The notes below the pieces were generated by a model. The model had not been told where the DNA came from and made no database searches. It worked only from the letters and a program-made list of their open reading frames with translations. From assembly GCF_003334785.1 (NCBI RefSeq), contig NZ_QOWV01000002.1: 64,000 nt of DNA; one strand, written 5' to 3'. The position numbers were made by a program, and so were the translations under genes. Source of the DNA: Escherichia coli (lineage in GTDB: Bacteria > Pseudomonadota > Gammaproteobacteria > Enterobacterales > Enterobacteriaceae). Positions 1 to 64,000 of the stretch are shown here, in pieces. Position 1 is the first letter of the stretch, and each line of letters starts with the position of its first letter.

Positions 1-50
1 TTCAGTTCCAGTTGGGCGTTATCCGCCAGCCACGGTAATTCCTTGTCCAT
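1..50 (-). CDS. yehI: 5' end (first ~16 codons) of the gene downstream of molR, truncated by the window edge; yehI-like
   Basis: Reverse complement of 1-50 reads ATG GAC AAG GAA TTA CCG TGG CTG... (MDKELPWLADNAQLEL) with AAGGAA Shine-Dalgarno just upstream; gene identity is from position relative to molR only. Confidence 0.4.
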   Translation of the reverse strand, partial: MDKELPWLADNAQLEL

Positions 51-59
51 GCTCTTTCC

Positions 60-3000
60 TTATTCAAACAGGGCTTCAATATCGTTAATTAGCTCGCTGG
101 CGGTGATGGCATCGATTACGGAGAACTGCGCTTCCTGTGTTGAATTACTCCCCCAGCCATATCTTTCTGCTTTGCCTTCCCATAGCCACAGCTTGCTTAA
201 GAGCTGCTCAGCGCTGAGTTCGGCTGGCGACATGCCTACCGCAAAGCCTTCATCGATTTCCATGATTAACGACCAGCGACCCAAAGGTTTGATCATCCAT
301 CCGATCCAGCCTCCATCCTGTGGTTCGCCCTTTATCCAGCCTTTATTCGCCAGCCCCATGACCCGACCACTCGGGCATTTTCTGCCTGCCCAGCGGGTCA
401 GTTCACTGGCATTGCGCTCGGCTTCTGTCAGGGCGTAGCTGTTACGGTCGAGCTGGCGGAACGGTGGTAGCAGTTCGTAGTCGGCAAAAAGCTGACCAAA
501 GGCGGCAGCATCCGTTGGTGATATTTCCAGAACGTGAGGAGTGCCGATAGAGATATCGCCTTCCGGCAGGGTGAAAAGATCATCGTCAGCGGTGCTGGAG
601 CTGTTATCTTCTGCTACGCGAAAGCAAGCCAGTAGCTGGTTTTCGGCGCTATAAACGCCCCAAATCAGACGGCGGGTTAAGTGACGAACCAGCGGATGCT
701 CAACCAGGAAGAGCTGGAAGTTTTCCAGCGACCAGCGGCGGCGCAGGCACATGGCGGATTCCAGCCTTGCTACCTGCTGGGCGGCGATGGTACGCGCATC
801 TTTTTTCAGCAATTTGTAGCGGTTAACCGCATCGTTCGCCCGCGTTTCATCATCGCTTTTGTTCGGTTTGGGCAGGTCTTTCAGGCGGCTGCCGGAAACA
901 TCACGCACAAACGGTTTTAAGGTTTCATCAAAGCTGACGGTGAACTGCCGTGGGCCAAAATCCAGCAGCAGCGAACCGTTATCATCCAGACCGAGATCCG
1001 GTGCTAACCGATCTTCAAGCTCCGCCACCGTGAGTTCGCGGCTCTCGGCAATGTCGGCAATTTTTTCTTTTGCCCGCTCCTGTAATGCTTTGAATTTCAG
1101 TTTCTGGGCGATGCCGTTAAGCTGCATAAGGGCGATATCACTACCGATAGCAGCGAGAATATCCAACCCAACGGTGGCGCGTTTATGCTGGGATTCACCA
1201 GGCCAGGCGCGTATTAATGGCGTCAGTTTGCGGGCGGTGTCATCGTTACCGAGAACGCCTAACGCAGTGAACGCCCAACTCTCTTTCGACGGCGCGCCAG
1301 CGGTCTGCCAGGCGGTAAACAGATCCCAGGCAAATCCCGCCAGTGAGTCGGCGGAACAGACGTCTTTCACCTGCAATAATCCCGGATACAGAGCCTCTTC
1401 CTGAGGGAAGCGGAGCATTTCACCGAGGTGGAGGAGGGCGCTATCTGGCAGTGATTGGGCATTTGCTTTTAATACCGGGCGCGTCCAGAGCGATGGCTGA
1501 TAAAAGGCCGGAAGAGTGGGGATTTTTGTCGGGTGATTATCTAAGGGATCGAGCGCAAGCAGAGCGTTCACCGCATCGGTTACTTCCGGCTGGTTATAAC
1601 GTCGGGCGATTTCTTGCAGTAATGGCTGATGACCGTTTTCGGTAAGCATACGCAAGGCAGCGCGGGCGTTATCCTGTGCTTCACCGGCTTTGCCGAGCGC
1701 CGCAGGCAGCAGGCCGGTAAGGGCATGTTCCGGGTATTTCAACAGCCAGCTACGGGCGTTTTCGCGTAGCGTTTTCAGTTTGTTGAAGGCACGGGCGACG
1801 GCAGGAGCCAGCTCACTCGCTGCGAAGTAATTCGTGATGGGCAAGGCTTCTTGTGGATAGCGTGCAAGTGAGTTTACTAACCCAGGTAACCCTTTGAGTC
1901 CAAAATGTAACATGGAGTATTCGGTATCGGTATGTGGAGATAGGGTAAGGGCATTCCATGCTTTTACTGCTTTCTCCAGCGGCAATGTTGTCAAAATCCC
2001 CAACTGCCAATAATGCCCGGTAGGTGAATGAAACACCTTAAATTCACTTAGTAAGGTTGAATAATCTTCATTTAGCCATGCCTCAACTACCGCTTCGGGA
2101 GCTTTAATATATGTACCAGCGATCCGTCGTTGAAAACCCATCCTTGCCAACAGGTTGGTAGTACTTTCTTCATGGCTAACCGTGATGTGTTTTGAATACC
2201 AGATATATTTCGCCAAAAGTTGATTACTGATTTCTTCTGTCAGATAACAGATTGGCTCAATGCCTAATGGCGCTAAATCCAGCACCGGAATCGGCGATTT
2301 TTTCTTTTTCGAAAGCCAGGGAGGGGAGACTACTACGGCTGGCAGTAGATCGGCGCTGGCATGGTTTGAGGGCTGTGTCAGTTGTTGCTGGCATGATTTC
2401 AGTACGGCAACTGCGGGTGTCGAGAGCCAGGGAATGACCTGTTCTGCCAGTGCTGGTTGTGAGATAAGCATTGTCATTAGCATAATGCGCCAACTGTTCT
2501 CTTCTTTTTGCCCAAGAAGTTCCGTCAGTGCCGCCATTGCTGCATGTGGGAACGCAGCAATGGCTTTCGTCATCCGATCGTGACAGCGTTTAGTTTGCCC
2601 GGCTACACGTATAAGCAGTGTCAATGCGAACGGATGATTGATATGACGCAACACATCGGCGCAGTAGTCACTTGCGGCATAGGGAGCAAATCGGGGCAGG
2701 GCTGCAACACCTTGCTCCTGTAATACGGTGGCTGACCATATCGCACCACAATAGTAATCATCAAAAATGGCATATGGTTCGTGATATTTTTCTAATGAGG
2801 CAAGAATGTGCTCATCAGTCGCCACTATTTTTAACCACTCAAGCGAGGGTAATTTTTTTTGCCCCAGTAGACGCTGGGCAATTTCATGTGCAATTTCTGG
2901 TTTTTCGGGTAATAACAAAGCAATTAATGGTTGCCGCCATTCTGGAATATGTGGAATTGCGGCAATAAGTTTTTGTGCACATTTTTGCCAGAGAGACTCT

Positions 3001-3854
3001 TCCGTCAGTGATAAATGTTTACGTAGGCGTAATTCAAATCTGGAATATTGCTCCAAGTAGCTAGGTGCAATGCCAGACGGCAGAATAATAATGACATTAT
3101 TCGCATAATCCCATTCAATATCAATCTGTTGAAGGTGTATTATTACATCAGTAGCATATTCCAGACCGCCTTCCTGGACGATCTGATCCATAACATCCTC
3201 ACGCACTTTATATCTTGTGCATTTCATTTCAAGTGCCGTGAGTACAGCCATTACTGGTGATGGTAACTGTGTTGTTTTCAGGCCGTCGATCTGACTGATC
3301 GCCTGGGCGACGGTGTTTTGCCATTCTAAAGAACAGGCGCTGAAGTCAAATGTGGCTGTTTTATTATCCCGTTGCGACACACTACAGGCTAAGCGACGTA
3401 ATTGGGTCAATTTGTCTGCTTGCTGAACAGGAACTCCGGGAAAGCGGCGATGACTTAACGTGGTGTGTACAACTTCGGGCGGAAAAACGACAGCAATATC
3501 TTTCGCCAGCCACGGTAAAACAGCATCTGTATTTTTGTCAGGCGCACGGGTTTCTGCTACGAAAGAGGGTTGTTCCTGAATAATGGTGGATAAGTCCGCT
3601 ACCTTGAGAGAGCCCGTTACCGTTTGGGAAGGTTGCAAAGAATTATCCTTCGCTTGCTCCACATACCCCTTCTTCACCTTCTCCGCAATCAGCTTAAGTT
3701 CCGCTTTTTCCGCTGCCGCAGCATCTGAAAAACTTTTTATCTGACTTTGCCCTTTGGTGCCAACTTTTCCCCAACTGATATGCAACTCGTTTCCCTGTTG
3801 CTCCACCGCCCAGAATTTATGTGATTTTTCGTCCTGATAGATAAAGTGTCTCAT
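60..3854 (-). CDS. molR: MolR, large WGR-domain protein (1264 aa), apparently intact
   Basis: Single uninterrupted 1264-aa ORF; N-terminus MRHFIYQDEKSHKFWAVEQQGNELHISWGKVG is WGR-like; position immediately next to metG. Confidence 0.8.
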   Translation of the reverse strand: MRHFIYQDEKSHKFWAVEQQGNELHISWGKVGTKGQSQIKSFSDAAAAEKAELKLIAEKVKKGYVEQAKDNSLQPSQTVTGSLKVADLSTIIQEQPSFVAETRAPDKNTDAVLPWLAKDIAVVFPPEVVHTTLSHRRFPGVPVQQADKLTQLRRLACSVSQRDNKTATFDFSACSLEWQNTVAQAISQIDGLKTTQLPSPVMAVLTALEMKCTRYKVREDVMDQIVQEGGLEYATDVIIHLQQIDIEWDYANNVIIILPSGIAPSYLEQYSRFELRLRKHLSLTEESLWQKCAQKLIAAIPHIPEWRQPLIALLLPEKPEIAHEIAQRLLGQKKLPSLEWLKIVATDEHILASLEKYHEPYAIFDDYYCGAIWSATVLQEQGVAALPRFAPYAASDYCADVLRHINHPFALTLLIRVAGQTKRCHDRMTKAIAAFPHAAMAALTELLGQKEENSWRIMLMTMLISQPALAEQVIPWLSTPAVAVLKSCQQQLTQPSNHASADLLPAVVVSPPWLSKKKKSPIPVLDLAPLGIEPICYLTEEISNQLLAKYIWYSKHITVSHEESTTNLLARMGFQRRIAGTYIKAPEAVVEAWLNEDYSTLLSEFKVFHSPTGHYWQLGILTTLPLEKAVKAWNALTLSPHTDTEYSMLHFGLKGLPGLVNSLARYPQEALPITNYFAASELAPAVARAFNKLKTLRENARSWLLKYPEHALTGLLPAALGKAGEAQDNARAALRMLTENGHQPLLQEIARRYNQPEVTDAVNALLALDPLDNHPTKIPTLPAFYQPSLWTRPVLKANAQSLPDSALLHLGEMLRFPQEEALYPGLLQVKDVCSADSLAGFAWDLFTAWQTAGAPSKESWAFTALGVLGNDDTARKLTPLIRAWPGESQHKRATVGLDILAAIGSDIALMQLNGIAQKLKFKALQERAKEKIADIAESRELTVAELEDRLAPDLGLDDNGSLLLDFGPRQFTVSFDETLKPFVRDVSGSRLKDLPKPNKSDDETRANDAVNRYKLLKKDARTIAAQQVARLESAMCLRRRWSLENFQLFLVEHPLVRHLTRRLIWGVYSAENQLLACFRVAEDNSSSTADDDLFTLPEGDISIGTPHVLEISPTDAAAFGQLFADYELLPPFRQLDRNSYALTEAERNASELTRWAGRKCPSGRVMGLANKGWIKGEPQDGGWIGWMIKPLGRWSLIMEIDEGFAVGMSPAELSAEQLLSKLWLWEGKAERYGWGSNSTQEAQFSVIDAITASELINDIEALFE

Positions 3855-3994
3855 TCTGCATCCCTGTAATTTTATCCAGTTGAATGCAGATGCTACCAGT
3901 ATTTATGCGGGTTAGAGAGAGACAAAATCGCAAGAAAACAACTTTAGGAATTTATAAAGAAAAGGCGCTGTCGATGCAGCGCCTTGAAGGGGGA

Positions 3995-6028
3995 TTATTT
4001 CACCTGATGACCCGGTTTAGCACCAGCATCCGGGCTTAGCAGGAAGATATCTTTCCCGCCTGGACCGGCAGCCATCACCATGCCTTCGGAGATTCCAAAG
4101 CGCATTTTACGTGGTGCCAGGTTAGCCACCATAATGGTGTGACGACCAATCAGTGCCTGCGGATCCGGGTAGGCAGAACGAATACCGGAGAAGACATTGC
4201 GTTTTTCACCGCCGAGATCCAGTGTCAGGCGCAGCAGTTTGTCAGAACCTTCAACAAACTCTGCGTTTTCGATCAGCGCTACGCGCAGGTCAACTTTGGC
4301 GAAGTCGTCAAAGGTGATGGTTTCCTGAATCGGATCATCTGCCAGTGGGCCAGTAACTGGCGCGGCAGCTGCTTTCACTTCTTCTTTAGAGGCTTCCACC
4401 AGAGCTTCAACCTGTTTCATATCGATGCGGTTATACAGCGCCTTGAACGGATTCACTTTGTGGCCCAGCAGCGGTTGCTGGATACCATCCCAGGTCAGTT
4501 CCGTATTGAGGAAGGCTTCTGCACGCTCGGTCAGTTTCGGCAGTACCGGCTTCAGGTAAGTCATCAGCACGCGGAACAGGTTGATGCCCATTGAGCAAAT
4601 CGCCTGCAGGTCAGCATCGCGACCTTCCTGTTTTGCGACTACCCACGGAGCCTGTTCATCGACATAGCGGTTAGCCAGATCAGCCAGCGCCATGATTTCG
4701 CGCACAGCTTTACCAAATTCACGGCTTTCCCACGCTTCACCAATCACTTCAGCGGCATCAGTGAAGGTTTTGTACAACTGCGGGTCAGCCAGTTCGTTTG
4801 CCAGCACGCCGTCAAAACGTTTGTTGATAAAGCCCGCGTTACGGGAGGCCAGGTTAACCACTTTGTTAACGATATCGGCATTCACGCGCTGAACGAAATC
4901 CTCCAGGTTGAGATCGATATCATCAATGCGCGAAGAGAGTTTCGCAGTGTAGTAGTAACGCAGGCTGTCAGCGTCAAAATGATTCAGCCAGGTGCTGGCT
5001 TTAATAAAGGTGCCGCGAGACTTGGACATCTTCGCGCCGTTCACCGTCACATAGCCATGAACAAACAGGTTGGTCGGCTTGCGGAAGTTGCTGCCTTCCA
5101 GCATGGCAGGCCAGAACAGGCTGTGGAAGTAAACGATATCTTTACCGATGAAGTGGTACAGCTCGGCGGTGGAGTCTTTCTTCCAGTATTCATCGAAGCT
5201 TACGCTGTCGCCGCGCTTGTCGCACAGATTCTTGAAAGAACCCATGTAGCCAATCGGTGCGTCCAGCCAGACGTAGAAATATTTGCCCGGCGCGTTCGGA
5301 ATTTCAAAACCAAAGTATGGCGCGTCGCGGGAGATATCCCACTGTTGCAGGCCGGATTCAAACCACTCCTGCATTTTATTTGCCACCTGCTCCTGCAACG
5401 CACCGCTGCGGGTCCATGCCTGCAACATTTCGCTGAAAGAGGGCAGATCAAAGAAGAAGTGTTCAGAATCACGCATTACCGGCGTAGCGCCAGAAACCAC
5501 CGATTTCGGCTCGATCAATTCAGTCGGGCTGTAGGTCGCGCCGCAGACTTCGCAGTTATCGCCGTATTGATCCGGGGATTTACATTTCGGGCAGGTGCCT
5601 TTCACAAAACGGTCCGGCAGGAACATGCCTTTTTCCGGATCGTACAGCTGAGAGATGGTGCGGTTTTTAATAAAACCGTTCTCTTTCAGGCGAGAGTAGA
5701 TAAGTTCTGACAACTGGCGGTTCTCTTCGCTGTGCGTCGAGTGATAGTTGTCATAGCTGATGTTAAAGCCTGCGAAATCAGTCTGATGCTCCTGACTCAT
5801 TTCGCCAATCATCTGCTCCGGGGTGATACCAAGCTGCTGAGCTTTCAGCATGATCGGTGTACCGTGGGCATCGTCGGCGCAGATGAAGTTGACCTCGTGG
5901 CCGCGCATTCGCTGGTAACGGACCCAGACATCAGCCTGGATGTGCTCCAGCATATGGCCGAGGTGGATTGAGCCGTTAGCGTACGGCAGTGCGCACGTCA
6001 CCAGAATTTTCTTCGCGACTTGAGTCAT
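3995..6028 (-). CDS. metG: methionine--tRNA ligase
   Basis: Translation [31 protein letters not shown]... with HIGH-type motif (HLGH), KMSKS motif and C-terminal tRNA-binding domain; start moved to ATG at 6026-6028. Confidence 0.95.
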
Positions 6029-6159
6029 AGTAGGCATTACTTCTTAATAGTGAAAAGGGGTTAGATAGTACCAAATGGGAAAATGTTAAGTAAGTACTTC
6101 TCTATATTCTTCAGGTAAACTATCAGCTGATGGTTTATCTATACAAAAAAGGAGTCGGG

Positions 6160-7269
6160 ATGAACGAACAATCCCAGGCCAAATCACCAGAAGCCTTGCG
6201 CGCAATGGTCGCCGGGACACTGGCCAATTTTCAGCACCCAACCCTGAAGCATAACCTCACCACGCTGAAAGCGTTGCACCATGTCGCCTGGATGGACGAC
6301 ACGTTGCATGTGGAACTGGTTATGCCGTTTGTCTGGCATAGCGCGTTCGAAGAGTTAAAAGAGCAATGTAGCGCCGAACTGCTGCGCATCACCGGGGCGA
6401 AAGCTATCGACTGGAAACTGTCGCATAACATAGCCACTCTGAAACGCGTGAAGAATCAGCCGGGAATTAACGGTGTGAAGAACATTATCGCGGTGAGTTC
6501 CGGTAAAGGCGGCGTGGGTAAATCGTCCACGGCGGTAAACCTGGCACTGGCGCTGGCGGCAGAAGGGGCGAAAGTCGGCATTCTGGACGCCGATATCTAC
6601 GGCCCATCAATCCCAACAATGTTGGGCGCAGAAAATCAGCGTCCAACTTCGCCGGACGGTACCCATATGGCACCGATTATGTCTCATGGCCTGGCAACCA
6701 ATTCAATTGGTTATCTGGTCACTGACGACAATGCGATGGTGTGGCGTGGACCGATGGCGAGCAAGGCGTTAATGCAGATGTTGCAGGAAACCTTGTGGCC
6801 GGATCTCGACTATCTGGTGCTTGATATGCCGCCAGGCACCGGTGACATTCAATTGACGCTGGCGCAAAACATTCCAGTAACCGGTGCAGTCGTGGTCACC
6901 ACCCCGCAGGACATCGCGCTGATCGATGCGAAAAAAGGCATTGTGATGTTCGAGAAAGTCGAGGTTCCGGTGCTCGGTATTGTCGAGAACATGAGTGTGC
7001 ATATTTGCAGTAACTGTGGTCACCATGAACCGATTTTCGGTACCGGTGGTGCAGAGAAACTGGCTGAAAAATACCATACACAGCTGCTGGGGCAGATGCC
7101 GTTACACATCTCCTTACGTGAGGATCTCGATAAAGGTACGCCAACGGTTATCAGCCGTCCGGAGAGCGAATTTACCGCTATCTACCGCCAGCTGGCTGAC
7201 CGCGTTGCAGCTCAGCTCTACTGGCAGGGTGAAGTCATTCCAGGCGAGATTTCCTTCCGCGCGGTCTAA
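6160..7269 (+). CDS. apbC: Fe-S cluster carrier ATPase Mrp/ApbC
   Basis: MNEQSQAKSPEALRAMVAG...; P-loop SGKGGVGKS; GGAG Shine-Dalgarno before ATG at 6160. Confidence 0.9.
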   Translation: MNEQSQAKSPEALRAMVAGTLANFQHPTLKHNLTTLKALHHVAWMDDTLHVELVMPFVWHSAFEELKEQCSAELLRITGAKAIDWKLSHNIATLKRVKNQPGINGVKNIIAVSSGKGGVGKSSTAVNLALALAAEGAKVGILDADIYGPSIPTMLGAENQRPTSPDGTHMAPIMSHGLATNSIGYLVTDDNAMVWRGPMASKALMQMLQETLWPDLDYLVLDMPPGTGDIQLTLAQNIPVTGAVVVTTPQDIALIDAKKGIVMFEKVEVPVLGIVENMSVHICSNCGHHEPIFGTGGAEKLAEKYHTQLLGQMPLHISLREDLDKGTPTVISRPESEFTAIYRQLADRVAAQLYWQGEVIPGEISFRAV

Positions 7270-7299
7270 CGCCTATTAACCATTCTGGTTATTCTTCAT

Positions 7300-7340
7300 A
7301 CACCGCAGAGATGTTACATTGATGCGGTGTATTAGTTTTT
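7300..7340 (+). terminator. putative intrinsic terminator after apbC
   Basis: Inverted repeat ACACCGCA...TGCGGTGT followed by T-rich tract ATTAGTTTTT. Confidence 0.4.
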
Positions 7341-7531
7341 GCCGCATTAATGAACACTTATTTAATACTGCGAATATTCTGCGGACCTTCGTCCGAAACT
7401 CTACAAAGTCGATTGATCATACAGGCAATGCTTCATTATCATCCTTCGTGGCTGTGTAGTGGATGTACAGCTATAGTTTGTTATGCACTCATTCTATCCA
7501 GGCATAACCTTTACTACAGGGATAACGTTCA

Positions 7532-7813
7532 ATGAATAAGTATTGGCTGTCAGGAATTATTTTTCTTGCCTATGGATTGGCTTCTCCCGCATTCTCTTCA
7601 GAGACTGCCACATTAGCGATTAATGGCAGGATCAGTCCCCCAACATGCAGTATGGCTATGGTTAATGGTCAACCTCAACAGCATTGTGGTCAGTTAACGT
7701 ATAATGTTGACACCCGTCATCTGTTTTCTTCGCCCGTCAAAGGTGTAACGACAGAAGTGGTTGTTGCAGGTAGCGATAGCAAACGTCGAATCGTGTTAAA
7801 TCGCTACGATTAA
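7532..7813 (+). CDS. yehE: small secreted protein YehE (93 aa, signal peptide)
   Basis: ORF with N-terminal signal-like sequence MNKYWLSGIIFLAYGLASPAFS; sits just upstream of the yeh fimbrial operon. Confidence 0.6.
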   Translation: MNKYWLSGIIFLAYGLASPAFSSETATLAINGRISPPTCSMAMVNGQPQQHCGQLTYNVDTRHLFSSPVKGVTTEVVVAGSDSKRRIVLNRYD

Positions 7814-7842
7814 TTTGGCAACCTGATTTTAATTGCATTTAG

Positions 7843-7881
7843 AAAGCCGAAATCATTTATATAAATGATTTCGGCTTTTTT
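7843..7881 (+). terminator. intrinsic terminator after yehE
   Basis: Perfect hairpin AAAGCCGAAATCATTTAT/ATAAATGATTTCGGCTTT followed by TTTTTT. Confidence 0.7.
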
Positions 7882-8105
7882 ATTGATATCAACAATACCA
7901 TTTACATAAATCTACATTAATTGATAGATGCGATAAATAGTTAATACTCTTAAATATTTGTTGTATTTATATTGCAATGGTTAATTTGTTTTAAATCAAT
8001 AAAACAATGTGTTTACATTGCGGCAACTTTTTTGATGTGAGAAATTTGTTTCCAAGAGATACAGACTCTTAACAACCAAAAATAAATTTTATTAAGGAAC
8101 ATATT

Positions 8106-8648
8106 ATGAAACGTTCAATTATTGCTGTCGCTGTCTTTTCTTCTTTTTTTATGAGCGCTGGAGTATTTGCTGCAGACGTTGATACCGGAACATTAACTAT
8201 TAAGGGGAATATTGCACAATCTCCGTGTAAATTCGAAGCGGGTGGTGATTCAGTAAGTATTAATATGCCGACTGTACCAACCAGTGTCTTTGAAGGTAAA
8301 GCTAAATATTCTACCTATGATGATGCAGTCGGTGTAACCAGCAGCATGTTAAAAATTAGCTGCCCGAAAGAAGTTGCTGGTGTAAAACTCTCGTTGATTA
8401 CCAACGATAAAATAACCGGTAACGATAAGGCGATAGCCAGTAGTAACGATACCGTGGGTTACTATCTCTATTTAGGTGATAACAGCGATGTCCTGGATGT
8501 TTCTGCACCTTTTAACATTGAGAGTTATAAAACAGCGGAAGGTCAATATGCTATTCCGTTTAAAGCAAAATACCTGAAACTGACAGATAACTCAGTGCAA
8601 TCAGGTGATGTGTTATCTTCTCTGGTTATGCGTGTGGCGCAGGATTAA
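8106..8648 (+). CDS. yehD: fimbrial major subunit (chaperone-usher pilus)
   Basis: 180 aa, signal peptide MKRSIIAVAVFSSFFMSAGVFA, pilin-like length and Cys pair; first gene of a subunit-chaperone-usher-adhesin operon. Confidence 0.85.
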   Translation: MKRSIIAVAVFSSFFMSAGVFAADVDTGTLTIKGNIAQSPCKFEAGGDSVSINMPTVPTSVFEGKAKYSTYDDAVGVTSSMLKISCPKEVAGVKLSLITNDKITGNDKAIASSNDTVGYYLYLGDNSDVLDVSAPFNIESYKTAEGQYAIPFKAKYLKLTDNSVQSGDVLSSLVMRVAQD

Positions 8649-8727
8649 TAAATAAAATTGTAAGTTTCTCCAGGTAATAAACATGGCCGCTATCCCATGG
8701 CGGCCTTTTAATTTAAGAGGCATTAAA

Positions 8728-9402
8728 ATGAAAGGATTATTATCTTTACTCATTTTTTCTATGGTCCTTCCTGCACATGCCGGAATTGTTATCTACGGGA
8801 CGCGCATTATTTACCCGGCAGAAAATAAAGAAGTGATGGTGCAGTTGATGAACCAGGGAAACCGTTCTTCGCTGCTGCAGGCGTGGATTGATGATGGCGA
8901 TACGTCATTACCACCAGAAAAAATTCAGGTTCCTTTCATGTTAACGCCACCAGTGGCAAAAATAGGGGCAAATTCCGGGCAGCAAGTAAAAATCAAAATT
9001 ATGCCGAATAAACTGCCCACTAATAAAGAAAGCATTTTTTATCTGAATGTTCTGGATATTCCACCAAATAGTCCAGAGCAAGAAGGTAAGAATGCACTGA
9101 AGTTTGCGATGCAAAACAGAATTAAGTTGTTTTACCGGCCAGCGGGTATTGCTCCGGTAAATAAAGCGACATTTAAAAAATTGCTGGTAAATCGCAGTGG
9201 CAATGGTTTGGTGATAAAAAATGACTCAGCTAATTGGGTGACGATTTCGGATGTCAAAGCTAATAATGTCAAAGTCAATTATGAAACTATTATGATTGCC
9301 CCCTTAGAAAGTCAGAGTGTTAATGTCAAAAGTAATAATGCAAATAACTGGCATCTGACCATTATCGATGACCATGGCAACTATATTAGTGACAAAATTT
9401 AA
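8728..9402 (+). CDS. yehC: periplasmic fimbrial chaperone (PapD-like)
   Basis: MKGLLSLLIFSMVLPAHAGIVIYGTRIIYPAENKEVMVQLMNQGN... has the typical chaperone N-terminus; start set at the ATG preceded by AAGAGG. Confidence 0.85.
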   Translation: MKGLLSLLIFSMVLPAHAGIVIYGTRIIYPAENKEVMVQLMNQGNRSSLLQAWIDDGDTSLPPEKIQVPFMLTPPVAKIGANSGQQVKIKIMPNKLPTNKESIFYLNVLDIPPNSPEQEGKNALKFAMQNRIKLFYRPAGIAPVNKATFKKLLVNRSGNGLVIKNDSANWVTISDVKANNVKVNYETIMIAPLESQSVNVKSNNANNWHLTIIDDHGNYISDKI

Positions 9403-9417
9403 TTGCAGGAGCTGCCT

Positions 9418-11898
9418 ATGTTGAGAATGACCCCACTTGCATCAGCAATCGTAGCGTTATTGCTCGGCATTGAAGCTTATGCAGCTGAAGAAACCTTTGA
9501 TACCCATTTTATGATAGGTGGAATGAAAGACCAGCAGGTTGCAAATATTCGTCTTGATGATAATCAACCCTTACCGGGGCAGTATGACATCGATATTTAT
9601 GTCAATAAGCAATGGCGCGGGAAATATGAGATTATTGTTAAAGACAACCCGCAAGAAACATGTTTATCAAGAGAAGTTATCAAGCGGTTAGGCATTAATA
9701 GCGATAACTTCGCCAGCGGTAAGCAATGTTTAACATTTGAGCAACTTGTTCAGGGTGGGAGCTATACCTGGGATATCGGGGTTTTTCGTCTCGATTTCAG
9801 TGTCCCGCAGGCCTGGGTGGAAGAACTGGAAAGTGGCTATGTTCCACCGGAAAACTGGGAGCGGGGTATTAATGCGTTTTATACCTCTTATTATCTGAGT
9901 CAGTATTACAGCGACTATAAAGCGTCGGGTAATAACAAGAGTACATATGTACGTTTTAACAGCGGGTTAAATTTACTGGGGTGGCAACTGCATTCTGATG
10001 CCAGTTTCAGTAAAACAAATAACAATCCAGGGGTGTGGAAAAGCAATACCCTGTATCTGGAACGTGGATTTGCCCAACTTCTCGGCACGCTTCGCGTGGG
10101 TGATATGTACACATCAAGCGATATTTTTGATTCTGTTCGCTTCAGAGGTGTGCGGTTGTTTCGTGATATGCAGATGTTGCCTAACTCGAAACAAAATTTT
10201 ACGCCACGGGTGCAGGGGATTGCTCAGAGTAACGCGCTGGTAACTATTGAACAGAATGGTTTTGTCGTTTATCAGAAAGAGGTTCCTCCTGGCCCGTTCG
10301 CGATTACAGATTTGCAGTTGGCCGGTGGTGGAGCAGATCTTGATGTCAGCGTGAAAGAGGCGGACGGCTCGGTAACCACCTATCTGGTGCCTTATGCAGC
10401 GGTGCCAAATATGCTGCAACCCGGCGTGTCGAAATATGATTTAGCGGCGGGTCGTAGCCATATTGAAGGGGCGAGCAAACAAAGTGATTTTGTCCAGGCG
10501 GGTTATCAGTATGGTTTTAATAATTTATTGACGCTGTATGGTGGCTCGATGGTCGCGAATAATTATTACGCGTTTACTTTGGGGGCTGGCTGGAATACAC
10601 GCATTGGTGCCATTTCCGTCGATGCCACTAAGTCGCATAGTAAACAAGACAACGGCGATGTGTTTGACGGGCAAAGTTATCAAATTGCCTACAACAAATT
10701 TGTGAGCCAAACGTCGACGCGTTTTGGTCTGGCGGCCTGGCGTTATTCGTCGCGTGATTACCGGACATTTAACGATCACGTTTGGGCAAACAACAAAGAT
10801 AATTATCGCCGTGATGAAAACGATGTCTATGACATTGCCGATTATTACCAGAACGATTTTGGCCGCAAAAATAGCTTTTCCGCCAATATGAGCCAGTCAT
10901 TGCCAGAAGGTTGGGGGTCTGTGTCATTAAGTACGTTATGGCGAGATTACTGGGGGCGTAGCGGCAGTAGTAAGGATTATCAGTTGAGTTATTCCAACAA
11001 CCTGCGACGGATAAGCTATACCCTCGCGGCAAGCCAGGCTTATGACGAGAATCATCATGAAGAGAAACGTTTTAATATTTTTATATCGATTCCCTTTGAT
11101 TGGGGTGATGACGTTTCGACGCCTCGTCGGCAAATATATATGTCTAACTCAACGACGTTTGATGATCAGGGGTTTGCCTCAAATAATACGGGATTATCAG
11201 GAACAGTAGGGAGTCGGGATCAGTTCAATTATGGTGTCAACCTGAGTCATCAACATCAGGGAAATGAAACGACAGCTGGGGCGAATTTGACCTGGAACGC
11301 GCCGGTTGCGACAGTGAATGGCAGTTATAGTCAGTCGAGTACTTATCGACAGGCTGGAGCCAGTGTTTCAGGGGGCATTGTCGCCTGGTCGGGTGGCGTT
11401 AATCTGGCGAACCGTCTTTCCGAAACGTTTGCTGTGATGAATGCGCCAGGAATTAAAGATGCTTATGTCAATGGGCAAAAATATCGCACAACAAACCGTA
11501 ATGGAGTGGTGATATACGACGGAATGACACCTTATCGGGAAAATCACCTGATGCTGGATGTGTCGCAAAGCGATAGCGAAGCAGAATTACGTGGCAACCG
11601 GAAAATTGCCGCCCCTTATCGCGGCGCGGTTGTACTGGTTAATTTTGATACCGATCAGCGCAAGCCATGGTTTATAAAAGCGTTAAGAGCAGATGGGCAA
11701 TCATTAACGTTTGGTTATGAAGTCAATGATATCCATGGTCATAATATTGGCGTTGTCGGCCAGGGAAGTCAGTTATTTATTCGCACCAATGAAGTACCGC
11801 CATCGGTTAATGTGGCAATTGATAAGCAACAAGGACTTTCATGCACAATCACCTTCGGTAAAGAGATTGATGAAAGTAGAAATTATATTTGCCAGTAA
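9418..11898 (+). CDS. yehB: fimbrial outer-membrane usher
   Basis: ~826 aa, signal peptide MLRMTPLASAIVALLLGIEAYA, size and position typical of an usher; AGGAG before ATG at 9418. Confidence 0.85.
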   Translation: MLRMTPLASAIVALLLGIEAYAAEETFDTHFMIGGMKDQQVANIRLDDNQPLPGQYDIDIYVNKQWRGKYEIIVKDNPQETCLSREVIKRLGINSDNFASGKQCLTFEQLVQGGSYTWDIGVFRLDFSVPQAWVEELESGYVPPENWERGINAFYTSYYLSQYYSDYKASGNNKSTYVRFNSGLNLLGWQLHSDASFSKTNNNPGVWKSNTLYLERGFAQLLGTLRVGDMYTSSDIFDSVRFRGVRLFRDMQMLPNSKQNFTPRVQGIAQSNALVTIEQNGFVVYQKEVPPGPFAITDLQLAGGGADLDVSVKEADGSVTTYLVPYAAVPNMLQPGVSKYDLAAGRSHIEGASKQSDFVQAGYQYGFNNLLTLYGGSMVANNYYAFTLGAGWNTRIGAISVDATKSHSKQDNGDVFDGQSYQIAYNKFVSQTSTRFGLAAWRYSSRDYRTFNDHVWANNKDNYRRDENDVYDIADYYQNDFGRKNSFSANMSQSLPEGWGSVSLSTLWRDYWGRSGSSKDYQLSYSNNLRRISYTLAASQAYDENHHEEKRFNIFISIPFDWGDDVSTPRRQIYMSNSTTFDDQGFASNNTGLSGTVGSRDQFNYGVNLSHQHQGNETTAGANLTWNAPVATVNGSYSQSSTYRQAGASVSGGIVAWSGGVNLANRLSETFAVMNAPGIKDAYVNGQKYRTTNRNGVVIYDGMTPYRENHLMLDVSQSDSEAELRGNRKIAAPYRGAVVLVNFDTDQRKPWFIKALRADGQSLTFGYEVNDIHGHNIGVVGQGSQLFIRTNEVPPSVNVAIDKQQGLSCTITFGKEIDESRNYICQ

Positions 11899-11913
11899 TA
11901 GTCAGGTGGTTCT

Positions 11914-12948
11914 ATGGAAATTCGCATAATGCTATTTATATTAATGATGATGGTTATGCCTGTGAGCTATGCGGCATGTTATAGTGAGTTATCTGTTCAG
12001 CACAACTTGGTTGTTCAGGGGGATTTTGCACTTACTCAAACACAAATGGCGACATATGAGCATAATTTTAATGATTCGTCATGCGTAAGTACAAATACTA
12101 TCACCCCTATGAGCCCGTCGGATATTATTGTTGGACTTTATAACGATACCATAAAATTAAATTTACATTTTGAATGGACCAATAAAAACAACATCACGTT
12201 GTCAAATAATCAGACCAGTTTCACCAGTGGTTATTCAGTTACGGTGACACCTGCGGCCAGTAATGCAAAAGTGAATGTTTCTGCGGGGGGCGGCGGTTCA
12301 GTGATGATTAATGGTGTTGCGACATTATCCAGTGCTTCATCATCGACACGCGGGAGTGCCGCAGTACAATTTCTACTGTGTTTATTAGGTGGCAAGTCAT
12401 GGGATGCATGTGTAAATAGCTACAGAAATGCATTGGCACAAAATGCAGGTGTCTATTCCTTTAATCTGACATTGTCATACAACCCGATAACCACAACCTG
12501 CAAACCGGACGATTTATTAATTACTTTAGACAGTATTCCCGTTTCACAATTACCAGCCACAGGTAACAAAGCAACAATAAATAGTAAACAAGGGGATATT
12601 ATTCTGCGTTGTAAAAATTTATTAGGTCAACAAAATCAAACATCACGGAAAATGCAGGTGTATTTATCAAGTTCTGACTTGTTAACCAACAGCAACACAA
12701 TACTGAAAGGTGCGGAAGATAATGGCGTAGGATTTATTCTTGAAAGTAATGGTTCGCCAGTCACACTTTTAAATATCACTAACAGCAGTAAAGGATATAC
12801 AAATTTAAAGGAAGTTGCGGCGAAGTCAAAACTTACAGATACAACGGTTTCAATTCCGATAACAGCCAGTTACTACGTCTACGATACAAACAAAGTTAAA
12901 TCTGGCGCACTGGAGGCAACCGCATTAATCAACGTGAAATACGACTAA
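11914..12948 (+). CDS. yehA: fimbrial tip adhesin-like subunit
   Basis: 344 aa with signal peptide; last gene of the chaperone-usher operon. Confidence 0.8.
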   Translation: MEIRIMLFILMMMVMPVSYAACYSELSVQHNLVVQGDFALTQTQMATYEHNFNDSSCVSTNTITPMSPSDIIVGLYNDTIKLNLHFEWTNKNNITLSNNQTSFTSGYSVTVTPAASNAKVNVSAGGGGSVMINGVATLSSASSSTRGSAAVQFLLCLLGGKSWDACVNSYRNALAQNAGVYSFNLTLSYNPITTTCKPDDLLITLDSIPVSQLPATGNKATINSKQGDIILRCKNLLGQQNQTSRKMQVYLSSSDLLTNSNTILKGAEDNGVGFILESNGSPVTLLNITNSSKGYTNLKEVAAKSKLTDTTVSIPITASYYVYDTNKVKSGALEATALINVKYD

Positions 12949-13004
12949 TAACAAGCAAGACGAGCAAGTGGCTAATAATAAAAAATAACAAGGTGTCTGC
13001 ATTT

Positions 13005-13031
13005 CCCCCTCATGATGAGGGGGCTTTTTTT
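13005..13031 (+). terminator. intrinsic terminator after yehA
   Basis: CCCCCTCATGATGAGGGGG hairpin followed by CTTTTTTT. Confidence 0.7.
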
Positions 13032-13368
13032 AGCGATGATAAAAAATCTCACCGTCGTAGGCTTTAATGATTTTACCGTCGGTGTCGCTGATCAACACGT
13101 ACGCGCCACCCATATAGGTCCAGTGCGTCCCGGCATCAGGCGCGGGCAGGTTACGCAACTGCCACTGCTTAATGTTGTACTCATCGGTACGGTACATTTC
13201 TGGTACGGTGTCCCCTGGTTTGAAATGCTTAAAGTCAGCAATGAAACTACTTAACTCATACTTAGAAATTCCCGAGGTATTGGTCGAACCCGCGGTGGCT
13301 GGTGCGGCCCAGGCGGCACTGGTAACCAGCAAAAGCGCACCCAGCAACATCTTATTTTTAATGGTCAT
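13030..13368 (-). CDS. rcnB: periplasmic nickel/cobalt homeostasis protein RcnB (112 aa)
   Basis: MTIKNKMLLGALLLVTSAAWA signal peptide; adjacent to rcnA; start trimmed to the internal ATG at 13366-13368. Confidence 0.85.
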   Translation of the reverse strand: MTIKNKMLLGALLLVTSAAWAAPATAGSTNTSGISKYELSSFIADFKHFKPGDTVPEMYRTDEYNIKQWQLRNLPAPDAGTHWTYMGGAYVLISDTDGKIIKAYDGEIFYHR

Positions 13369-13586
13369 AAACTCTCCACTTTGGGGATCTGTAATATCAG
13401 TCGCATATCTTTCCTGCCATACAATATAACTGACAAGCGATATTTTGTTAGTGATCCCATGATTTCGTAAAAAGTGTAAATGAAAGGATGCCCTAAAAGC
13501 ATCCTTAGCGAGCAGAGAGTCAGCGGAAATAGCTGATTTAAGAATCATCCTGGGCTGAAGATAACATGCAAGCCTAAAGGATTGAG

Positions 13587-14411
13587 TTATCGCATTATGC
13601 CCATGAAGCCATGTACGCCCATATACACACCGACTAAGCCAATCAACAGACTGGAAAAATAGGGGGCGCGTTTAGCGAGAGTGTTAAATCCGCTCCAGCG
13701 TTTTGCGACCTGCTGAACGCTGATTGCTGCGCCAACGCCTACGGTGACAAGCGTTAACGCCAGGCCAATGCTGAAACTGACGACCAGTGTTGCGCCCAGT
13801 GTCAGGGCTTTCAACTGAATGCATATCAACAGCACGGTAATTGCTGCCGGGCAGGGGATAAGGCCACCGGTTAAGCCAAATAACAAAATTTGCCAGTTGG
13901 TGACCTCTCTACCATCAAAGCGTCGTTTAATGTCATTGGCATGGGCTCGTGCATGGGCATCCTGATACTCGCCATGTTCGTGATGGTGATGATGTCCATG
14001 GTCGTGGTGATGTTCGTGATCGTGATGATGATGCTCATAATCATGCCCGTGCATATTCTCCAGCCAGTTGCGTTCGCCGCGCCAGGTACGCCAGAACATC
14101 CAGAACGCGGTGCTAATAATGATCACTGCGGAAATCAGCTGGAGCCACGGTTCTGCTGATTGAGCAGTAAAGAGCTTGCTGATCACCATCCCGCCAAAGG
14201 CAATTAACCAGACCACTGCGGTATGCGAAATAGTTGCTGCCAGTCCGAGCATCACCGCTTGTTTAATGGTGCCTTTGATGGCGATGATAAACGCCGCCAT
14301 CATCGTTTTTGAGTGCCCTGGTTCCAGGCCATGAAGCGCACCAAGTAAGATGGCGCTGGGGATGAAGAACCAGGCGTTTCCTTGCTGAAGAAGAGTTGTA
14401 AATTCGGTCAT
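13587..14411 (-). CDS. rcnA: nickel/cobalt efflux permease RcnA with histidine-rich loop
   Basis: 274 aa membrane protein with HGHDYEHHHHDHEHHHDHGHHHHHEHGE loop. Confidence 0.9.
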   Translation of the reverse strand: MTEFTTLLQQGNAWFFIPSAILLGALHGLEPGHSKTMMAAFIIAIKGTIKQAVMLGLAATISHTAVVWLIAFGGMVISKLFTAQSAEPWLQLISAVIIISTAFWMFWRTWRGERNWLENMHGHDYEHHHHDHEHHHDHGHHHHHEHGEYQDAHARAHANDIKRRFDGREVTNWQILLFGLTGGLIPCPAAITVLLICIQLKALTLGATLVVSFSIGLALTLVTVGVGAAISVQQVAKRWSGFNTLAKRAPYFSSLLIGLVGVYMGVHGFMGIMR

Positions 14412-14448
14412 GATAATAATTCTTAGTATTAATTCGGCAATCTGATTC

Positions 14449-14483
14449 TACTCCCCCCCAGTACCTGATACTACCCCCCAGTA
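14449..14483. promoter_or_regulatory. two RcnR operator dyads in the rcnA-rcnR divergent promoter region
   Basis: TACTCCCCCCCAGTA (14449-14463) and TACTACCCCCCAGTA (14469-14483), matching the TACT-G/C tract-AGTA RcnR operator architecture. Confidence 0.75.
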
Positions 14484-14531
14484 GATTAATAGTGCTATGA
14501 TTTTTCATATTCTTGTTAACCAGGTGTTGCC

Positions 14532-14804
14532 ATGTCTCATACAATCCGTGATAAACAGAAACTGAAAGCGCGTGCCAGTAAGATTCAGGGCCAGGTCGTG
14601 GCGCTCAAGAAAATGCTCGACGAGCCGCACGAATGCGCTGCAGTTTTACAACAGATTGCTGCTATCCGTGGCGCGGTAAACGGTCTGATGCGGGAAGTGA
14701 TTAAAGGTCATCTGACGGAACACATCGTTCACCAGGGGGATGAGCTAAAACGTGAAGAAGATCTGGATGTCGTTCTGAAGGTGCTGGATTCATATATCAA
14801 ATAA
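14532..14804 (+). CDS. rcnR: Ni/Co-responsive transcriptional repressor RcnR (CsoR/RcnR family)
   Basis: 90 aa, [61 protein letters not shown]. Confidence 0.9.
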
Positions 14805-14894
14805 TTTATTAACGCGATTGTAAAACTGCCGTTTTTCCTCGTTTACAACGCGTGCGCTGGACATTACCATCCTCCTCTGCGATTTATCATCGCA

Positions 14895-15026
14895 ACCAAA
14901 CGACTCGGGGTGCCCTTCTGCGTGAAGGCTGAGAAATACCCGTATCACCTGATCTGGATAATGCCAGCGTAGGGAAGTCACGGACCACCAGGTCATTGCT
15001 TCTTCACGTTATGGCAGGAGCAAACT
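14895..15026 (+). ncRNA. TPP riboswitch (thi-box) in the thiM leader
   Basis: Contains the conserved thi-box CTGAGAAATACCCGTATCACCTGATCTGGATAATGCCAGCGTAGGGAAG, ending at the thiM Shine-Dalgarno/ATG. Confidence 0.85.
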
Positions 15027-15815
15027 ATGCAAGTCGACCTGCTGGGTTCAGCGCAATCTGCGCACGCGTTACACCTTTTTCACCAACATTCCCCTCTTGT
15101 GCACTGCATGACCAATGATGTGGTGCAAACCTTTACCGCCAATACCTTGCTGGCGCTCGGTGCATCGCCAGCGATGGTTATCGAAACCGAAGAGGCCAGT
15201 CAGTTTGCGGCTATCGCCAGTGCCTTGTTGATTAACGTTGGCACACTGACGCAGCCACGCGCTCAGGCGATGCGTGCTGCCGTTGAGCAAGCAAAAAGCT
15301 CTCAAACACCCTGGACGCTTGATCCAGTAGCGGTGGGTGCGCTCGATTATCGCCGCCATTTTTGTCATGAACTTTTATCTTTTAAACCGGCAGCGATACG
15401 TGGTAATGCTTCGGAAATCATGGCATTAGCTGGCATTGCTAATGGCGGACGGGGAGTGGATACCACTGACGCCGCAGCTAACGCGATACCCGCTGCACAA
15501 ACACTGGCACGGGAAACTGGCGCAATCGTCGTGGTCACTGGCGAGATGGATTATGTTACCGATGGACATCGTATCATTGGTATTCACGGTGGTGATCCGT
15601 TAATGACCAAAGTGGTAGGAACTGGCTGTGCATTATCGGCGGTTGTCGCTGCCTGCTGTGCGTTACCAGGCGATACGCTGGAAAATGTCGCATCTGCCTG
15701 TCACTGGATGAAACAAGCCGGAGAACGCGCAGTCGCCAGAAGCGAGGGACCAGGCAGTTTTGTTCCACATTTCCTTGATGCGCTCTGGCAATTGACGCAG
15801 GAGGTGCAGGCATGA
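15027..15815 (+). CDS. thiM: hydroxyethylthiazole kinase
   Basis: 262 aa, [34 protein letters not shown]... Confidence 0.9.
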
Positions 15816-16612
15816 AACGAATTAACGCTCTGACGATTGCCGGTACTGATCCGAGTGGTGGTGCGGGGATTCAGGCCGATCTTAAAACCTTCTCGGCACT
15901 TGGCGCTTATGGTTGCTCAGTTATTACTGCACTGGTGGCGCAAAATACCCGTGGCGTACAGTCGGTGTATCGCATTGAGCCTGATTTTGTCGCCGCCCAG
16001 CTCGATTCGGTGTTCAGCGATGTGCGAATCGATACCACTAAAATCGGTATGCTGGCGGAAACCGATATTGTTGAAGCGGTGGCAGAACGGTTGCAACGTT
16101 ATCAGATCCAAAACGTGGTACTCGACACCGTTATGCTGGCAAAAAGCGGCGACCCGCTGCTTTCACCTTCGGCGGTTGCTACGCTGCGCAGTCGATTATT
16201 GCCACAGGTTTCATTAATAACGCCAAACTTGCCCGAAGCTGCCGCCTTGCTCGACGCGCCACACGCGCGCACCGAACAGGAAATGCTGGAACAAGGGCGA
16301 TCGCTGTTGGCGATGGGCTGTGGCGCAGTGCTAATGAAAGGTGGTCATCTGGATGATGAGCAAAGCCCGGACTGGCTGTTTACCCGCGAGGGTGAACAAC
16401 GGTTTACCGCACCGCGCATTATGACCAAAAACACCCACGGCACTGGTTGTACACTCTCTGCGGCGTTGGCTGCACTACGCCCGCGCCATACAAACTGGGC
16501 TGACACCGTACAGGAGGCAAAAAGCTGGCTTTCATCGGCGTTAGCCCAGGCCGACACGCTGGAAGTTGGTCACGGTATTGGTCCGGTTCACCACTTCCAC
16601 GCCTGGTGGTGA
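15812..16612 (+). CDS. thiD: hydroxymethylpyrimidine/phosphomethylpyrimidine kinase
   Basis: 266 aa, [34 protein letters not shown]...; start overlaps the thiM stop (ATGA). Confidence 0.9.
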
Positions 16613-16667
16613 GCACCGTACTATAGCTGCTTTGGTTATTGTCAGCCTTTGGCACTGACATTCAGGG

Positions 16668-17495
16668 ATGAAACCAATGCAGCTAAGAATTACCAGTCGA
16701 AAAAAACTCACCTCTCTATTATGCGCTCTTGGGCTAATTTCCATCGTTGCAATTTATCCGCGTCAGACGGTGAATTTTTTCTATTCGACAGCAGTTCAGA
16801 TTACAGACTACATCCACTTCTACGGTTATCGCCCGGTTAAATCTTTCGCTATTCGCATTCCTGCCAGTTACACCATTCACGGAATAGATGTTTCGCGCTG
16901 GCAGGAGCGGATCGACTGGCAGCGGGTGGCAAAAATGCGCGACAACGGTATCCGCTTACAGTTTGCTTTTATTAAGGCGACGGAAGGCGAAAAGCTGGTG
17001 GACCCCTATTTTTCGCGTAACTGGCAACTAAGCCGCGAAAATGGCCTGCTGCGTGGGGCGTATCATTATTTCTCCCCGTCGGTATCCGCTTCAGTTCAGG
17101 CGAGATTATTTCTGCAAACGGTGGATTTCTCACAAGGCGATTTCCCTGCCGTGCTGGACGTAGAAGAACGGGGAAAATTATCGGCAAAAGAATTACGCAA
17201 GCGGGTAAGTCAGTGGCTAAAAATGGTCGAAAAAAGTACGGGGAAAAAGCCGATTATTTACTCAGGAGCCGTTTTTTATCACACCAATCTGGCGGGCTAT
17301 TTCAATGAATATCCGTGGTGGGTGGCTCACTACTATCAACGTCGTCCGGACAATGACGGAATGGCCTGGCGCTTCTGGCAGCATTCCGACCGTGGACAGG
17401 TAGATGGCATCAATGGTCCGGTGGATTTTAATGTATTTAATGGCACGGTGGAGGAGTTGCAGGCATTCGTTGATGGGATTAAAGAAACGCCTTAA
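16668..17495 (+). CDS. yegX: GH25-type muramidase-like protein
   Basis: 275-aa ORF with N-terminal hydrophobic segment; assignment from synteny and family recollection. Confidence 0.7.
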   Translation: MKPMQLRITSRKKLTSLLCALGLISIVAIYPRQTVNFFYSTAVQITDYIHFYGYRPVKSFAIRIPASYTIHGIDVSRWQERIDWQRVAKMRDNGIRLQFAFIKATEGEKLVDPYFSRNWQLSRENGLLRGAYHYFSPSVSASVQARLFLQTVDFSQGDFPAVLDVEERGKLSAKELRKRVSQWLKMVEKSTGKKPIIYSGAVFYHTNLAGYFNEYPWWVAHYYQRRPDNDGMAWRFWQHSDRGQVDGINGPVDFNVFNGTVEELQAFVDGIKETP

Positions 17496-17546
17496 ATAAG
17501 AAGCAGTGATATACTCCCACCAGACTCCCCGGCAGGAAAAAGACAA

Positions 17547-18293
17547 ATGGAACAAGCGCATACCCAGCTGATTGCCCAACTGAACGAGCGTATTTTAGCG
17601 GCGGATAACACGCCGCTTTATATTAAGTTTGCCGAAACGGTAAAAAATGCCGTGCGCAGCGGGGTGCTGGAGCATGGCAATATTTTGCCCGGTGAGCGTG
17701 ATTTAAGTCAGTTAACCGGCGTTTCGCGCATTACGGTGCGCAAGGCGATGCAGGCGCTGGAAGAAGAGGGTGTGGTGACGCGTTCGCGCGGTTACGGCAC
17801 GCAGATCAACAACATCTTCGAATACTCGTTGAAAGAAGCGCGAGGTTTTTCTCAGCAGGTGGTATTGCGCGGGAAAAAGCCCGATACGCTATGGGTTAAC
17901 AAGCGTGTCGTGAAATGTCCCGAAGAAGTCGCGCAGCAGCTGGCGGTCGAAGCAGGAAGTGATGTCTTTTTGCTTAAGCGTATTCGCTATGTCGATGAAG
18001 ATGCGGTATCGATTGAGGAATCGTGGGTTCCGGCGCATTTAATTCATGATGTTGATGCCATCGGGATTTCACTTTATGACTATTTCCGCAGCCAGCACAT
18101 TTACCCACAACGTACGCGTTCCCGCGTTAGCGCCCGGATGCCGGATGCCGAGTTTCAGTCACATATTCAGTTAGATAGCAAAATACCGGTGCTGGTGATC
18201 AAGCAAGTGGCGCTTGACCAACAGCAACGGCCTATTGAGTACAGCATTAGCCACTGTCGCAGCGATCTATACGTTTTTGTGTGCGAGGAGTAG
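17547..18293 (+). CDS. yegW: GntR-family (HutC-like) transcriptional regulator
   Basis: N-terminal winged helix (RDLSQLTGVSRITVRKAMQALEEEGVV) plus UTRA-like C-terminus. Confidence 0.8.
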   Translation: MEQAHTQLIAQLNERILAADNTPLYIKFAETVKNAVRSGVLEHGNILPGERDLSQLTGVSRITVRKAMQALEEEGVVTRSRGYGTQINNIFEYSLKEARGFSQQVVLRGKKPDTLWVNKRVVKCPEEVAQQLAVEAGSDVFLLKRIRYVDEDAVSIEESWVPAHLIHDVDAIGISLYDYFRSQHIYPQRTRSRVSARMPDAEFQSHIQLDSKIPVLVIKQVALDQQQRPIEYSISHCRSDLYVFVCEE

Positions 18294-19232
18294 TTCCTCG
18301 CGCGTTGGCGCACAATCACCGCCCCGATGCCCGACAACCCACGACGCCACTGCATTGCCCAGTAATACGGCATCCGCCAGTGGCAGACCAGAGGCCAGCC
18401 CGGCAAGTACGCCACCGGCATGACTGTCGCCCGCCCCAATGGTGTCGACAACTTGCGTTGGAAATGCCGGAATGCAGCCAGAAGCGTCGTTGCTGAAATA
18501 CCATGCGCCTTCTTTATCGAGACGAACGATCAACGGCGCGGCAAATTTCTCCTGCCATTGCTTGCCAAGTGTTGTTATCTCTGCGGATAAAGCAAAACGT
18601 TCGGCGGCAATCTCAGCCTCTTGACGATTGAGCGACACTAAAGGTCGACAGGCCATGATCCGCGCCAGTAATGCATCCGGGATATCGCCAATACGTGGGC
18701 CAAAATCGATAAACGGCGTCACGTCTTGCAGCTCTTCCAGCCATTCCACTAACAATTCGCCGCAGGGCGAGGCCAGTTGATAACCGGAAAAATAGAGCAG
18801 GCTGCCAGGCGCAACGGTTAATCGCGCCAGCCACTGGCGATTCCACTGATTTTCAACACCGCTGAATGACATAAAAGTGCGTTCGCCATCCGGCTCAACC
18901 AGCGCCAGACACCAGCCGTTATCACCTTCGGCGTTATCGATCAGGCTGATTAAGCCCTCTTTTGCCATCCGGTTGCGAATAATCTCCGCCCACACGCCCT
19001 GACCGAGCGGCAAGGCATTACCCGCTTCGATGCCGAGGCGCTTTAACGCCACGGCAATATTCAGTGCGCAGCCGCCAACGTTAACGCTCTGCTGTTTCAG
19101 TTCGATATCGCACCCACGCCAGGGGAGGGCATAAGCGTCGGCGATCACGTCAATGACCGCCGCGCCGACGACCATCACCGACTGACGCGTGGTTAATTCA
19201 GGCAGCAGCGTGTGTAATCGAGCGCCGCTCAT
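18267..19232 (-). CDS. yegV: PfkB-family sugar kinase
   Basis: 321 aa, C-terminal DTIGAGD motif typical of the ribokinase/PfkB family. Confidence 0.8.
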   Translation of the reverse strand: MSGARLHTLLPELTTRQSVMVVGAAVIDVIADAYALPWRGCDIELKQQSVNVGGCALNIAVALKRLGIEAGNALPLGQGVWAEIIRNRMAKEGLISLIDNAEGDNGWCLALVEPDGERTFMSFSGVENQWNRQWLARLTVAPGSLLYFSGYQLASPCGELLVEWLEELQDVTPFIDFGPRIGDIPDALLARIMACRPLVSLNRQEAEIAAERFALSAEITTLGKQWQEKFAAPLIVRLDKEGAWYFSNDASGCIPAFPTQVVDTIGAGDSHAGGVLAGLASGLPLADAVLLGNAVASWVVGHRGGDCAPTREELLLAHKNV

Positions 19233-20233
19233 ACCGCCTCCCGTTGTTGACGATATTTCGCCAGCGCTGTGGCATAGCGGTTGAAATCAAGCTGATTTAC
19301 CGCATCCAGTTCCGCCTTTAACGCAGGATCGATAGCGTTAACGCCATGCAACGCGCCGCAAATTGCCGTCGCCATAGCACCGATGGTGTCTGTGTCGCCG
19401 CCAAGGTTAGCGCACAGGACGGCGCAGCGATTCGGGTCGGTTTGTGCCAGTTCAACCAGCGCAATGGCGCACGGAACGGACTCAATAGTGCTGGTACCTG
19501 CGCCAACGACCTGGTAAAGCTGTTCGCTGGCGGATTCGGTGCCGTCGGCATTGCGCACAATTTTCAGCGCAATCTCCAGCCGCGCCGCCAGTGAGGCGCT
19601 GAACGTAGTGATGCGTTTTTGCTGTGCATGTCGCGCAATTGAAGGCAGGGAATCAACAATCGCTGACCAGCTTTCTCCGTCAATGGCACGAGAAATCGCC
19701 CATGCGATGACTACCGCGCCTGCAACCGCCAGATCGGATTTATGGGTCGGGCTGGACGCCAGCGCTACATCATCAATAAAGGAATCAACATCACGCGCCG
19801 GAAGCAAACAACCTAATGGCGAGACGCGCATCGCTGCGCCGTTGGTCACGCCGTTGTTTTCCAGTTCAGCAACGGGTTTACCGTCGCGAATGGCGTTAAG
19901 CGCAATCTTCGAGGTCGGACCTAGTACGTTTTTGTTAAAGGCGTCGAAACGCAGCGCCCAGTCGAGAATATTACGCCCAATCAGATCCGGATCGATCTTG
20001 CCTTCACGTTCCAGTAACGCATCCGCCAGACACAGCGCCATCGAGGTATCGTCGGTGAATTCGGCGCGGTTAAAATAACAGGCCGCGTTATTCTCCTTTG
20101 GTCCAGGAAGAAAACGGTCAATCCAGCCAAAGTGTGCTTTAACGCGGCTGCGTGGCCAAAGCTCGGAGGGCATCCCCATCGCATCCCCTAACGCCTGCCC
20201 ATAAAGAGCACCGAGAATACGTTCTGTTTTCAT
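19229..20233 (-). CDS. yegU: ADP-ribosylglycohydrolase family protein
   Basis: 334 aa, MKTERILGALYGQALGDAMGMP... typical of the ADP-ribosyl-glycohydrolase fold. Confidence 0.8.
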   Translation of the reverse strand: MKTERILGALYGQALGDAMGMPSELWPRSRVKAHFGWIDRFLPGPKENNAACYFNRAEFTDDTSMALCLADALLEREGKIDPDLIGRNILDWALRFDAFNKNVLGPTSKIALNAIRDGKPVAELENNGVTNGAAMRVSPLGCLLPARDVDSFIDDVALASSPTHKSDLAVAGAVVIAWAISRAIDGESWSAIVDSLPSIARHAQQKRITTFSASLAARLEIALKIVRNADGTESASEQLYQVVGAGTSTIESVPCAIALVELAQTDPNRCAVLCANLGGDTDTIGAMATAICGALHGVNAIDPALKAELDAVNQLDFNRYATALAKYRQQREAV

Positions 20234-21507
20234 TTAACTTCCCCTTGTGTCAACGCAATATCGCGATCATCGACCTTGATAGCCGTAATTTCGTTGTCGG
20301 ATTCGCGGAAAAAAATCATGAACAGCACGGCGATAATGGCAATCATCACCGCGCCGAAAGTCCACATCCCGGACCAGTTGAAAGTCAGTCCGTTTACCGG
20401 TTCCTGATAAGCGAACATCTTTTCCATCATCACACCGCCAAGACGATAGCCGAGCAAACTGCCGAAGCCCTGGCAGCAGAGCGTGATCAGCCCCTGCGCA
20501 GCGGTACGCATATGCACGGGGGCTTTTTTATCGACATAGATGTAAGCGGTAACGTAGTAAAAATCGTAACTTACGCCGTGAAGCAAAATACCGAGGAACA
20601 GTAACGCGTAGGTGAAATATTCATCCGCACTACCGTAAATAAAGAAGCCATAGCGGATCGCAGCGGTGACCAGACCAAGCAATAATACCTTTTTGATACC
20701 AAAGCGTTTAGTGAAAAACGGCAATGCCAGCATAAAGAAGATTTCAGAGAACTGGCCGAGCGTCATCCAGCCGGTGGCGTTTTTCATGCCAACTTCGGTC
20801 AGATAACCGTTGGCAAAGATGTAATAGAACGCTAGTGGCATCGCAAACAGGAATGAACAGAAGAAAAAGACGAGGAAGTTTTTATCGCGCAGCAGGATCA
20901 GCGCATCCAGGCCGAGCATGACTTTAATATCCATTTTGCCGGTGCTTTTTGGTGGCGTGTCGGGCAGGAAAAACGCAAACACACCGAGCAGAGCAGAACT
21001 TCCGGCGGTAATCAGCAGCGGGATGTTAGTCGGTGAGATATCGGCATACCCCAGTATTTGCGGCAAGAAACCACATGCCAGACCGGAGGCAATCCAGCCG
21101 ATAGTGCCCATCACACGAATGCGCGGGAAATCACGCTCAACATCCGGCACGTTGGCAAAAGCGATGCTGTTAGTCAGCGCAATGGTCGGCATATAGGTTA
21201 GCGAGTAGGCCAGCAGTAACGGGAAGAACCCGGCAAAAGTGGTCTGTTGCGCAGCGAAATACATCAGCAGCGCGCCTGCGAACATCAATACCGCCAGCAC
21301 TTTCTGCGCCGAGAAAAAGCGGTCAGTGATGGAGCCAACCAGAATTGGCGACAGGATCGCCGCAATGGCGGTACAGGCATACGACCAGCCAATTTCTCCG
21401 GCACTAAAACCGCTTTTACTTAACCACAACCACAATGGCACAAACCACGCGCCCCAGATAAACCATTCAACAAACATCATGAACGACAGCTTTGCTGTTG
21501 TTTTCAT
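20230..21507 (-). CDS. yegT: MFS nucleoside transporter family protein
   Basis: 425 aa polytopic membrane protein; first gene of the yegT-U-V operon. Confidence 0.8.
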   Translation of the reverse strand: MKTTAKLSFMMFVEWFIWGAWFVPLWLWLSKSGFSAGEIGWSYACTAIAAILSPILVGSITDRFFSAQKVLAVLMFAGALLMYFAAQQTTFAGFFPLLLAYSLTYMPTIALTNSIAFANVPDVERDFPRIRVMGTIGWIASGLACGFLPQILGYADISPTNIPLLITAGSSALLGVFAFFLPDTPPKSTGKMDIKVMLGLDALILLRDKNFLVFFFCSFLFAMPLAFYYIFANGYLTEVGMKNATGWMTLGQFSEIFFMLALPFFTKRFGIKKVLLLGLVTAAIRYGFFIYGSADEYFTYALLFLGILLHGVSYDFYYVTAYIYVDKKAPVHMRTAAQGLITLCCQGFGSLLGYRLGGVMMEKMFAYQEPVNGLTFNWSGMWTFGAVMIAIIAVLFMIFFRESDNEITAIKVDDRDIALTQGEVK

Positions 21508-21763
21508 CTTTTAATTCCTTCATGACAGGTAATGTAAGGTACGCGATGACAATACCACTTAATAATACCTTTTAAATACCTTTGCGGTGAAAACTTGACC
21601 GCGCTAACATTTTTTCTGATGAATCGAGCCAACAGAAAACGCTGAAAAAACATCCAAAAGATGGAAAAACTCGCCCGTAACGACCAGGATTATGATTGCC
21701 CGCTAAAGGCGGGCCAGGAAAATCCATAGCCGATATCCAATCGGAATTTACGGGAGCATAGTA

Positions 21764-22816
21764 ATGACAGATATTGCGCAGTTGCTTGGCAAAGACGCCG
21801 ACAACCTTTTACAGCACCGTTGTATGACTATTCCTTCTGACCAGCTTTATCTCCCCGGACATGACTACGTAGACCGCGTGATGATTGACAATAATCGCCC
21901 GCCTGCGGTGTTACGTAATATGCAGACGTTGTACAACACCGGGCGTCTGGCTGGCACAGGATATCTTTCTATTCTGCCGGTTGACCAGGGCGTTGAGCAC
22001 TCTGCCGGAGCTTCATTTGCTGCTAACCCGCTCTACTTTGACCCGAAAAACATTGTTGAACTGGCGATCGAAGCGGGCTGTAACTGTGTGGCGTCAACTT
22101 ACGGCGTGCTGGCGTCGGTATCGCGGCGTTATGCGCATCGCATTCCATTCCTCGTCAAACTTAATCACAACGAGACGCTAAGTTACCCGAATACCTACGA
22201 TCAAACGCTGTATGCCAGCGTGGAGCAGGCGTTCAACATGGGCGCGGTTGCGGTTGGTGCGACTATCTATTTTGGCTCGGAAGAGTCACGTCGCCAGATT
22301 GAAGAAATTTCTGCGGCTTTTGAACGTGCGCACGAGCTGGGCATGGTGACAGTGCTGTGGGCCTATTTGCGTAACTCCGCCTTTAAGAAAGATGGCGTTG
22401 ATTACCATGTTTCCGCCGACCTGACTGGTCAGGCGAACCATCTGGCGGCGACCATTGGCGCGGACATCGTCAAACAGAAAATGGCGGAAAATAACGGCGG
22501 TTATAAAGCGATTAATTACGGTTATACCGACGATCGCGTGTACAGCAAGTTAACCAGCGAAAACCCGATTGATCTGGTGCGTTATCAGTTAGCTAACTGC
22601 TATATGGGCCGGGCTGGGTTGATAAACTCCGGCGGTGCTGCGGGCGGTGAAACTGACCTCAGTGATGCAGTGCGTACTGCGGTTATCAACAAACGCGCTG
22701 GCGGAATGGGGCTGATTCTTGGACGTAAAGCGTTCAAGAAATCGATGGCTGACGGCGTGAAACTGATTAACGCCGTGCAGGACGTTTATCTCGATAGCAA
22801 AATTACTATCGCCTGA
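21764..22816 (+). CDS. fbaB: fructose-bisphosphate aldolase class I
   Basis: 350 aa, [52 protein letters not shown]... Confidence 0.9.
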
Positions 22817-22817
22817 T

Positions 22818-22975
22818 ACGCCTTATACGAACAACACCACCCCGTAGGACGGATAAGGCGTTTACGCTGCATCCGGCAACCTATGCCTGATGCGACGCTG
22901 AAGCGTCTTATCATGCCTACATAGCACTGCCACGTATGTTTACACCGCATCCGGCATAAAAACACGCGCACTTTG
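22818..22975. repeat. cluster of REP (repetitive extragenic palindromic) elements
   Basis: GGATAAGGCGTTTACGCTGCATCCGGCA, GCCTGATGCGACGCTGAAGCGTCTTATCATGCCTACA and TGTTTACACCGCATCCGGCA units. Confidence 0.65.
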
Positions 22976-22978
22976 CTA

Positions 22979-23007
22979 CGGCTTCCCTATCGGGAGGCCG
23001 TTTTTTT
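22979..23007 (+). terminator. intrinsic terminator downstream of fbaB
   Basis: CGGCTTCCC/GGGAGGCCG stem followed by TTTTTTT. Confidence 0.6.
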
Positions 23008-23069
23008 GCCTTTCACTCCTCGAACAATTTTCATATTGTCGTTTTTGTGATCGTTATCTCGATATTTAA

Positions 23070-25269
<2,200 letters not shown>

Positions 25270-25278
25270 GGACGGTAT

Positions 25279-25731
25279 ATGACTAACCTGTTTGTTCGTA
25301 GCGGAATTTCTTTTGTCGATCGTAGCGAAGTTTTAACCCATATCGGTAATGAGATGCTCGCCAAAGGTGTGGTTCATGATACCTGGCCACAGGCATTAAT
25401 TGCCAGAGAAGCAGAATTCCCTACCGGGATAATGCTTGAGCAGCACGCTATTGCAATACCGCATTGTGAGGCGATTCATGCTAAGTCGTCAGCCATTTAT
25501 CTGTTAAGGCCAACAAATAAAGTTCATTTTCAGCAAGCGGATGATGATAACGACGTGGCGGTATCGTTGGTTATTGCGTTGATTGTGGAAAATCCGCAGC
25601 AGCAATTGAAACTTTTACGCTGTTTATTTGGCAAGTTACAACAGCCCGATATCGTCGAGACACTAATCACTCTTCCTGAAACCCAGTTAAAGGAATACTT
25701 CACAAAGTATGTTTTAGATTCAGACGAATAA
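25279..25731 (+). CDS. gatA: galactitol PTS EIIA component
   Basis: 150 aa, position and size in the gat operon. Confidence 0.85.
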   Translation: MTNLFVRSGISFVDRSEVLTHIGNEMLAKGVVHDTWPQALIAREAEFPTGIMLEQHAIAIPHCEAIHAKSSAIYLLRPTNKVHFQQADDDNDVAVSLVIALIVENPQQQLKLLRCLFGKLQQPDIVETLITLPETQLKEYFTKYVLDSDE

Positions 25732-25761
25732 ATCCCTCTGTAACAATAAAAAGGACTATTT

Positions 25762-26046
25762 ATGAAACGCAAGATTATTGTCGCTTGCGGAGGCGCGGTT
25801 GCGACCTCTACGATGGCGGCGGAAGAAATTAAAGAGTTGTGTCAGAATCATAATATTCCTGTTGAATTAATCCAGTGTCGGGTTAATGAAATAGAAACCT
25901 ATATGGATGGTGTGCATTTGATATGCACCACTGCCAAAGTGGATCGTAGTTTTGGCGATATTCCGTTAGTTCACGGCATGCCTTTTATTTCTGGTATCGG
26001 TATCGAAGCATTACAAAATAAAATTCTGACTATCTTACAGGGGTGA
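25762..26046 (+). CDS. gatB: galactitol PTS EIIB component
   Basis: 94 aa, [27 protein letters not shown] with active-site Cys near the N-terminus. Confidence 0.85.
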
Positions 26047-26049
26047 CCT

Positions 26050-27405
26050 ATGTTTTCAGAAGTCATGCGTTATATTCTCGACCTCGGCCCTACGGTGATG
26101 CTGCCGATTGTCATCATTATTTTTTCTAAAATATTAGGCATGAAGGCAGGCGATTGCTTTAAAGCGGGTCTGCATATCGGGATTGGCTTTGTTGGCATTG
26201 GCCTTGTGATTGGCTTAATGCTGGATTCCATTGGCCCGGCGGCGAAAGCGATGGCGGAAAATTTCGACCTGAATCTGCATGTGGTCGATGTTGGCTGGCC
26301 GGGCTCTTCACCAATGACCTGGGCGTCGCAAATTGCGCTGGTGGCGATTCCGATTGCGATTCTGGTTAACGTGGCGATGTTACTGACCCGTATGACGCGG
26401 GTGGTAAATGTTGATATCTGGAATATCTGGCATATGACCTTCACCGGCGCGTTGCTGCATCTGGCAACCGGTTCATGGATGATAGGGATGGCAGGTGTGG
26501 TAATTCACGCGGCGTTTGTTTATAAGCTCGGCGACTGGTTTGCCCGCGATACCCGAAATTTCTTTGAGCTGGAAGGTATTGCTATTCCGCACGGTACGTC
26601 GGCGTATATGGGGCCGATTGCGGTGCTGGTCGATGCTATCATCGAGAAAATCCCAGGCGTTAACCGAATTAAATTTAGCGCCGACGATATTCAGCGCAAA
26701 TTTGGTCCATTTGGCGAGCCTGTCACCGTGGGTTTTGTGATGGGGCTGATTATCGGCATCCTCGCGGGTTACGATGTCAAAGGTGTATTGCAGCTGGCGG
26801 TAAAAACGGCGGCAGTGATGCTGCTAATGCCACGGGTGATTAAACCCATCATGGATGGTTTAACGCCCATCGCTAAGCAGGCTCGTAGTCGTTTACAGGC
26901 GAAGTTCGGCGGTCAGGAGTTCCTGATTGGCCTTGATCCGGCGTTGCTGCTGGGACATACGGCGGTGGTATCGGCAAGCCTGATTTTTATCCCACTCACC
27001 ATTTTAATTGCTGTTTGTGTGCCGGGTAATCAGGTGCTGCCGTTTGGCGATCTTGCCACCATCGGCTTCTTCGTGGCGATGGCGGTCGCCGTGCATCGTG
27101 GAAATCTGTTCCGCACCTTAATCTCGGGTGTCATCATTATGAGCATCACCCTGTGGATCGCGACGCAAACTATTGGTTTGCACACCCAACTGGCGGCTAA
27201 TGCTGGGGCGTTAAAAGCCGGGGGTATGGTGGCTTCAATGGATCAGGGCGGTTCTCCCATTACCTGGTTACTGATTCAGGTTTTCTCCCCGCAAAATATT
27301 CCCGGTTTCATTATTATCGGTGCAATTTATCTGACCGGTATTTTCATGACCTGGCGTAGAGCGCGTGGCTTTATTAAACAAGAGAAAGTCGTTCTCGCAG
27401 AATAA
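26050..27405 (+). CDS. gatC: galactitol PTS EIIC permease
   Basis: 451-aa polytopic membrane protein. Confidence 0.9.
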   Translation: MFSEVMRYILDLGPTVMLPIVIIIFSKILGMKAGDCFKAGLHIGIGFVGIGLVIGLMLDSIGPAAKAMAENFDLNLHVVDVGWPGSSPMTWASQIALVAIPIAILVNVAMLLTRMTRVVNVDIWNIWHMTFTGALLHLATGSWMIGMAGVVIHAAFVYKLGDWFARDTRNFFELEGIAIPHGTSAYMGPIAVLVDAIIEKIPGVNRIKFSADDIQRKFGPFGEPVTVGFVMGLIIGILAGYDVKGVLQLAVKTAAVMLLMPRVIKPIMDGLTPIAKQARSRLQAKFGGQEFLIGLDPALLLGHTAVVSASLIFIPLTILIAVCVPGNQVLPFGDLATIGFFVAMAVAVHRGNLFRTLISGVIIMSITLWIATQTIGLHTQLAANAGALKAGGMVASMDQGGSPITWLLIQVFSPQNIPGFIIIGAIYLTGIFMTWRRARGFIKQEKVVLAE

Positions 27406-27452
27406 TTTTTACCTGAGGGGGAGGTTATCCCCCTTAACAATCAGGAGTTTTT

Positions 27453-28493
27453 ATGAAATCAGTGGTGAATGATACTGATGGTATCGTGCGCGTTGCAGAA
27501 AGCGTCATTCCTGAAATTAAACATCAGGATGAGGTGCGGGTAAAAATTGCCAGCTCGGGCTTATGTGGTTCCGATTTACCCAGGATATTTAAAAATGGTG
27601 CACATTATTATCCAATAACGTTAGGCCATGAATTTAGCGGCTATATTGATGCGGTGGGATCCGGTGTTGATGATTTACACCCTGGCGATGCGGTTGCCTG
27701 TGTGCCGTTATTACCCTGTTTTACTTGTCCAGAGTGTCTGAAAGGGTTTTATTCCCAGTGCGCAAAATATGATTTTATTGGCTCGCGGCGTGATGGTGGA
27801 TTTGCTGAATATATTGTCGTTAAGCGAAAAAATGTCTTTGCTCTACCCACGGATATGCCTATTGAGGATGGGGCTTTTATTGAGCCGATTACCGTTGGTC
27901 TGCATGCTTTTCATTTAGCGCAAGGTTGTGAGAATAAAAACGTTATTATTATTGGTGCCGGAACCATTGGCCTGCTGGCTATTCAGTGCGCTGTCGCGCT
28001 GGGAGCAAAGAGTGTGACGGCTATCGACATTAGCTCAGAAAAACTGGCACTGGCAAAATCTTTCGGTGCGATGCAAACATTTAACAGTAGCGAAATGAGC
28101 GCGCCGCAAATGCAGAGCGTTTTACGCGAACTGCGTTTTAATCAGCTTATCCTCGAGACGGCTGGCGTACCGCAAACTGTCGAACTGGCGGTAGAGATTG
28201 CCGGTTCTCATGCCCAACTGGCGCTGGTGGGCACGTTGCATCAGGATCTGCATTTAACATCGGCAACGTTTGGCAAAATATTGCGTAAAGAGCTGACGGT
28301 TATCGGCAGTTGGATGAACTATTCCAGCCCTTGGCCGGGGCAGGAGTGGGAAACGGCGAGCCGGTTGCTGACAGAACGTAAGTTAAGCCTGGAGCCATTA
28401 ATCGCTCACCGTGGAAGCTTTGAAAGCTTCACCCAGGCGGTGCGTGACATCGCTCGTAATGCCATGCCGGGCAAAGTGTTGCTCATTCCATGA
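27453..28493 (+). CDS. gatD: galactitol-1-phosphate 5-dehydrogenase (Zn-dependent MDR family)
   Basis: 346 aa, GHEFSG zinc-ADH motif and GAGTIG Rossmann motif. Confidence 0.9.
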   Translation: MKSVVNDTDGIVRVAESVIPEIKHQDEVRVKIASSGLCGSDLPRIFKNGAHYYPITLGHEFSGYIDAVGSGVDDLHPGDAVACVPLLPCFTCPECLKGFYSQCAKYDFIGSRRDGGFAEYIVVKRKNVFALPTDMPIEDGAFIEPITVGLHAFHLAQGCENKNVIIIGAGTIGLLAIQCAVALGAKSVTAIDISSEKLALAKSFGAMQTFNSSEMSAPQMQSVLRELRFNQLILETAGVPQTVELAVEIAGSHAQLALVGTLHQDLHLTSATFGKILRKELTVIGSWMNYSSPWPGQEWETASRLLTERKLSLEPLIAHRGSFESFTQAVRDIARNAMPGKVLLIP

Positions 28494-28592
28494 AACCGCG
28501 GGCCAGCGTGATGCTGGACCGGTATTGTGCAAAACAGATCATTCACCAATGGTCCCCCTTCGTTTACACTAGCCACAATTGAATATGGGTAA

Positions 28593-29372
28593 ATGACGAT
28601 GAATTCATTCGAGCGAAGGAATAAGATCATCCAATTAGTGAATGAACAGGGAACCGTGCTTGTTCAGGATCTGGCGGGAGTATTTGCTGCCTCGGAAGCG
28701 ACAATCCGTGCCGATTTGCGCTTTCTCGAACAAAAAGGCGTGGTTACGCGCTTTCATGGCGGTGCGGCGAAAATAATGTCCGGTAATAGTGAAACCGAGA
28801 CCCAGGAAGTCGGGTTTAAAGAGCGATTTCAGCTCGCCAGCGCGCCAAAAAACAGAATAGCGCAGGCGGCAGTCAAAATGATCCATGAAGGGATGACCGT
28901 TATTCTCGACAGCGGAAGTACCACAATGCTTATCGCCGAAGGATTAATGACCGCTAAAAATATCACGGTGATTACCAACAGTCTCCCGGCAGCGTTTGCC
29001 CTTTCCGAAAATAAAGACATTACTCTGGTCGTCTGTGGTGGCACGGTCCGCCATAAAACGCGCTCGATGCATGGTTCCATTGCCGAGCGTTCATTGCAGG
29101 ATATTAATGCCGATTTAATGTTTGTCGGTGCTGATGGTATTGATGCGGTTAATGGTATTACGACCTTTAATGAAGGTTATTCGATTAGCGGTGCAATGGT
29201 CACCGCCGCTAATAAAGTGATTGCCGTTCTCGATTCATCGAAATTTAACCGTCGCGGTTTTAATCAGGTACTGCCAATCGAAAAAATTGACATTATTATT
29301 ACAGATGATGCTGTGTCAGAGGTGGATAAACTGGCATTGCAGAAGACACGGGTGAAATTAATTACGGTGTAG
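28593..29372 (+). CDS. gatR: DeoR-family repressor of the gat operon, uninterrupted
   Basis: 259 aa, N-terminal HTH (RRNKIIQLVNEQGTVLVQDLAGVFAASEATIRADLRFLEQKG) plus DeoR C-terminal domain. Confidence 0.85.
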   Translation: MTMNSFERRNKIIQLVNEQGTVLVQDLAGVFAASEATIRADLRFLEQKGVVTRFHGGAAKIMSGNSETETQEVGFKERFQLASAPKNRIAQAAVKMIHEGMTVILDSGSTTMLIAEGLMTAKNITVITNSLPAAFALSENKDITLVVCGGTVRHKTRSMHGSIAERSLQDINADLMFVGADGIDAVNGITTFNEGYSISGAMVTAANKVIAVLDSSKFNRRGFNQVLPIEKIDIIITDDAVSEVDKLALQKTRVKLITV

Positions 29373-29384
29373 TATTGTTCTGTA

Positions 29385-29416
29385 TGCCGGATAAGGTGTT
29401 TACACCGCATCCGGCA
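29385..29416. repeat. REP element
   Basis: TGCCGGATAAGGTGTTTACACCGCATCCGGCA. Confidence 0.65.
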
Positions 29417-29453
29417 TTACGGATTCTCCCTGGTTCAAGAGAGAATAGTTTGA

Positions 29454-30353
29454 TTAACGCAATAATGGACAATCCGGTGGTAATCGACAACGCAACGCCG
29501 CCGGAAGTATTTCAATATGGAAGTTTTGCCCACTCAACGGTTCGCCATCAAGATTAAAAGTGATTTCGTGTGGGGCTTGTATATCAAACCACGACGAAGC
29601 GCCTTCGATAATATTCGGGTTATCTTCGTCAGATTTTAAGGTTGATACGAGAGCCGGAAGAATTTCATCGCCGGTAAAAATGCGCAGTTGCAGCAAGCCA
29701 TCGTTAATTAACGCGTTCGGACACAATTGCTGACCGCCACCGGCCTGACGCCCGTTACCAATACCAATGACCAGGGCGTCACCTTGCCAGTGAAAGTTTT
29801 CACCGCGGATTTCACAACGGTCCGGTTGCAGAGTATCCATGCGCATTAAGCCATGAATGATGTAAGAGACGCCACCCAGCGCGGCTTTTAATTTTTCCGG
29901 CGTTTCTGTGGTAATACGCGTCCCAAATCCGCCTGTCACCATATTAATAAAACAGGTTTGTTTGTTGACCTGCGCCATATCTATCGCAATGGCGTTACCG
30001 GCAATTGCCAGTTTCAGCGCCTTATCCAGTGCCTCAGGAATCCCTACACTGGTGGCAAAATCATTGGCGGTTCCTAATGGCAAAATTCCCAGCGCGGGTA
30101 TGTCATCCCCCTCACACTGAATCAACGCCGTAGAAACTTCATTAATGGTGCCATCGCCACCACCGGCAATCACCGTTGCGACGCCCAACTTCCGGGCCTC
30201 CTCTACATATCGTGCGGCATCGCCTTTCTCCCAGGTGACCCGCACATGGATCGTCATTCCTTCCTCACGCAACAGCATAATTGCTTCGCGCAAGGGTAAA
30301 TTGTCAGTACTTTTGCCATTAAGAATCAGTAAGCTGGCGGGAAATTCTGCCAT
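29454..30353 (-). CDS. yegS: lipid kinase YegS (DAGK-catalytic family)
   Basis: [32 protein letters not shown]..., GGDGT motif; start trimmed to the internal ATG at 30351-30353. Confidence 0.85.
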
Positions 30354-30757
30354 GATCGTATGTGCCTTTATGATTGGTCTGTAGATAGTGTAGAGCAGAA
30401 AACAAAAGGTGGAGTCAGAACAGGATGAAAGTCGGAGGATAAAAGTCAGTTCAAGTATGGAGGATTCAGTGGTTACCACCAGGAGCTTGCAATGGGGACA
30501 GCGAATACTAACGGCAGCCACCGATAAATTTCAAAAAAGAGAATATACCTAATATTCAACTAAACGGTGGCATCTTCAATATAATATATTAAAGCCCTCA
30601 TGGAGTTACCCGGAAGGGCCTCCATGTTCGTAATTCCTACTTATGTAGGAAATGTTTTACAGAACATTTATTATAATCCTATTCAATTATAATAATCATG
30701 CCATTATTATATTTAAACACTAGAGAGTGTCGTTGGTATTTAATGGGGGAAGGTGAG

Positions 30758-31075
30758 ATGAAAAAGATAGCTGCTATATCATTAATTAGTATTTTTATTA
30801 TGTCTGGTTGTGCTGTGCATAATGATGAGACAAGTATCGGTAAATTTGGTCTTGCATATAAAAGTAATATTCAGCGTAAACTCGATAACCAATACTACAC
30901 CGAAGCCGAAGCTTCTTTAGCCAGGGGCAGAATATCTGGTGCAGAAAATATAGTAAAAAATGATGCAACTCATTTCTGTGTTACTCAGGGCAAAAAAATG
31001 CAAATAGTTGAGCTGAAGACAGAAGGTGTAGGATTACATGGTGTCGCTCGTCTGACATTCAAATGTGGAGAGTGA
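30758..31075 (+). CDS. yegR: small lipoprotein (105 aa)
   Basis: MKKIAAISLISIFIMSGC lipobox; AAGGTGAG Shine-Dalgarno before ATG 30758. Confidence 0.6.
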   Translation: MKKIAAISLISIFIMSGCAVHNDETSIGKFGLAYKSNIQRKLDNQYYTEAEASLARGRISGAENIVKNDATHFCVTQGKKMQIVELKTEGVGLHGVARLTFKCGE

Positions 31076-31234
31076 GAATATTTTTTGGTAAGCGTCAAAT
31101 ATGCGCGTTCTGGCTGTGCGTAGCCGGAACCTGTGGGAGCACGATGCCGATAAGTGAAAGGCATCGTGCTATGAAGGAGGATTCTATCGATGTGGTCAAT
31201 GGAAGACGGTTACCAGAGATAGGGCTTATGCATA

Positions 31235-31261
31235 AAAAAATAAGCCCGTGTAAGGGAGATT
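31235..31261. repeat. attL core (27 bp)
   Basis: AAAAAATAAGCCCGTGTAAGGGAGATT, identical to 61589-61615. Confidence 0.85.
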
Positions 31262-31340
31262 TAGGGTGTCACCAGTAGGGGCTTTCAACGGTACAATGCG
31301 GGTTTGAGCGGCATAAATTACCACTGAAAGCCCTTAAACG

Positions 31341-32354
31341 TTACTCTACTGTGGACACTGTGTGGACACTCTCGGCCTCAGTACCACCTCTTAGCGGATT
31401 AAGAGAAATGGCGTCCTGAAGGTACTCTGGCGCAAAATGAGCGTAAACCATAGTTTGCTCAATCCGCGTGTGACCTAGTATCCGTTGTAGCGTGATAATA
31501 CTTCCTCCATTAATCATGAAATGAGTGGCAAAGCTGTGCCTTAGTGCATGTGTGGCTTGCCCCATTGGCAAATCCGGTTTTATTGCTTTCATTGTTCGTC
31601 TGAAGCGAGGGTAATCAGCATCAGGGAATAAAAAACCTCGTTTGTTATCCGCGATCATTTTGGCAACAGCCTCTGAGATCGGGACGGTGCGTGGTTTGTT
31701 TGTTTTCGTTTTAACAAACGTGACGCGGTTATGGATGATATTTTCTGCTTTCAAACGAGCTGCTTCTCCCCAACGTGCTCCAGTACTCAGGCAAAGAATC
31801 GCAATCTTTTTGTTGTCGCCGTCAAGAGCAGCAAGCAGTAAGGCAATTTCTTCCTGCGTGAGATAGCCTGTGTCTGGTTTTTCCTCCTTAAGCCTTTTTG
31901 TCCCTCTGATAGGGTGCTCACCAAAGAATAACTCCGCTTCAATCAGGGCTGTAAACATGCCGCTAATACATGTTAAATCACGATTGATACTCGAAGGTTT
32001 AATACCCTGACTTCTTCGGGTGGCGCAGTACTGGCTGATAAGCGATTTCGTAATTTGAAATGCGCATGGGTCATTCGTTATTTTTGTGAAGATTTCAATT
32101 TTTCCAAGATTAGATTTCCCATGCTCTTCGTGTTTACCCTTTAAATCCCACCAGATCTGTGTCAGCTCCGACAGACGTCGCTTGTCTGTTGGTTTTGATA
32201 GCCATTCTTTATTGTGGTGGTTGTACAACGTGTATTTCTCGAAAGCGACAGCTTCGCTTTTCTTATCAAACTTCCTACGGATGCGTTTTCCATTACGTCC
32301 AGTAGGGCGGATGTCCACTTCATATCGACCATCATCGAGTTTTTTGATTGCCAT
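31341..32354 (-). CDS. int: phage P2-type tyrosine integrase
   Basis: 337 aa, MAIKKLDDGRYEVDIRPTGRNGKRIRRKFDKKSEAVAFEKYTLYNHH..., C-terminal catalytic HxxR...Y region. Confidence 0.95.
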   Translation of the reverse strand: MAIKKLDDGRYEVDIRPTGRNGKRIRRKFDKKSEAVAFEKYTLYNHHNKEWLSKPTDKRRLSELTQIWWDLKGKHEEHGKSNLGKIEIFTKITNDPCAFQITKSLISQYCATRRSQGIKPSSINRDLTCISGMFTALIEAELFFGEHPIRGTKRLKEEKPDTGYLTQEEIALLLAALDGDNKKIAILCLSTGARWGEAARLKAENIIHNRVTFVKTKTNKPRTVPISEAVAKMIADNKRGFLFPDADYPRFRRTMKAIKPDLPMGQATHALRHSFATHFMINGGSIITLQRILGHTRIEQTMVYAHFAPEYLQDAISLNPLRGGTEAESVHTVSTVE

Positions 32355-32469
32355 CAGAAAACCCTCCGAGTGGTGTGTTTTTTTGCGACTACTAATCGCT
32401 TTTTTCGTGGTGGCTGAAATTTAGCCACCAATAGTAGGCACTTGTGATGAATATATTCACGATGAATTG

Positions 32470-32769
32470 TTAACCAGTCTTTTGACCGGAGTGGGGCGAC
32501 GTTGTTTCGTTTTGCCCAAAGTGTGCGAGAGCGGGCGCAATTTGCCCGGACTCAGGAGCGATCTGATTGGTCATGAACCATAAAGTGTATTTGGTGAATT
32601 GTGGGGTCTGCAGGATGTTCATCATGACATCTGTTGGAGGTGTTGAACGACCACTTTCATAGTAACTCAGCGTGCCATACGGAACCCCTGTTAAATCAGC
32701 AAGTTGTTGTCTGCTCAAATACTCTGATTTTCGCATTAAGACTATCTTCTCGCTTATCGTGTTTGACAT
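32470..32769 (-). CDS. C: P2 immunity repressor C
   Basis: 99 aa, HTH-containing (LSRQQLADLTGVPYGTLSYYESGRSTP); divergent from cox. Confidence 0.85.
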   Translation of the reverse strand: MSNTISEKIVLMRKSEYLSRQQLADLTGVPYGTLSYYESGRSTPPTDVMMNILQTPQFTKYTLWFMTNQIAPESGQIAPALAHFGQNETTSPHSGQKTG

Positions 32770-32883
32770 GGTGTTTAGATCTCAATAGTATTTAGTTTAG
32801 ATGTAGATTGTTTAGTGCTTGGATGTGGGCACTAAAAGGCATTATAAGACATTAAACGCAATTCATGAGGGCTAGAGGACGAC
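32770..32883. promoter_or_regulatory. C/cox divergent promoter-operator switch region
   Basis: Intergenic region between the divergent C and cox genes with direct repeats TTTAGAT at 32774-32780 and 32796-32802 plus further TTTAGT copies. Confidence 0.5.
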
Positions 32884-33030
32884 ATGAGCAAGCAAGTAAC
32901 ACTCATGACTGATGCGATTCCTTATCAGGAGTTCGCAAAACTAATAGGAAAATCGACATGAAGTGGTTTACTGAATTTGGCCACCTGAACAGAGGTGATA
33001 TGCTCACCTCAGAACAACACAGGTGCCATA

Positions 33031-34178
<1,148 letters not shown>

Positions 34179-34398
34179 CTCGGTGGCCAGTTTTTGTTGA
34201 CCACTTCAACAGGAGCGGTTCGTCGGATGATCGATAAAGGAAAGCTGCCTGTAATTGATATGACCGATCCACAATCAGCTTCAGGTCGTGCAGGTGAATA
34301 TTGGGTATACCTTCCGGCATGGAATAACGGACTAAAACTGGCTTATGAAAGCCGCCCTAAAGAGATTCGTGACGGCTGGTTGATGTGGTTAGGTCTCG

Positions 34399-34593
34399 GT
34401 GAACCACGTTAAGGAGAACCGTATGAATGAGCCTCGTTGTATTGCTCAGTTACTGCGTAACGAAAGCCCCAGGGCGATTGACTTCACCATCACCCACGGT
34501 AAGGGGCGTAAGGGAATCATTATCCGCACCAAAAAACAGAGTCCGTTAAAAAAGGCTCTGACCTTTCTGAAAAGCCGGAGGGTATGGAAATGA
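34399..34593 (+). CDS. small hypothetical ORF between cox and B (P2 orf78 position)
   Basis: 64-aa ORF overlapping the cox 3' end and the B start; no independent support. Confidence 0.3.
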   Translation: MNHVKENRMNEPRCIAQLLRNESPRAIDFTITHGKGRKGIIIRTKKQSPLKKALTFLKSRRVWK

Positions 34594-35090
34594 CAGTGAT
34601 GACGCTCAATCTCGTTGAAAAACAGCCAGCAGCTATGCGCCGGATAATTGGTAAGCATCTTGCCGTTCCTCGCTGGCAGGATACATGTGATTATTATAAT
34701 CAGATGATGGAGCGCGAACGGTTAACGGTTTGCTTCCATGCTCAGTTAAAACAGCGTCACGCAACGATGTGTTTTGAAGAAATGAACGACGTCGAACGTG
34801 AACGACTGGTATGTGCAATTGATGAATTGCGTGGGGCATTCTCAAAACGCCGTCAGGTTGGCGCAAGTGAGTATGCATATATTAGTTTTTTAACAGTCAG
34901 TCAGCGTCGTACTTTATTTATGCATGCCGGATTGACTGAAAAAGAATTCAACCAGCCATACTGGCGAATTAATGAAGAATCATGTTACTGGCGTGATGCT
35001 TTATTCCGTGCATTACGTGAATTATTCAGCCTGTTTGAGTATGCACCGACAATTCTGACGTCGGTAAAACCAGAGCAATATCTGCATTAA
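34584..35090 (+). CDS. B: P2 replication gene B protein (helicase-loader-like)
   Basis: ~166 aa ORF at the position of P2 B between cox and A. Confidence 0.75.
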   Translation: MEMTVMTLNLVEKQPAAMRRIIGKHLAVPRWQDTCDYYNQMMERERLTVCFHAQLKQRHATMCFEEMNDVERERLVCAIDELRGAFSKRRQVGASEYAYISFLTVSQRRTLFMHAGLTEKEFNQPYWRINEESCYWRDALFRALRELFSLFEYAPTILTSVKPEQYLH

Positions 35091-35153
35091 GTAATTAACC
35101 AGAGTTTTTAACGCACTTAATCGTGCGGGGCTTCTTTTTGCCTGGAGAAAGTC

Positions 35154-35378
35154 ATGCATACAGTTTCTGAAAATCAGTGCGGTAAATTCGCATTACTGCT
35201 GCAACAGGCCAGAACCGAAGCACAGGCCGACGCTGCGACGCGCTTTTCTTCTCATCTTGACGCCATGATTCGCCACATCACAAAGGCGGAGTTATCCCGA
35301 GTGGAGATAGTCGAGCTGCTCAGTCAGGAGTCGGAAAAATTTCACAATATCGGATTGTCTCGCGGGGAGGTGCTTTGA
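35154..35378 (+). CDS. hypothetical early protein (P2 orf80 position)
   Basis: 74-aa ORF in the early operon. Confidence 0.5.
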
Positions 35379-35680
35379 TGTCCTGTTCTCATTCAGTTGT
35401 ATTACTGAATAACGCCTTAAAAATCGCCGTTATGGAAAATGGCGATTTGTCTCTTATTCAACTTTGTCTTGATAAAGAAAAACGCGACATCACTGAATCT
35501 GTTATCGCGATTTATCAGAATGAATTAAACCTCCTGTCTGATGTGGTCAATTTACTTGTTAAACGCGCTGTATTCCACAAGCAAATTTCCTCCGTGGATG
35601 AACTGACAAAATTAACGACAGAACTTGCCAGTTATTGCGCTGATGTATCCAGGAAACTTAACGATAAAAGGAGCTGGTAA
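35375..35680 (+). CDS. hypothetical early protein (P2 orf81 position)
   Basis: 101-aa ORF, start overlaps the previous stop. Confidence 0.5.
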
Positions 35681-35904
35681 TGCCGGACAACGTAGATTTT
35701 ATTCAGGAACAACAGGCTGAATTACTGGAGCGCCAGATTAACGCGGCAAGGGTAAAACATTGCGGTGCTTCTGCGCTGGTTTGCGAAGAGTGTGACGCGC
35801 CAATACCTGCTGCCCGTCGTGCGGCTTACCCGTCAGCCACGCGTTGTGTTTCCTGTCAGTCAGTCTTTGAAGCAAAAAACAAACATTACCGGAGAACGGC
35901 ATGA
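35680..35904 (+). CDS. DksA/TraR-family C4 zinc-finger protein (P2 orf82 position)
   Basis: CEECDAPIPAARRAAYPSATRCVSCQ four-Cys motif. Confidence 0.6.
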   Translation: MPDNVDFIQEQQAELLERQINAARVKHCGASALVCEECDAPIPAARRAAYPSATRCVSCQSVFEAKNKHYRRTA

Positions 35905-36176
35905 GTATTCGTATTGAAATTGGCGAACGTTATGTCGTTACCAGTGACAGCTTTCAGTTTATTCTCCACGAGAAAAAGAGAGCGGAAAGCGGTAAAAACG
36001 CCGGTCAGGAATGGCTGGCGGTGGTTGGTTATTACCCGAAATTAAGCCAGCTCGTTTCCGGCCTGATGCATCACGATATTCTGACCGGAAGCGCAAAGTC
36101 TTTTGCTGATTTAAACGCGCAGGTTGAGCAACTCAGCAAGCGTTGTTCAGAGGCTTTTGGCTCATATGGCCGTTAA
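35901..36176 (+). CDS. hypothetical early protein (P2 orf83 position)
   Basis: 91-aa ORF overlapping the A start. Confidence 0.5.
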   Translation: MSIRIEIGERYVVTSDSFQFILHEKKRAESGKNAGQEWLAVVGYYPKLSQLVSGLMHHDILTGSAKSFADLNAQVEQLSKRCSEAFGSYGR

Positions 36177-38451
36177 AGCCTCCGGGCGTTTTGTCCCTCC
36201 GTCAGCATTTGCTGCAGGCACCGGTAAGGCGTTTACCGGTGCTTATGCATGGAACGCGCCACGCGAGGCTGTCGGGCGCGAAAGACCCCTTACACGTGAC
36301 GAGATGCGTCAGGTGCAAGGTGTTTTATCCACGATTAACCGCCTGCCTTACTTTTTGCGCTCGCTGTTTACGTCACGCTATGACTACATCCGGCGCAATA
36401 AAAGCCCGGTGCACGGGTTTTATTTCCTCACATCCACTTTTCAGCGTCGTTTATGGCCGCGCATTGAGCGTGTGAATCAGCGCCATGAAATGAACACCGA
36501 CGCGTCGAAGCTGTTTCTGGCTGAGCGTGACCACTATGCGCGCCTGCCGGGAATGAATGACAAGGAGCTGAAAAAGTTTGCCGCCCGTATCTCATCGCAG
36601 CTTTTCATGATGTATGAGGAACTCAGCGATGCCTGGGTGGATGCGCATGGCGAGAAAGAATCGCTGTTTACGGATGAGGCGCAGGCTCACCTCTATGGTC
36701 ATGTTGCTGGCGCTGCACGTGCTTTCAATATTTCCCCGCTTTACTGGAAAAAATACCGTAAAGGACAGATGACCACGAGGCAGGCATATTCTGCAATTGC
36801 CCGTCTGTTTAACGATGAGTGGTGGACTCATCAGCTTAAAGGCCAGCGTATGCGCTGGCATGAAGCGTTACTGATAGCTGTCGGGGAGGTCAATAAAGAC
36901 CGTTCTCCTTATGCCAGTAAACACGCCATTCGTGATGTGCGTGCGCGCCGCCAGGCAAATCTGGAATTTCTTAAATCGTGTGACCTTGAAAACAGGGAAA
37001 CCGGCGAGCGCATCGACCTTATCAGTAAGGTGATGGGCAGTATTTCTAATCCTGAAATTCGCCGGATGGAGCTGATGAACACCATTGCCGGTATTGAGCG
37101 TTACGCCGCCGCAGAGGGTGATGTGGGGATGTTTATCACGCTGACCGCGCCGTCAAAGTATCACCCGACACGTCAGGTCAGAAAAGGCGAAAGTAAAACC
37201 GTTCAGCTAAATTACGGCTGGAACGATGAGGCATTTAATCCAAAGGATGCGCAGCGTTATCTCTGCCGTATCTGGAGCCTGATGCGCACGGCATTCAAGG
37301 ATAATGACTTACAGGTCTACGGTTTGCGTGTCGTCGAGCCACACCACGACGGAACGCCGCACTGGCATATGATGCTTTTTTGTAATCCACGCCAGCGTAA
37401 CCAGATTATTGAAATCATGCGTCGCTACGCGCTCAAAGAGGATGGAGACGAAAGAGGAGCTGCGCGAAACCGTTTTCAGGCAAAACACCTTAACCGGGGC
37501 GGTGCTGCGGGGTATATCGCGAAATACATCTCAAAAAACATCGATGGCTATGCACTGGATGGTCAGCTCGATAACGACACCGGCAGGCCGCTGAAAGACA
37601 CAGCCGCGGCTGTTACCGCATGGGCGTCAACGTGGCGCATACCACAATTTAAAACGGTTGGCCTGCCGACAATGGGGGCTTACCGTGAACTACGCAAATT
37701 GCCCCGCGGCGTCAGCATTGCTGATGAGTTTGACGAGCGCGTCGAGGCTGCACGCGCCGCCGCAGACAGTGGTGATTTTGCGCTGTATATCAGCGCGCAG
37801 GGCGGGGCAAATGTCCCGCGCGATTGTCAGACTGTCAGGGTCGCCCGTAGTCCGTCGGATGACGTTAACGAGTACGAGGAAGAAGTCGAGAGAGTGGTCG
37901 GCATTTACGCGCCGCATCTCGGCGCGCGTCATATTCATATCACCAGAACGACGGACTGGCACATTGTGCCGAAAGTTCCGGTCGTTGAGCCTTTGACTTT
38001 AAAAAGCGGCATCGCCGCGCCTCGGAGTCCTGTCAATAACTGTGGAAAACTCACCGGTGGTGATACTTCGTTACCGGCTCCCACACCTTCTGAGCACGCC
38101 GCAGCAGTGCTTAATCTGGTTGATGACGGTGTTATCGAATGGAGTGACCCGGAGGTCGTGAGGGCGCTCAGAGGTGCATTAAAACACGGTCGGAGAACGC
38201 CAAGTCGTCAGCAAAGAAACGGAAGCCCGTTAAAACCACATGAAATTGCACCATCGGCCAGACTGACCCGGTCGGAAAGAATGCAAATTACCCGTATCCG
38301 CGTTGACCTTGCTCAGAACGGTATCAGGCCGCAGCGATGGGAGCTTGAGGCGCTGGCGCGTGGCGCGACCGTAAATTATGACGGGAAAAAATTCACGTAT
38401 CCGGTCGCTGATGAGTGGCCGGGATTCTCAACAGTAATGGAGTGGACATGA
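36166..38451 (+). CDS. A: P2 replication initiation protein A (rolling-circle nickase)
   Basis: 761 aa from ATG 36166, MAVKASGRFVPPSAFAAGTGKAFTGAYAW...; largest early-operon ORF. Confidence 0.9.
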   Translation: MAVKASGRFVPPSAFAAGTGKAFTGAYAWNAPREAVGRERPLTRDEMRQVQGVLSTINRLPYFLRSLFTSRYDYIRRNKSPVHGFYFLTSTFQRRLWPRIERVNQRHEMNTDASKLFLAERDHYARLPGMNDKELKKFAARISSQLFMMYEELSDAWVDAHGEKESLFTDEAQAHLYGHVAGAARAFNISPLYWKKYRKGQMTTRQAYSAIARLFNDEWWTHQLKGQRMRWHEALLIAVGEVNKDRSPYASKHAIRDVRARRQANLEFLKSCDLENRETGERIDLISKVMGSISNPEIRRMELMNTIAGIERYAAAEGDVGMFITLTAPSKYHPTRQVRKGESKTVQLNYGWNDEAFNPKDAQRYLCRIWSLMRTAFKDNDLQVYGLRVVEPHHDGTPHWHMMLFCNPRQRNQIIEIMRRYALKEDGDERGAARNRFQAKHLNRGGAAGYIAKYISKNIDGYALDGQLDNDTGRPLKDTAAAVTAWASTWRIPQFKTVGLPTMGAYRELRKLPRGVSIADEFDERVEAARAAADSGDFALYISAQGGANVPRDCQTVRVARSPSDDVNEYEEEVERVVGIYAPHLGARHIHITRTTDWHIVPKVPVVEPLTLKSGIAAPRSPVNNCGKLTGGDTSLPAPTPSEHAAAVLNLVDDGVIEWSDPEVVRALRGALKHGRRTPSRQQRNGSPLKPHEIAPSARLTRSERMQITRIRVDLAQNGIRPQRWELEALARGATVNYDGKKFTYPVADEWPGFSTVMEWT

Positions 38452-38777
38452 TGGCAAAAATTCACGAGGTAAAGCTGCACGCAAAATATTTCGACCTTGT
38501 ACTGGAAGGAAAGAAACGCGCAGAGTTTCGGAAAAAAGATCGTAATTATGAGCGCGGGGGCACGTTGATTTTGCATGAATGGGTGCAGGGTGTGTTTACG
38601 GGGCGAAAGGTTGAAGCCCGGATAACAGATGTTACTGACCTGTCAGACTGGCTGGAAGATTATGTCTTGCTGCACAGAATACTAGGTGAGATACTGCCGC
38701 TGACTGTCAAGCTGGCAGTATCCTCCACATTTTTTATAAATCTAAGGCGAAGAACGGTGGCAATATATTTGCTTTAA
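38451..38777 (+). CDS. small PUA/ASCH-like protein (P2 orf91 position)
   Basis: MAKIHEVKLHAKYFDLVLEGKKRAEFRKKDRNYERGGTLILHEW...; start overlaps the A stop; C-terminal end uncertain. Confidence 0.5.
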   Translation: MAKIHEVKLHAKYFDLVLEGKKRAEFRKKDRNYERGGTLILHEWVQGVFTGRKVEARITDVTDLSDWLEDYVLLHRILGEILPLTVKLAVSSTFFINLRRRTVAIYLL

Positions 38778-38815
38778 ATTGTAAATAAGCAAATTATTCT
38801 AAGCCACAAATGATA

Positions 38816-39577
38816 TCAATTGAGTATCGATTTTCGTTCGAATATAACCATAACGCCAAGCGTCAAATGTAAGTCATCTATATGTGATTCGTATTCATAT
38901 TGGTCAGCATCAGGAGGTAGTAAATGCTCTGCTGCTGTAAAAACATCAATTGTAACAGATATATCGTCTGGAATTTCTTCATTTAATTCGGATATGTATT
39001 TTTTATATTTGTTTTTTAATTTCCTTATCATGTCTTCCTTATGGTGGATTGTAGTGCAGTAATTTTTTTTAGTTGAATCATTGTATGAATGGAATGAACA
39101 GTTTAATGCTAGGCCAAGACTTGAATTTCCTGTAGGGCCTGTGTGTTTAAAGTATTCAAGATTTCTTCTTATGTCAGAAAATAAAAGACTTTTACAGGGG
39201 GCATTTCCTTTAACTTCTATTGCACATATTGGAATGTCGAAAAATGGTCTGCTGTCCAATATGGCAATATCAATTCTGCCTGATCTTGTTGTGTTTGTGT
39301 TTTTTCTGACAGTTTTTTTTGAGAATGTTTTTTGGGGGTCAGACCGTTTCGATAAAGGAACTGTTGCATTAATGAATTTATTTGTATGGTACTCAAATAT
39401 AACTTTGTAATCACCATGGCGAAAAGATTTTATTTCTAACAACGATAGACCTATAGATACGGTAGCTACATATTCAGTGTTTATTTTTGCACCAGACCTG
39501 AAATCCATTAAATAAGTTGCGTCGGCTGACTTTTTCATTCCATCTTTTACAGCTTTCACAATATCCATGTTATTCAT
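38816..39577 (-). CDS. tin: Tin-like protein (P2 T-even phage exclusion)
   Basis: 253-aa ORF in AT-rich DNA immediately downstream of old on the same strand, the position and size of P2 tin. Confidence 0.7.
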   Translation of the reverse strand: MNNMDIVKAVKDGMKKSADATYLMDFRSGAKINTEYVATVSIGLSLLEIKSFRHGDYKVIFEYHTNKFINATVPLSKRSDPQKTFSKKTVRKNTNTTRSGRIDIAILDSRPFFDIPICAIEVKGNAPCKSLLFSDIRRNLEYFKHTGPTGNSSLGLALNCSFHSYNDSTKKNYCTTIHHKEDMIRKLKNKYKKYISELNEEIPDDISVTIDVFTAAEHLLPPDADQYEYESHIDDLHLTLGVMVIFERKSILN

Positions 39578-39751
39578 ATCAACACCTTTTATATTCCAGA
39601 ATTATAAATCTTAATGATTGATTTGTTTGTGTGTTTAGGTTACTAGATTGACGTACTTATAGCACATTCTGATTTTGAAATCACCATCCTTGGGTAAAGC
39701 ACAGCCTATCACTATTGGTTTAGTACTGTGCTGTAATAGTATCAGATTAAG

Positions 39752-41512
39752 TTAAATCCATTTTATGAAATCTTCCATTTCATCATATTTTTTTATTACT
39801 GCTCTAACATCTTTGCTTTCATCACATAAACAATCTAAAAGACTATCCCATTCAGTTTGTTTTTTACCAAATCCATAAACAGCCTCTATATCACCGGATT
39901 TCCATATATAGATTCCGTTATCTTTCAATTTTTGATGTATTTCATGTATATGCTTTTGTGTTTTTTCATGGTTACATATTTTGATGAAGTCTTTGCTTGA
40001 AATGCTTTTGAATGACTCAAAAGTAGTAACTTTTGTATTTAAACTAAGCTCTCCTGAGTTGATTGATTCAATCAAAGCAGTCAATAGATTATCACATTCA
40101 GTACTAAGTAAGTCTTTATGCTCTGTTAATAGAATATTTGATAAGAAATCACAATCAGCTAGAATCCTTGTTTTTATGCCGATGGCATTGATGATTTGTG
40201 ACATCTTAAATAAACTACCCTTACCGTCAACGGCAACAATGCAGATTTTACTCGGGTTGAGTTCATGTCCGTTAATTTTTTTATAAAGTGCATATAGAAC
40301 GTTTGTCTCTGTTTTCCCTTCAACAAGCAAAACTTCTTCAGAAAATAAAAGGTATGATGAATTAGAAAGCGTGAATGCTGAGTGCAATTGCGGTGATGAA
40401 GATTTATATAATTCTTCGATTTTTTCAGATATAGTCTTCCTTGCTATGGTTCCATTAGAATCCTTACAAACCTGAATCGCATTTGCTGCATGCTTTGCAG
40501 AAAGCATACTGGCTGAGTGAGTTGATATTATAACCTGATACCCTGATTCACTTAATGTGACAAGTGATTCTCTGACAGAATTAATGGCTGAAGGGTGTAA
40601 ATATAACTCAGGTTCATCAATGAAAATCAAAGTGTTTGATTTTTTTGATTCGCTGTTTTCTTTTTTTATTTCGGCCAGGTATTGAATTAATGCCATTTGA
40701 ATGGAACGTTGTGTTCCGTGACCAAATCGGCTGATATCTCTCATTACCGGTTCATCTTCCCGAGACTCAAAAACTTTCAGAGTGCCGGATTTAAATATCT
40801 CATCTAATGTCGGTGTGGGAAAGTGTAACTTTACACTTACGTCGGGAAAAAATTGGTTTACTTTTTTATTTACGCCTGAGTCTATTTTATTAAGGCTTTC
40901 TAATCTGTTCTCACCGTTGTGAGAAAGATATTTACCTATTTCTGATATGTTTTTTGAAAATTTTTCTTCGTGTTCTTGTTTTATTTCAGAAACAATTGCG
41001 GAAAGTATCTTTCCTATTGTGGTCGTGTTTTTGCATTTTGTTGAGTCTTCGACAGCGTCAGACATTGCAGGGATATGAATTGGTTCCGGAAATATATTGG
41101 AGATTGCACCATCTATGCCGCCAGGGTTTTTCTTCCACGTGGTACCGTCATATACATCCAGACTTTTTTTGGCTTTTCCTGTTTCCTTATTAAATTCCTG
41201 TCTTCTTGCAAAGGTAAGAGTCCCGTCAATTATAAACGGAGCTATTTTTTGTTGATTCTCTTCTGTTAACAAAGACAGAGTATCATCTGTTATACCTTGA
41301 ATAACGCCTTCAACGGATACGGGGTGTGTAGGATCGTACACATCTGATTCTGAAATCAAAGAGCCATCTAACAGCCACTTAATTGCTAAGATAATATTTG
41401 ATTTTCCTGCGTTATTATAACCAACTAAAGCAGTGAAGGGGCGCAAAATAGCCGATGTTGACTTACAAGAACGAAAGTTGCTAATTGAAACTGAAGCAAG
41501 ACGTACAGTCAT
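39752..41512 (-). CDS. old: OLD-family nuclease (ABC-type ATPase plus Toprim domain)
   Basis: 586 aa; Walker A GYNNAGKSN, Walker B LIFIDEPELYLHP, C-terminal Toprim-like LLVEGKTE...AVDGKGS...ADCDF; AT-rich. Confidence 0.9.
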   Translation of the reverse strand: MTVRLASVSISNFRSCKSTSAILRPFTALVGYNNAGKSNIILAIKWLLDGSLISESDVYDPTHPVSVEGVIQGITDDTLSLLTEENQQKIAPFIIDGTLTFARRQEFNKETGKAKKSLDVYDGTTWKKNPGGIDGAISNIFPEPIHIPAMSDAVEDSTKCKNTTTIGKILSAIVSEIKQEHEEKFSKNISEIGKYLSHNGENRLESLNKIDSGVNKKVNQFFPDVSVKLHFPTPTLDEIFKSGTLKVFESREDEPVMRDISRFGHGTQRSIQMALIQYLAEIKKENSESKKSNTLIFIDEPELYLHPSAINSVRESLVTLSESGYQVIISTHSASMLSAKHAANAIQVCKDSNGTIARKTISEKIEELYKSSSPQLHSAFTLSNSSYLLFSEEVLLVEGKTETNVLYALYKKINGHELNPSKICIVAVDGKGSLFKMSQIINAIGIKTRILADCDFLSNILLTEHKDLLSTECDNLLTALIESINSGELSLNTKVTTFESFKSISSKDFIKICNHEKTQKHIHEIHQKLKDNGIYIWKSGDIEAVYGFGKKQTEWDSLLDCLCDESKDVRAVIKKYDEMEDFIKWI

Positions 41513-41706
41513 TATTTTTCCTTAAATGTGCTATTTGTATGCAATGAGTTCATGCGAAACGCTTTTTTACATTTTATAGTCGTTGCATTCAAGGGTGCAT
41601 GAGATTGCATTAAGGGAAACTGTGATATGGCTTGGCTTTTGACTGGAAATACTGATGGCTCATTAGTTTTATTAAGGTGCATTAAAACCGCCCCGTGAAG
41701 CGGGCG

Positions 41707-41725
41707 GGCGAGGCGGGGAAAGCAC
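41707..41725. other. cos cohesive-end sequence (19 nt) of the P2-type genome
   Basis: GGCGAGGCGGGGAAAGCAC in the GC-rich non-coding region between old and Q; matches the P2 cohesive end as I recall it. Confidence 0.6.
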
Positions 41726-41894
41726 TGCGCGCTGGCGGTGGTGCTGATTTTGTTTTTTCAGCGTCTGAGCGCGTCGTGAAGGCGCTTAGTCTGCCCGTTG
41801 AGGCGTTGGTGTGTCTGCGGGGTGTTTTGTGCGGTGGTGAGCGTGTGAGGGCGTGATGACGGGGTGTAAAAAAGCCGCCCGCAGGCGGCGATGT

Positions 41895-42929
41895 TCAGCC
41901 GTTGTCTGTGTCCAGTGAGTAGTTTTTAAAGCGGATGACCTCCTGACCGAGCCAGCCGTTTATTTCCCGAATCCTGTCCTGTAACGGGATAAGCTCATTG
42001 CGGACAAAGACCTTTGCCACTTTCTCAATATCACCCAGCGACCCGACGTTCTCCGGCTTGCCGCCCATCAACTGAAAGGGGATGCGGTGCGCGTCCAGCA
42101 GGTCAGCGGCGCTGGCTTTTTTGATATTAAAAAAATCGTCCTTCGTTGCCACTTCACTGAGCGGGATAATTTTAATGCCGTCAGCTTTCCCCTGCGGGGC
42201 ATAGAGAAACAGATTTTTAAAGTTGTTGCGGCCTTTTGACTTCACCATGTTTTCGCGAAGCATTTCGATATCGTTGCGATCCTGCACGGCATCGGTGACG
42301 TACATGATATATCCGGCATGAGCGCCGTTTTCGTAATACTTGCGGCGGAACAGCGTGGCCGACTCATTCAGCCAGGCAGAATTAAGGGCGCTGAGATATT
42401 CCGGCAGGCCGTACAGCTCCTGATTAATATCCGGCTCCAGCAGGTGAAACACGGAGCCGGGCGCGAAGGCTGTCGGCTCGTTGAAGGACGGCACCCACCA
42501 GTAAACATCCTCCTCCACACCACGGCGGGTATATTTTGCCGGTGAGGTTTCCAGTCTGATGACCTTACCGGTGGTGCTGTAACGCTTTTCCAGAAACGCA
42601 TTACCGAACACCAGAAAATCCAGCACAAAGCGGCTGAAATCCTGCTGGGAAAGCCACGGGTGCGGAATAAACGTTGAAGCCAGAATATTACGTTTGACGT
42701 AAATCGGTGAGCTGTGATGCACGGCAGCACGCAGGCTTTTTGCCAGACCGGTAAAGCTGACCGGTGGCTCATACCATCTGCCGTTACTGATGCACTCGAC
42801 GTAATCCAGAATGTCACGGCGGTCGAGTACCGGCACCGGCTCACCAAAGGTGAATGCCTCCATTTTTGGGGCACTGGCAGTCATTTTTTTTGCCGCAGGT
42901 TGCGGTGTTTTCCCTTTTTTCTTGCTCAT
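41895..42929 (-). CDS. Q: portal protein (P2 gpQ)
   Basis: 344-aa ORF at the gpQ position. Confidence 0.85.
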   Translation of the reverse strand: MSKKKGKTPQPAAKKMTASAPKMEAFTFGEPVPVLDRRDILDYVECISNGRWYEPPVSFTGLAKSLRAAVHHSSPIYVKRNILASTFIPHPWLSQQDFSRFVLDFLVFGNAFLEKRYSTTGKVIRLETSPAKYTRRGVEEDVYWWVPSFNEPTAFAPGSVFHLLEPDINQELYGLPEYLSALNSAWLNESATLFRRKYYENGAHAGYIMYVTDAVQDRNDIEMLRENMVKSKGRNNFKNLFLYAPQGKADGIKIIPLSEVATKDDFFNIKKASAADLLDAHRIPFQLMGGKPENVGSLGDIEKVAKVFVRNELIPLQDRIREINGWLGQEVIRFKNYSLDTDNG

Positions 42930-44701
42930 CAGTAAAACTCCAGAATGGTGGATGTCAGCGGGGTGCTGATACCGGCGGTGAGTGGCTCATTTAACAGGGC
43001 GTGCATGGTCGCCCAGGCGAGGTCGGCGTGGCTGGCTTCCTCGCTGCGGCTGGCCTCATAGGTGGCGCTGCGTCCGCTGCTGGTCATGGTCTTGCGGATA
43101 GCCATAAACGAGCTGGTGATGTCGGTGGCGCTGACGTCATATTCCAGACAGCCACGACGGATAACGTCTTTTGCCTTGAGCACCATTGCGGTTTTCATTT
43201 CCGGTGTGTAGCGGATATCGCGCGCGGCGGGATAGAACGAGCGCACGAGCTGGAACACGCCGACACCGAGGCCGGTGGCATCAATACCGATGTATTCGAC
43301 GTTGTATTTTTCGGTGAGTTTGCGGATGGATTCAGCCTGGGTGGCAAAGTCCATGCCTTTCCACTGGTGACGCTCAAGTATTCTGAATTTGCCACCGGCC
43401 ACCACCGGCGGTGCCAGCACCACGCATCCGGCGCTGTCGCCACGGTGTGACGGGTCGTAACCAATCCATACCGGGCGGGAGCCGAACGGATTGGCGGCAA
43501 ACGGCGCATAGTCTTCCCATTCTTCCAGCGTGTCGACCATGCAGCGTTGCAGCTCCTCGAACGGGAACACCGACGCCTTGTCGTCCACAAATTCACACAT
43601 GAACAGGTTTTTAAAATCGTCGGCGCTGTTTTCACGTTTGAGCTGCTCAATGTCGAACAGCGTGCAGCCGCCTTTCAGGGCATCCTCAATGGTGACAATC
43701 TGCCGCCACTGGCCGTCCGCACAGAGAAGCCCACCGGCAAGGGCGTTATGACTGACGTCGATTTCCACGCGTTCAGCGGCGCTGGCGCGTCCCCGGTTAA
43801 ACAGTTCACCCGACCAGAACGGGTAGGCGTCGTGCGCCAGCGTGGACGGGGTGGAGAAATAGGTCGAGCGCAGGTGACTCTGTGAGGCCATACCTGATGC
43901 CACCTTACGCAGTACCTGAAAATTCGGGATCCAGAAAATCTCATCGACGTACAGGTCGCCGTTATGGCTCTGTGCGGTGTTGGAGTTGGTGCCGAGAAAA
44001 ATCAGTTTTGCACCGTTATTGCCCAGGACAATCGGGTCACCGGTCAGGTCAACGTCAACCAGCCGGGCAAAGGCGATGATGTATTCGCGGAACACATACG
44101 CCTGCGTTTTACTGGCCGACAGAAAAATCTGGTTATGACCGGTTTTCAGGGCGCGCAGCAGCGCCTCGCGGGAAAAATAAAACGTCGCGCCAATCTGGCG
44201 GGATTTCAGGATATCGCGGATGCGGTGCTCAAGCCCGGCGCGATACCAGTGCAACTGATATTCGAAAGACTGCTCAAAGAAAATCTGCTCCAGCTTTTCG
44301 ATGGCCTCGTCACTGAAAAAATTCTTTTTCGGTTTGCGGCGTTCGCCTTTGTTGCGGTTAGCGACGTTCGGATTAAGGTCTGCCTCGTTGCCGGTCTGGC
44401 TGTAACGGTTGACCCGTGCCAGTCGTTCAATCTGGCGTCCCAGCAGGTCAATTTCCTTGAAGTCCCCGCCGGTTTTCTGCGGTTTGATGATGAGCTGGGT
44501 CAGCCGCGCTTCCAGACTCATTTCGACACGGCTGATGGGAGCAACGCTGTCCCAGCCGTCGCGCTGTTTCCAGCTCTGCACCGTCGGGCGTTTCATCTGC
44601 AACATGGCGGCAATCTGCGGCACGGAAAACCCCTGCCAGTACAGCAGCGCCGCCTGACGACGCGGGTCGTGTAAAAGAGTGGTGTCTGTGGTGATGGTCA
44701 T
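42929..44701 (-). CDS. P: terminase large (ATPase) subunit (P2 gpP)
   Basis: MTITTDTTLLHDPRRQAALLYWQGFSVPQIAAML..., ~590 aa. Confidence 0.85.
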   Translation of the reverse strand: MTITTDTTLLHDPRRQAALLYWQGFSVPQIAAMLQMKRPTVQSWKQRDGWDSVAPISRVEMSLEARLTQLIIKPQKTGGDFKEIDLLGRQIERLARVNRYSQTGNEADLNPNVANRNKGERRKPKKNFFSDEAIEKLEQIFFEQSFEYQLHWYRAGLEHRIRDILKSRQIGATFYFSREALLRALKTGHNQIFLSASKTQAYVFREYIIAFARLVDVDLTGDPIVLGNNGAKLIFLGTNSNTAQSHNGDLYVDEIFWIPNFQVLRKVASGMASQSHLRSTYFSTPSTLAHDAYPFWSGELFNRGRASAAERVEIDVSHNALAGGLLCADGQWRQIVTIEDALKGGCTLFDIEQLKRENSADDFKNLFMCEFVDDKASVFPFEELQRCMVDTLEEWEDYAPFAANPFGSRPVWIGYDPSHRGDSAGCVVLAPPVVAGGKFRILERHQWKGMDFATQAESIRKLTEKYNVEYIGIDATGLGVGVFQLVRSFYPAARDIRYTPEMKTAMVLKAKDVIRRGCLEYDVSATDITSSFMAIRKTMTSSGRSATYEASRSEEASHADLAWATMHALLNEPLTAGISTPLTSTILEFY

Positions 44702-44874
44702 GAATACCTCGCCGTGATGAATACACGGCAAGGCTACTGAGTCGCGCCCCGCGATTCGCTAAGGTGCTGTTGTGTCAGTGATAAGCCATCCGGGACTGAT
44801 GGCGGAGGATGCGCATCGTCGGGAAACTGATGCCGACATGTGACTCCTCTAATCACTATTCAGGACTCCTGACA

Positions 44875-45729
44875 ATGGCAAAAAAAGTCTCAAAATTCTT
44901 TCGTATCGGCGTTGAGGGTGACACCTGTGACGGGCGTGTCATCAGTGCGCAGGATATTCAGGAAATGGCCGAAACCTTTGACCCGCGAGTCTATGGTTGC
45001 CGCATTAACCTGGAACATCTGCGCGGCATCCTGCCTGACGGTATTTTTAAGCGTTATGGCGATGTGGTCGAACTGAAGGCCGAAAAGATTGACGATGATT
45101 CGGTGCTGAAAGGCAAATGGGCGCTGTTTGCGAAAATCACCCCGACCGATGACCTTATCGCGATGAACAAGGCCGCGCAGAAGGTCTACACCTCAATGGA
45201 AATTCAGCCGAACTTTGCCAATACCGGCAAATGTTATCTGGTGGGTCTGGCCGTCACCGATGACCCGGCAAGCCTCGGCACGGAATACCTGGAATTCTGC
45301 CGCACGGCAAAACACAACCCTCTGAACCGCTTCAAATTAAGCCCTGAAAACCTGATTTCAGTGGCAACGCCTGTTGAGCTGGAATTTGAAGACCTGCCTG
45401 AAACCGTGTTCACCGCCCTGACCGAAAAGGTGAAGTCCATTTTTGGCCGCAAACAGGCCAGCGATGACGCCCGTCTGAATGACGTGCATGAAGCGGTGAC
45501 CGCTGTTGCTGAACATGTGCAGGAAAAACTGAGCGCCACTGAGCAGCGCCTCGCTGAGATGGAAACCGCTTTTTCCGCACTTAAGCAGGATGTGACTGAC
45601 AGGGCGGATGAAACCAGCCAGGCATTCACCCGCCTGAAAAACAGTCTCGACCACACCGAAAGTCTGACCCAGCAGCGCCGCAGCAAGGCCACCGGTGGTG
45701 GCGGTGACGCCCTGATGACGAACTGCTGA
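44875..45729 (+). CDS. O: capsid scaffolding protein (P2 gpO)
   Basis: MAKKVSKFFRIGVEGDTCDGRVISAQDIQEMAETFDPRVYG..., 284 aa, divergent from Q-P. Confidence 0.85.
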   Translation: MAKKVSKFFRIGVEGDTCDGRVISAQDIQEMAETFDPRVYGCRINLEHLRGILPDGIFKRYGDVVELKAEKIDDDSVLKGKWALFAKITPTDDLIAMNKAAQKVYTSMEIQPNFANTGKCYLVGLAVTDDPASLGTEYLEFCRTAKHNPLNRFKLSPENLISVATPVELEFEDLPETVFTALTEKVKSIFGRKQASDDARLNDVHEAVTAVAEHVQEKLSATEQRLAEMETAFSALKQDVTDRADETSQAFTRLKNSLDHTESLTQQRRSKATGGGGDALMTNC

Positions 45730-45787
45730 CCGGCGTCAGTCAGTCCGGGAAAACCTTCACGATTAACCCTTAATTTCAGGAAAAACT

Positions 45788-46861
45788 ATGCGCCAGGAAA
45801 CCCGCTTTAAATTTAATGCCTACCTGTCCCGTGTTGCCGAACTGAACGGCATCGACGCCGGTGATGTGTCGAAAAAATTCACCGTTGAACCGTCGGTCAC
45901 CCAGACCCTGATGAACACCATGCAGGAGTCCTCTGACTTTCTGACCCGCATCAACATTGTGCCGGTCAGCGAAATGAAAGGGGAAAAAATTGGCATCGGT
46001 GTCACCGGCTCCATCGCCAGCACCACCGACACCGCCGGTGGCACCGAGCGTCAGCCGAAGGACTTCTCGAAGCTGGCGTCAAACAAGTACGAATGCGACC
46101 AGATTAACTTCGATTTTTATATCCGCTACAAAACGCTGGACCTGTGGGCGCGTTATCAGGATTTCCAGCTCCGTGTCCGTAACGCCATTATCAAACGCCA
46201 GTCCCTTGATTTAATCATGGCCGGTTTTAACGGCGTGAGGCGTGCCGAAACCTCTGACCGCAGCAGCAATCCGATGCTGCAGGATGTGGCGGTCGGCTGG
46301 CTGCAGAAATACCGCAATGAAGCCCCGGCGCGCGTGATGAGCAAGGTCACTGACGAGGAAGGGCACACCACCTCTGAGGTTATCCGCGTGGGTAAGGGCG
46401 GTGATTATGCCAGCCTTGACGCACTGGTGATGGATGCGACCAACAACCTGATTGAGCCGTGGTATCAGGAAGACCCTGACCTTGTGGTGATTGTGGGACG
46501 TCAGCTACTGGCGGACAAGTATTTTCCCATCGTCAACAAGGAGCAGGACAACAGCGAAATGCTGGCCGCTGACGTCATCATCAGCCAGAAACGCATCGGT
46601 AACCTGCCGGCGGTACGCGTCCCGTACTTCCCGGCGGATGCGATGCTCATCACAAAGCTGGAAAACCTGTCCATCTACTACATGGATGACAGCCATCGCC
46701 GCGTGATTGAGGAAAACCCGAAACTCGACCGCGTGGAGAACTACGAGTCAATGAACATTGATTACGTGGTGGAAGACTACGCCGCCGGTTGTCTGGTGGA
46801 AAAAATTAAGGTCGGTGATTTCTCCACACTGGCTAAAGCGACCGCAGAGCCGGGAGCGTAA
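45788..46861 (+). CDS. N: major capsid protein (P2 gpN)
   Basis: 357-aa ORF following O. Confidence 0.85.
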   Translation: MRQETRFKFNAYLSRVAELNGIDAGDVSKKFTVEPSVTQTLMNTMQESSDFLTRINIVPVSEMKGEKIGIGVTGSIASTTDTAGGTERQPKDFSKLASNKYECDQINFDFYIRYKTLDLWARYQDFQLRVRNAIIKRQSLDLIMAGFNGVRRAETSDRSSNPMLQDVAVGWLQKYRNEAPARVMSKVTDEEGHTTSEVIRVGKGGDYASLDALVMDATNNLIEPWYQEDPDLVVIVGRQLLADKYFPIVNKEQDNSEMLAADVIISQKRIGNLPAVRVPYFPADAMLITKLENLSIYYMDDSHRRVIEENPKLDRVENYESMNIDYVVEDYAAGCLVEKIKVGDFSTLAKATAEPGA

Positions 46862-46864
46862 CCG

Positions 46865-47608
46865 ATGACGAGTCCCGCACAGCGCCACATGATGCGGGTC
46901 TCGGCAGCGATGACCGCGCAGCGGGAAGCCGCCCCGCTGCGACATGCAACTGTCTATGAGCAGATGCTGGTTAAGCTCGCCGCAGACCAGCGCACACTGA
47001 AAGCGATTTATTCAAAAGAGCTGAAGGCCGCGAAAAAACGCGAACTGCTGCCGTTCTGGTTGCCGTGGGTGAACGGCGTGCTGGAGCAGGGCAAAGGTGC
47101 ACAGGATGACATTCTGATGACGGTCATGCTGTGGCGTCTGGATACCGGCGATATTGCCGGTGCGCTGGAGATTGCCCGTTATGCCCTGAAATACGGTCTG
47201 ACCATGCCGGGTAAACACCGCCGCACCCCGCCGTACATGTTCACCGAGGAGGTGGCACTTGCGGCCATGCGCGCCCACGCTGCCGGTGAGTCTGTGGATC
47301 CCCGCCTGCTGACGGACACCCTCGAACTGACCGCCACGGCTGACATGCCTGATGAAGTGCGCGCAAAGCTGCACAAAATCACCGGTCTGTTTCTGCGTGA
47401 CGCTGGTGATGCCGCCGGTGCGCTGGCTCACCTGCAGCGTGCGACACAGCTCGACTGTCAGGCAGGCGTCAAAAAAGAGATTGAACGACTGGAGCGGGAG
47501 CTGAAACCGAAGCCGGAGCCGCAACCAAAAGCGGCCACCCGCGCCCCGCGTAAGACCCGGAGCGTGACACCGGCAAAACGTGGACGCCCGAAAAAGAAAG
47601 CCAGTTAA
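46865..47608 (+). CDS. M: terminase small/endonuclease subunit (P2 gpM)
   Basis: 247-aa ORF with very basic C-terminal tail (KPKPEPQPKAATRAPRKTRSVTPAKRGRPKKKAS). Confidence 0.8.
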   Translation: MTSPAQRHMMRVSAAMTAQREAAPLRHATVYEQMLVKLAADQRTLKAIYSKELKAAKKRELLPFWLPWVNGVLEQGKGAQDDILMTVMLWRLDTGDIAGALEIARYALKYGLTMPGKHRRTPPYMFTEEVALAAMRAHAAGESVDPRLLTDTLELTATADMPDEVRAKLHKITGLFLRDAGDAAGALAHLQRATQLDCQAGVKKEIERLERELKPKPEPQPKAATRAPRKTRSVTPAKRGRPKKKAS

Positions 47609-47647
47609 CAACCGAATGCGCCCCGCGCCAGGGCGGCACGCCGGTCA

Positions 47648-48076
47648 GTGAGGGTGACCGGACTTATTGAATCGCTGTCACCGTCAGGGCGTCGGCGACT
47701 GAGCGCCGAACTGGCGAAACGTCTGCGGCAGAGTCAGCAGCGCCGGGTGATGGCACAGAAAGCCCCGGACGGCACACCCTACGCACCACGCCAGCAGCAG
47801 AGCGCCAGAAAAAAGACCGATCGCGTTAAGCGAAAAATGTTTGCGAAACTTATCACCAGTCGTTTTTTGCATATCCGCGCCAGCCCGGAACAGGCATCAA
47901 TGGAGTTTTTCGGCGGGAAGTCACCGAAAATCGCCAGCGTGCATCAGTTCGGTCTGTCGGAAGAAACCCGGAAAGACGGTAAGAAAATTGATTATCCGGC
48001 GCGTCCTCTGCTCGGCTTTACCGGTGAGGATGTGCAGATGATTGAAGAGATTATCCTGGCTCACCTTGAGCGTTAG
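47648..48076 (+). CDS. late morphogenesis protein; by position gpL (head completion), but the C-terminal HQFG...PARP motif resembles the gpS/virion-morphogenesis family
   Basis: 142-aa ORF starting at GTG 47648 with no ATG in frame upstream; identity as L versus S cannot be settled without a search. Confidence 0.55.
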   Translation: MRVTGLIESLSPSGRRRLSAELAKRLRQSQQRRVMAQKAPDGTPYAPRQQQSARKKTDRVKRKMFAKLITSRFLHIRASPEQASMEFFGGKSPKIASVHQFGLSEETRKDGKKIDYPARPLLGFTGEDVQMIEEIILAHLER

Positions 48077-48106
48077 TTTTATCCAGGCAGAGGCTGATGC
48101 GCAATT

Positions 48107-48140
48107 AAACATTGAGCGCCGTGCTGGTCGCTCAATGTTT
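48107..48140. other. perfect 12-bp inverted repeat (hairpin) at the junction between GC-rich late genes and the AT-rich cargo
   Basis: AAACATTGAGCG - 10 nt - CGCTCAATGTTT; no adjacent T-tract on either strand. Confidence 0.5.
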
Positions 48141-48146
48141 AGAGGT

Positions 48147-48932
48147 TTATGAGTGGTTTTTATTTGATGCTTTGTATTCTAAAACCTTCTTATTGGCGTA
48201 AAAGAATTTTGTATATGACAGGAATATAAGCAGACCTGAAATGAAATAGATTAGGGATATTATTAATAATGTTTTTCTGTGGCTGTTATTATCTTTAATC
48301 TCCTGACTTAACCATTCGGAGTCCTCCTCGTTTAGCTGTAAGAGCTTATTGCAGGCGATCTCAGGAAGTGTGTCTTTTATAAATACGTTTTGCAGACTCT
48401 TGCAATCGGCAAGGCTATAAGTTTTATTAAATTCAACTGTTTTATTTTTGAAGGATAAAAGAACTTTGTCACTATAAACATAGTACATCATATTTTTATA
48501 TGGTATACCTATGGCATCCCTTACTATAGCGGATTGTTCATTGTGTATGTAACATGCGAAGATAATATAAAGAATTCCGGCCAGGACTGCACTCATTGTT
48601 TTTGTGATGCATGGCGGTTCTGTTATGTCTCCCCAGAAGCGAGTAAGGAAAAAATCCGATGTTTTTAGTTTTCCATCAATCAGCCCCTGCTGTATCATTC
48701 TCACATCTTCGATGCCTGATACATTGATTCCGTTAAGTGTTTTAAATAGTTGAATATCGCGCCACTCGCGGTCCAGTCTTTTTAATTTTTTGTCTGAATA
48801 TCCAAATTTGAAATAATGTGCAATAAGCCTCATAAGGTTACTTTTACCAAAGCTAAAAAATGCTAATACTGCAAAGACCAAAAGATACAAAACGATTAGC
48901 TCCCACACATTAGTCACATTATAGCTGACCAT
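48147..48932 (-). CDS. hypothetical membrane protein (261 aa, 3 predicted transmembrane helices), foreign AT-rich cargo of unknown function
   Basis: ORF with strong Shine-Dalgarno (AAGGAGAG 7 nt before ATG); hydrophobic segments WELIVLYLLVFAVLAFFSF, MSAVLAGILYIIFACYI, KTLLIISLIYFISGLLIFLSY; AT-rich codon usage unlike the flanking phage genes. Confidence 0.6.
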   Translation of the reverse strand: MVSYNVTNVWELIVLYLLVFAVLAFFSFGKSNLMRLIAHYFKFGYSDKKLKRLDREWRDIQLFKTLNGINVSGIEDVRMIQQGLIDGKLKTSDFFLTRFWGDITEPPCITKTMSAVLAGILYIIFACYIHNEQSAIVRDAIGIPYKNMMYYVYSDKVLLSFKNKTVEFNKTYSLADCKSLQNVFIKDTLPEIACNKLLQLNEEDSEWLSQEIKDNNSHRKTLLIISLIYFISGLLIFLSYTKFFYANKKVLEYKASNKNHS

Positions 48933-49015
48933 TACGCTCTCCTTGAATGTTGTCTGGTGGTTCTACAAATGAATCCAGATAGCATAACTTTTATATATTG
49001 TGCAATCTCACATGC

Positions 49016-49651
49016 ATGAACACTCTCGCAAATATTCAGGAACTCGCGCGCGCACTGCGCAACATGATCCGCACCGGCATTATCGTTGAAACCGACCTTA
49101 ACGCCGGTCGCTGCCGTGTGCAGACCGGCGGCATGTGCACCGACTGGCTTCAGTGGCTGACCCATCGCGCCGGACGTTCGCGCACATGGTGGGCACCTTC
49201 CGTGGGGGAACAGGTGCTGATTCTGGCCGTGGGCGGTGAACTCGACACGGCGTTCGTTCTGCCGGGGATTTATTCCGGCGATAACCCTGCGCCGTCTGCG
49301 TCGGCTGATGCCCTGCATATCCGTTTCCCTGACGGGGCGGTGATTGAGTATGAGCCCGAAACCAGTGCACTCACGGTAAGCGGAATTAAAACGGCCAGCG
49401 TGACGGCTTCTGATTCTGTTACTGCCACGGTGCCGGTGGTCACGGTGAAAGCATCAACCCGCGTCACCCTGGACACACCAGAGGTGGTCTGCACCAACAG
49501 GCTGATTACCGGCACGCTGGAAGTGCAGAAGGGCGGGACGATGCGCGGCAACATTGAACACACCGGCGGTGAACTCTCATCAAACGGTAAGGTACTGCAT
49601 ACCCATAAACACCCCGGCGACAGCGGCGGCACAACCGGGAGTCCTCTATGA
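49016..49651 (+). CDS. V: baseplate spike/assembly protein (P2 gpV)
   Basis: MNTLANIQELARALRNMIRTGIIVETDLNAGRCRVQTGG..., 211 aa. Confidence 0.85.
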   Translation: MNTLANIQELARALRNMIRTGIIVETDLNAGRCRVQTGGMCTDWLQWLTHRAGRSRTWWAPSVGEQVLILAVGGELDTAFVLPGIYSGDNPAPSASADALHIRFPDGAVIEYEPETSALTVSGIKTASVTASDSVTATVPVVTVKASTRVTLDTPEVVCTNRLITGTLEVQKGGTMRGNIEHTGGELSSNGKVLHTHKHPGDSGGTTGSPL

Positions 49652-49995
49652 CAGCGCGTTATCTCGGAATGAATCGCAGTGATGGCCTGACTGTCACTGA
49701 CCTTGAGCATATCAGCCAGAGTATCGGCGATATCCTGCGCACACCGGTCGGCTCACGGGTGATGCGTCGTGATTACGGCTCGTTGCTGGCGTCAATGATT
49801 GACCAGCCGCAGACTCCGGCGCTTGAGTTGCAGATTAAGGTCGCCTGTTACATGGCAGTGCTGAAATGGGAACCCCGCGTCACCCTGTCATCCGTCACCA
49901 CGGCGCGCAGTTTTGACGGGCGAATGACGGTCACGTTAACCGGTCAGCACAACGACACCGGCCAGCCACTTTCGTTAACCATCCCTGTGAGTTGA
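49648..49995 (+). CDS. W: baseplate wedge protein (P2 gpW, GPW/gp25 family)
   Basis: 115 aa, overlaps the V stop. Confidence 0.85.
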   Translation: MTARYLGMNRSDGLTVTDLEHISQSIGDILRTPVGSRVMRRDYGSLLASMIDQPQTPALELQIKVACYMAVLKWEPRVTLSSVTTARSFDGRMTVTLTGQHNDTGQPLSLTIPVS

Positions 49996-49999
49996 AACC

Positions 50000-50908
50000 A
50001 TGCCGATTATCGACCTGAACCAGCTACCCGCACCGGATGTGGTCGAGGAGCTGGACTTTGAAACCATTCTTGCCGAACGCAAGGCGACACTGATTTCCCT
50101 TTACCCGGAAGACCAGCAGGAGGCGGTCGCCCGTACCCTGACGCTGGAATCCGAACCTCTCGTCAAACTGCTGGAGGAAAATGCTTATCGTGAGCTTATC
50201 TGGCGTCAGCGTGTGAATGAGGCCGCACGGGCGGTAATGCTGGCCTGTGCCGCCGGTAATGACCTTGATGTGATTGGTGCCAATTACAACACCACGCGCC
50301 TGATTATCACCCCGGCAGATGATTCGACCCTCCCGCCGACACCGGCAGTGATGGAATCTGACACCGATTATCGTCTGCGTATTCAGCAGGCGTTTGAGGG
50401 CTTAAGCGTCGCCGGGTCGGTGGGTGCCTATCAGTATCATGGTCGCAGTGCCGACGGGCGTGTCGCAGATATCTCTGTCACCAGTCCGTCTCCGGCCTGC
50501 GTCACTATCTCCGTGCTGTCACGTGAAAATAACGGTGTGGCATCCGAAGACCTGCTGGCGGTGGTGCGTAACGCCCTTAATGGCGAGGACGTCAGGCCGG
50601 TGGCCGACCGCGTGACCGTGCAGTCTGCCGCCATTGTTGAATACCAGATAAACGCCACGCTTTACCTTTACCCTGGTCCCGAAAGCGAACCCATCCGCGC
50701 CGCCGCCGTGAAAAAACTGGAAGCGTATATCACGGCACAGCACCGGCTGGGGCGTGACATCCGTCTGTCTGCCATTTATGCCGCTTTGCATGTGGAAGGC
50801 GTGCAGCGTGTCGAGCTGGCCGCACCACTGGCCGACATTGTGCTCAACAGTACGCAGGCGTCTTTCTGCACCGAATACAGCGTCGTGACCGGAGGCTCGG
50901 ATGAGTGA
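50000..50908 (+). CDS. J: baseplate protein (P2 gpJ)
   Basis: 302-aa ORF after W. Confidence 0.85.
   Translation: MPIIDLNQLPAPDVVEELDFETILAERKATLISLYPEDQQEAVARTLTLESEPLVKLLEENAYRELIWRQRVNEAARAVMLACAAGNDLDVIGANYNTTRLIITPADDSTLPPTPAVMESDTDYRLRIQQAFEGLSVAGSVGAYQYHGRSADGRVADISVTSPSPACVTISVLSRENNGVASEDLLAVVRNALNGEDVRPVADRVTVQSAAIVEYQINATLYLYPGPESEPIRAAAVKKLEAYITAQHRLGRDIRLSAIYAALHVEGVQRVELAAPLADIVLNSTQASFCTEYSVVTGGSDE

Positions 50909-64000: not shown

Follow-up and report, generated by a model that had tools for sequence, protein, structure and literature searches.

In the Escherichia coli DNA studied here, a P2-like prophage integrated between yegR and yegQ carries, at its gpA–cos variable hotspot, the canonical P2 lysogenic-conversion cassette old–tin; we assign this identification, which no observation contradicts, a probability of about 0.93. 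Across this region, the window, by which we mean the whole stretch of 64,000 nucleotides that was analysed, is 99.8% identical to positions 30268-33593 of P2, with 6 differences in 3326 bp. As a locus, the cassette is already known: it is a further copy of reference P2 old–tin, nearly base for base, and it adds little, in agreement with an earlier note on this DNA that had judged the locus not novel. One of its two products, Tin, is among the oldest known phage-exclusion proteins, and no work since 1997 has returned to its mechanism. A predicted fold and conserved motifs suggest that Tin is a nuclease, beyond a 'poison' of T4 gp32. This evidence provides a directly testable hypothesis, that of a gp32-dependent nuclease, and defines a wider protein family that has so far stood outside domain and defence databases.

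The cassette and its setting

The P2 old–tin locus (AF063097 / NC_001895, 30646-33574) agrees with the locus in the window (Table 1) in its genes and their order, orientation, and spacing, in its promoter, and in its location, with orf91 on one side and cos on the other. The two co-oriented minus-strand genes reported in the earlier note were found as open reading frames of 586 and 253 codons, both of them full length and intact. Frames of this length are far beyond chance because stop codons are frequent in DNA of ~33% GC, and both genes are confirmed as real by their near-identity to those of an annotated phage. PADLOC and alignment to P2 Old and Tin, which the note had proposed as checks, matched both genes; the PADLOC model matches are full length for Old (1.3e-214) and for Tin (8.8e-98).

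Table 1. Coordinates of the cassette, its island, and neighboring features in the window.
Feature	Position	Strand	Basis or remark
gpA replication endonuclease, left backbone flank	36166..38451	+	Same length as P2 gpA
orf91, C-terminally truncated DUF3850/ASCH-like gene	38448..38777	+	Backbone stops at 38671 within the ORF
Variable cargo island, P2 gpA–cos hotspot	38672..41677		3006 bp, AT-rich; similarity to P2-like phages breaks at edges
tin, 253-aa T-even exclusion protein, predicted PD-(D/E)xK nuclease fold	38816..39577	-	ORF, P2 identity, PADLOC
old–tin intergenic spacer, 174 bp	39578..39751	-	tin ribosome-binding site AAGGTG, 6 nt before ATG
old, 586-aa Class 1 OLD-family ABC-ATPase/Toprim nuclease	39752..41512	-	ORF, P2 identity, PADLOC, Pfam
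Island-borne old–tin promoter	41556..41592	-	-35-like TTGAAT (41592-41587), 17-nt spacer, -10-like TAAAAA (41569-41564)
cos, 19-nt cohesive end sequence, cosR/cosL joined in prophage	41707..41725	+	P2 cosR 33575-33593 and cosL 1-19 map here
tQ terminator after gpQ	41864..41889	-	Hairpin GCCGCCTGCGGGCGGC then T-run; equals P2 annotated tQ 160-181
gpQ portal protein, right backbone flank	41895..42929	-	ORF; aligns to P2 Q 187-1221

The cassette occupies an island whose borders, 38671|38672 and 41677|41678, were drawn by comparison with the backbones of Wphi, vB_YpM_50, and NCTC11476. The AT-rich setting that had been noticed is real: GC content is 0.30-0.39 over 38600-41600, inside the island, and 0.52-0.58 outside it on both sides. 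The span originally proposed for the locus, 38778-41530, holds both coding sequences but misses the full extent of the island and the transcript starts at 41556 and 41558. Its placement between replication genes and cos is confirmed, with gpA and orf91 on one side and cos and gpQ on the other. The island is closer to P2 than is the backbone around it (99.8% versus ~97% identity); gpA differs from P2 gpA at 70 nucleotides and 17 amino acids, the tail-fibre module is different, and fun(Z) is absent. At the left border, the island edge truncates orf91 and supplies its last ~35 codons. The resulting product differs from P2 Orf91 by 1 amino acid. In two E. coli genomes, the equivalent gene carries the PGAP label 'incomplete; missing C-terminus', and NCTC11476 retains the full 147-aa version.

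The identification of this slot as the known P2 variable defence hotspot matches the gpA–cos hotspot reported in Rousset et al. 2022 (PMC9122126). The further claim that the slot swaps in diverse systems also holds, since Wphi and vB_YpM_50 have other genes there: gp92, a cytosine methylase, gp96, and gp98 in the former, and a single 197-aa ORF in the latter. As in the window, the other cargos of the hotspot lie between conserved flanks and consist of AT-rich, self-promoted, leftward-transcribed defence genes. Among 75 phage records with matching flanks, the old–tin cargo is present in 2, both of which are P2 reference records. In complete E. coli genomes, the cassette is found in 17 of 5,426, and old and tin occur together in all 17 that carry either gene.

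A single old–tin mRNA is annotated in the P2 record, and published work on the same protein describes transcription of the cassette as one mRNA in a P2 lysogen. A consensus promoter scan missed the annotated old–tin promoter, returning 4 promoter-like sites, as compared to 11 in shuffled sequences. Therefore, we used the mapped starts of the P2 record, in which positions 33426 and 33424 correspond to 41558 and 41556 of the window. The hexamers given in Table 1 were assigned by reading the sequence and should be regarded as putative. A 56-aa ORF on the minus strand (41512..41682) overlaps the promoter and leader, is unannotated in P2, and is unsupported; we consider it spurious. Given that 38300-42000 has no Rfam match at E<=1, there is no evidence for a regulatory RNA in the spacers. 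On the other side of cos, tQ shields the cassette from the leftward transcription of the late P operon.

Old and its probable independence from Tin

Old is identical to P2 Old (AAD03309) at 586 of 586 residues, and the two nucleotide changes in its gene are both synonymous. The Walker A and Walker B motifs quoted in the earlier note, LVGYNNAGKSNII and LIFIDEPELYLHPS, are both in the 586-aa translation. The note's reading of this protein as an OLD-family ATPase-nuclease with a C-terminal Toprim region is borne out by its identity to P2 Old and by Pfam matches to AAA_15 (4.7e-18), AAA_21, SMC_N, and OLD-like_TOPRIM (PF20469; residues 389-455, 4.2e-17). The ABC ATPase residues of the Walker A, Walker B, D-loop, and H-loop (K37, D299, H306, and H332) are present, as are the two-metal Toprim residues and catalytic lysine (E398, E402, D453, D455, D541, E543, and K550). 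These are the residues mutated by Schiltz et al. (PMC7049728), and 11 of 11 are kept here.

The activity of this protein has been described in detail for P2 (PMC12445682; bioRxiv 10.64898/2026.07.10.737580; PMC7049728). At rest, P2 Old is an inactive tetramer. It is activated by loss of RecBCD, caused for example by lambda Gam, and also by ssDNA, aberrant or hairpin-forming, at phage origins undergoing replication. The active protein, driven by ATP hydrolysis, cleaves tRNA-Thr(UGU), as well as some other tRNAs, in the anticodon stem, which stops translation and leads to abortive infection. Lambda exclusion and the killing of recBC cells via tRNA cleavage have been published for a protein identical to the one encoded here (same sources). 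Old shares its combination of ABC-ATPase and Toprim with the Class 1 OLD protein of Thermus scotoductus (PDB 6P74), with GajA of Gabija, and with AriA/AriB of PARIS, and AriA and GajA are its secondary PADLOC matches. These relatives are distant in sequence, with values of 1.3e-10 for 6P74 and ~1e-9 for GajA over part of the protein. Unlike the OLD relatives compared, P2 Old targets a tRNA anticodon stem and needs no helicase partner (PMC12445682; bioRxiv 10.64898/2026.07.10.737580). No partner ORF of the kinds that mark the other OLD classes, a UvrD/helicase (Class 2), a reverse transcriptase (Class 3), or GajB (Class 4), is present in 38672-41677, where tin is the only other gene.

Old and Tin probably act as two autonomous defences carried on one transcript. 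It could be argued that they form one obligate two-component system, with Tin as, for example, the sensor or effector partner of Old, given that the two genes share an mRNA, that their co-occurrence in the 17 E. coli genomes leaves room for a functional interaction within the cassette, and that many OLD-family proteins act with a partner, GajB and AriB being examples. We regard such an obligate system as very improbable. Outside E. coli, Tin homologues were examined in five distinct settings, namely Pectobacterium, Klebsiella aerogenes, Morganella, and two further prophages, and in none of these does an Old, AAA_15, or Toprim gene lie within 6 kb. Old expressed alone from a plasmid is sufficient for interference with lambda and for tRNA cleavage (PMC7049728; PMC12445682), and Old and Tin have been assayed as separate systems whose phage spectra differ (PMC8594841). 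The more distant Tin relatives are found mostly on metagenome contigs of 2-3 kb, so their gene context is barely informative.

Tin as a predicted nuclease

The assignment of the 253-aa protein as Tin is upheld: it is identical to P2 Tin at 251 of 253 residues, the PADLOC Tin profile is covered over 1-239 of 239 positions, and the protein matches phrog_9821 at 1.3e-176. The two differences are I84T and S221P. Position 84 is hydrophobic in most homologues and lies within a low-confidence hypervariable loop. The same T84/P221 allele is present in E. coli 101EVA. In published tests, every Tevenvirinae phage tried was sensitive to Tin and no other phage was, and the phenotype described is a gp32-dependent block of T-even DNA replication (PMC8594841). 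In the model of Mosig et al. 1997, as represented in later papers, Tin is non-enzymatic and 'poisons' T4 gp32.

Sequence searches place Tin in no Pfam or NCBIfam family. Tin has no Pfam match even at E<=10, its NCBIfam matches are noise only, and comparison to PDB sequences, both as a single sequence and as a profile, also gave noise only; none of 49 relatives of Tin (0/49) has any Pfam family match. The nuclease assignment is thus made from structure prediction and motif conservation, not from membership in a sequence profile. The AF2 model of Tin has a pLDDT of 81.3 and a pTM of 0.81, and its topology consists of a helix (34-47), three strands (57-64, 101-108, and 115-125), a helix (129-144), and a strand (156-166). 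This predicted core corresponds to the restriction-endonuclease-like alpha-beta-beta-beta-alpha-beta fold. In Foldseek, the full-length matches at TM 0.7-0.76 are labelled 'Restriction endonuclease', 'PD-(D/E)XK nuclease', and 'HamA C-terminal domain'.

Conservation among the relatives falls on the same core. While mean column identity across the 49 relatives, which are 16-46% identical to Tin, is 28%, seven residues are invariant in all of them: E35, E62, D103, E121, K123, D135, and R138. The motifs GRID103I and CAIE121VK123G do not vary among 20 close relatives or among the 49 distant ones, and they place a D ... (D/E)-x-K motif on predicted strands 2 and 3 (101-108 and 115-125). We infer that Tin is a PD-(D/E)xK-fold protein in which the putative catalytic signature, D103 and E121-x-K123, plus E35 and E62, is intact. 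The most likely mode of action would be gp32- or ssDNA-dependent cleavage of nucleic acid at phage replication intermediates, not a purely stoichiometric 'poisoning'.

The known PD-(D/E)xK proteins that Tin would join, including the BamHI/OkrAI/BglII/BstYI group, NucC, and the C-terminal domain of Hachiman HamA, are not recognizable as its relatives by sequence: Tin has no detectable sequence similarity to any solved structure. Tin also differs from them in having a disordered insert (71-97) and a C-terminal extension (176-250), and no methyltransferase partner, cyclic-nucleotide sensor domain, or helicase partner was seen. A comparison of the cassette to a 93% variant gives dN/dS values of 0.04 for old and 0.41 for tin, with the Tin signature residues kept. 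NCTC11476 carries a Tin of 82% identity. The Tin-like family comprises ~200 clusters at 50% identity, for which there is no Pfam or NCBIfam model.

Considered jointly, these data lead us to propose, tentatively and at slightly less than even odds, that Tin is an active PD-(D/E)xK nuclease that is triggered or recruited by gp32 or by gp32-coated ssDNA. Tin would then be the founder of an uncurated family of ~250-aa single-gene defence nucleases, carried as morons by prophages, by satellites, and within defence islands, and its hypervariable loop (76-100) and C-terminal part might serve as the phage-sensing surface, one that evolves ~10x faster by dN/dS than the co-transcribed old gene. The classical model holds instead that Tin is catalytically inert and has no action beyond binding and 'poisoning' T4 gp32, which would make the PD-(D/E)xK fold a mere scaffold. 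We consider this model somewhat doubtful. The invariance of D103, E121, and K123, together with E35 and E62, in 49 members down to 16% identity is hard to reconcile with a scaffold, and the distribution of conservation, which is highest in the core (101-150) and gives way to variability in the loop and C-terminal parts, also counts against an inert one. In the searchable literature, neither a paper on a Tin nuclease, trigger, or structure nor biochemical data on Tin nuclease activity were found, and no mention of the predicted fold was met there.

A defence cassette in a defective prophage

The chromosomal flanks of the prophage are both 100% identical to E. coli genomes. The prophage itself is defective: an insertion sequence (IS) lies in cox and a ~3-kb deletion has taken the lysis and head/tail-completion genes, in addition to the absence of fun(Z). 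The description of the defence cargo as active-looking holds for the cassette, whose genes are intact, but the surrounding prophage is not intact. We consider it highly improbable that the cassette is a decaying relic, with old–tin silent or non-functional because the prophage around it is defective. Besides the damage to cox and to the lysis and morphogenesis genes, a relic might be suspected from the two amino-acid changes in Tin relative to P2 and from the three substitutions among the six that are specific to the window, one of which, at 41554, is in the 5' leader, 2-4 nt downstream of the transcript starts. However, both ORFs are full length, the changes in old are synonymous, so that its product is the experimentally active Old, and the T84/P221 allele of Tin is common to E. 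coli 101EVA. The promoter hexamers and the transcript-start bases are unchanged from P2, and lysogenic-conversion genes are independent of an inducible prophage. The canonical P2 cassette stands here as an intact defence unit inside a prophage that is no longer able to excise or lyse, and its retention fits host domestication of phage cargo.

The IS in cox is IS911-like, which prompted us to consider Shigella as the host; the identity of both chromosomal flanks to E. coli genomes speaks against this. A 9-bp target duplication suggested by BLAST overlaps was rejected upon reading of the junctions, which gave a duplication of 3 bp (ACA), typical of the IS3 family.

Identity and borders of the old-tin cassette

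The earlier note had described, at 38778-41530, two co-oriented minus-strand genes in AT-rich DNA, an OLD-family ATPase-nuclease gene and tin, and our analysis bears this description out. Both genes are present in the ORF list, separated by 174 bp, and GC content is 0.30-0.39 across ~38600-41600 compared with 0.52-0.58 in the flanks on both sides. The two motifs quoted for the upstream gene, GYNNAGKSN and FIDEPELYLHP, are found in its 586-aa translation, in which Pfam recognizes an AAA_15/AAA_21 ABC-type ATPase and an OLD-like TOPRIM domain (residues 389-455, 4.2e-17). The PADLOC profiles for Old (1.3e-214) and, for the 253-aa protein, Tin (8.8e-98) are matched over their full lengths.

In a megablast search of phage records, bacteriophage P2 (AF063097, 30268-33593) matched at 99.8% identity across 3326 bp; this stretch is annotated with orf91, tin, old, the "old-tin mRNA" transcript starts and cosR. 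Compared base by base, the two sequences differ at 6 positions. Alignment to the P2 proteins, a check that the note itself had named, shows that all 586 residues of Old are the same, both nucleotide changes in old being synonymous, while Tin carries two substitutions, I84T and S221P, and Orf91 differs at one residue. Given this near-identical locus on record and a published hotspot, the old-tin locus is already known, as the note had said. The flanking gpA gene is only ~97% identical to that of P2 (70 nucleotide and 17 amino acid changes); therefore, the phage in the window is a P2 relative with the same cargo and not P2 itself.

On the plus strand, each of the six differences (38560, 38917, 39327, 40844, 40874 and 41554) has A in P2 and G in the window, a T-to-C change on the coding strand of old and tin. 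E. coli 101EVA shares three of them; the other three, in a comparison of four sequences, are unique to the window. With so few sites, this one-directional bias may be due to chance.

Features of the cassette, its prophage and related loci (window coordinates unless L-numbered)
Feature	Coordinates	Strand	Details
Prophage	~31235-61615		between yegR and yegQ
IS3-family element	32959-34208		1250 bp, in cox, after P2 position 26079
orf91	38448-38777		contains left backbone border
Cargo island	38672-41677		3006 bp
tin	38816-39577	-	253 aa, ORF list
old	39752-41512	-	586 aa, ORF list
old-tin transcript starts	41558, 41556		mapped from P2 record; within island
Putative old-tin promoter hexamers	upstream of 41558/41556	-	-35-like TTGAAT, -10-like TAAAAA, 17 nt apart, read from sequence
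Hairpin, then TTTT	41688-41707	-	GC-rich, CCGCCCGCTTCACGGGGCGG
cos	41707-41725
tQ terminator	~41864-41889		after gpQ; P2 annotation
Deletion junction	~47652		equivalent of P2 5950-8942 missing
S-V moron	48147-48932	-	261 aa; see also L012 (other DNA compared) 6001-6804
Tail-fibre module	51337-54824		in place of H-G-fun(Z)
Alternative fibre and chaperone ORFs	52647-53087	+
	53059-53661	-
	53661-54203	-
Serine invertase	54225-54824
P0050 neighbourhood	L021 324-1629		metagenome contig
P0050 neighbourhood	L022 234-1539		metagenome contig

Since the backbone shared with Wphi, vB_YpM_50 and NCTC11476 stops at 38671 and restarts at 41678, the cargo island can be delimited. The span reported earlier does hold both genes, but the island is wider and the promoter lies beyond the reported end. 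The hexamers listed in the table, for which a generic promoter scan made no call, would be the promoter of the transcript. On this side of the island, the positions of cos and of tQ after gpQ indicate that the cassette is insulated from late leftward transcription. The hairpin, for which the P2 record has no annotation, is in backbone DNA, adjoining the end of cos and a short way upstream of the old promoter. It may belong to the packaging signal or act as a further insulator from late transcription. An Rfam scan of 38300-42000 gave no family match.

The left border falls within orf91. PGAP labels its equivalent in two E. coli genomes "incomplete; missing C-terminus", and E. coli NCTC11476 (L016, 2442-2885) has a full 147-aa DUF3850 gene and 235 extra bp beside a 93%-identical tin-old locus. 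Thus, P2 orf91 is a DUF3850/ASCH-like gene that has lost its original C-terminal end and is fused to the island, which supplies its last codons.

A variable slot in a defective prophage

The position of the locus agrees with the gpA-gpQ cos-proximal hotspot of P2 reported by Rousset et al. 2022 (PMC9122126), who re-cloned P2 old-tin and confirmed broad protection; the earlier assignment to this hotspot therefore stands. The note's claim that the slot swaps cargo also holds: in Wphi it is filled by gp92, a cytosine methylase, gp96 and gp98, and in vB_YpM_50 by a different small ORF. Among 75 matching phage records, the cargo is present in only the two P2 reference entries, the rest being flank matches alone. 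The cassette occurs in 17 of 5,426 complete E. coli genomes (14 at >=99% identity, 3 at 93-94%), every one of which has both genes.

The S-V moron is AT-rich (GC 0.33-0.37) and encodes a P2 Orf30 homologue with hydrophobic segments, which has no PADLOC match and hits only a PHROG of unknown function. Another P2-like phage holds a Tin homologue between gpS and gpV, so that the S-V interval may represent an additional cargo site.

Both flanks of the prophage match, at 100% identity, E. coli genomes in which the site is empty; in E. coli JKHS016, ~27 bp lie between them. We take the yegR-yegQ region to be the site of the P2 remnant (ogrK/yegZ) in E. coli K-12. Three defects are apparent. The element in cox would be expected to prevent excision and the lytic switch; its OrfA/OrfB resemble those of IS911, its ends are TGAAGTGG...CCACTTCA, and its target duplication is 3 bp long (ACA). 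A clean deletion of ~3 kb has removed L, X, holin Y, endolysin K, lysA/B/C, R and the first codons of S, so the prophage cannot complete virions; short microhomology is present at its junction. Finally, H-G-fun(Z) is replaced by a module of opposed fibre ORFs and a serine invertase that resembles an invertible host-range switch of the Mu/P1 type; this prophage lacks the fun(Z) defence gene. The prophage can probably neither excise nor lyse. Given these defects, the description "active-looking defence cargo" fits the cassette but not the prophage around it.

Old and Tin as probably autonomous defences

Because Old is identical in sequence to the P2 protein, published results for P2 Old apply directly. 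Its ATPase residues K37, D299, H306 and H332 and Toprim residues E398, E402, D453, D455, D541, E543 and K550, all required to kill recBC cells (Schiltz et al. 2020, PMC7049728), are present. Inhibition of RecBCD by lambda Gam activates Old, which leaves DNA intact and, with ATP hydrolysis, cuts both strands of the tRNA-Thr(UGU) anticodon stem and some other tRNAs, leading to translation arrest from which phage-encoded tRNA-Thr rescues cells (Govande et al. 2025, PMC12445682). According to a 2026 preprint (10.64898/2026.07.10.737580), an inactive Old tetramer opens to active dimers; in recB cells the protein binds aberrant DNA, and it recognizes ssDNA hairpins at the lambda origin.

Plasmid-borne Old alone reproduces the Old phenotype (PMC7049728, PMC12445682). 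Tin homologues, in turn, occur in five different settings, in none of which a gene for Old, AAA_15 or Toprim lies within 6 kb. One is in an AlpA island of Pectobacterium and one stands where a tail module ends; a third belongs to a P4-like element of Klebsiella aerogenes that also has AlpA and a DUF927 primase; the remaining two are in a Morganella lambdoid prophage, between int and tail fibre, and in the P2-like phage with a Tin homologue between gpS and gpV. Together, these observations indicate that Old and Tin are two autonomous defences on one transcript.

Between the window and the 93% variant of NCTC11476, dN/dS is 0.04 for old (98.5% amino acid identity) and 0.41 for tin (82%). The differences in Tin are concentrated in loop 76-100 and towards the C-terminus (residues 176-225), leaving the signature residues untouched. 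Faster evolution of Tin than of Old would be consistent with an arms race at a surface that contacts the phage. Of the two substitutions relative to P2, both common to E. coli 101EVA, I84T falls in the variable loop, and proline at the S221P site also occurs in another Tin homologue.

A predicted nuclease fold in Tin

Tin is still described, in papers citing Mosig 1997, as a "poison" of the T-even ssDNA-binding protein gp32, and in the BASEL survey (PMC8594841) all Tevenvirinae and no other tested phages were Tin-sensitive. Tin matches no Pfam or NCBIfam family and, by sequence, no solved structure; its close homologues form only 23 clusters, all from Enterobacterales. An AlphaFold2 model built with 20 homologues (pLDDT 81, pTM 0.81) is confident except in loop 71-97. 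Searched against AFDB50 with Foldseek, the model has full-length matches (TM 0.7-0.76) that bear the annotations "Restriction endonuclease", "PD-(D/E)XK nuclease superfamily" and "HamA C-terminal domain".

When 1.84 billion representatives were searched with a profile, 199 clusters emerged at E<=1e-3, mostly full-length at ~250 aa. In an alignment of 49 members that share 16-46% identity with Tin (column identity averaging 28%; 0/49 matched by Pfam), the only invariant residues are E35, E62, D103, E121, K123, D135 and R138. The model places D103 on core strand 2 and E121-V-K123 on core strand 3, which is the classical PD-(D/E)xK arrangement. The predicted structure leads us to infer that Tin adopts a nuclease fold and has kept its active site, in which case its gp32 dependence would more likely reflect triggering or recruitment than simple sequestration. 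We found no paper proposing Tin as a nuclease within the searches run; this fold and the wider uncurated family are the only potentially new element here, and are general to Tin rather than specific to the window. On two metagenome contigs, the gene for a distant family member, P0050, is immediately followed by a ThsB-type TIR gene and an 8xMP gene, a hint that the wider family may occur in defence islands.

Follow-up and report, generated by a model that had tools for sequence, protein, structure and literature searches.

The 64-kb stretch of DNA analyzed here (referred to as the window) almost certainly contains an authentic P2-type (Peduovirus) prophage cos, which by its sequence is intact and appears to be latent within an integrated, defective element. 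The 19-nt cohesive-end sequence GGCGAGGCGGGGAAAGCAC is found at positions 41707-41725 on the plus strand, where the sequence-only reading had placed it, and it is the sole copy in the window even when up to three mismatches are allowed. That reading had proposed a comparison with the P2 cos, and the 19-mer proved identical at 19 of 19 positions to both cosL (1-19) and cosR (33575-33593) in the annotation of P2 (AF063097). The site lies in non-coding DNA between old and the portal gene, as had also been noted: the interval 41513-41894 corresponds exactly to the space that separates the old start codon (39752..41512, minus strand) from the Q stop codon (41895..42929, minus strand). This is the position of a P2-type cos, between the variable cargo that follows gene A and the Q terminator and stop codon. 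The elements of this region are as follows:

38816-39577, minus strand: tin, 99.2% identical to P2 Tin
39752-41512, minus strand: old, 586/586 amino acids identical to P2 Old
41513..41677, minus strand: AT-rich old-proximal leader/promoter region, identical to P2 33381-33545 bar one substitution
41678..41732, plus strand: 55-bp cos core common to P2-type phages and P4 satellites (29 + 19 + 7 bp)
41707..41725, plus strand: cosN, the 19-nt cohesive-end sequence GGCGAGGCGGGGAAAGCAC, identical to annotated P2 cosL/cosR
41726..41867, plus strand: GC-rich flank from cos towards Q, with conservation that extends to P2-like phages but not to P4
41868..41889, minus strand: tQ, rho-independent terminator of the P-Q operon, 22/22 identical to annotated P2 tQ
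41895-42929, minus strand: Q, portal, tblastn match over 343/344 amino acids, 99.4%, no stops
42929-44701, minus strand: P, large terminase ATPase, tblastn match over 590/590 amino acids, 99.7%, no stops
44875..47608, plus strand: O (scaffold), N (major capsid), and M, full-length matches at 98.4-98.9%, no stops
46865-47608, plus strand: M, small terminase subunit, 247/247 amino acids, 98.4%, no stops

Megablast of positions 41400-42000 against phage records returned matches that break at the 19-mer. The left half corresponds to the right end of P2 (33268-33593, 99.7% identity), which is annotated with old, the old-tin transcript starts, and cosR/the right cohesive end, and the right half corresponds to the end of the portal gene in many Peduovirus genomes. 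The P2 junction was circularized by fusing both ends of the genome through one copy of the 19-mer and was then aligned to the window, where the old/cos/Q junction matched 39132-47657 as one block of 8,526 columns with 98.5% identity. The neighbors and their orientation are those of P2 (AF063097/NC_001895), with old-tin on one side and tQ, Q, and P on the other; unlike the ends of P2 in the virion, the copy in the window lies inside a defective prophage that is integrated.

Collinearity of the entire region with the circularized P2 junction, at this identity over 8.5 kb, excludes a chance match, and dinucleotide-preserving shuffles gave a mean of 0.03 matches to the 19-mer at up to three mismatches. 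It is thus exceedingly improbable that the 19-mer, an exact copy of the annotated P2 cos within this block, is a fortuitous GC-rich match, or that the intergenic region is merely a spacer for terminators and promoters. The region does carry regulatory elements, namely, tQ, a terminator-like hairpin on the minus strand (41688-41707), and the starts of the old-tin transcript; however, the hairpin is no more stable than shuffled sequence, since folding of 41670-41735 on both strands revealed no stability beyond that of the shuffles (z = -0.2 and +0.3). These regulatory elements coexist with the cos. The hairpin, retrieved in a consensus scan, is formed by CCGCCCGCTTCACGGGGCGG followed by TTTTAAT and lies within the cos core, abutting the nicking site. 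Comparison of pairing in the cos core with that of phage 186 gave at most one compensatory pair, judged by eye, so no structure is proposed for the core.

The core was delimited by aligning the circularized junctions of P2, P4, 186, and six other P2-like phages, and it is composed of TGCATTAAAACCGCCCCGTGAAGCGGGCG, the 19-mer, and TGCGCGC. The conserved cos length is given in the literature as 55 bp (PMC9594776, PMC2231350). Positions 41678-41732 match P2 at 55/55, P4 at 52/55, and 186 at 48/55 positions. As the core and the identical 19-mer are common to P4 (NC_001609), whose cos is cut by the same P2 terminase (PMC9122126, PMC2231350), the site could be thought to derive from a P4-type satellite instead of a P2-type phage. 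Against this, the flanks are P2 genes (old to the left and tQ, Q, and P to the right), the core agrees with P2 more closely than with P4, similarity to P4 stops outside the core, also on the Q side, and none of the P4 genes (alpha primase, sid, delta, psu, epsilon) lies beside cos. The collinearity with P2 refutes a satellite origin, to which we assign practically no probability.

The cos of phage 186 (NC_001317; Eganvirus) presents the same architecture, with a 19-nt end beside the terminator of the portal gene, but its cohesive end (GGCGTGGCGGGGAAAGCAT) matches that of the window at 17/19 positions, and its cos-adjacent cargo differs, consisting of tum and orf97. The cos of phage lambda (cosQ-cosN-cosB) is a functional analogue, a site that terminase recognizes and nicks to produce 5′ cohesive ends. 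The lambda ends are 12 nt long and unrelated in sequence, and lambda packages from concatemers, whereas the P2 system packages from closed monomeric circles (PMC2231350). At the level of sequence, the site in the window belongs to the P2-type (Peduoviridae) cos family in every respect compared.

The sequence flanking the core follows P2 closely on both sides. On the old side, 79/79 positions are identical to P2, counted up to and including cos, and on the Q side 57/60 are identical, with the three substitutions in the first 41 bp past cosN. Two of these three are also found in the phage records P2_T22 and PhiR44_1, while the G at 41752 is not; farther out, before tQ, there are two 1-nt indels with respect to P2. 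The cos-to-Q flank (41726..41867) shows 93-98% identity to many Peduovirus genomes and is presumed to be an additional region of terminase recognition. Extending the flanks of a cos increases the transduction of cosmids by more than 1,000-fold (PMC9594776). The terminator tQ was also found by a terminator scan, with a hairpin of -8.3 kcal/mol.

To the left of the core, the DNA is of a different character. The starts of the old-tin transcript mapped in P2 fall at 41556 and 41558 on the minus strand, within the leader segment (41513..41677) that is missing from P2-like phages with other cargo. Over the 213 bp to the left of cos, the window departs from P2 only by an A>G substitution at 41554, which lies 2-4 nt downstream of these starts. 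A conserved block of ~45 bp, approximately GCCAGAGCTGGCGCGG.TCCAGAGTGGTCATGCAAC, is situated directly left of the core in P4, 186, and most P2-like phages; it is absent from P2 and from the window, where AT-rich old-leader DNA takes its place (~41630-41677). As P2 itself lacks this block, it is evidently dispensable for P2 packaging. The description of the stretch as GC-rich holds for 41678-41894 (62% GC) but not for the whole interval 41513-41894 (50.5%) or for the 165 bp next to old (41513-41677, 35%).

The BLAST similarity of P2-like phages with other cargo to the window begins only at ~41678 and continues rightwards, which places the edge of the variable cargo 29 bp left of the nicking site. 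P2-like phages have a cos-adjacent defense hotspot in which the cargo separating cos from gene A/orf91 varies (Rousset et al. 2022, PMC9122126), and in the window tin and old (38816-41512) occupy the place between orf91 and cos. The cargo is the old-tin pair of reference P2, so the arrangement does not differ from the reference arrangement (PMC9122126), while relatives carry other cargo at the hotspot, such as ParB-N and Dam in strain IAL7250 and ParaMORC3 in PhiR44_1. The suggestion in the sequence-only reading that the element might mobilize a flanking defense locus adds nothing new, as old and tin belong to the P2 genome itself.

An open reading frame of 53 amino acids that runs over cos (41695-41856, plus strand) was rejected as a gene despite a match to phrog_17350. 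It is labeled "hypothetical protein" in several phage records, but it contains stops in 186, P4, and 613R3 and a frameshift in P2, and cleavage at cos would split it. The frame is probably an annotation artefact that has spread into a PHROG family.

The prophage that contains the cos was mapped by BLAST of the whole P2 genome against the window, which gave five collinear blocks. Its extent, the blocks, and the two lesions that interrupt the correspondence with P2 are as follows:

31235..61615, plus strand: whole P2-type prophage, 30.4 kb, from P2-versus-window BLAST and att cores
31235-32961: BLAST block, P2 24356-26082
34206-41725: BLAST block, P2 26074-33593
41707-47657: BLAST block, P2 1-5949
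47652-51337: BLAST block, P2 8943-12629
54804-61615: BLAST block, P2 17572-24382
32959..34208, plus strand: IS3-family element (ISEc52, IS911-like) of 1,250 bp within cox, from the junction compared with P2
47652..47657: junction of a 2,993-bp deletion (P2 5950-8942 lost), from BLAST blocks and tblastn

The prophage ends on both sides in the same 27-bp att core, AAAAAATAAGCCCGTGTAAGGGAGATT (31235-31261 and 61589-61615), and it sits between yegR and the CyaR sRNA gene (the cyaR/yegR site). The distance from cos is 10.5 kb to attL and 19.9 kb to attR. The attL site is just downstream of yegR/yegS. The attR core overlaps the CyaR/RyeE sRNA gene (61592-61677, minus strand, 100.7 bits), which indicates that the prophage is inserted at the cyaR 3′ end and restores this gene. 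Several E. coli genomes match the chromosomal flank at 100.0% identity. The exact prophage was not found among complete RefSeq E. coli genomes, in which the closest counterpart of 40500-48500 has 98.1% identity and retains the L-to-R genes.

Tblastn with the P2 proteome retrieved Q, P, O, N, M, orf30, V, W, J, I, FI, FII, E, T, U, D, ogr, int, C, orf78, B, orf80-83, A, orf91, tin, and old at full length and without stops. The terminase subunits P and M are therefore intact by sequence, as the sequence-only reading had suggested, and the predicted cognate terminase and portal (gpP, gpM, and gpQ) would all be encoded by the element that carries the cos. Cis-acting sites are likewise those of P2, with full identity in the att core, both Int arms (P and P′), the Cox sites, the ori nick region, tQ, the Pe/Pc operators (104/104 nt), and the pO/pP activator site (44765-44795, 31/31). 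The C repressor is also identical to that of P2 (99/99 amino acids). The P2 pF activator site has its left half replaced by variant sequence.

Between the fourth and fifth BLAST blocks (51337-54824), distal H, G, and Z/fun of P2 are replaced by other sequence. This replacement encodes a 378-amino-acid fiber, two oppositely oriented genes for fiber-assembly chaperones, an alternative fiber tip in inverted orientation (53661-54203, minus strand), and a DNA invertase (54225-54824). It is a Mu/P1-style invertible host-range segment.

The prophage is defective, which agrees with the picture of a crippled element that keeps its cos implied by the sequence-only reading. The IS element interrupts cox at codon ~25, and tblastn recovers Cox in two pieces, amino acids 1-25 and 20-91. 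The insertion is flanked by a 3-bp target duplication, ACA (32956-32958 and 34209-34211), and its termini are TGAAGTGG...CCACTTCA. Copies 99.9% identical to this IS occur on many plasmids, one of them annotated as "IS3-like element ISEc52 family transposase," and its OrfA is very similar to that of IS911. The junction of the IS with cox was found in 0/5426 complete E. coli genomes. An apparent IS at the equivalent place in strain 25-06685 was traced to a copy of IS3 that lies between yegR and int, and not in cox. The record annotation describes Cox as "required for prophage excision," and cox is needed both for excision and for the lytic switch. As the IS splits this gene, the prophage is locked in.

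The second lesion, the 2,993-bp deletion, removes L, X, Y, K, lysA, lysB, lysC, R, and codons 1-9 of S. In agreement, tblastn with the P2 proteome found no L, X, Y, K, lysABC, or R in the window, and S aligns only from amino acid 10 onward. With these genes missing and S truncated, completion of virions and lysis are impossible for this prophage, which does not hold the complete set of essential genes of a plaque-forming P2-type prophage, taken here as Q, P, O, N, M, L, X, Y, K, R, S, V, W, J, I, H, G, FI, FII, E, T, U, D, ogr, int, C, cox, B, and A.

What the cos would do can be predicted from P2 itself, in which the favored substrate for packaging is a monomeric circle that is covalently closed (PMC2231350, citing Pruss et al. 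1975 and Bowden & Calendar 1979) and cleavage of the 55-bp cos on such circles yields linear DNA with 19-bp cohesive ends (PMC2231350). The cos is needed in cis, since a P2 prophage in which it had been replaced gave no progeny and cosmids bearing it are packaged (PMC9942202). On a closed circle, terminase (the small subunit gpM and the large ATPase/nuclease gpP) would recognize the ~55-bp core together with the Q-side flank. It would then introduce nicks staggered by 19 nt, with the top strand predicted to be cut at 41706/41707 and the bottom strand at 41725/41726; this placement follows the annotation of the 186 record, where the top strand is cut at the 5′ end and the bottom strand at the 3′ end. 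The linear product would be threaded via the gpQ portal into a gpN/gpO procapsid, and its ends would be GGCGAGGCGGGGAAAGCAC.

At present the site is probably latent, because it is internal to an integrated prophage and is the only cos in the window. An integrated cos might instead be a liability to the host, as it is identical to the natural target of terminase, and we consider it very unlikely that the terminase of a superinfecting P2-type phage, or of a helper activated by P4, cuts the chromosome at 41707-41725. A double-strand break, or an abortive one-ended packaging of adjacent chromosomal DNA, is an outcome to which we would likewise give little credence. The preference of the P2/P4 system for covalently closed monomeric circles (PMC2231350) speaks against such cleavage, as does the need for a second cos to finish packaging, when only one is present in 64 kb.

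Renewed use of the latent cos would instead depend on a series of steps. Excision would have to come first, as the P2 system prefers closed circles, and it would be carried out by the resident Int with Cox provided in trans, giving a circle of 30,354 bp. The Cox would have to come from another phage because the resident cox is broken. Derepression would also be required, and since the resident C repressor and its operators are identical to those of P2, wild-type P2 would itself be repressed as a helper, which would thus have to be a heteroimmune or virulent P2-type phage. P4 epsilon is able to derepress a P2 prophage (PMC9942202). Replication would use the resident A and B, of which gpA acts preferentially in cis. 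The helper would also have to make good the lost head-completion, tail, and lysis functions, namely, L, X, R, S, holin, endolysin, and spanins. The size of the excised element, 30.35 kb, falls inside the range of 28.9-34.8 kb of P2-like phage records, and old and tin, as part of the phage genome, would travel along with it. Both the requirement for excision and rescue by a helper are inferred, and helper rescue under these conditions is plausible.

It is also possible that the cos is a neutral relic, a site in a prophage that has a broken cox and belongs to a non-inducible type, never excised or used and merely not yet deleted. We give this reading an even chance; it contests only the future use of the site and not its identity. 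The IS in cox and the loss of lysis and assembly genes favor it, and so does the fate of related prophages. The far more eroded remnant at the same chromosomal locus in IAL7250, where the portal is frameshifted and most tail genes are lost, keeps the exact 19-mer and the same M-S′ deletion junction (positions 11001-11091 of that locus). The same M-S′ junction is found in a prophage contig of IMG/VR, also a more decayed remnant; two substitutions lie near the shared junction. On the other side, the cis-acting sites for excision and replication are identical to those of P2, five capsid and terminase genes have no stops, and a co-infecting P2-type phage could in principle provide Cox in trans.

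The persistence of the 19-mer in the IAL7250 remnant shows that cos can be carried passively through decay, so that its retention alone is no evidence of use or selection and is probably not meaningful. The shared M-S′ junction suggests that these prophages represent successive stages in the decay of a single lineage at the cyaR/yegR site. The prophage in the window looks like an earlier stage of this series, with a private IS in cox in addition.

The site itself is already well understood and shows no departure from textbook P2 biology. The 55-bp core occurs in 2128/5426 complete E. coli genomes (39%), at 2,899 places, and P2-like capsid/terminase modules are present in 2254/5426; a core so commonplace raises no new question. 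Its value for annotation is that cos gives the origin of P2 map coordinates in the prophage, and the left edge of its core (~41678) marks the right-hand boundary of the published cos-adjacent defense hotspot. Taken with the L-to-S deletion and the IS that splits cox, it shows that the element is a locked-in defective relative of P2, which would still express P2-type Old, Tin, and immunity. That an early decay-stage prophage with capsid, terminase, cos, and old-tin behaves as a helper-dependent, satellite-like element is unlikely; if it did, a heteroimmune or virulent P2-type phage would excise and package it and would spread the old-tin cargo at the helper's own expense.

Follow-up and report, generated by a model that had tools for sequence, protein, structure and literature searches.

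The window (the whole 64-kb stretch of DNA that was analysed) carries a P2-type prophage in an E. coli chromosome. Positions 1-31234 are E. coli core chromosome, with yehI, metG, the yeh fimbrial genes, rcn, thiMD, yegX, the gat operon, yegS and yegR, and this host stretch is 100% identical to strain LR-64-2 and others. The prophage is delimited by two perfect copies of the 27-bp P2 att core, located at 31235-31261 and 61589-61615, and is bracketed by the host genes yegR on one side and yegQ/trhP on the other. Its extent and the insertion element that it harbors were placed as follows.

31235..61615, no strand: P2-type prophage from attL core to attR core, placed by the perfect 27-bp att cores and by P2 colinearity
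32959..34208, plus strand: IS3-family (IS911-like) element in cox, 1,250 bp, with a 3-bp target duplication ACA; its transposase matches NF033516

The gene content was determined by tblastn, using all 42 P2 proteins as queries against the whole 64 kb with a cut-off of E <= 1e-3. Full-length matches were obtained for Q, P, O, N, M, orf30, V, W, J, I, FI, FII, E, T, U, D and ogr of the late-gene set, and for int, C, orf78, B, orf80-83, A, orf91, tin and old among the other genes. Most of these matches are 97-100% identical to P2, with Old, C and B at 100%, and Old and Tin were also detected by PADLOC. The prophage is colinear with phage P2 (AF063097) at 95-99% nucleotide identity (blastn). According to tblastn and to blastn against AF063097, the genes run from int/C/cox through the late operons to ogr, which is the order of P2-type (Peduovirus) phages. 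The duplicated 27-bp att core and a cos site between old and Q are likewise those of Peduovirus; the ends of the P2 record (cosL, cosR) align here to an overlapping stretch at 41707-41725. The prophage thus has its gene order, att core, cos, int, C, B, A, tin, old and late operons in common with bacteriophage P2 (AF063097 / NC_001895), and both carry an orf30-type gene in the same slot between S and V. However, it differs from P2 in three respects. An invertible tail-fibre segment and a Hin/Gin-type invertase replace the C-terminal part of H, G and fun(Z), cox is interrupted by the IS, and the region from L to the start of S, corresponding to P2 coordinates ~5950-8948, is missing.

This last difference falls between the genes M and V, where the following features were located.

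46865..47608, plus strand: gene M, terminase small/endonuclease subunit, intact and the last gene ahead of the deletion (tblastn, gpM residues 1-247, 98.4% identity)
47609..47654, plus strand: remnant of the M-L intergenic region, in which the ascending arm of a hairpin is kept and the descending arm and TTTT tract are deleted (alignment to P2 5901-5949)
47648..48076, plus strand: S', the tail-completion gene S without codons 1-9, a 142-aa ORF (tblastn, gpS residues 10-150, 96.5% identity)
47655..47658, no strand: deletion junction, TGAC being the kept copy of a short direct repeat, with 2,999 bp gone (offset against P2 and L144)
48106..48141, no strand: hairpin terminator ending the O operon and facing the 3' end of orf30 (colinear with P2 feature 9397-9433)
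48147..48932, minus strand: orf30-type moron encoding a 261-aa predicted membrane protein (88% amino-acid identity to P2 Orf30)
48947..48974, plus strand: binding site for the activator Ogr in the late promoter P_V (27 of 28 bases match P2 feature 10239-10266)
49016..49651, plus strand: gene V, baseplate spike, intact (tblastn, gpV residues 1-211, 98.1% identity)

The genes L, X, Y, K, lysA, lysB, lysC and R gave no tblastn match (E <= 1e-3) anywhere in the 64-kb window, and S has additionally lost its first 9 codons. The absent genes comprise the head-completion gene L, the tail gene X, the holin gene Y, the endolysin gene K, lysA, the spanin genes lysB/lysC and the tail-completion gene R. 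Hence the P2 lysis cassette, which consists of homologues of Y, K, LysA and LysB/LysC between X and R, is not present. A non-homologous cassette would have no space either, because the largest unassigned gap in the prophage measures 382 bp (the region of cos and the old promoter) and the remaining gaps are P2 intergenic regions. Among the genes of the window only yegX (GH25, ~16668-17495) is muramidase-like; it is a core gene of the host and sits about 14 kb beyond attL, outside the prophage.

These data bear on an earlier reading of the same DNA, the first-pass annotation, which had proposed that the prophage lacks a lysis cassette, has neither X nor R inside attL-attR and has lost part of its tail-completion module. 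All three proposals hold: there are no matches to the cassette genes and no spare coding space for them, X and R are without a tblastn match in 64 kb, and of the tail-completion genes R is absent and S truncated. A search across the window for holin, endolysin, gpR and gpX homologues, which could have overturned the proposal, found none by tblastn, and mapping of the endpoints on the P2 reference, a check that the annotation had suggested, returned one 2,999-bp gap. The absence of the lysis cassette and of the completion genes is therefore real and unambiguous, with corrections. The 142-aa ORF is gpS without its first nine residues. M is not followed by one 142-aa ORF and then V, as had been stated; the 261-aa minus-strand gene at 48147-48932 fills most of the interval. 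Nor is the capsid module complete as claimed, because the head-completion gene L is gone.

The truncated S' still matches TIGR01635 at positions 10-143 of 144, with 109 bits against a cut-off of 37.65 (TIGR01635 / PF05069), and it also matches phrog_26; gpS has no solved structural relative. In P2 the stop codon of R overlaps the start codon of S. S' has lost both the native ATG and this translational coupling to R, and starts at a GTG donated by the intergenic remnant without a usable Shine-Dalgarno sequence. Judged by these features, S' is probably a pseudogene.

The orf30-type gene has a GC content of 37%. Its product matches phrog_2407 over its full length (positions 1-261 of 261, E = 1.7e-142) and the gene lies between S and V on the opposite strand, which places it in the P2 Orf30 moron family. 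The protein is predicted to span the membrane with three helices and to carry a small alpha/beta insert in which two cysteines are conserved (AF2 model, pLDDT 84.8). No matches to Pfam, NCBIfam, PADLOC or PDB sequences were obtained for the protein; the best Foldseek hit against the PDB has an E-value of 0.07, and all AFDB50 matches are uncharacterised membrane proteins. The family is small, with 39 representatives at 50% identity among 1.84 billion proteins, and a distant member, 21% identical, is found between S and V in other P2-like prophages as well. P2-like phages have three known moron sites, of which the S-V gap is one (PMC6823313). The orf30-type gene is a normal P2 accessory gene and is not connected to the deletion.

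The deletion was mapped by alignment to P2. Window positions 46800-47657 align to P2 5092-5949 and positions 47652-49700 to P2 8943-10992, so that the left and right offsets differ by 2,999 bp; the same difference is found against the intact sibling prophage L144. In intact siblings the missing segment is bounded by GGGTGAC on the left, which lies in the loop of the M-L intergenic hairpin, and by GGCTGAC on the right, which represents codons 9-11 of S. A single GGGTGAC remains in the window, and the junction sequence contains GTGAGGGTGACCGGACT. Repeats at both parental endpoints, retention of one copy and absence of filler DNA are the marks of a microhomology-mediated deletion. The 2,999 bp were thus probably lost through slipped-strand or microhomology-mediated joining, to which the hairpin is likely to have contributed. 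Other origins were considered and rejected. The P2 ori nick site resembles neither breakpoint, which speaks against a pseudo-ori used by gpA, the rolling-circle nickase. Invertase-, Int- or restriction-site-mediated deletion was dismissed on inspection of the two breakpoint sites, which share only GG-TGAC and are unlike the P2 att core. They are, by our assumption, also unlike gix/hix-type sites.

Comparison with siblings integrated at the same yegR/yegQ site shows how young this deletion is. The prophages L144 (GCA_012211965.1) and L149 (SRR28758669) carry the same tail-fibre/invertase module and orf30 allele as the window and are intact in the region concerned. They show no mismatches over 7,036 bp left of the junction and none beyond the repeat over 10,418 bp to its right. 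Over these 17,454 flanking bases they are identical to the window, and their sole difference is the extra 2,999 bp, which holds intact L, X, Y, K, lysA, lysB, R and S. The deletion must be very recent, since no substitution has accumulated across 17.4 kb. The exact S' allele of the window was found in only 2 contigs, whereas the full-length gpS form of this allele occurs in at least 24, always within the intact order L-X-Y-K-lysA-lysB-R-S-orf30-V. The interval is very probably what a single spontaneous deletion of recent date has left behind in an ordinary E. coli P2-type prophage. Strain LR-64-2, a candidate parent by its identical host flank, was rejected, as its prophage has no orf30 and only ~98% identity.

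The source is a draft assembly and the left breakpoint lies at a very stable hairpin, so chimeric reads induced by the hairpin, or a mis-join, might have feigned the loss of an L-R segment that is really there. Such an artefact is hardly credible. The junction also occurs in the chromosome-level assembly of IAL7250 and in several independent assemblies, in prophages with additional unrelated deletions. Moreover, a 7-nt repeat is unable to collapse 3 kb of unique sequence, and assemblies of sibling prophages mostly resolve the region intact.

Further siblings, at least 99.8% identical to the window in their shared parts, have lost other segments. L145/L152 (GCA_014451455.1) occupy the same gat-yegS-yegR locus and have the identical cox::IS junction. 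They have kept L-R and lack the regions corresponding to window positions 38625-46118 (orf91 to the 5' part of N) and 49379-55259 (3' part of V to 5' part of FI). In L143/L146 cox is intact, and the segments missing run from 42972 (most of P) through part of lysB and from 50104 to 55281 (end of W to the 5' part of FI). L140 has the V-FI deletion in common. The losses thus differ from line to line and affect capsid, terminase, baseplate and sheath genes. The cox::IS insertion is present in identical form in L152, L153 and L154. That a sibling with intact L-R has the same insertion indicates that cox::IS is the older lesion and predates the L-R deletion. A plausible course of events is that the prophage was grounded by cox::IS first and that separate lines then shed different blocks. 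Judged from these assemblies, the pattern is one of random decay, and the window prophage, once grounded, stands early in that process. It belongs to a common E. coli P2-type prophage lineage in which different strains show different losses, and its own damage is new.

Both lesions are expected to have functional consequences. According to the annotation of the P2 record, Cox is needed for excision and for repression of Pc. Phage P2 is not SOS-inducible. In the window cox is split by the IS into residues 1-25 at 32884-32958 and residues 20-91 at 34194-34409 (tblastn). By analogy with P2, the lytic programme presumably cannot start, and the early operon 3' of the IS is likely under polar effects. 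The late genes should be silent in a lysogen with an interrupted cox, and in that case the capsid and tail genes would offer selection no phenotype. Taken together, the lytic switch, excision, cell lysis and the completion of heads and tails would all be lost, unless a second P2-like prophage elsewhere in the genome complements the missing functions in trans, and the prophage would still supply C immunity and the Old and Tin defences.

The first-pass annotation had already recognised that cox is disrupted by an IS, now seen to be the 1,250-bp IS3-family element, and that the defence genes are kept, which agrees with old and tin being intact by tblastn and PADLOC. It had gone on to suggest domestication rather than random decay, and this suggestion is contradicted by the zero divergence from intact siblings and by the varied deletions among them. 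Under domestication, the host would selectively keep the capsid, tail, fibre, replication and defence genes and shed excision and lysis, and the product would be a non-lethal element such as a tailocin-like or GTA-like particle system or a defence island. Such an origin is very unlikely for the window. It is true that every remaining ORF is full length (tblastn), that old and tin are intact, that both lesions remove functions dangerous to the host and that domestication has been considered for defective P2 elements in which the defence genes are conserved (bioRxiv 10.64898/2026.02.27.708500). However, zero substitutions over 17.4 kb relative to intact siblings leave no time for visible selection, and the siblings have lost capsid, terminase, baseplate and sheath genes in other combinations. 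The architecture is also very rare (2 contigs), and in its other carriers the junction is accompanied by loss of tail, portal or replication genes. The late operons, as inferred from P2 biology, should stay silent under cox::IS. The head-completion protein L is gone. So are gpR, gpX and the lysis cassette, with gpS damaged, and these are components that a tailocin needs.

The comparison with tailocins leads to the same result. The window prophage resembles R-type pyocins/tailocins in having P2-related sheath, tube, baseplate, tape-measure and fibre genes. Tailocins have lost capsid and replication genes but have kept a lysis cassette and the full tail-completion set. The window prophage shows the opposite, with capsid and replication genes kept and lysis and tail completion lost. 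It has no complete tail set, since equivalents of gpR and gpX are absent and gpS is truncated, and it has no lysis cassette of its own. It has also kept Q, P, O, N, M, A and B, the genes for capsid, packaging and replication, at full length. A domesticated prophage in the sense reportedly used by Bobay et al. in 2014 would show the same defective architecture across related strains and purifying selection after inactivation. Here the architecture occurs in 2 contigs, the siblings are intact or differently deleted, and divergence is zero. That everything else is intact is no proof of selection, as the identical intact sibling shows the lesion to be merely new. The remaining ~27 kb of genes are intact because the lesion is young and has left them no time to decay, not because of selection.

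A weaker form of domestication may nevertheless apply, by which the host retains a grounded prophage for the defence it provides; Old, Tin and the repressor are all undamaged and could plausibly benefit the cell. The cargo under selection could include old, tin, C immunity and perhaps orf30, and such selection has been raised for defective P2 elements in general (bioRxiv 10.64898/2026.02.27.708500). As a general concept, grounded prophages erode piecemeal by deletion, with immunity and cargo genes persisting (PMC6379469). The cryptic or grounded prophages of E. coli (the K-12 P2 remnant ogrK/yegZ, DLP12, Rac and Qin) are likewise immobilised and have lost excision and lysis, but the window prophage is at a much earlier stage, with two lesions and ~27 kb intact. 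Its near-identical siblings form a natural decay series of one prophage at one site, comprising the intact form, cox::IS and various large deletions. From such a series one could determine in what order, and how fast, prophages erode.

The junction is not confined to the window. Among 5,426 complete E. coli genomes it is present in one (IAL7250), whereas the Q-M block is found in 1,561. Scans with a 32-mer spanning the junction gave one match among IMG/VR viral contigs and none among metagenome contigs or species-representative genome contigs. The other carriers fall into two lineages. IAL7250 and SRR34701484 have the prophage at the same yegR/yegQ site; in IAL7250 the portal gene is frameshifted and tail genes are lost, and SRR34701484 has an A-P fusion. 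In GCA_000461215.1 and SRR958739 the remnant adjoins pflB, a different locus, and has other cargo and a truncated V; the junction sequence of the former is the same as that of IMG/VR UViG_2541047936_000006. All these carriers are more decayed than the window and diverge from it by ~2% in the flanks.

Identity of the junctions is not due to chance, because ~39,000 alternative repeat pairs of 3 nt and ~900 of 6 nt could have deleted holin and endolysin. One explanation is a single old deletion allele that is identical by descent in all carriers and was spread into the window by homologous recombination or helper-assisted transfer. The identical junction in IAL7250, SRR34701484, GCA_000461215.1 and SRR958739, the negligible probability of chance identity among ~39,000 3-nt pairs and the visible mosaicism of P2-like prophages all agree with common descent. 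Yet on either side the window shows no difference from its intact siblings as far as the junction itself. It departs from the other carriers at 47665, 8 bp to the right of the junction (T in the window and G in the carriers), and from the IAL lineage also at 47652, 3 bp to the left (G in the window and C in that lineage). In addition, each carrier lineage is identical to a different intact phage over at least 110 bp on both flanks. The matching phages are L144 and strain 20 for the window, the P2 reference for IAL7250, and IMG/VR L031 and L071 for GCA_000461215.1. An imported tract would therefore have to be shorter than 8 bp, and spread by recombination tracts of this size is implausible for the window. 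Descent from one deletion is accordingly unlikely. For the window, spread of one old deletion by recombination is overturned by the zero-SNP intact siblings. The three lineages resemble different intact phages as far as the breakpoint, which suggests at least two independent origins of the junction and probably three.

These apparently repeated origins draw attention to the structure at the left breakpoint. The M-L hairpin is an imperfect palindrome of ~52 nt with a folding energy of -24.3 kcal/mol as DNA (z = -4.5, P2) and -43.5 kcal/mol as RNA. It is not called as a terminator by a simple terminator scan because its T-run has only 4 bases. On the right, the break falls within CTGACCGG, which is exactly complementary to the ascending arm CCGGTCAG of the hairpin, and the 3' end of GGCTGAC overlaps this octamer. 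The spacing of the two repeat sites is conserved at 2,999 bp in 59 of 61 intact loci. In all 120 IMG/VR loci sampled the hairpin is intact, and among these 120 there are no other junctions at the hairpin loop. The S' proteins predicted from three other common S alleles, and a 140-aa start variant, are not on record. We consider it somewhat probable, on the sequences compared, that the site is a structure-directed deletion hot spot, at which the loop of the M-L hairpin is repeatedly joined to GGCTGAC 2,999 bp downstream and the head-completion/lysis/tail-completion block is excised. How this joining would proceed can only be inferred, as no clean template-switch geometry was derived that gives exactly this product. 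If the hot spot is real, P2 lysogens would have a favoured way of losing lytic growth in a single step. A junction that recurs with every base the same at a conserved hairpin offers a modest lead, open to testing, on mutational bias in the inactivation of prophages. As a counterpoint to the reading as decay, the recurrence of the junction could reflect selection for loss of the block besides mutational bias.

The slot between the tail-completion gene S and the baseplate gene V of the prophage is occupied by a gene on the opposite strand:

48147-48932, minus strand, Orf30-family membrane protein gene

The encoded protein contains three transmembrane helices and two conserved cysteines, Cys177 and Cys194. 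Its AF2 model is confident, and searches of Pfam, NCBIfam, PADLOC and PDB returned no match to any known fold or family. In other P2-like prophages the same slot harbors distant Orf30 relatives sharing 21% identity. This retention suggests a conserved, putative role of the family in lysogenic conversion or defence.

The tail-fibre genes are organized as an invertible segment:

52332-54163, tail-fibre segment: G and the C-terminal part of H, plus, in inverted form, G' and the C-terminal part of H'
54225-54824, Hin/Gin-type invertase gene beside the segment

Depending on the orientation of the segment, H comprises 378 or 442 amino acids. In the sibling prophages L141 and L142 the segment is flipped relative to the window at 99.9% identity. 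Judging from this comparison, the invertase switch is evidently active in the phage lineage of the window.

The cox gene is interrupted by an insertion:

32959-34208, IS911-like element of 1,250 bp in cox, flanked by a target duplication of 3 bp (ACA)

At least four assemblies share exactly this insertion, making it the marker of a clonal prophage sub-lineage: GCA_003334785.1, GCA_014451455.1, GCA_002190955.1 and GCA_012531155.1. Further large deletions were observed in the siblings L140, L145/L152 and L143/L146, of which the following were located by their window equivalents:

38625-46118 and 49379-55259, deleted in L145/L152
42972 onwards and 50104-55281, deleted in L143/L146

Within FI, the endpoints of two independent sibling deletions lie no more than 22 bp apart (55260 versus 55282). 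This near-coincidence hints at preferred breakpoints in the P2-type prophage in addition to the putative one at the junction of M with the truncated S (M-S').

An imperfect palindrome of about 52 nt is located between M and L in P2-like phages (window 47609-47654; 5923-5981 in P2), for which the P2 annotation AF063097 lists no feature. It is almost invariant among the 120 IMG/VR loci compared and precedes the sequence GACTTTT. Its folding energy is -24.3 kcal/mol for DNA (z = -4.5) and -43.5 kcal/mol for RNA. Attenuation, RNA processing and RNA stability are candidate roles.

A P2 remnant with the M-S' junction of the window is also present in GCA_000461215.1 (KE702336.1). As assembled, it adjoins pflB-focA-ycaO instead of yegR/yegQ, for which another attachment site, an inversion or a scaffolding join are candidate explanations. 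At the position of P2 tin and old it harbors a Peptidase_S8 and AAA ATPase gene pair, which may represent a different, putative defence cargo.

The only muramidase-type gene within the window is the host core gene yegX (approximately 16668-17495), which encodes a lysozyme-like GH25 glycoside hydrolase and is unrelated to the prophage. In the 'complete' E. coli chromosomes of IAL7250 and LR-64-2, position 1 of the record coincides with the P2 replication gene A, presumably due to automatic start-fixing on a replication-initiator gene, so that the prophage is divided by the record origin.

Follow-up and report, generated by a model that had tools for sequence, protein, structure and literature searches.

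The window (the whole stretch of 64,000 nucleotides of Escherichia coli DNA that was analysed) contains a 30-kb P2 prophage whose left flank is E. coli chromosome. When the P2 genome (AF063097) was compared with the window by blastn, five collinear blocks were obtained, 94.8–99.5% identical to P2, which cover P2 nt 1–5949, 8943–12629 and 17572–33593. The prophage differs from P2 in three respects: a deletion that runs from the M-L spacer into S, an IS3-family element in cox, and a replacement of H/G/Z-fun. The insertion in cox was recognized as a 1.24-kb gap in the collinearity with P2, which holds IS3 transposase ORFs, and the element is 99.6% identical to annotated ISEc52-family copies carried by plasmids. 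In place of H/G/Z-fun, window 51337–54824 has a short H gene of 378 aa, genes for tail-fibre assembly that face both ways, a fibre tip with a Collar domain and a serine invertase of 199 aa. The replaced segment resembles a Mu/P1-type invertible host-range segment lodged inside a P2 prophage, and the same H-replacement/invertase module was also observed in three of the loci described below (L007, L142 and L005).

The feature under study is a 142-aa open reading frame on the plus strand, which runs from a GTG at 47648 to a TAG at 48074–48076 and is flanked by gene M and by a gene carried by the minus strand (the coordinates of all features are collected in the table). M and the ORF share one reading frame: the preceding in-frame stop is the TAA of M itself (47606–47608), and reading of the sequence showed no ATG, GTG or TTG among the 13 codons that separate this TAA from the GTG. 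The first-pass annotation had described a frame with a GTG start and no in-frame ATG upstream, located between M and a cargo gene, and this is exactly what we found, except that the so-called cargo gene is P2 orf30 in its normal place and not an insertion linked to the deletion; in P2, orf30 is non-essential. M and everything from the stop codon of S onward, namely the terminator homologue, orf30, the pV region and V, are intact. A simple terminator scan did not flag the terminator homologue, which is recognized from the P2 annotation and the collinear alignment.

Table. Features of the P2 prophage and of the deletion junction, in window coordinates.
Feature	Coordinates	Strand	Description and evidence
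P2 prophage, attL to attR	31235..61615		beside trhP/yegQ; 95–99.5% identity to P2 AF063097; blastn
IS3-family element (ISEc52-like) in cox	32960..34210	+	ends approximate
Gene M, terminase small subunit	46865..47608	+	intact, 247 aa; phrog_74 E=9e-106; collinear with P2 M
Kept first half of the P2 M-L spacer	47609..47654	+	P2 nt 5901–5946; has GTG 47648; alignment
Inverted repeat of 7 bp made by the junction	47641..47661		CCGGTCA-GTGAGGG-TGACCGG; GTG start in the loop
S' ORF	47648..48076	+	M-R-V then gpS residues 12–150; PF05069, TIGR01635, phrog_26, BLASTP
Deletion junction	47655..47657		TGA microhomology; spacer P2 5947–5949 / S P2 8946–8948
O-operon terminator homologue	48108..48142	+	P2 9397–9433; stem aaacattgagcg...cgctcaatgttt; P2 annotation and collinear alignment
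P2 orf30 homologue	48147..48932	-	between S and V as normal; phrog_2407 E=2e-141; P2 annotation
Gene V, baseplate spike, first of the next late operon	49016..49651	+	PHROG matches; P2 collinearity; 211-aa gene call

The first-pass annotation had hesitated between two identities for the ORF: the head-completion protein gpL, by reason of its position, and a gpS-like protein, on the basis of the motifs HQFG, DYPARPLLGF and IEEII, all of which are present in the translated ORF. It had proposed a profile search (PF05926 versus PF05069) and a pairwise alignment with both P2 proteins, and both were run. The Pfam search of the ORF gave a single match, Phage_tail_S (PF05069, E=5e-42, 143.7 bits), which spans ORF residues 6–141 and positions 13–148 of the 148-position model, and it gave no match to GPL (PF05926). 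The ORF also matched the NCBIfam profile TIGR01635 (tail_comp_S; 109.4 bits for a cut-off of 37.65; profile positions 10–143 of 144) and, in PHROGs, phrog_26 ('tail completion or Neck1 protein', E=2.7e-51). In BLASTP it is identical to P2 gpS at 136/141 positions (96%), over gpS residues 10–150, whereas P2 gpL yielded no alignment, even at E≤100; the 139 S codons that are kept differ from P2 by four residues. A Pfam match of this strength shows that the ORF is not a chance reading frame, and the profile matches, the identity to P2 gpS and the lack of alignment with gpL together identify it as S, not L. The downstream synteny (terminator, orf30, pV, V) provides an independent identification: it is exactly that of P2 gene S, so that the argument from position, which had pointed to gpL, fails.

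By these comparisons, the ORF is the 3' 93% of the P2 late gene S, which codes for a tail-completion ('virion morphogenesis') protein, with its N-terminus lost; we refer to it as S'. The gpS protein is among the tail completion proteins that have been studied experimentally, and its loss results in a tail–head joining defect (PMC11099176, Table 1). Compared with P2 gpS (UniProt P36934), S' matches the same profiles and has the same downstream neighbours, but it lacks residues 1–11 and the ATG that overlaps R, starts with M-R-V from a GTG, and is deprived of its partner R. Phage Mu gpG belongs to the same Pfam family and has the C-terminal motifs found in S'; it is, however, only a distant relative, and the element in the window is a P2 prophage, not a Mu-like one. 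The identity of the gene is in itself already known, as NCBI holds a protein identical to the ORF product (WP_114476274.1) and names it 'phage virion morphogenesis protein'. Among solved structures, none is sequence-related to the ORF product.

The alignment with P2 also defines the deletion. P2 nt 1–5949 correspond to window 41707–47657, and P2 nt 8943–12629 to window 47652–51337: the M-L spacer (P2 nt about 5949) is joined to codon 11/12 of S (P2 nt 8946), and 2,999 bp of P2 are missing, which comprise the second half of this spacer, the head-completion gene L, the tail gene X, the lysis cassette in its entirety (Y, K, lysA, lysB, lysC), the tail-completion gene R and codons 1–11 of S. At the base level, the spacer sequence ...CAGTGACGGTGA/ATCACC... 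is joined to the S sequence ...GACCGGCTGA/CCGGACT..., and the TGA at window 47655–47657 constitutes the sole exact bases common to spacer and S at the junction. S has lost its own ATG along with its first 11 codons because the deletion runs from the M-L spacer into S. The GTG at 47648 belongs to the spacer and lies in frame two codons ahead of the junction; the start codon of S' is thus spacer-derived and only fortuitously in frame. On this alignment, the rearrangement history is a single 3-kb deletion, which begins in the M-L spacer and ends within S. The first-pass annotation had envisaged two histories. The loss of L through R, which it associated with gpS, is borne out, but not the clean junction with M, as the deletion ends inside the M-L spacer and inside S; the loss of X through S, which it associated with gpL, did not hold, the ORF being S and L itself being deleted. 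The junction also creates a perfect inverted repeat (CCGGTCA-N7-TGACCGG), the stem of which is present in the fold of the minus-strand DNA. In P2 without the deletion, CCGGTCAG (nt 5933) and CTGACCGG (nt 8945) are inverted relative to each other and separated by 3 kb.

We therefore favor, with a probability of about 0.9, the view that the ORF is the gpS remnant of a P2 prophage, left by one illegitimate deletion of 2,999 bp; no evidence contradicting the gpS identity or the deletion map was found. It could be argued instead that the ORF is a complete natural variant of S, endowed with a different N-terminus and a GTG start, and that no deletion took place. Indeed, NCBI labels both the ORF and a 140-aa version present in E. 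coli IAL7250 as an ordinary 'phage virion morphogenesis protein'. Yet the P2 M-L spacer accounts, base for base, for the first 7–10 nt of the ORF and for all that lies upstream, the homology to S begins only at codon 11/12, R and eight other genes preceding S are gone, and a native 5' end was found in 120/120 S genes sampled from IMG/VR, which makes a natural variant very improbable. The ORF could also be the head-completion gene L, the deletion having then taken X through S: its location straight after M speaks for this reading, and nothing else does, for position is all that it shares with P2 gpL (PF05926), to which it shows no sequence similarity. Pfam gives Phage_tail_S only, BLASTP does not align the ORF with P2 gpL, and at the DNA level the ORF is P2 S, the identity to S and to downstream P2 being 95–99%; the identification as L is ruled out for all practical purposes.

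Is S' still a working gene? Its native start, which in P2 overlaps the end of R, is gone. An imperfect Shine-Dalgarno-like sequence, AGGGCGG, is located 10 nt 5' of the GTG at 47648, and a second GTG, at 47654, is directly abutted by GAGG and is the start chosen by the NCBI pipeline in IAL7250. The missing residues 1–11 are covered by both family profiles and show moderate conservation, L11 being present in at least 90% of 20 homologues; S' accordingly falls short of a full-length Phage_tail_S domain, its match starting at position 13/148 in Pfam and 10/144 in TIGRFAM. As to the P2-type gene context, the downstream part (terminator and V operon) is present and R, upstream, is deleted. S' still lies within the region covered by the O-operon transcript, from M to the operon terminator. 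With its native start lost and a weak, badly spaced Shine-Dalgarno-like sequence in its place, S' would be poorly translated, and with its conserved N-terminal segment gone, the product would be inactive. From its sequence, we infer that S' is a weakly translated, probably non-functional relic. What runs counter to this reading is that S' is open over 142 codons, shows only four residue changes with respect to P2 and is treated as intact by NCBI; moreover, the GTG in the loop of the junction hairpin could be accessible.

A different explanation for the open frame would be that S' is expressed and useful, either as a dominant-negative protein acting against superinfecting P2-like phages or as a subunit provided to a helper phage. 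The ORF is unbroken and its product shares 96% identity with P2 gpS, the ORF sits in a transcribed late operon 5' of the kept terminator, and elsewhere S from residue 12 on is fused in frame to many N-terminal partners (see below). However, the context for ribosome binding is poor, the conserved N-terminal segment is absent, and P2 late operons are silent in the absence of Ogr and replication. In addition, the in-frame fusions came from a protein search, which is blind to out-of-frame events, and an ORF that is open after a recent deletion needs no selection. A useful S' hence strikes us as unlikely, and we retain the view that it is a probable relic.

The essential late gene set of the prophage is incomplete (L, X, Y, K and R are gone and S is 5'-truncated) and cox is interrupted. 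A P2 prophage devoid of holin, endolysin, L, X, R and an intact cox gene does not lyse its host, produce infectious particles or excise. Since cox is broken by the IS, the prophage should be excision-defective, and its gene content indicates a grounded, defective element, presumably unable to lyse the cell, to complete heads and tails, or to excise.

We then searched for the same junction elsewhere. The M-spacer/S junction was found in one of 5,426 complete E. coli genomes, that of IAL7250 (L002), at the same trhP chromosomal site, in a remnant from which W through D are missing as well. It was also found in an IMG/VR contig (L005), which lacks orf30 and has a deletion from V to the invertase. 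That another E. coli has this junction, and has it at the same chromosomal site, suggests that the deletion was inherited rather than recent, descent from one event being the simplest reading. The three carriers (window, IAL7250 and L005) differ in the presence of orf30 and in the base at window 47651, beside the junction, which is G or C, so it is also possible that the same event recurred at a favoured site. IAL7250 further contains a parDE toxin-antitoxin pair between trhP and yegP (L002 13758–14539), absent from the window at 63212–63234. In E. coli JNE23-001 (L003, NZ_AP045064.1, 4459–5196), an independent deletion extends from inside L to just before R; it removes X and the lysis cassette and leaves R and S intact.

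The P2 remnant of IAL7250 therefore shares with the window its chromosomal site, an identical M-spacer/S junction and a progressive decay by deletions. In E. coli K-12, the cryptic P2 remnant ogrK/yegZ, beside yegQ, lies at this same chromosomal site and has likewise decayed by deletions. Compared with the IAL7250 and K-12 remnants, the prophage of the window is much more complete: it lacks only the L–R block and bears an IS in cox. The phage is a known one and this deletion derivative new, and the site is one where P2 remnants were known before.

The S-side end of the deletion turned out to be recurrent: at least 18 distinct deletions in P2-like prophages of E. coli and Salmonella, most of them found via protein searches that show in-frame events only, end at the same site of S, GGCTGACCGG (P2 AF063097 nt 8943–8953, window 47652–47661; loci L002, L005, L007–L012, L018 and L139–L147). 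Their left ends are scattered over 16 kb and lie in cox, A, Q, P (four sites), O, M, the M-L spacer, L, X, Y (two sites), K (two sites) and lysA. Searching 5.8 billion proteins with P2 gpS gave 14 clusters, a count that is not readable as a frequency, whose members are at least 96% identical to gpS from residue 10–12 on and carry different N-terminal partners: Cox, gene A, ORFs antisense to Q and P, M, L, X, Y (two sites), K and lysA. No fusion starting at S residues 13–40 was found in this search. Further junctions were traced from other, 5'-shortened S proteins of the same 90% cluster. The junctions include one between the interior of Q and S (L007 and four other loci), one between the 3' end of O and S (L010), and one between the interior of K and S (Salmonella locus L018). 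The DNA sequence was checked for nine junction types, on contigs as long as 660 kb; seven of these types occur in NCBI assemblies, and one more junction came from a metagenome scan that is independent of ORF calls. The gpS protein search listed no large cluster of full-length 150-aa gpS, whereas the neighbouring gpR has clusters with thousands of members; the way in which representatives are chosen probably accounts for this.

The position of the S-side end was compared at the nucleotide level. In 10 of about 18 junctions the identity to S starts at T8946; it starts at C8945 in three, at G8944, G8943 and G8947 in one each, and is ambiguous in two. For the 14 events considered (without the tenth T8946 case), the observed starts were 9/3/1/1, to be compared with 10.5/2.6/0.7/0.2 expected from chance leftward extension. 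This spread is the one expected if the S-side end is always the bond C8945/T8946, to which chance matches on the left are added. The microhomology amounts to 0–7 nt (mean about 2.7) and always extends rightward from T8946; the window junction, with its TGA, is one such T8946-anchored event.

Other features were noted as well. An E. fergusonii prophage has a one-base deletion in the CC doublet at the S site. In L145 (Logan ERR13744123_65, 1–1500), which bears a Y/S junction, a second deletion joins the interior of P to L, with loss of O, N and M, so that several deletions have accumulated in this element. In the Q/S remnant L007 (7486–9484), two genes, coding for an AAA_15/AAA_21 ATPase and a 190-aa protein, occupy the position of P2 old/tin; this module may be a defence system in a known P2 hot spot. 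Finally, left endpoints recurred within S, after ...SRFLH and after ...IEEI, two each (P0085, P0087, P0017 and P0035).

Deletions ending at the S site are rare. P2-like prophages are present in about 30% of E. coli genomes (1,606/5,426), and the R-S boundary was intact in 1,475 of 1,609 matching records; the Q/S junction (J2) was absent from the 5,426 complete E. coli genomes. The scans of IMG/VR and of metagenomes for extra junctions provided one locus each, and all S genes of the IMG/VR sample mentioned above were native at their 5' end. As a control, the search was carried out with gpR. It revealed a smaller cluster of right endpoints, at R residues 28–31 (P2 nt 8541–8553), made of four events with four different left partners (proteins P0168, P0198, P0207 and P0226). 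Since R also has a right-endpoint cluster, sequence-specific hot spots may be a general feature of the region.

A number of causes for the S breakpoint were considered and rejected. Assembly chimeras are not at issue, as at least seven junction types are found in NCBI assemblies, among them a complete genome as well as contigs of 75–660 kb. Dispersed repeats were sought by local alignment of the S 5' region with the left partners, and the scores were within background. The S site forms no unusual hairpin or cruciform (DNA folds at z about -1), and Chi-dependent protection of the right-hand end does not apply, P2 having zero Chi sites in either orientation. With a gyrase cleavage consensus, the S site scored 11/13, but so do, or better, 318 P2 positions, and the R site reached only 10; the score does not discriminate. 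A quasi-site for an invertase of the Cin/Hin type was suggested by a left half-site that looks similar by eye; the crossovers, however, are not centred on one dinucleotide and several carriers have no invertase. As for a pseudo-origin of P2 gpA, TGACCGGACT agrees with the ori motif, taken as its reverse complement, at 9/12 positions, a score for which about 26 matches are expected per genome, and the nick would be misplaced; the resemblance serves as no more than a lead.

A possible alternative to a random illegitimate event is a site-specific process that would make a DNA end at the S bond C8945/T8946, this end being then joined upstream through its terminal 0–7 nt; the end could come from a nascent strand that is arrested and then switches template, or from a site-specific nick. 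The at least 18 junctions with a common S-side end and varied left partners argue for such a process, as do the ten junctions that start exactly at T8946, the others fitting chance leftward extension, the microhomology that runs rightward from T8946 every time, and the zero fusions at S residues 13–40. On the other hand, no enzyme or structure was found to account for it, given the unexceptional hairpin, Chi and gyrase results, and the likeness to the ori motif is within chance; the smaller R cluster suggests that hot spots set by sequence context are perhaps general; and most events come from protein searches. On balance, we give a site-specific process of this kind nearly even odds. A microhomology anchored at the terminus agrees with a nascent strand that stops once T8946 has been copied and then switches template, or with a site-specific nick; generic end joining fits less well, because its microhomology could be internal. 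Michel and Ehrlich reportedly described illegitimate deletions with one fixed end at the nick sites of rolling-circle origins, in M13 and pC194. These deletions resemble those of the S site in that one end is fixed to the nucleotide and the other variable, with little or no homology; the known P2 ori nick, by contrast, is located within gene A and resembles the S site only loosely in sequence. We know of no nicking enzyme or origin at the S site.

We tentatively propose, as a hypothesis whose chances we put well short of even, that the S gene of P2-like phages holds a fragile site that is precise to the nucleotide, GGC/TGACCGG (nt 8945/8946), where a DNA end repeatedly arises, as an arrested nascent 3' end or a nick, and is joined upstream via its terminal 0–7 nt. 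The hot spot may be new: the literature that we searched contains no report of a breakpoint hot spot in S, although older P2 genetics papers may describe it. For annotation, the practical consequence is that the S' gene, intact according to NCBI, should carry the flag '5'-truncated'. More broadly, how prophages get disarmed and domesticated is an open topic, and the hot spot could matter as a testable handle on illegitimate deletion in vivo. If the proposal is correct, one-sided deletions of 1.4 to about 16 kb, which remove lysis and morphogenesis genes, would originate at this site, and the decay of a very common prophage family would be channelled via one defined molecular event instead of proceeding by random deletion.

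Follow-up and report, generated by a model that had tools for sequence, protein, structure and literature searches.

The window, a 64,000-nucleotide stretch of Escherichia coli DNA, contains a P2-type prophage in which the entire intergenic block between the tail-completion gene S and the baseplate spike gene V (48077-49015) is taken up by a single-gene cassette. As the original prediction had it, the block holds an ORF of 261 amino acids on the minus strand (48147-48932), which starts with ATG and is the only frame of at least 60 residues between the S stop (48076) and the V start (49016). The strong Shine-Dalgarno motif described upstream is indeed present as AAGGAGAG (48937-48944, minus strand, read as the reverse complement), 4 nt 5' of the ATG. 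The AT-rich contrast is equally real, with 34.9% GC in the ORF against 56.3% on the left (44809-48076) and 55.3% on the right (49016-52645), and 31-40% across the S-V block against 53-64% in its flanks. To the right, divergent from the ORF, lies V (49016-49651, plus strand), recognized by matches to PHROG baseplate families and 98% amino acid identity to P2 gpV. To the left, the late gene said to end at 48076 does end there, and its match to the tail-completion family PHROG 26 and alignment with P2 now identify it as a 5'-truncated copy of P2 gene S (47648-48076, plus strand).

The cassette also contains two regulatory features known from P2. Between S and the convergent ORF lies a stable hairpin (48105-48142), located through the P2 annotation (9397-9433) and by folding, with energies of -24.8 kcal/mol on the plus strand (z -2.6) and -22.4 kcal/mol on the minus strand (z -3.7). 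It is annotated in P2 as a putative rho-independent terminator of the O operon, and could terminate transcripts arriving from either side. Together with its opposite strand, this hairpin sets the ORF apart from the late operons as a unit of its own. At the other end, the Ogr activator site of the late promoter P_V (48947-48974, plus strand), placed by coordinate offset from P2 feature 10239-10266 in a region where P2 and the window are nearly identical, falls inside the cassette and 15 bp upstream of the start codon. A scan of 47600-49300 against Rfam returned no RNA family.

Almost beyond doubt, this is orf30 of bacteriophage P2 with its cassette. In P2-type phages this AT-rich block of one gene is optional; where present, it stands in place of the short intergenic region between S and V and is read in the direction opposite to the late operons. 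The earlier view that the protein belonged to no assignable family therefore falls: it shares 87.7% of its residues (229 of 261) with P2 Orf30 (AAD03281.1) and matches PHROG 2407 over its full length (E 1.7e-142, residues 1-261 on profile positions 1-261 of 261). At the DNA level, orf30 is 93% identical to its P2 counterpart (55 of 786 nt differ); over the 1.65 kb S-orf30-V block, identity is 95.0% with the P2 reference record and reaches as much as 98.7% with other P2 isolates. Gene, slot, strand, 261-residue length, flanking terminator hairpin and P_V site are common to both. The two differ by 32 amino acid substitutions, mostly in the transmembrane (TM) helices, and in that the window copy resides in a prophage from which genes L to R are missing. 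P2 record AF063097 places orf30 at 9439-10224 and annotates it as 'nonessential', and the literature describes it as an S-V insertion of unknown function (PMC2771037, PMC3091744, PMC6823313). What has been correctly re-discovered here is a long-known non-essential P2 gene and not a new element.

The surroundings of the cassette have been altered by a deletion. The window prophage lacks P2 genes L, X, Y, K, lysA, lysB, lysC and R as well as the first nine or so codons of S, the alignment of S beginning at P2 position 8943 when the intact gene starts at 8915. This corresponds to a loss of about 3 kb between M and the truncated S, with the junction at approximately 47640-47652. The apparent occupation of the slot of the lysis and tail-completion genes, as first proposed, is an artefact of this deletion; orf30 does not stand at the lysis-gene position but in its native place between S and V.

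The suggestion of a compositionally foreign, single-gene accessory cassette at a P2-type module junction holds up well, given the 35% GC of the gene and the sharp boundaries at the S stop and V start. When P2 and the window are compared with the empty-slot phage Wphi, homology stops just past the S stop codon (TAGTT) and restarts at the V ATG. In complete E. coli genomes orf30 is found at 481 places as opposed to 1810 for V, and is accordingly not a P2 core gene; its carriers number 464 of 5426 genomes (about 9%), E. coli B among them. Of 76 close phage records 20 carry it, and the S-V slot is empty in at least 41 of the 60 records listed. The proposed comparison with other P2-family prophages thus reveals a variable slot, which may hold orf30, nothing or unrelated cargo, such as an unrelated ORF in R18C and an unrelated AT-rich ORF in phiCTX. 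Isolated phages carry the P2-type allele only, and divergent alleles of the types seen at two of the distant loci (L002 and L014) were not found in complete E. coli genomes. Two hallmarks of a moron, presence or absence among close relatives with sharp boundaries and a deviant base composition, are both seen here; as for a promoter and terminator of its own, the terminator-like hairpin is present and the best sigma-70-like promoter reaches at most 8 of 12 matches.

Distant relatives of Orf30 (25-34% identity) lie between S and V and divergent from V, in prophages whose V proteins are 60-84% identical. The order S-orf30-V is the same in P2 and at five distant homologue loci, and a P2 tail-gene context surrounds eight of the ten subfamilies examined. 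All of these distant genes have a GC content of 30-35%, and the contrast seen for orf30 (35% GC, with 55-60% in the surrounding phage genes) recurs at seven of seven loci. Even at 25% identity the relatives retain the length, architecture, cysteine pair and loop-1 motifs of the protein; word-index searches added few more. Since this fast-evolving family returns to precisely the same place in divergent P2-like prophages, orf30 is more than a one-off moron. In addition, one distant homologue adjoins a DsbA-like gene and has no recognizable phage context.

Other cargo found between S and V (R18C ORF16, phiCTX orf15, a DUF4062 gene at a further locus, L016, and a DNA methylase in Burkholderia phage AB4) shares the slot and, where measurable, is AT-rich relative to the phage, but encodes proteins unrelated to Orf30. 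Unlike Orf30, R18C ORF16 and phiCTX orf15 are soluble and encoded on the late strand; both were considered as divergent members of the family and rejected, and neither matches its profile.

Orf30 is predicted, with good probability, to cross the inner membrane three times, beginning on the outside and ending on the inside. Its cytoplasmic parts would be a conserved helical loop of about 80 residues and a tail rich in lysine, and its periplasmic part a strand/helix domain of about 90 residues stabilized by two conserved cysteines. The three hydrophobic segments of the original prediction are recovered by Kyte-Doolittle analysis (residues 4-33, 107-131 and 219-243) and match the helices of a confident alignment-based AlphaFold model (pLDDT 88.1, pTM 0.76), which we used in place of an unusable single-sequence model (pLDDT 50.6). 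We infer the topology from this model and from a charge distribution with a positive-inside bias around the three predicted TM helices, and a disulfide between C177 and C194 from the conservation of this pair. In minus-strand order, TM helix 1 (codons 8-28, 48849-48911; model helix 8-40) follows an N-terminus that carries no positive charge and was for this reason assigned to the periplasm. Loop 1 (codons 29-108, 48609-48848), a small and probably cytoplasmic helical domain, contains 14 lysines and arginines and has a net charge of +4. Across the family it is the best-conserved part, with the lowest column entropy in the family alignment and conserved residues D59, Q61, G68-I-N-V, D76, G87, F94 and G101. 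TM helix 2 (codons 109-131, 48540-48608; model helix 109-134) leads into loop 2 (codons 132-221, 48270-48539; net charge -1), a putatively periplasmic, disulfide-bonded domain modeled with four strands (141-173) and two helices (174-179 and 189-198), in which C194 never varies and 26 of 27 family members have C177. TM helix 3 (codons 222-244, 48201-48269; model helix 202-260) and the lysine-rich tail (codons 245-261, 48150-48200; net charge +3), presumably cytoplasmic, complete the protein.

Comparison of alleles establishes that orf30 is a real coding gene under purifying selection. Across eight alleles, every one of them intact at 261 codons, dN/dS is 0.46, compared with 0.13 for both V and S, and 461 of the 464 matching complete E. 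coli genomes retain at least 80% of the length of the gene. The gene has also stayed intact in three degraded prophages, those of the window, E. coli B and AMA1167. Constraint is unevenly distributed: pN/pS is 0.37 in loop 1 and 0.27 in loop 2, with the loops and tail spanning 0.15-0.37, while TM1 and TM3 lie near or above 1. For codons 1-28, comprising TM1 and the seven residues before it, the ratio is 1.25, and 67% of sites in TM helix 1 vary among the eight alleles. A good part of the variation at the protein level consists of conservative substitutions in TM helices, for which relaxed constraint is as good an explanation as an arms race.

Family libraries place Orf30 next to other uncharacterized proteins. 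The window protein has no match in Pfam even at E <= 10, and NCBIfam contains no matching family; in PHROGs it matches phrog_2407 ('unknown function') only, and no annotated superinfection-exclusion family. A few of its relatives may provide a bridge to DUF6216 (PF19723), a family of uncharacterized proteobacterial membrane proteins: of the 27 members of the Orf30 family, 3 reach it at E <= 0.001 (the best at 1.3e-05) and 6 at E <= 0.1; a member from Sodalis sp. RH24 already carried the PF19723 annotation. As DUF6216 is itself of no known function, this link does not explain Orf30. Structure searches found no characterized fold relative and no specific match in PDB or BFVD, and Foldseek detected the same fold in 71 uncharacterized AFDB proteins. 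Our literature searches for a function of orf30 or DUF6216 found neither a function nor an experimental orf30 phenotype.

Two lysis-related identities were considered and rejected. Phmmer matched residues 106-185 to the SAR endolysins 3hde and 4zpu at E ~2, through motifs that look striking locally (IPYK and KTY..A.CK.L). The family profile finds no lysozyme, these motifs are not conserved in the family alignment, and where the enzymes have their catalytic Glu and Asp, the alignment shows Arg and Asn in Orf30, which argues against a SAR endolysin or GH24 phage lysozyme. Class I holins likewise have three TM helices with the N-terminus out and the C-terminus in, but are proteins of about 100 residues with short loops, whereas Orf30 has 261 residues and structured loops of 80 and 90. 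Furthermore, orf30 lies on the strand opposite to the late genes and outside the lysis cassette, and the P2 holin is gene Y.

The original prediction also read the arrangement as that of a moron or defense cargo, and here we find nothing that ties orf30 to defense: PADLOC-DB 2.0 contains no family matching Orf30 at E <= 1 or its seven distant relatives at E <= 0.1. In P2 lysogens, old, tin and fun account for the classical exclusion phenotypes, none of which is known to map to orf30. Exclusion by old, tin and Z/fun has been demonstrated for lambda, the T-even phages and T5. Like orf30, each of them is an optional occupant of a defined position in P2-like genomes; unlike them, orf30 is not known to cause exclusion, and its product matches no defense model. 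Both old and tin are present in the window prophage, and all three are regarded as horizontally acquired (PMC3091744). Rousset et al. (2022) made four P2-like lysogens and report protection for AC1 alone, a phenotype that was obtained again by cloning its hotspot system; orf30 is carried by no fewer than two of the four phages (AC1 and SIAC10). A search for sigma-70-like promoters upstream of orf30 and five distant homologues gave nothing better than 8 of 12 matches. With no convincing promoter, we only infer that orf30 is expressed in the lysogen; being AT-rich, the gene may be silenced.

The reading that we favor, tentatively and as something short of probable, is that Orf30 is an accessory envelope protein serving the lysogen rather than virion production, and that its most likely action would be superinfection exclusion at the inner membrane, hindering the genome entry of incoming phages. 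This estimate applies to the mechanism as a whole and not to the identity of the gene. In this model, the periplasmic domain might contact the tail tip of an incoming phage, the proteins it ejects or a membrane factor of the host on which these depend, and the cytoplasmic loop could hold a conserved core activity or partner contact. P22 SieA, HK97 gp15 and T4 Imm, which come from temperate and virulent phages, are small multi-pass inner-membrane proteins that act at genome entry, each the product of one accessory gene. They supply the functional analogy we prefer; searches of PHROGs, PDB and BFVD detected no likeness of sequence or fold to Orf30.

The anatomy and selection data also apply to a lysogenic-conversion protein not aimed at phages, which would be kept as a benefit to the lysogen by altering some inner-membrane or periplasmic property of the host, such as its response to stress, colicin or antimicrobial tolerance, transport or colonization. 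The persistence of intact orf30 in three degraded prophages, the lack of any matching defense family and the one homologue beside a DsbA-like gene outside recognizable phage context all accord with this. We nevertheless consider it unlikely, as the family occurs almost exclusively at a single slot of P2-like prophages (in 8 of 10 contexts), which a phage-related role fits better, and no homology to a known conversion factor was found.

Somewhat more doubtful is a non-essential helper of the lytic cycle, a membrane protein that would be produced during infection and tune the timing of lysis, a membrane-associated step of tail or baseplate assembly, or late exclusion of secondary infection. Such a role would account for the fidelity of the family to the late-gene region directly beside V across divergent P2-like phages, for the physical entanglement of its transcription with a late promoter whose activator site lies 15 bp from the start codon, and for the failure to find a lysogen-type promoter. 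Against this, roughly three quarters of the close relatives of P2 do without orf30 and are viable, the P2 record itself lists it as non-essential, and its strand is opposite to that of every late operon. Between the center of the activator site and the ATG there are about 28 bp in P2 and 55-110 bp elsewhere, a spacing inconsistent with divergent activation from -55, and the gene remains intact in prophages that have lost the capacity for lysis or assembly.

An abortive-infection or toxic membrane effector, inert in the membrane until an infecting phage triggers permeabilization or depolarization, is improbable. It would suit a membrane protein encoded by a lone gene at a variable position of a prophage, AT-rich like the P2 defense genes, two of which (old and tin) share the prophage, and the slot does hold other candidate defense-like cargo elsewhere, for example a protein with a Cys/His motif in R18C. 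Yet Orf30 resembles no known effector, its cassette contains no sensor or partner gene, and its predicted three TM helices, large structured loops and disulfide domain suggest a binding or scaffold protein over a pore; the lysogen panels of Rousset et al. (2022) lend no support either. Finally, a functionless hitch-hiker, that is, a decaying foreign ORF kept through linkage to the P_V promoter region of the same cassette, is very improbable: literature searches turned up no phenotype in the time since the P2 genome record, the promoter search gave no clear candidate and dN/dS exceeds that of the neighboring genes, with TM1 and TM3 near or above 1, but the overall value of 0.46, the 0.15-0.37 of the loops and tail, the retention of at least 80% of the length in 461 of 464 genomes, the eight intact alleles of eight sampled, the preservation of length, architecture, cysteine pair and loop-1 motifs at 25% identity and the confident AlphaFold model all speak against it.

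If superinfection exclusion is indeed the role of Orf30, a wider interpretation becomes possible, which we offer as speculation and rate below the mechanism itself: that the Orf30 family (PHROG 2407, and distantly DUF6216) may constitute an unrecognized class of inner-membrane phage-exclusion proteins. Peduoviridae would then keep, next to the tail-spike gene V, a cassette that evolves quickly, stays AT-rich permanently and acts at genome entry against other P2-like or contractile-tailed phages, with repressor immunity hiding the phenotype in standard tests.

The gene orf30 is among the few of the model phage P2 that are still without a function. To what was known of it, our analysis makes modest additions, namely its fidelity to one slot across divergent P2-like prophages, its AT-richness throughout the family, the purifying selection acting on it, and a confident predicted model in which the protein crosses the membrane three times, with a conserved loop in the cytoplasm and two cysteines paired in the periplasm. 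Should Orf30 prove to be an exclusion or envelope-conversion factor, this would help to fill the gene map of P2 and give a function to an uncharacterized membrane-protein fold found across the Proteobacteria.

The ORF at 48147-48932 (minus strand, ATG start, 261 codons) is the only sizeable reading frame in 48077-49015, and the ORF list, GC content and hydropathy show that the original prediction described it correctly. It is a lone AT-rich gene (34.9% GC; the late genes to its left and right have 56.3% and 55.3%), with the Shine-Dalgarno sequence AAGGAGAG, read from the sequence 4 nt 5' of the ATG, and three hydrophobic segments (residues 4-33, 107-131 and 219-243). The accompanying view that the protein was unrecognised and assignable to no family did not hold. 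The 1.65-kb block comprising the tail-completion gene S, this ORF and the baseplate spike gene V is 95-99% identical in nucleotide sequence to bacteriophage P2 and its close relatives, and the P2 reference record AF063097 labels the ORF "orf30, Orf30, nonessential", flanked by a putative O-operon terminator and the V-promoter activator site. At 87.7% identity, the window protein differs from P2 Orf30 in 32 of 261 residues, and its match to PHROG 2407 ("unknown function") covers the full length (E 1.7e-142). Lavigne et al. describe orf30 in terms that agree with the P2 record, its position is one of three loci at which P2-like phages collect horizontally acquired genes (PMC3091744), and phage R18C carries a different ORF there (PMC6823313). 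Since record, protein family and literature agree, the feature is an already known gene of a model phage without an assigned function; the earlier observation is confirmed, and the interpretation placed on it is partly supported.

Comparison with Wphi, in which the S-V slot is empty, places the limits of the cassette precisely: homology to the window ends directly after the S stop codon and resumes at the V start codon, so the cassette is the entire 48077-49015 block, including P2's own activator site for the late promoter of V. The slot is variable among P2-family phages, holding orf30, nothing, or unrelated cargo. Close S and V flanks were present in 76 phage records, 20 of which have orf30; at least 41 of the 60 records listed had an empty slot (S-V span of ~776 bp). 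Complete E. coli genomes contain orf30 at 481 sites (464 genomes) and V at 1810 (1581 genomes), so that orf30 is optional rather than a core gene. Other occupants include the R18C ORF (743-1483 of the compared locus, on the strand opposite to orf30; 36% GC), whose soluble product of 246 aa has CxxC...H and CxxC motifs, and phiCTX orf15 (4461-5189 of its locus), an AT-rich ORF for a 242-aa soluble protein at 39% GC in a 64% GC phage, both unrelated to Orf30. A methylase gene occupies the slot of a Burkholderia phage, and in one prophage (L016, 7877-9214) a gene for a 445-aa DUF4062 protein lies between S and an Orf30-family gene. PADLOC gave no convincing match for the cargo of R18C, phiCTX or L016.

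The placement of the gene in a lysis and tail-completion slot proved to be an effect of a deletion to the left of the cassette, with orf30 itself at its normal S-V site. What ends at 48076 is a gene S lacking its 5' end; sequence 3' of the terminase gene M, which ends at 47608, is fused to S near codon 10 (junction region 47609-47652). Because this junction lacks ~3 kb containing P2 genes L, X, Y, K, lysA, lysB, lysC and R, it gives the impression of a lysis slot, and the prophage is unable to complete heads and tails or to lyse. Of 5426 complete E. coli genomes, only two had a contiguous match spanning the junction. Elsewhere in the prophage, the main P2 defence hotspot, bounded by replication gene A and the portal gene (38816-41512, minus strand), carries P2's own tin (38816-39577; PADLOC E 8.8e-98) and old (39752-41512; E 1.3e-214). 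Where P2 has Z/fun, the window has a short tail-fibre gene (51509-52645) and its assembly gene (52647-53087), an inverted alternative fibre C-terminus with an assembly gene (53059-54203, minus strand) and a DNA invertase (54225-54824; PHROG 125, E 1.5e-101), an arrangement that looks like an invertible segment (51509-54824). Near the right prophage end, a 453-aa ORF (61760-63121, minus strand) matches PHROG 2895 (unknown function) over its full length, had no PADLOC match and may be further cargo.

Orf30 belongs to a small and diverse family, with only 39 clusters among 1.84 billion representative proteins, ~25 of which are full length, with identities of 22-34%. An alignment of 27 members keeps the length, the three hydrophobic segments, a motif in loop 1 (D59, Q61, G68-I-N-V, D76, G87, F94, G101) and a pair of cysteines (C194 invariant, C177 in 26 of 27). 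PHROG 2407 takes in every distant member tested; three members match Pfam DUF6216 at E <= 0.001, and a Pfam search of the window protein returned no DUF6216 match. An apparent likeness to SAR endolysins was followed and discarded, since the family profile search did not reproduce it. Genomic context was surveyed for ten subfamilies. In seven the gene is the immediate neighbour of V, and in six of these it clearly occupies the S-V interval and is transcribed divergently from V; in another it adjoins a gpR fragment of a prophage remnant, and the remaining two come from short contigs on which no phage gene is visible. At family loci V is 60-84% identical to that of the window, against 25-34% for the Orf30 relative, and all members have 30-35% GC (GC3 25-37%) beside a V of 54-63% GC. 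The family is therefore slot-bound, fast-evolving and persistently AT-rich, and is no one-off recent import. Divergent alleles were found neither in E. coli genomes nor in isolated phages. One homologue (P0020) has V fragments on both sides, as though the cassette had inserted in or next to a rearranged V.

The single-sequence structure model was poor; that based on the family alignment reached pLDDT 88.1 and pTM 0.76. It comprises a helix at 8-40 (TM1), a small helical domain (48-94), a second membrane helix (109-134, TM2), four strands (141-173), helices at 174-179 and 189-198, and a long helix (202-260) containing TM3. The N-terminus is uncharged, loop 1 (codons 29-108) has 14 lysines and arginines (net charge +4), the tail has a net charge of +3, and loop 2 (codons 132-221), which holds the conserved cysteines, one of -1. 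Structural disulfides form in the periplasm. From this and the positive-inside rule we infer an N-out, C-in topology with loop 1 cytoplasmic and loop 2 periplasmic. The distant homologue P0013, whose short contig shows no phage gene, is divergent from a DsbA/thioredoxin-like gene (66-752 and 991-1743 of that locus), a suggestive neighbour given the cysteine pair in the predicted periplasmic loop. A structure search of AFDB50 at E <= 0.001 gave 71 matches. Almost all carry the name "uncharacterized", and they come from Enterobacterales, Pasteurellaceae, Pseudomonas and Burkholderiales.

What might such a protein do? The reading we favour, tentatively and well short of conviction, is superinfection exclusion, in which Orf30 would be a prophage-borne envelope protein that acts at the inner membrane on incoming phages. 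P22 SieA, HK97 gp15 and T4 Imm are exclusion proteins that provide models for such action, although no homology to them was detected. The expected defence cargo found no counterpart in PADLOC, whose models matched neither Orf30 nor seven relatives, and the literature reports no orf30 phenotype. Exclusion is further weakened by Rousset et al. (2022), whose tested phages included some with orf30 and whose sole protective P2-like lysogen was explained by its hotspot system. It is unlikely, though worth keeping in mind, that Orf30 is instead an envelope conversion factor whose target is not phages.

A non-essential helper in the lytic cycle is a somewhat poorer candidate. Upstream of the orf30 ATG, 15 bp away, is the V-promoter activator site; measured from the centre of this site, the distance to the ATG ranges between ~28 and ~110 bp, making shared divergent late activation a poor fit. 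No sigma-70-like promoter above 8/12 matches was found upstream of the window gene or five distant homologues, and a stable hairpin (48105-48142; -22 to -25 kcal/mol) lies between the convergent S and orf30. An abortive-infection effector seems improbable.

Across eight alleles (the window, P2, two other phages and four E. coli prophages) orf30 is intact in every case, with mean dS 0.116, dN 0.054 and a ratio of 0.46, against 0.13 for V and S at similar dS. Pooled pN/pS was 0.37 in loop 1, 0.27 in loop 2, 0.15 in the tail, 1.25 in the N-terminus and TM1, and 1.88 in TM3 (few sites), regional values that are descriptive only because allele pairs are not independent. E. coli alleles show two N-terminal/TM1 haplotypes, MVSYNVTNVWGL... 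and MFSDNVTNAWWF... (window 48540-48911, codons 8-131). These alleles have a mosaic appearance that suggests recombination between them; RM12581, for example, is P2-like in its first half and E. coli B-like in its second. The gene is undamaged in three damaged prophages: that of the window with its M-S deletion, AMA1167 with a truncated V, and the defective P2-like prophage of E. coli B-LamR (NZ_CP115179, 2101623-2104208), where a partial portal gene is joined to a partial S, followed by intact orf30 (89.7% nucleotide identity), V and W. That orf30 is a hitch-hiker without function is very hard to credit.

The data show Orf30 to be a functional, optional and fast-evolving predicted inner-membrane protein, tied to P2-like prophages and outlasting their decay, and orf30 is still a reasonable and cheap experimental target.

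Follow-up and report, generated by a model that had tools for sequence, protein, structure and literature searches.

The putative O-operon terminator of phage P2 in an Escherichia coli prophage: a long hairpin without an adjoining U-tract that accompanies the cargo gene orf30

Canonical intrinsic terminators combine a stable stem with G-C pairs and a short loop with a U-tract, i.e. about five or more U among eight bases, beginning within 0-2 nt of the stem. Five terminators are annotated in phage P2, and one of them, feature 9397..9433 of the reference genome (AF063097.1 / NC_001895), is described as "putative rho-independent terminator for O operon". Since the 1990s, the O operon has been marked in the P2 record as putatively ending at this hairpin. 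The other four P2 terminators (tQ, V-operon, ogr and the one after B) are stable stem-loops located directly past the last gene of their operons, with short stems and clear T-runs. The primary descriptions of genes R, S and the orf30 region are reportedly those of Linderoth et al. 1994 and Haggard-Ljungquist et al. 1995.

Beyond P2 itself, three kinds of systems invite comparison with the locus studied here. In the moron architecture, a prophage cargo gene equipped with its own promoter and terminator is placed between phage genes. In the bidirectional terminators of E. coli, the stem-loop between two convergent genes sets the place where polymerases collide, which results in termination in both directions (bioRxiv 10.1101/2022.10.23.513370). 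The third kind comprises stable stem-loops devoid of a U-tract: in E. coli, transcripts terminated by Rho have such stem-loops as their processed 3' ends, which are shielded from exonucleases and have the rut site just downstream (Dar and Sorek 2018, PMC6061677). As for the genomic position, that of orf30 is one of three sites of P2-like phages with horizontally acquired genes (PMC3091744, PMC6823313), and two papers on P2 defence hotspots mention neither the S-orf30 hairpin locus nor any terminator.

The window, i.e. the whole 64,000-nucleotide stretch of E. coli DNA that was analysed (contig NZ_QOWV01000002.1), contains a P2-type prophage at positions 31235-61615, as found by full comparison with AF063097. 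It is flanked by the E. coli chromosome at yegQ/trhP-yegP-baeR. Megablast matched 47652-49800 to phage P2 and its close relatives, and in blastn against AF063097 the segment 47652-51337 aligned with P2 8943-12629, the genes S, orf30, V and W sharing 94.8-95.7% identity with P2. The features around the studied hairpin are as follows:

47652-48076, plus strand: gene S (tail completion), last gene of the late O operon, with its 5' end deleted (blastn; P2 gpS 8915-9367)
48077-48105: S-hairpin spacer of 29 nt, specific to orf30-bearing phages, near-invariant
48093-48154, plus strand: extended imperfect hairpin enclosing the perfect stem, predicted by folding only
48106-48118: left arm of the hairpin, TAAACATTGAGCG, identical to P2 9397-9409
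48119-48128: loop of the hairpin, CCGTGCTGGT, 10 nt, with the highest variability in the intergenic region
48129-48141: right arm of the hairpin, CGCTCAATGTTTA, identical to P2 9421-9433
48147-48932, minus strand: orf30, AT-rich cargo gene, annotated in P2 as nonessential (261-aa orphan protein)
48157-48165, plus strand: T5AT3 run, 2 bases past the extended stem, within the 3' end of orf30 and antisense to its Asn-Lys-Asn codons
48947-48974, plus strand: binding site of the late promoter activator (Ogr) of the V operon, equal to P2 10239-10266 ('activator binding site; activation of pV promoter')
49016-49651, plus strand: gene V (baseplate), first gene of the next late operon

The sequence-only reading had described a perfect 12-bp inverted repeat with a 10-nt spacer at 48107-48140, placed between convergent stops at the junction of the late genes and the AT-rich cargo of a P2-family element. 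Our results agree with this description at each point and allow its parts to be named. The left arm AAACATTGAGCG (48107-48118) and the right arm CGCTCAATGTTT (48129-48140) pair over 12 bp with no mismatch across the spacer at 48119-48128, and T48106 and A48141 form a thirteenth pair. The late ORF is S and the cargo is orf30. The TAG of S (48074-48076, plus strand) and the TAA of orf30 (48147-48149, minus strand) are convergent, with a gap of 70 nt between them. In the 64-kb window, this is the sole perfect hairpin-type inverted repeat of at least 13 bp. With the spacer set at 3-20 nt, the chance expectation for perfect arms of at least 12 bp is 0.07 per 64 kb when calculated analytically and 0.17 in Markov simulations; for 13-bp arms it is 0.017.

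RNA transcribed from either direction is predicted to form a stem-loop of 13-17 bp with about -20 to -25 kcal/mol. The inner CC and GG of the spacer are able to pair in the predicted fold, which adds two pairs and leaves a 5-nt apical loop; with the 13 perfect and these two inner pairs, the window stem-loop has -20.0 kcal/mol on either strand. Calculation of the folding energy, which had been proposed as a check on the hairpin, gave stable structures for 48077-48160 on both strands, i.e. -27.7 kcal/mol (z = -2.6) on the plus strand and -22.7 kcal/mol (z = -3.9) on the minus strand. The extended plus-strand hairpin has a predicted minimum free energy of -26.9 to -27.7 kcal/mol in the window versus -32.5 kcal/mol in the P2 sequence, and its lower stem is weak, with many G-U pairs. 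An Rfam scan of 46000-50500 with E up to 1 gave no match.

By its sequence, the window hairpin is the stem-loop already annotated in P2 as the putative O-operon terminator. It occupies the same place between the S and orf30 stops, all 26 arm bases (two arms of 13 nt) are common to it and P2 9397-9433, and the flanking sequences are likewise identical. It differs in the loop, which is CCGTGCTGGT in the window (10 nt) versus GCCATGCTGGT in P2 (11 nt) owing to one deleted base and one substitution, and this difference lowers the predicted plus-strand stability from -24.8 kcal/mol in P2 to -20.0 kcal/mol. It also differs in the O operon upstream, which has lost L through R. Since the reference genome of P2 already carries this annotation, which the sequence-only reading had not recognised, the hairpin is a known, ordinary feature and matters little beyond careful annotation. 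What is added here, namely the strict linkage to orf30, the contrast between arms and loop, the strand asymmetry and the position as the sole annotated P2 terminator without an adjacent U-run, is a set of refinements and not a discovery.

The prophage lacks the counterpart of P2 5950-8942, which comprises L, X, Y (holin), K (endolysin), lysA, lysB, lysC, R and the first codons of S. At the deletion junction (47652-47657) the M-L intergenic region is fused to S through a 6-base overlap. Due to this loss, the prophage is defective and its O operon is truncated upstream of the hairpin. The same junction was found, at 96.9% identity, in E. coli IAL7250 (NZ_CM130729.1), within a P2 prophage that has decayed further. 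Two further changes were noted in the window. An insertion of about 1.24 kb (32962-34205) breaks the cox gene of P2; its two overlapping ORFs resemble an IS3-family transposase pair, as judged from the ORF translations alone. The segment 51337-54804, the counterpart of P2 12629-17572 (end of gene I, the tail-fibre genes H and G, and the Z/fun cargo locus), gave no blastn match to P2 and has been replaced by a different sequence.

With respect to its stem, which is stable, contains G-C pairs and closes over a short loop, the hairpin resembles a canonical terminator. The stem of 13-17 bp is the strongest among the five annotated P2 terminators, the others having 5-10 bp. Unlike these others, however, the O-operon hairpin has no adjacent T-run. 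The T-score past the full stem is 0.38 on the plus strand and 1.06 on the minus strand versus 3.6-4.7 for the other four, and the first eight bases contain three T (plus) and two T (minus) versus five to seven. A consensus terminator scan did not call the hairpin. On these grounds we share the earlier opinion that this is not a canonical intrinsic terminator.

The accompanying claim that there is no T-tract on either side holds for the immediate flanks, and ceases to hold when the stem is redefined. As the three outer stem pairs are A-T, a shortened stem would be followed by TTTAGAGG on the plus strand and by TTTAATTG on the minus strand. The tails of this shortened stem are UUUAGAGG (plus) and UUUAAUUG (minus), with T-scores of 2.6 and 2.9, and in the minus-strand tail TTTAATTG five of eight bases are T. 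The AAA at the 5' side of the hairpin mirrors the TTT at its 3' side, each run being 3 nt long and lying within the stem. If the plus-strand stem is instead extended to 48154, the next bases are GG, followed by TTTTTATTT, and the run UUUUUAUUU at 48157-48165 lies two bases beyond its end. A U-tract of the canonical kind is therefore absent unless the stem is redefined in one of these ways. With the perfect stem lacking a U-run next to it, intrinsic termination of the simple kind is probably weak here, and other routes probably contribute.

The distribution of the hairpin follows that of orf30. In the 80 viral contigs with the greatest similarity to P2 gpS, the sequences downstream of S fell into four classes. 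Class A (53 loci) has a gap of 66 bp between S and V, and this gap contains a GC-rich hairpin of unrelated sequence, GCCGCCGG-N6-CCGGCGGC. Class B (21 loci) has the studied hairpin and then orf30, and classes C and D (6 loci) have a different AT-rich minus-strand gene encoding 247 aa, with no comparable hairpin near S. The classes begin to diverge 2 bases past the S stop and converge at the start codon of V, at whose ATG homology to the cargo-less relatives picks up again. The hairpin is thereby located 29 nt inside the orf30-specific segment, and the Ogr site of the V promoter is at the right-hand end of this segment.

The order S-hairpin-orf30 was found in 73 of 73 viral contigs encoding a relative of Orf30 (80-98% protein identity), and all 68 viral contigs with exact hairpin arms carry orf30. 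A search for the same hairpin in other P2-family genomes, suggested with the original description, therefore gave a divided answer: it is present in P2 and at all 73 orf30 loci, and absent from classes A, C and D. The hairpin-orf30 module occurs in 464 of 5,426 complete E. coli genomes (about 9%), being chromosomal every time. When one genome per species was scanned for the exact arms across about 100,000 species, two matches were obtained. One is a P2 prophage in a Citrobacter MAG; the other, in a Ktedonobacteraceae MAG, is an unrelated palindrome of 16 bp next to a transposase, which we treat as a coincidence, since about 0.1-0.2 chance matches are expected in 298 Gb.

The protein encoded by orf30 has three hydrophobic stretches, which are probably membrane-spanning, and its gene is preceded by a strong Shine-Dalgarno sequence (AAGGAG). 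It belongs to PHROG 2407, a family of unknown function. Only four close protein clusters were found in 5.8 billion sequences, with no distant homologues, and no PADLOC or Pfam match was obtained.

Based on these observations, we consider it rather probable that the hairpin defines and protects the transcript 3' ends of the convergent genes S and orf30. The identity with the P2 element, the structure, the exclusive linkage to orf30 and the conservation of the arms over the loop (see below) are observed; termination, stabilisation and the route by which they would be achieved are what we infer from them. The hairpin would prevent the strong late transcript of the O operon from entering orf30 in antisense and, in the opposite direction, would keep orf30 transcription out of the late genes, where it would likewise be antisense. 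Both mRNAs would be left with an exonuclease-resistant 3' hairpin. Termination on the plus strand could plausibly be aided by the extended stem followed by UUUUUAUUU, and that on the minus strand by Rho acting on the C-rich downstream RNA. Head-on polymerase collisions positioned by the hairpin would be a further plausible aid. Two roles put forward by the sequence-only reading, a bidirectional stop and an RNA stability element, are thus the ones favoured by the evidence. They agree with the P2 annotation, itself putative, and are consistent with the folds predicted on both strands.

This reading is supported by the commonest cargo-less relatives, which also have a stable hairpin without a U-run past S (-17.1 kcal/mol). 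Among the observations against it, classes C and D, with another type of cargo at the site, have no comparable hairpin next to S, and the G-U-rich lower part of the extended stem is so weak in the predicted fold that it would form a poor terminator base. In comparison with the bidirectional terminators of E. coli, the hairpin is similarly a single stem-loop, predicted on both strands, between convergent stops. On the other hand, its A/T runs are just 3 nt long and part of the stem. Moreover, the two genes are probably expressed at different stages, S late in the lytic cycle and orf30 possibly in the lysogen, which would limit collisions.

It is also conceivable, although we propose it only tentatively, that the hairpin is a U-tract-less insulator travelling with orf30, which entered along with the gene for the membrane-protein cargo and the local V promoter and separates the cargo transcript expressed from the prophage from the late O operon. 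Such an insulator would act by polymerase pausing or by positioning of collisions, combined with capping of the 3' ends, and selection would bear mainly on the late (plus) strand RNA. If this were true, the cargo modules of P2 would come with transcriptional insulation of their own. The arrangement recalls a moron in that the hairpin occurs only with orf30, lies within the orf30-specific segment and adjoins the 3' end of orf30. Unlike in a moron, the orf30 segment also holds the late promoter of V, and the hairpin is better placed for S (29 nt) than for orf30 (5 nt) and more stable on the S strand. The missing U-run, the strict inheritance with orf30 and the conserved arms around a freely varying loop together make it a convenient natural test case for U-tract-less hairpins between convergent phage and cargo genes.

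The main alternative concerns the point at which polymerase stops. The hairpin might serve in RNA 3'-end protection only: transcription would end further downstream, in a Rho-dependent or diffuse manner, and 3'-to-5' exonucleases would trim the RNA back to the stem-loop, by which the mRNA of S, of orf30 or of both would be stabilised. A stable stem that has no U-rich follow-on makes the locus similar to the protective stem-loops of Rho-terminated transcripts, and the RNA downstream of the hairpin on the minus strand, with more C (29%) than G (22%), is compatible with a rut-like composition. However, on the plus strand the downstream RNA is C-poor (C 13%, G 19%) and not rut-like, so that it would be a poor Rho loading site, and the T5AT3 run two bases past the extended stem is at least compatible with some intrinsic termination. 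We find pure protection unlikely, while noting that it overlaps with the preferred reading and that the sole difference is whether polymerase stops at the hairpin. The spacing of the genes also differs between the strands, the distance from the S stop to the hairpin being 29 nt and that from the orf30 stop to the stem 5 nt; the latter distance counts against the preferred reading, since a ribosome that terminates at orf30 would cover part of the first arm in the minus-strand RNA.

The proposal that the hairpin defines and protects both 3' ends can also be set against the variation among carriers. Nucleotide diversity (pi) in 61 full-length loci was 0.023 in the 3' part of S, 0.003 in the 29-nt spacer, 0.007 in the left arm, 0.015 in the right arm, 0.063 in the loop and 0.065 in orf30. 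The loop is thus 4-9 times as variable as the arms, at a rate close to that of orf30. The spacer (48077-48105) has one variable column out of 29 and is less diverse than the coding sequence on both sides. The window loop CCGTGCTGGT is absent from 73 of 73 viral-contig loci, being one base shorter than every other variant, and the best E. coli genome matches listed each differ by one base in length across it.

When pairs were counted in 12 distinct haplotypes, 98% of the cells were paired and 10 of the 16 pairs were invariant. Among the remaining stem pairs, three change on one side only and three are occasionally broken. There were no compensatory double substitutions among the 12 haplotypes, and covariation is therefore uninformative, as it neither supports nor tests the hairpin structure. 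Three stem substitutions keep wobble pairing on the plus strand only. The few natural variants that weaken the stem include a deletion within the right arm (locus L087) and a mismatch (locus L089). The predicted stability was greater on the plus strand than on the minus strand in nine of ten haplotypes (for P2, -24.8 vs -20.3 kcal/mol) and equal in the window; the cause is that the G-U pairs of the plus strand correspond to A-C mismatches on the minus strand. This asymmetry weakly favours a function in the late S transcript.

Part of this variation could be accommodated by a functionless palindrome, which arrived with the orf30 segment and persists through the recent common ancestry of its carriers. 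No covariation was seen, some natural variants break pairs, and the P2 annotation is itself 'putative'. Furthermore, diversity is low across the S 3' end and the whole spacer (pi 0.003-0.015). As the spacer and the S 3' end are at least as conserved as the arms, the low diversity of the arms could partly be a regional effect. Against this speaks the loop, which lies in the same low-diversity stretch and still shows several times the variability of the arms. In addition, a perfect 13-bp hairpin exactly between convergent stops is unlikely to arise by chance, and the palindrome is kept at every one of the 73 orf30 loci although Orf30 diverges to about 80% identity. Absence of any function thus seems improbable to us, and definition and protection of the transcript ends is still the reading that we prefer.

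A role at the DNA level, e.g. as a dimeric-regulator site, a cruciform or a recombination site marking or mediating cargo insertion, appears highly improbable: the perfect 12-13 bp arms, 22 bp apart from centre to centre, could fit a dimeric DNA-binding protein, and the S-V gap is a recognised hotspot of acquired genes in P2-like phages (PMC3091744, PMC6823313) with at least three alternative contents, but the hairpin lies inside the module and off its boundary, has no partner arm at the other module end or in the rest of the window, does not occur in the other cargo variants found here and has no match in Rfam. The suggestion of the sequence-only reading that the repeat might be a recombination scar at the insertion boundary is not supported for similar reasons, as the classes diverge 2 bases past the S stop while the hairpin is situated 29 nt further in, and there is no second copy of an arm in the window.

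Several known types of elements were also considered and rejected as the identity of the hairpin. It shows no match to the P2 sites of Ogr, Cox, Int or C. The adjacent GTTTAGAG agrees in seven of eight positions with the C operator half-site GTTTAGAT, a resemblance no greater than chance, with about 50 such matches expected in 64 kb. A mobile-element inverted repeat was dismissed in view of the boundary 2 nt past the S stop, the location of the hairpin 29 nt inside and the single arm copy. A dispersed palindrome of the REP type was dismissed as well, given the single copy in the window and the occurrence elsewhere in P2-type S-orf30 contexts only, bar one chance match. Inspection by eye did not favour an integron attC-like site, the core motifs being poor, extrahelical bases lacking and the element too short.

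The palindrome of the Ktedonobacteraceae MAG, GTCGAACATTGAGCGC-N8-GCGCTCAATGTTCGAC, is located at positions 334-366 of L225 (JAFATZ010000053.1). It has an 11-nt arm core in common with the hairpin, and the ORFs next to it encode 314 aa (AAA-ATPase-like) and 870 aa (transposase-like). The match is probably due to chance, or the palindrome is possibly a transposon-end feature.

Some observations were also made on the S-V gap of the relatives that lack orf30. In phage fiAA91-ss (L002, 1926-1991) and the 53 class A loci the entire gap is 66 bp. The hairpin within it is GC-rich, has -17.1 kcal/mol and is devoid of a U-run. It sits where the late promoter of V must lie, so that the O-operon end overlaps with the V promoter in these phages. 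In two other loci (L013 and L019), another AT-rich cargo of about 1.03 kb is located between the S stop (position 3453) and V; it contains a 247-aa minus-strand ORF, which is disrupted in L013. The insert of L019 begins with TTGTGCAA in place of TTGTGCCA. In L013, TTGTGCCA is found at both ends of the insert, i.e. right past the S stop and in the activator site of the V promoter, which hints that an exchange may have taken place at this motif.
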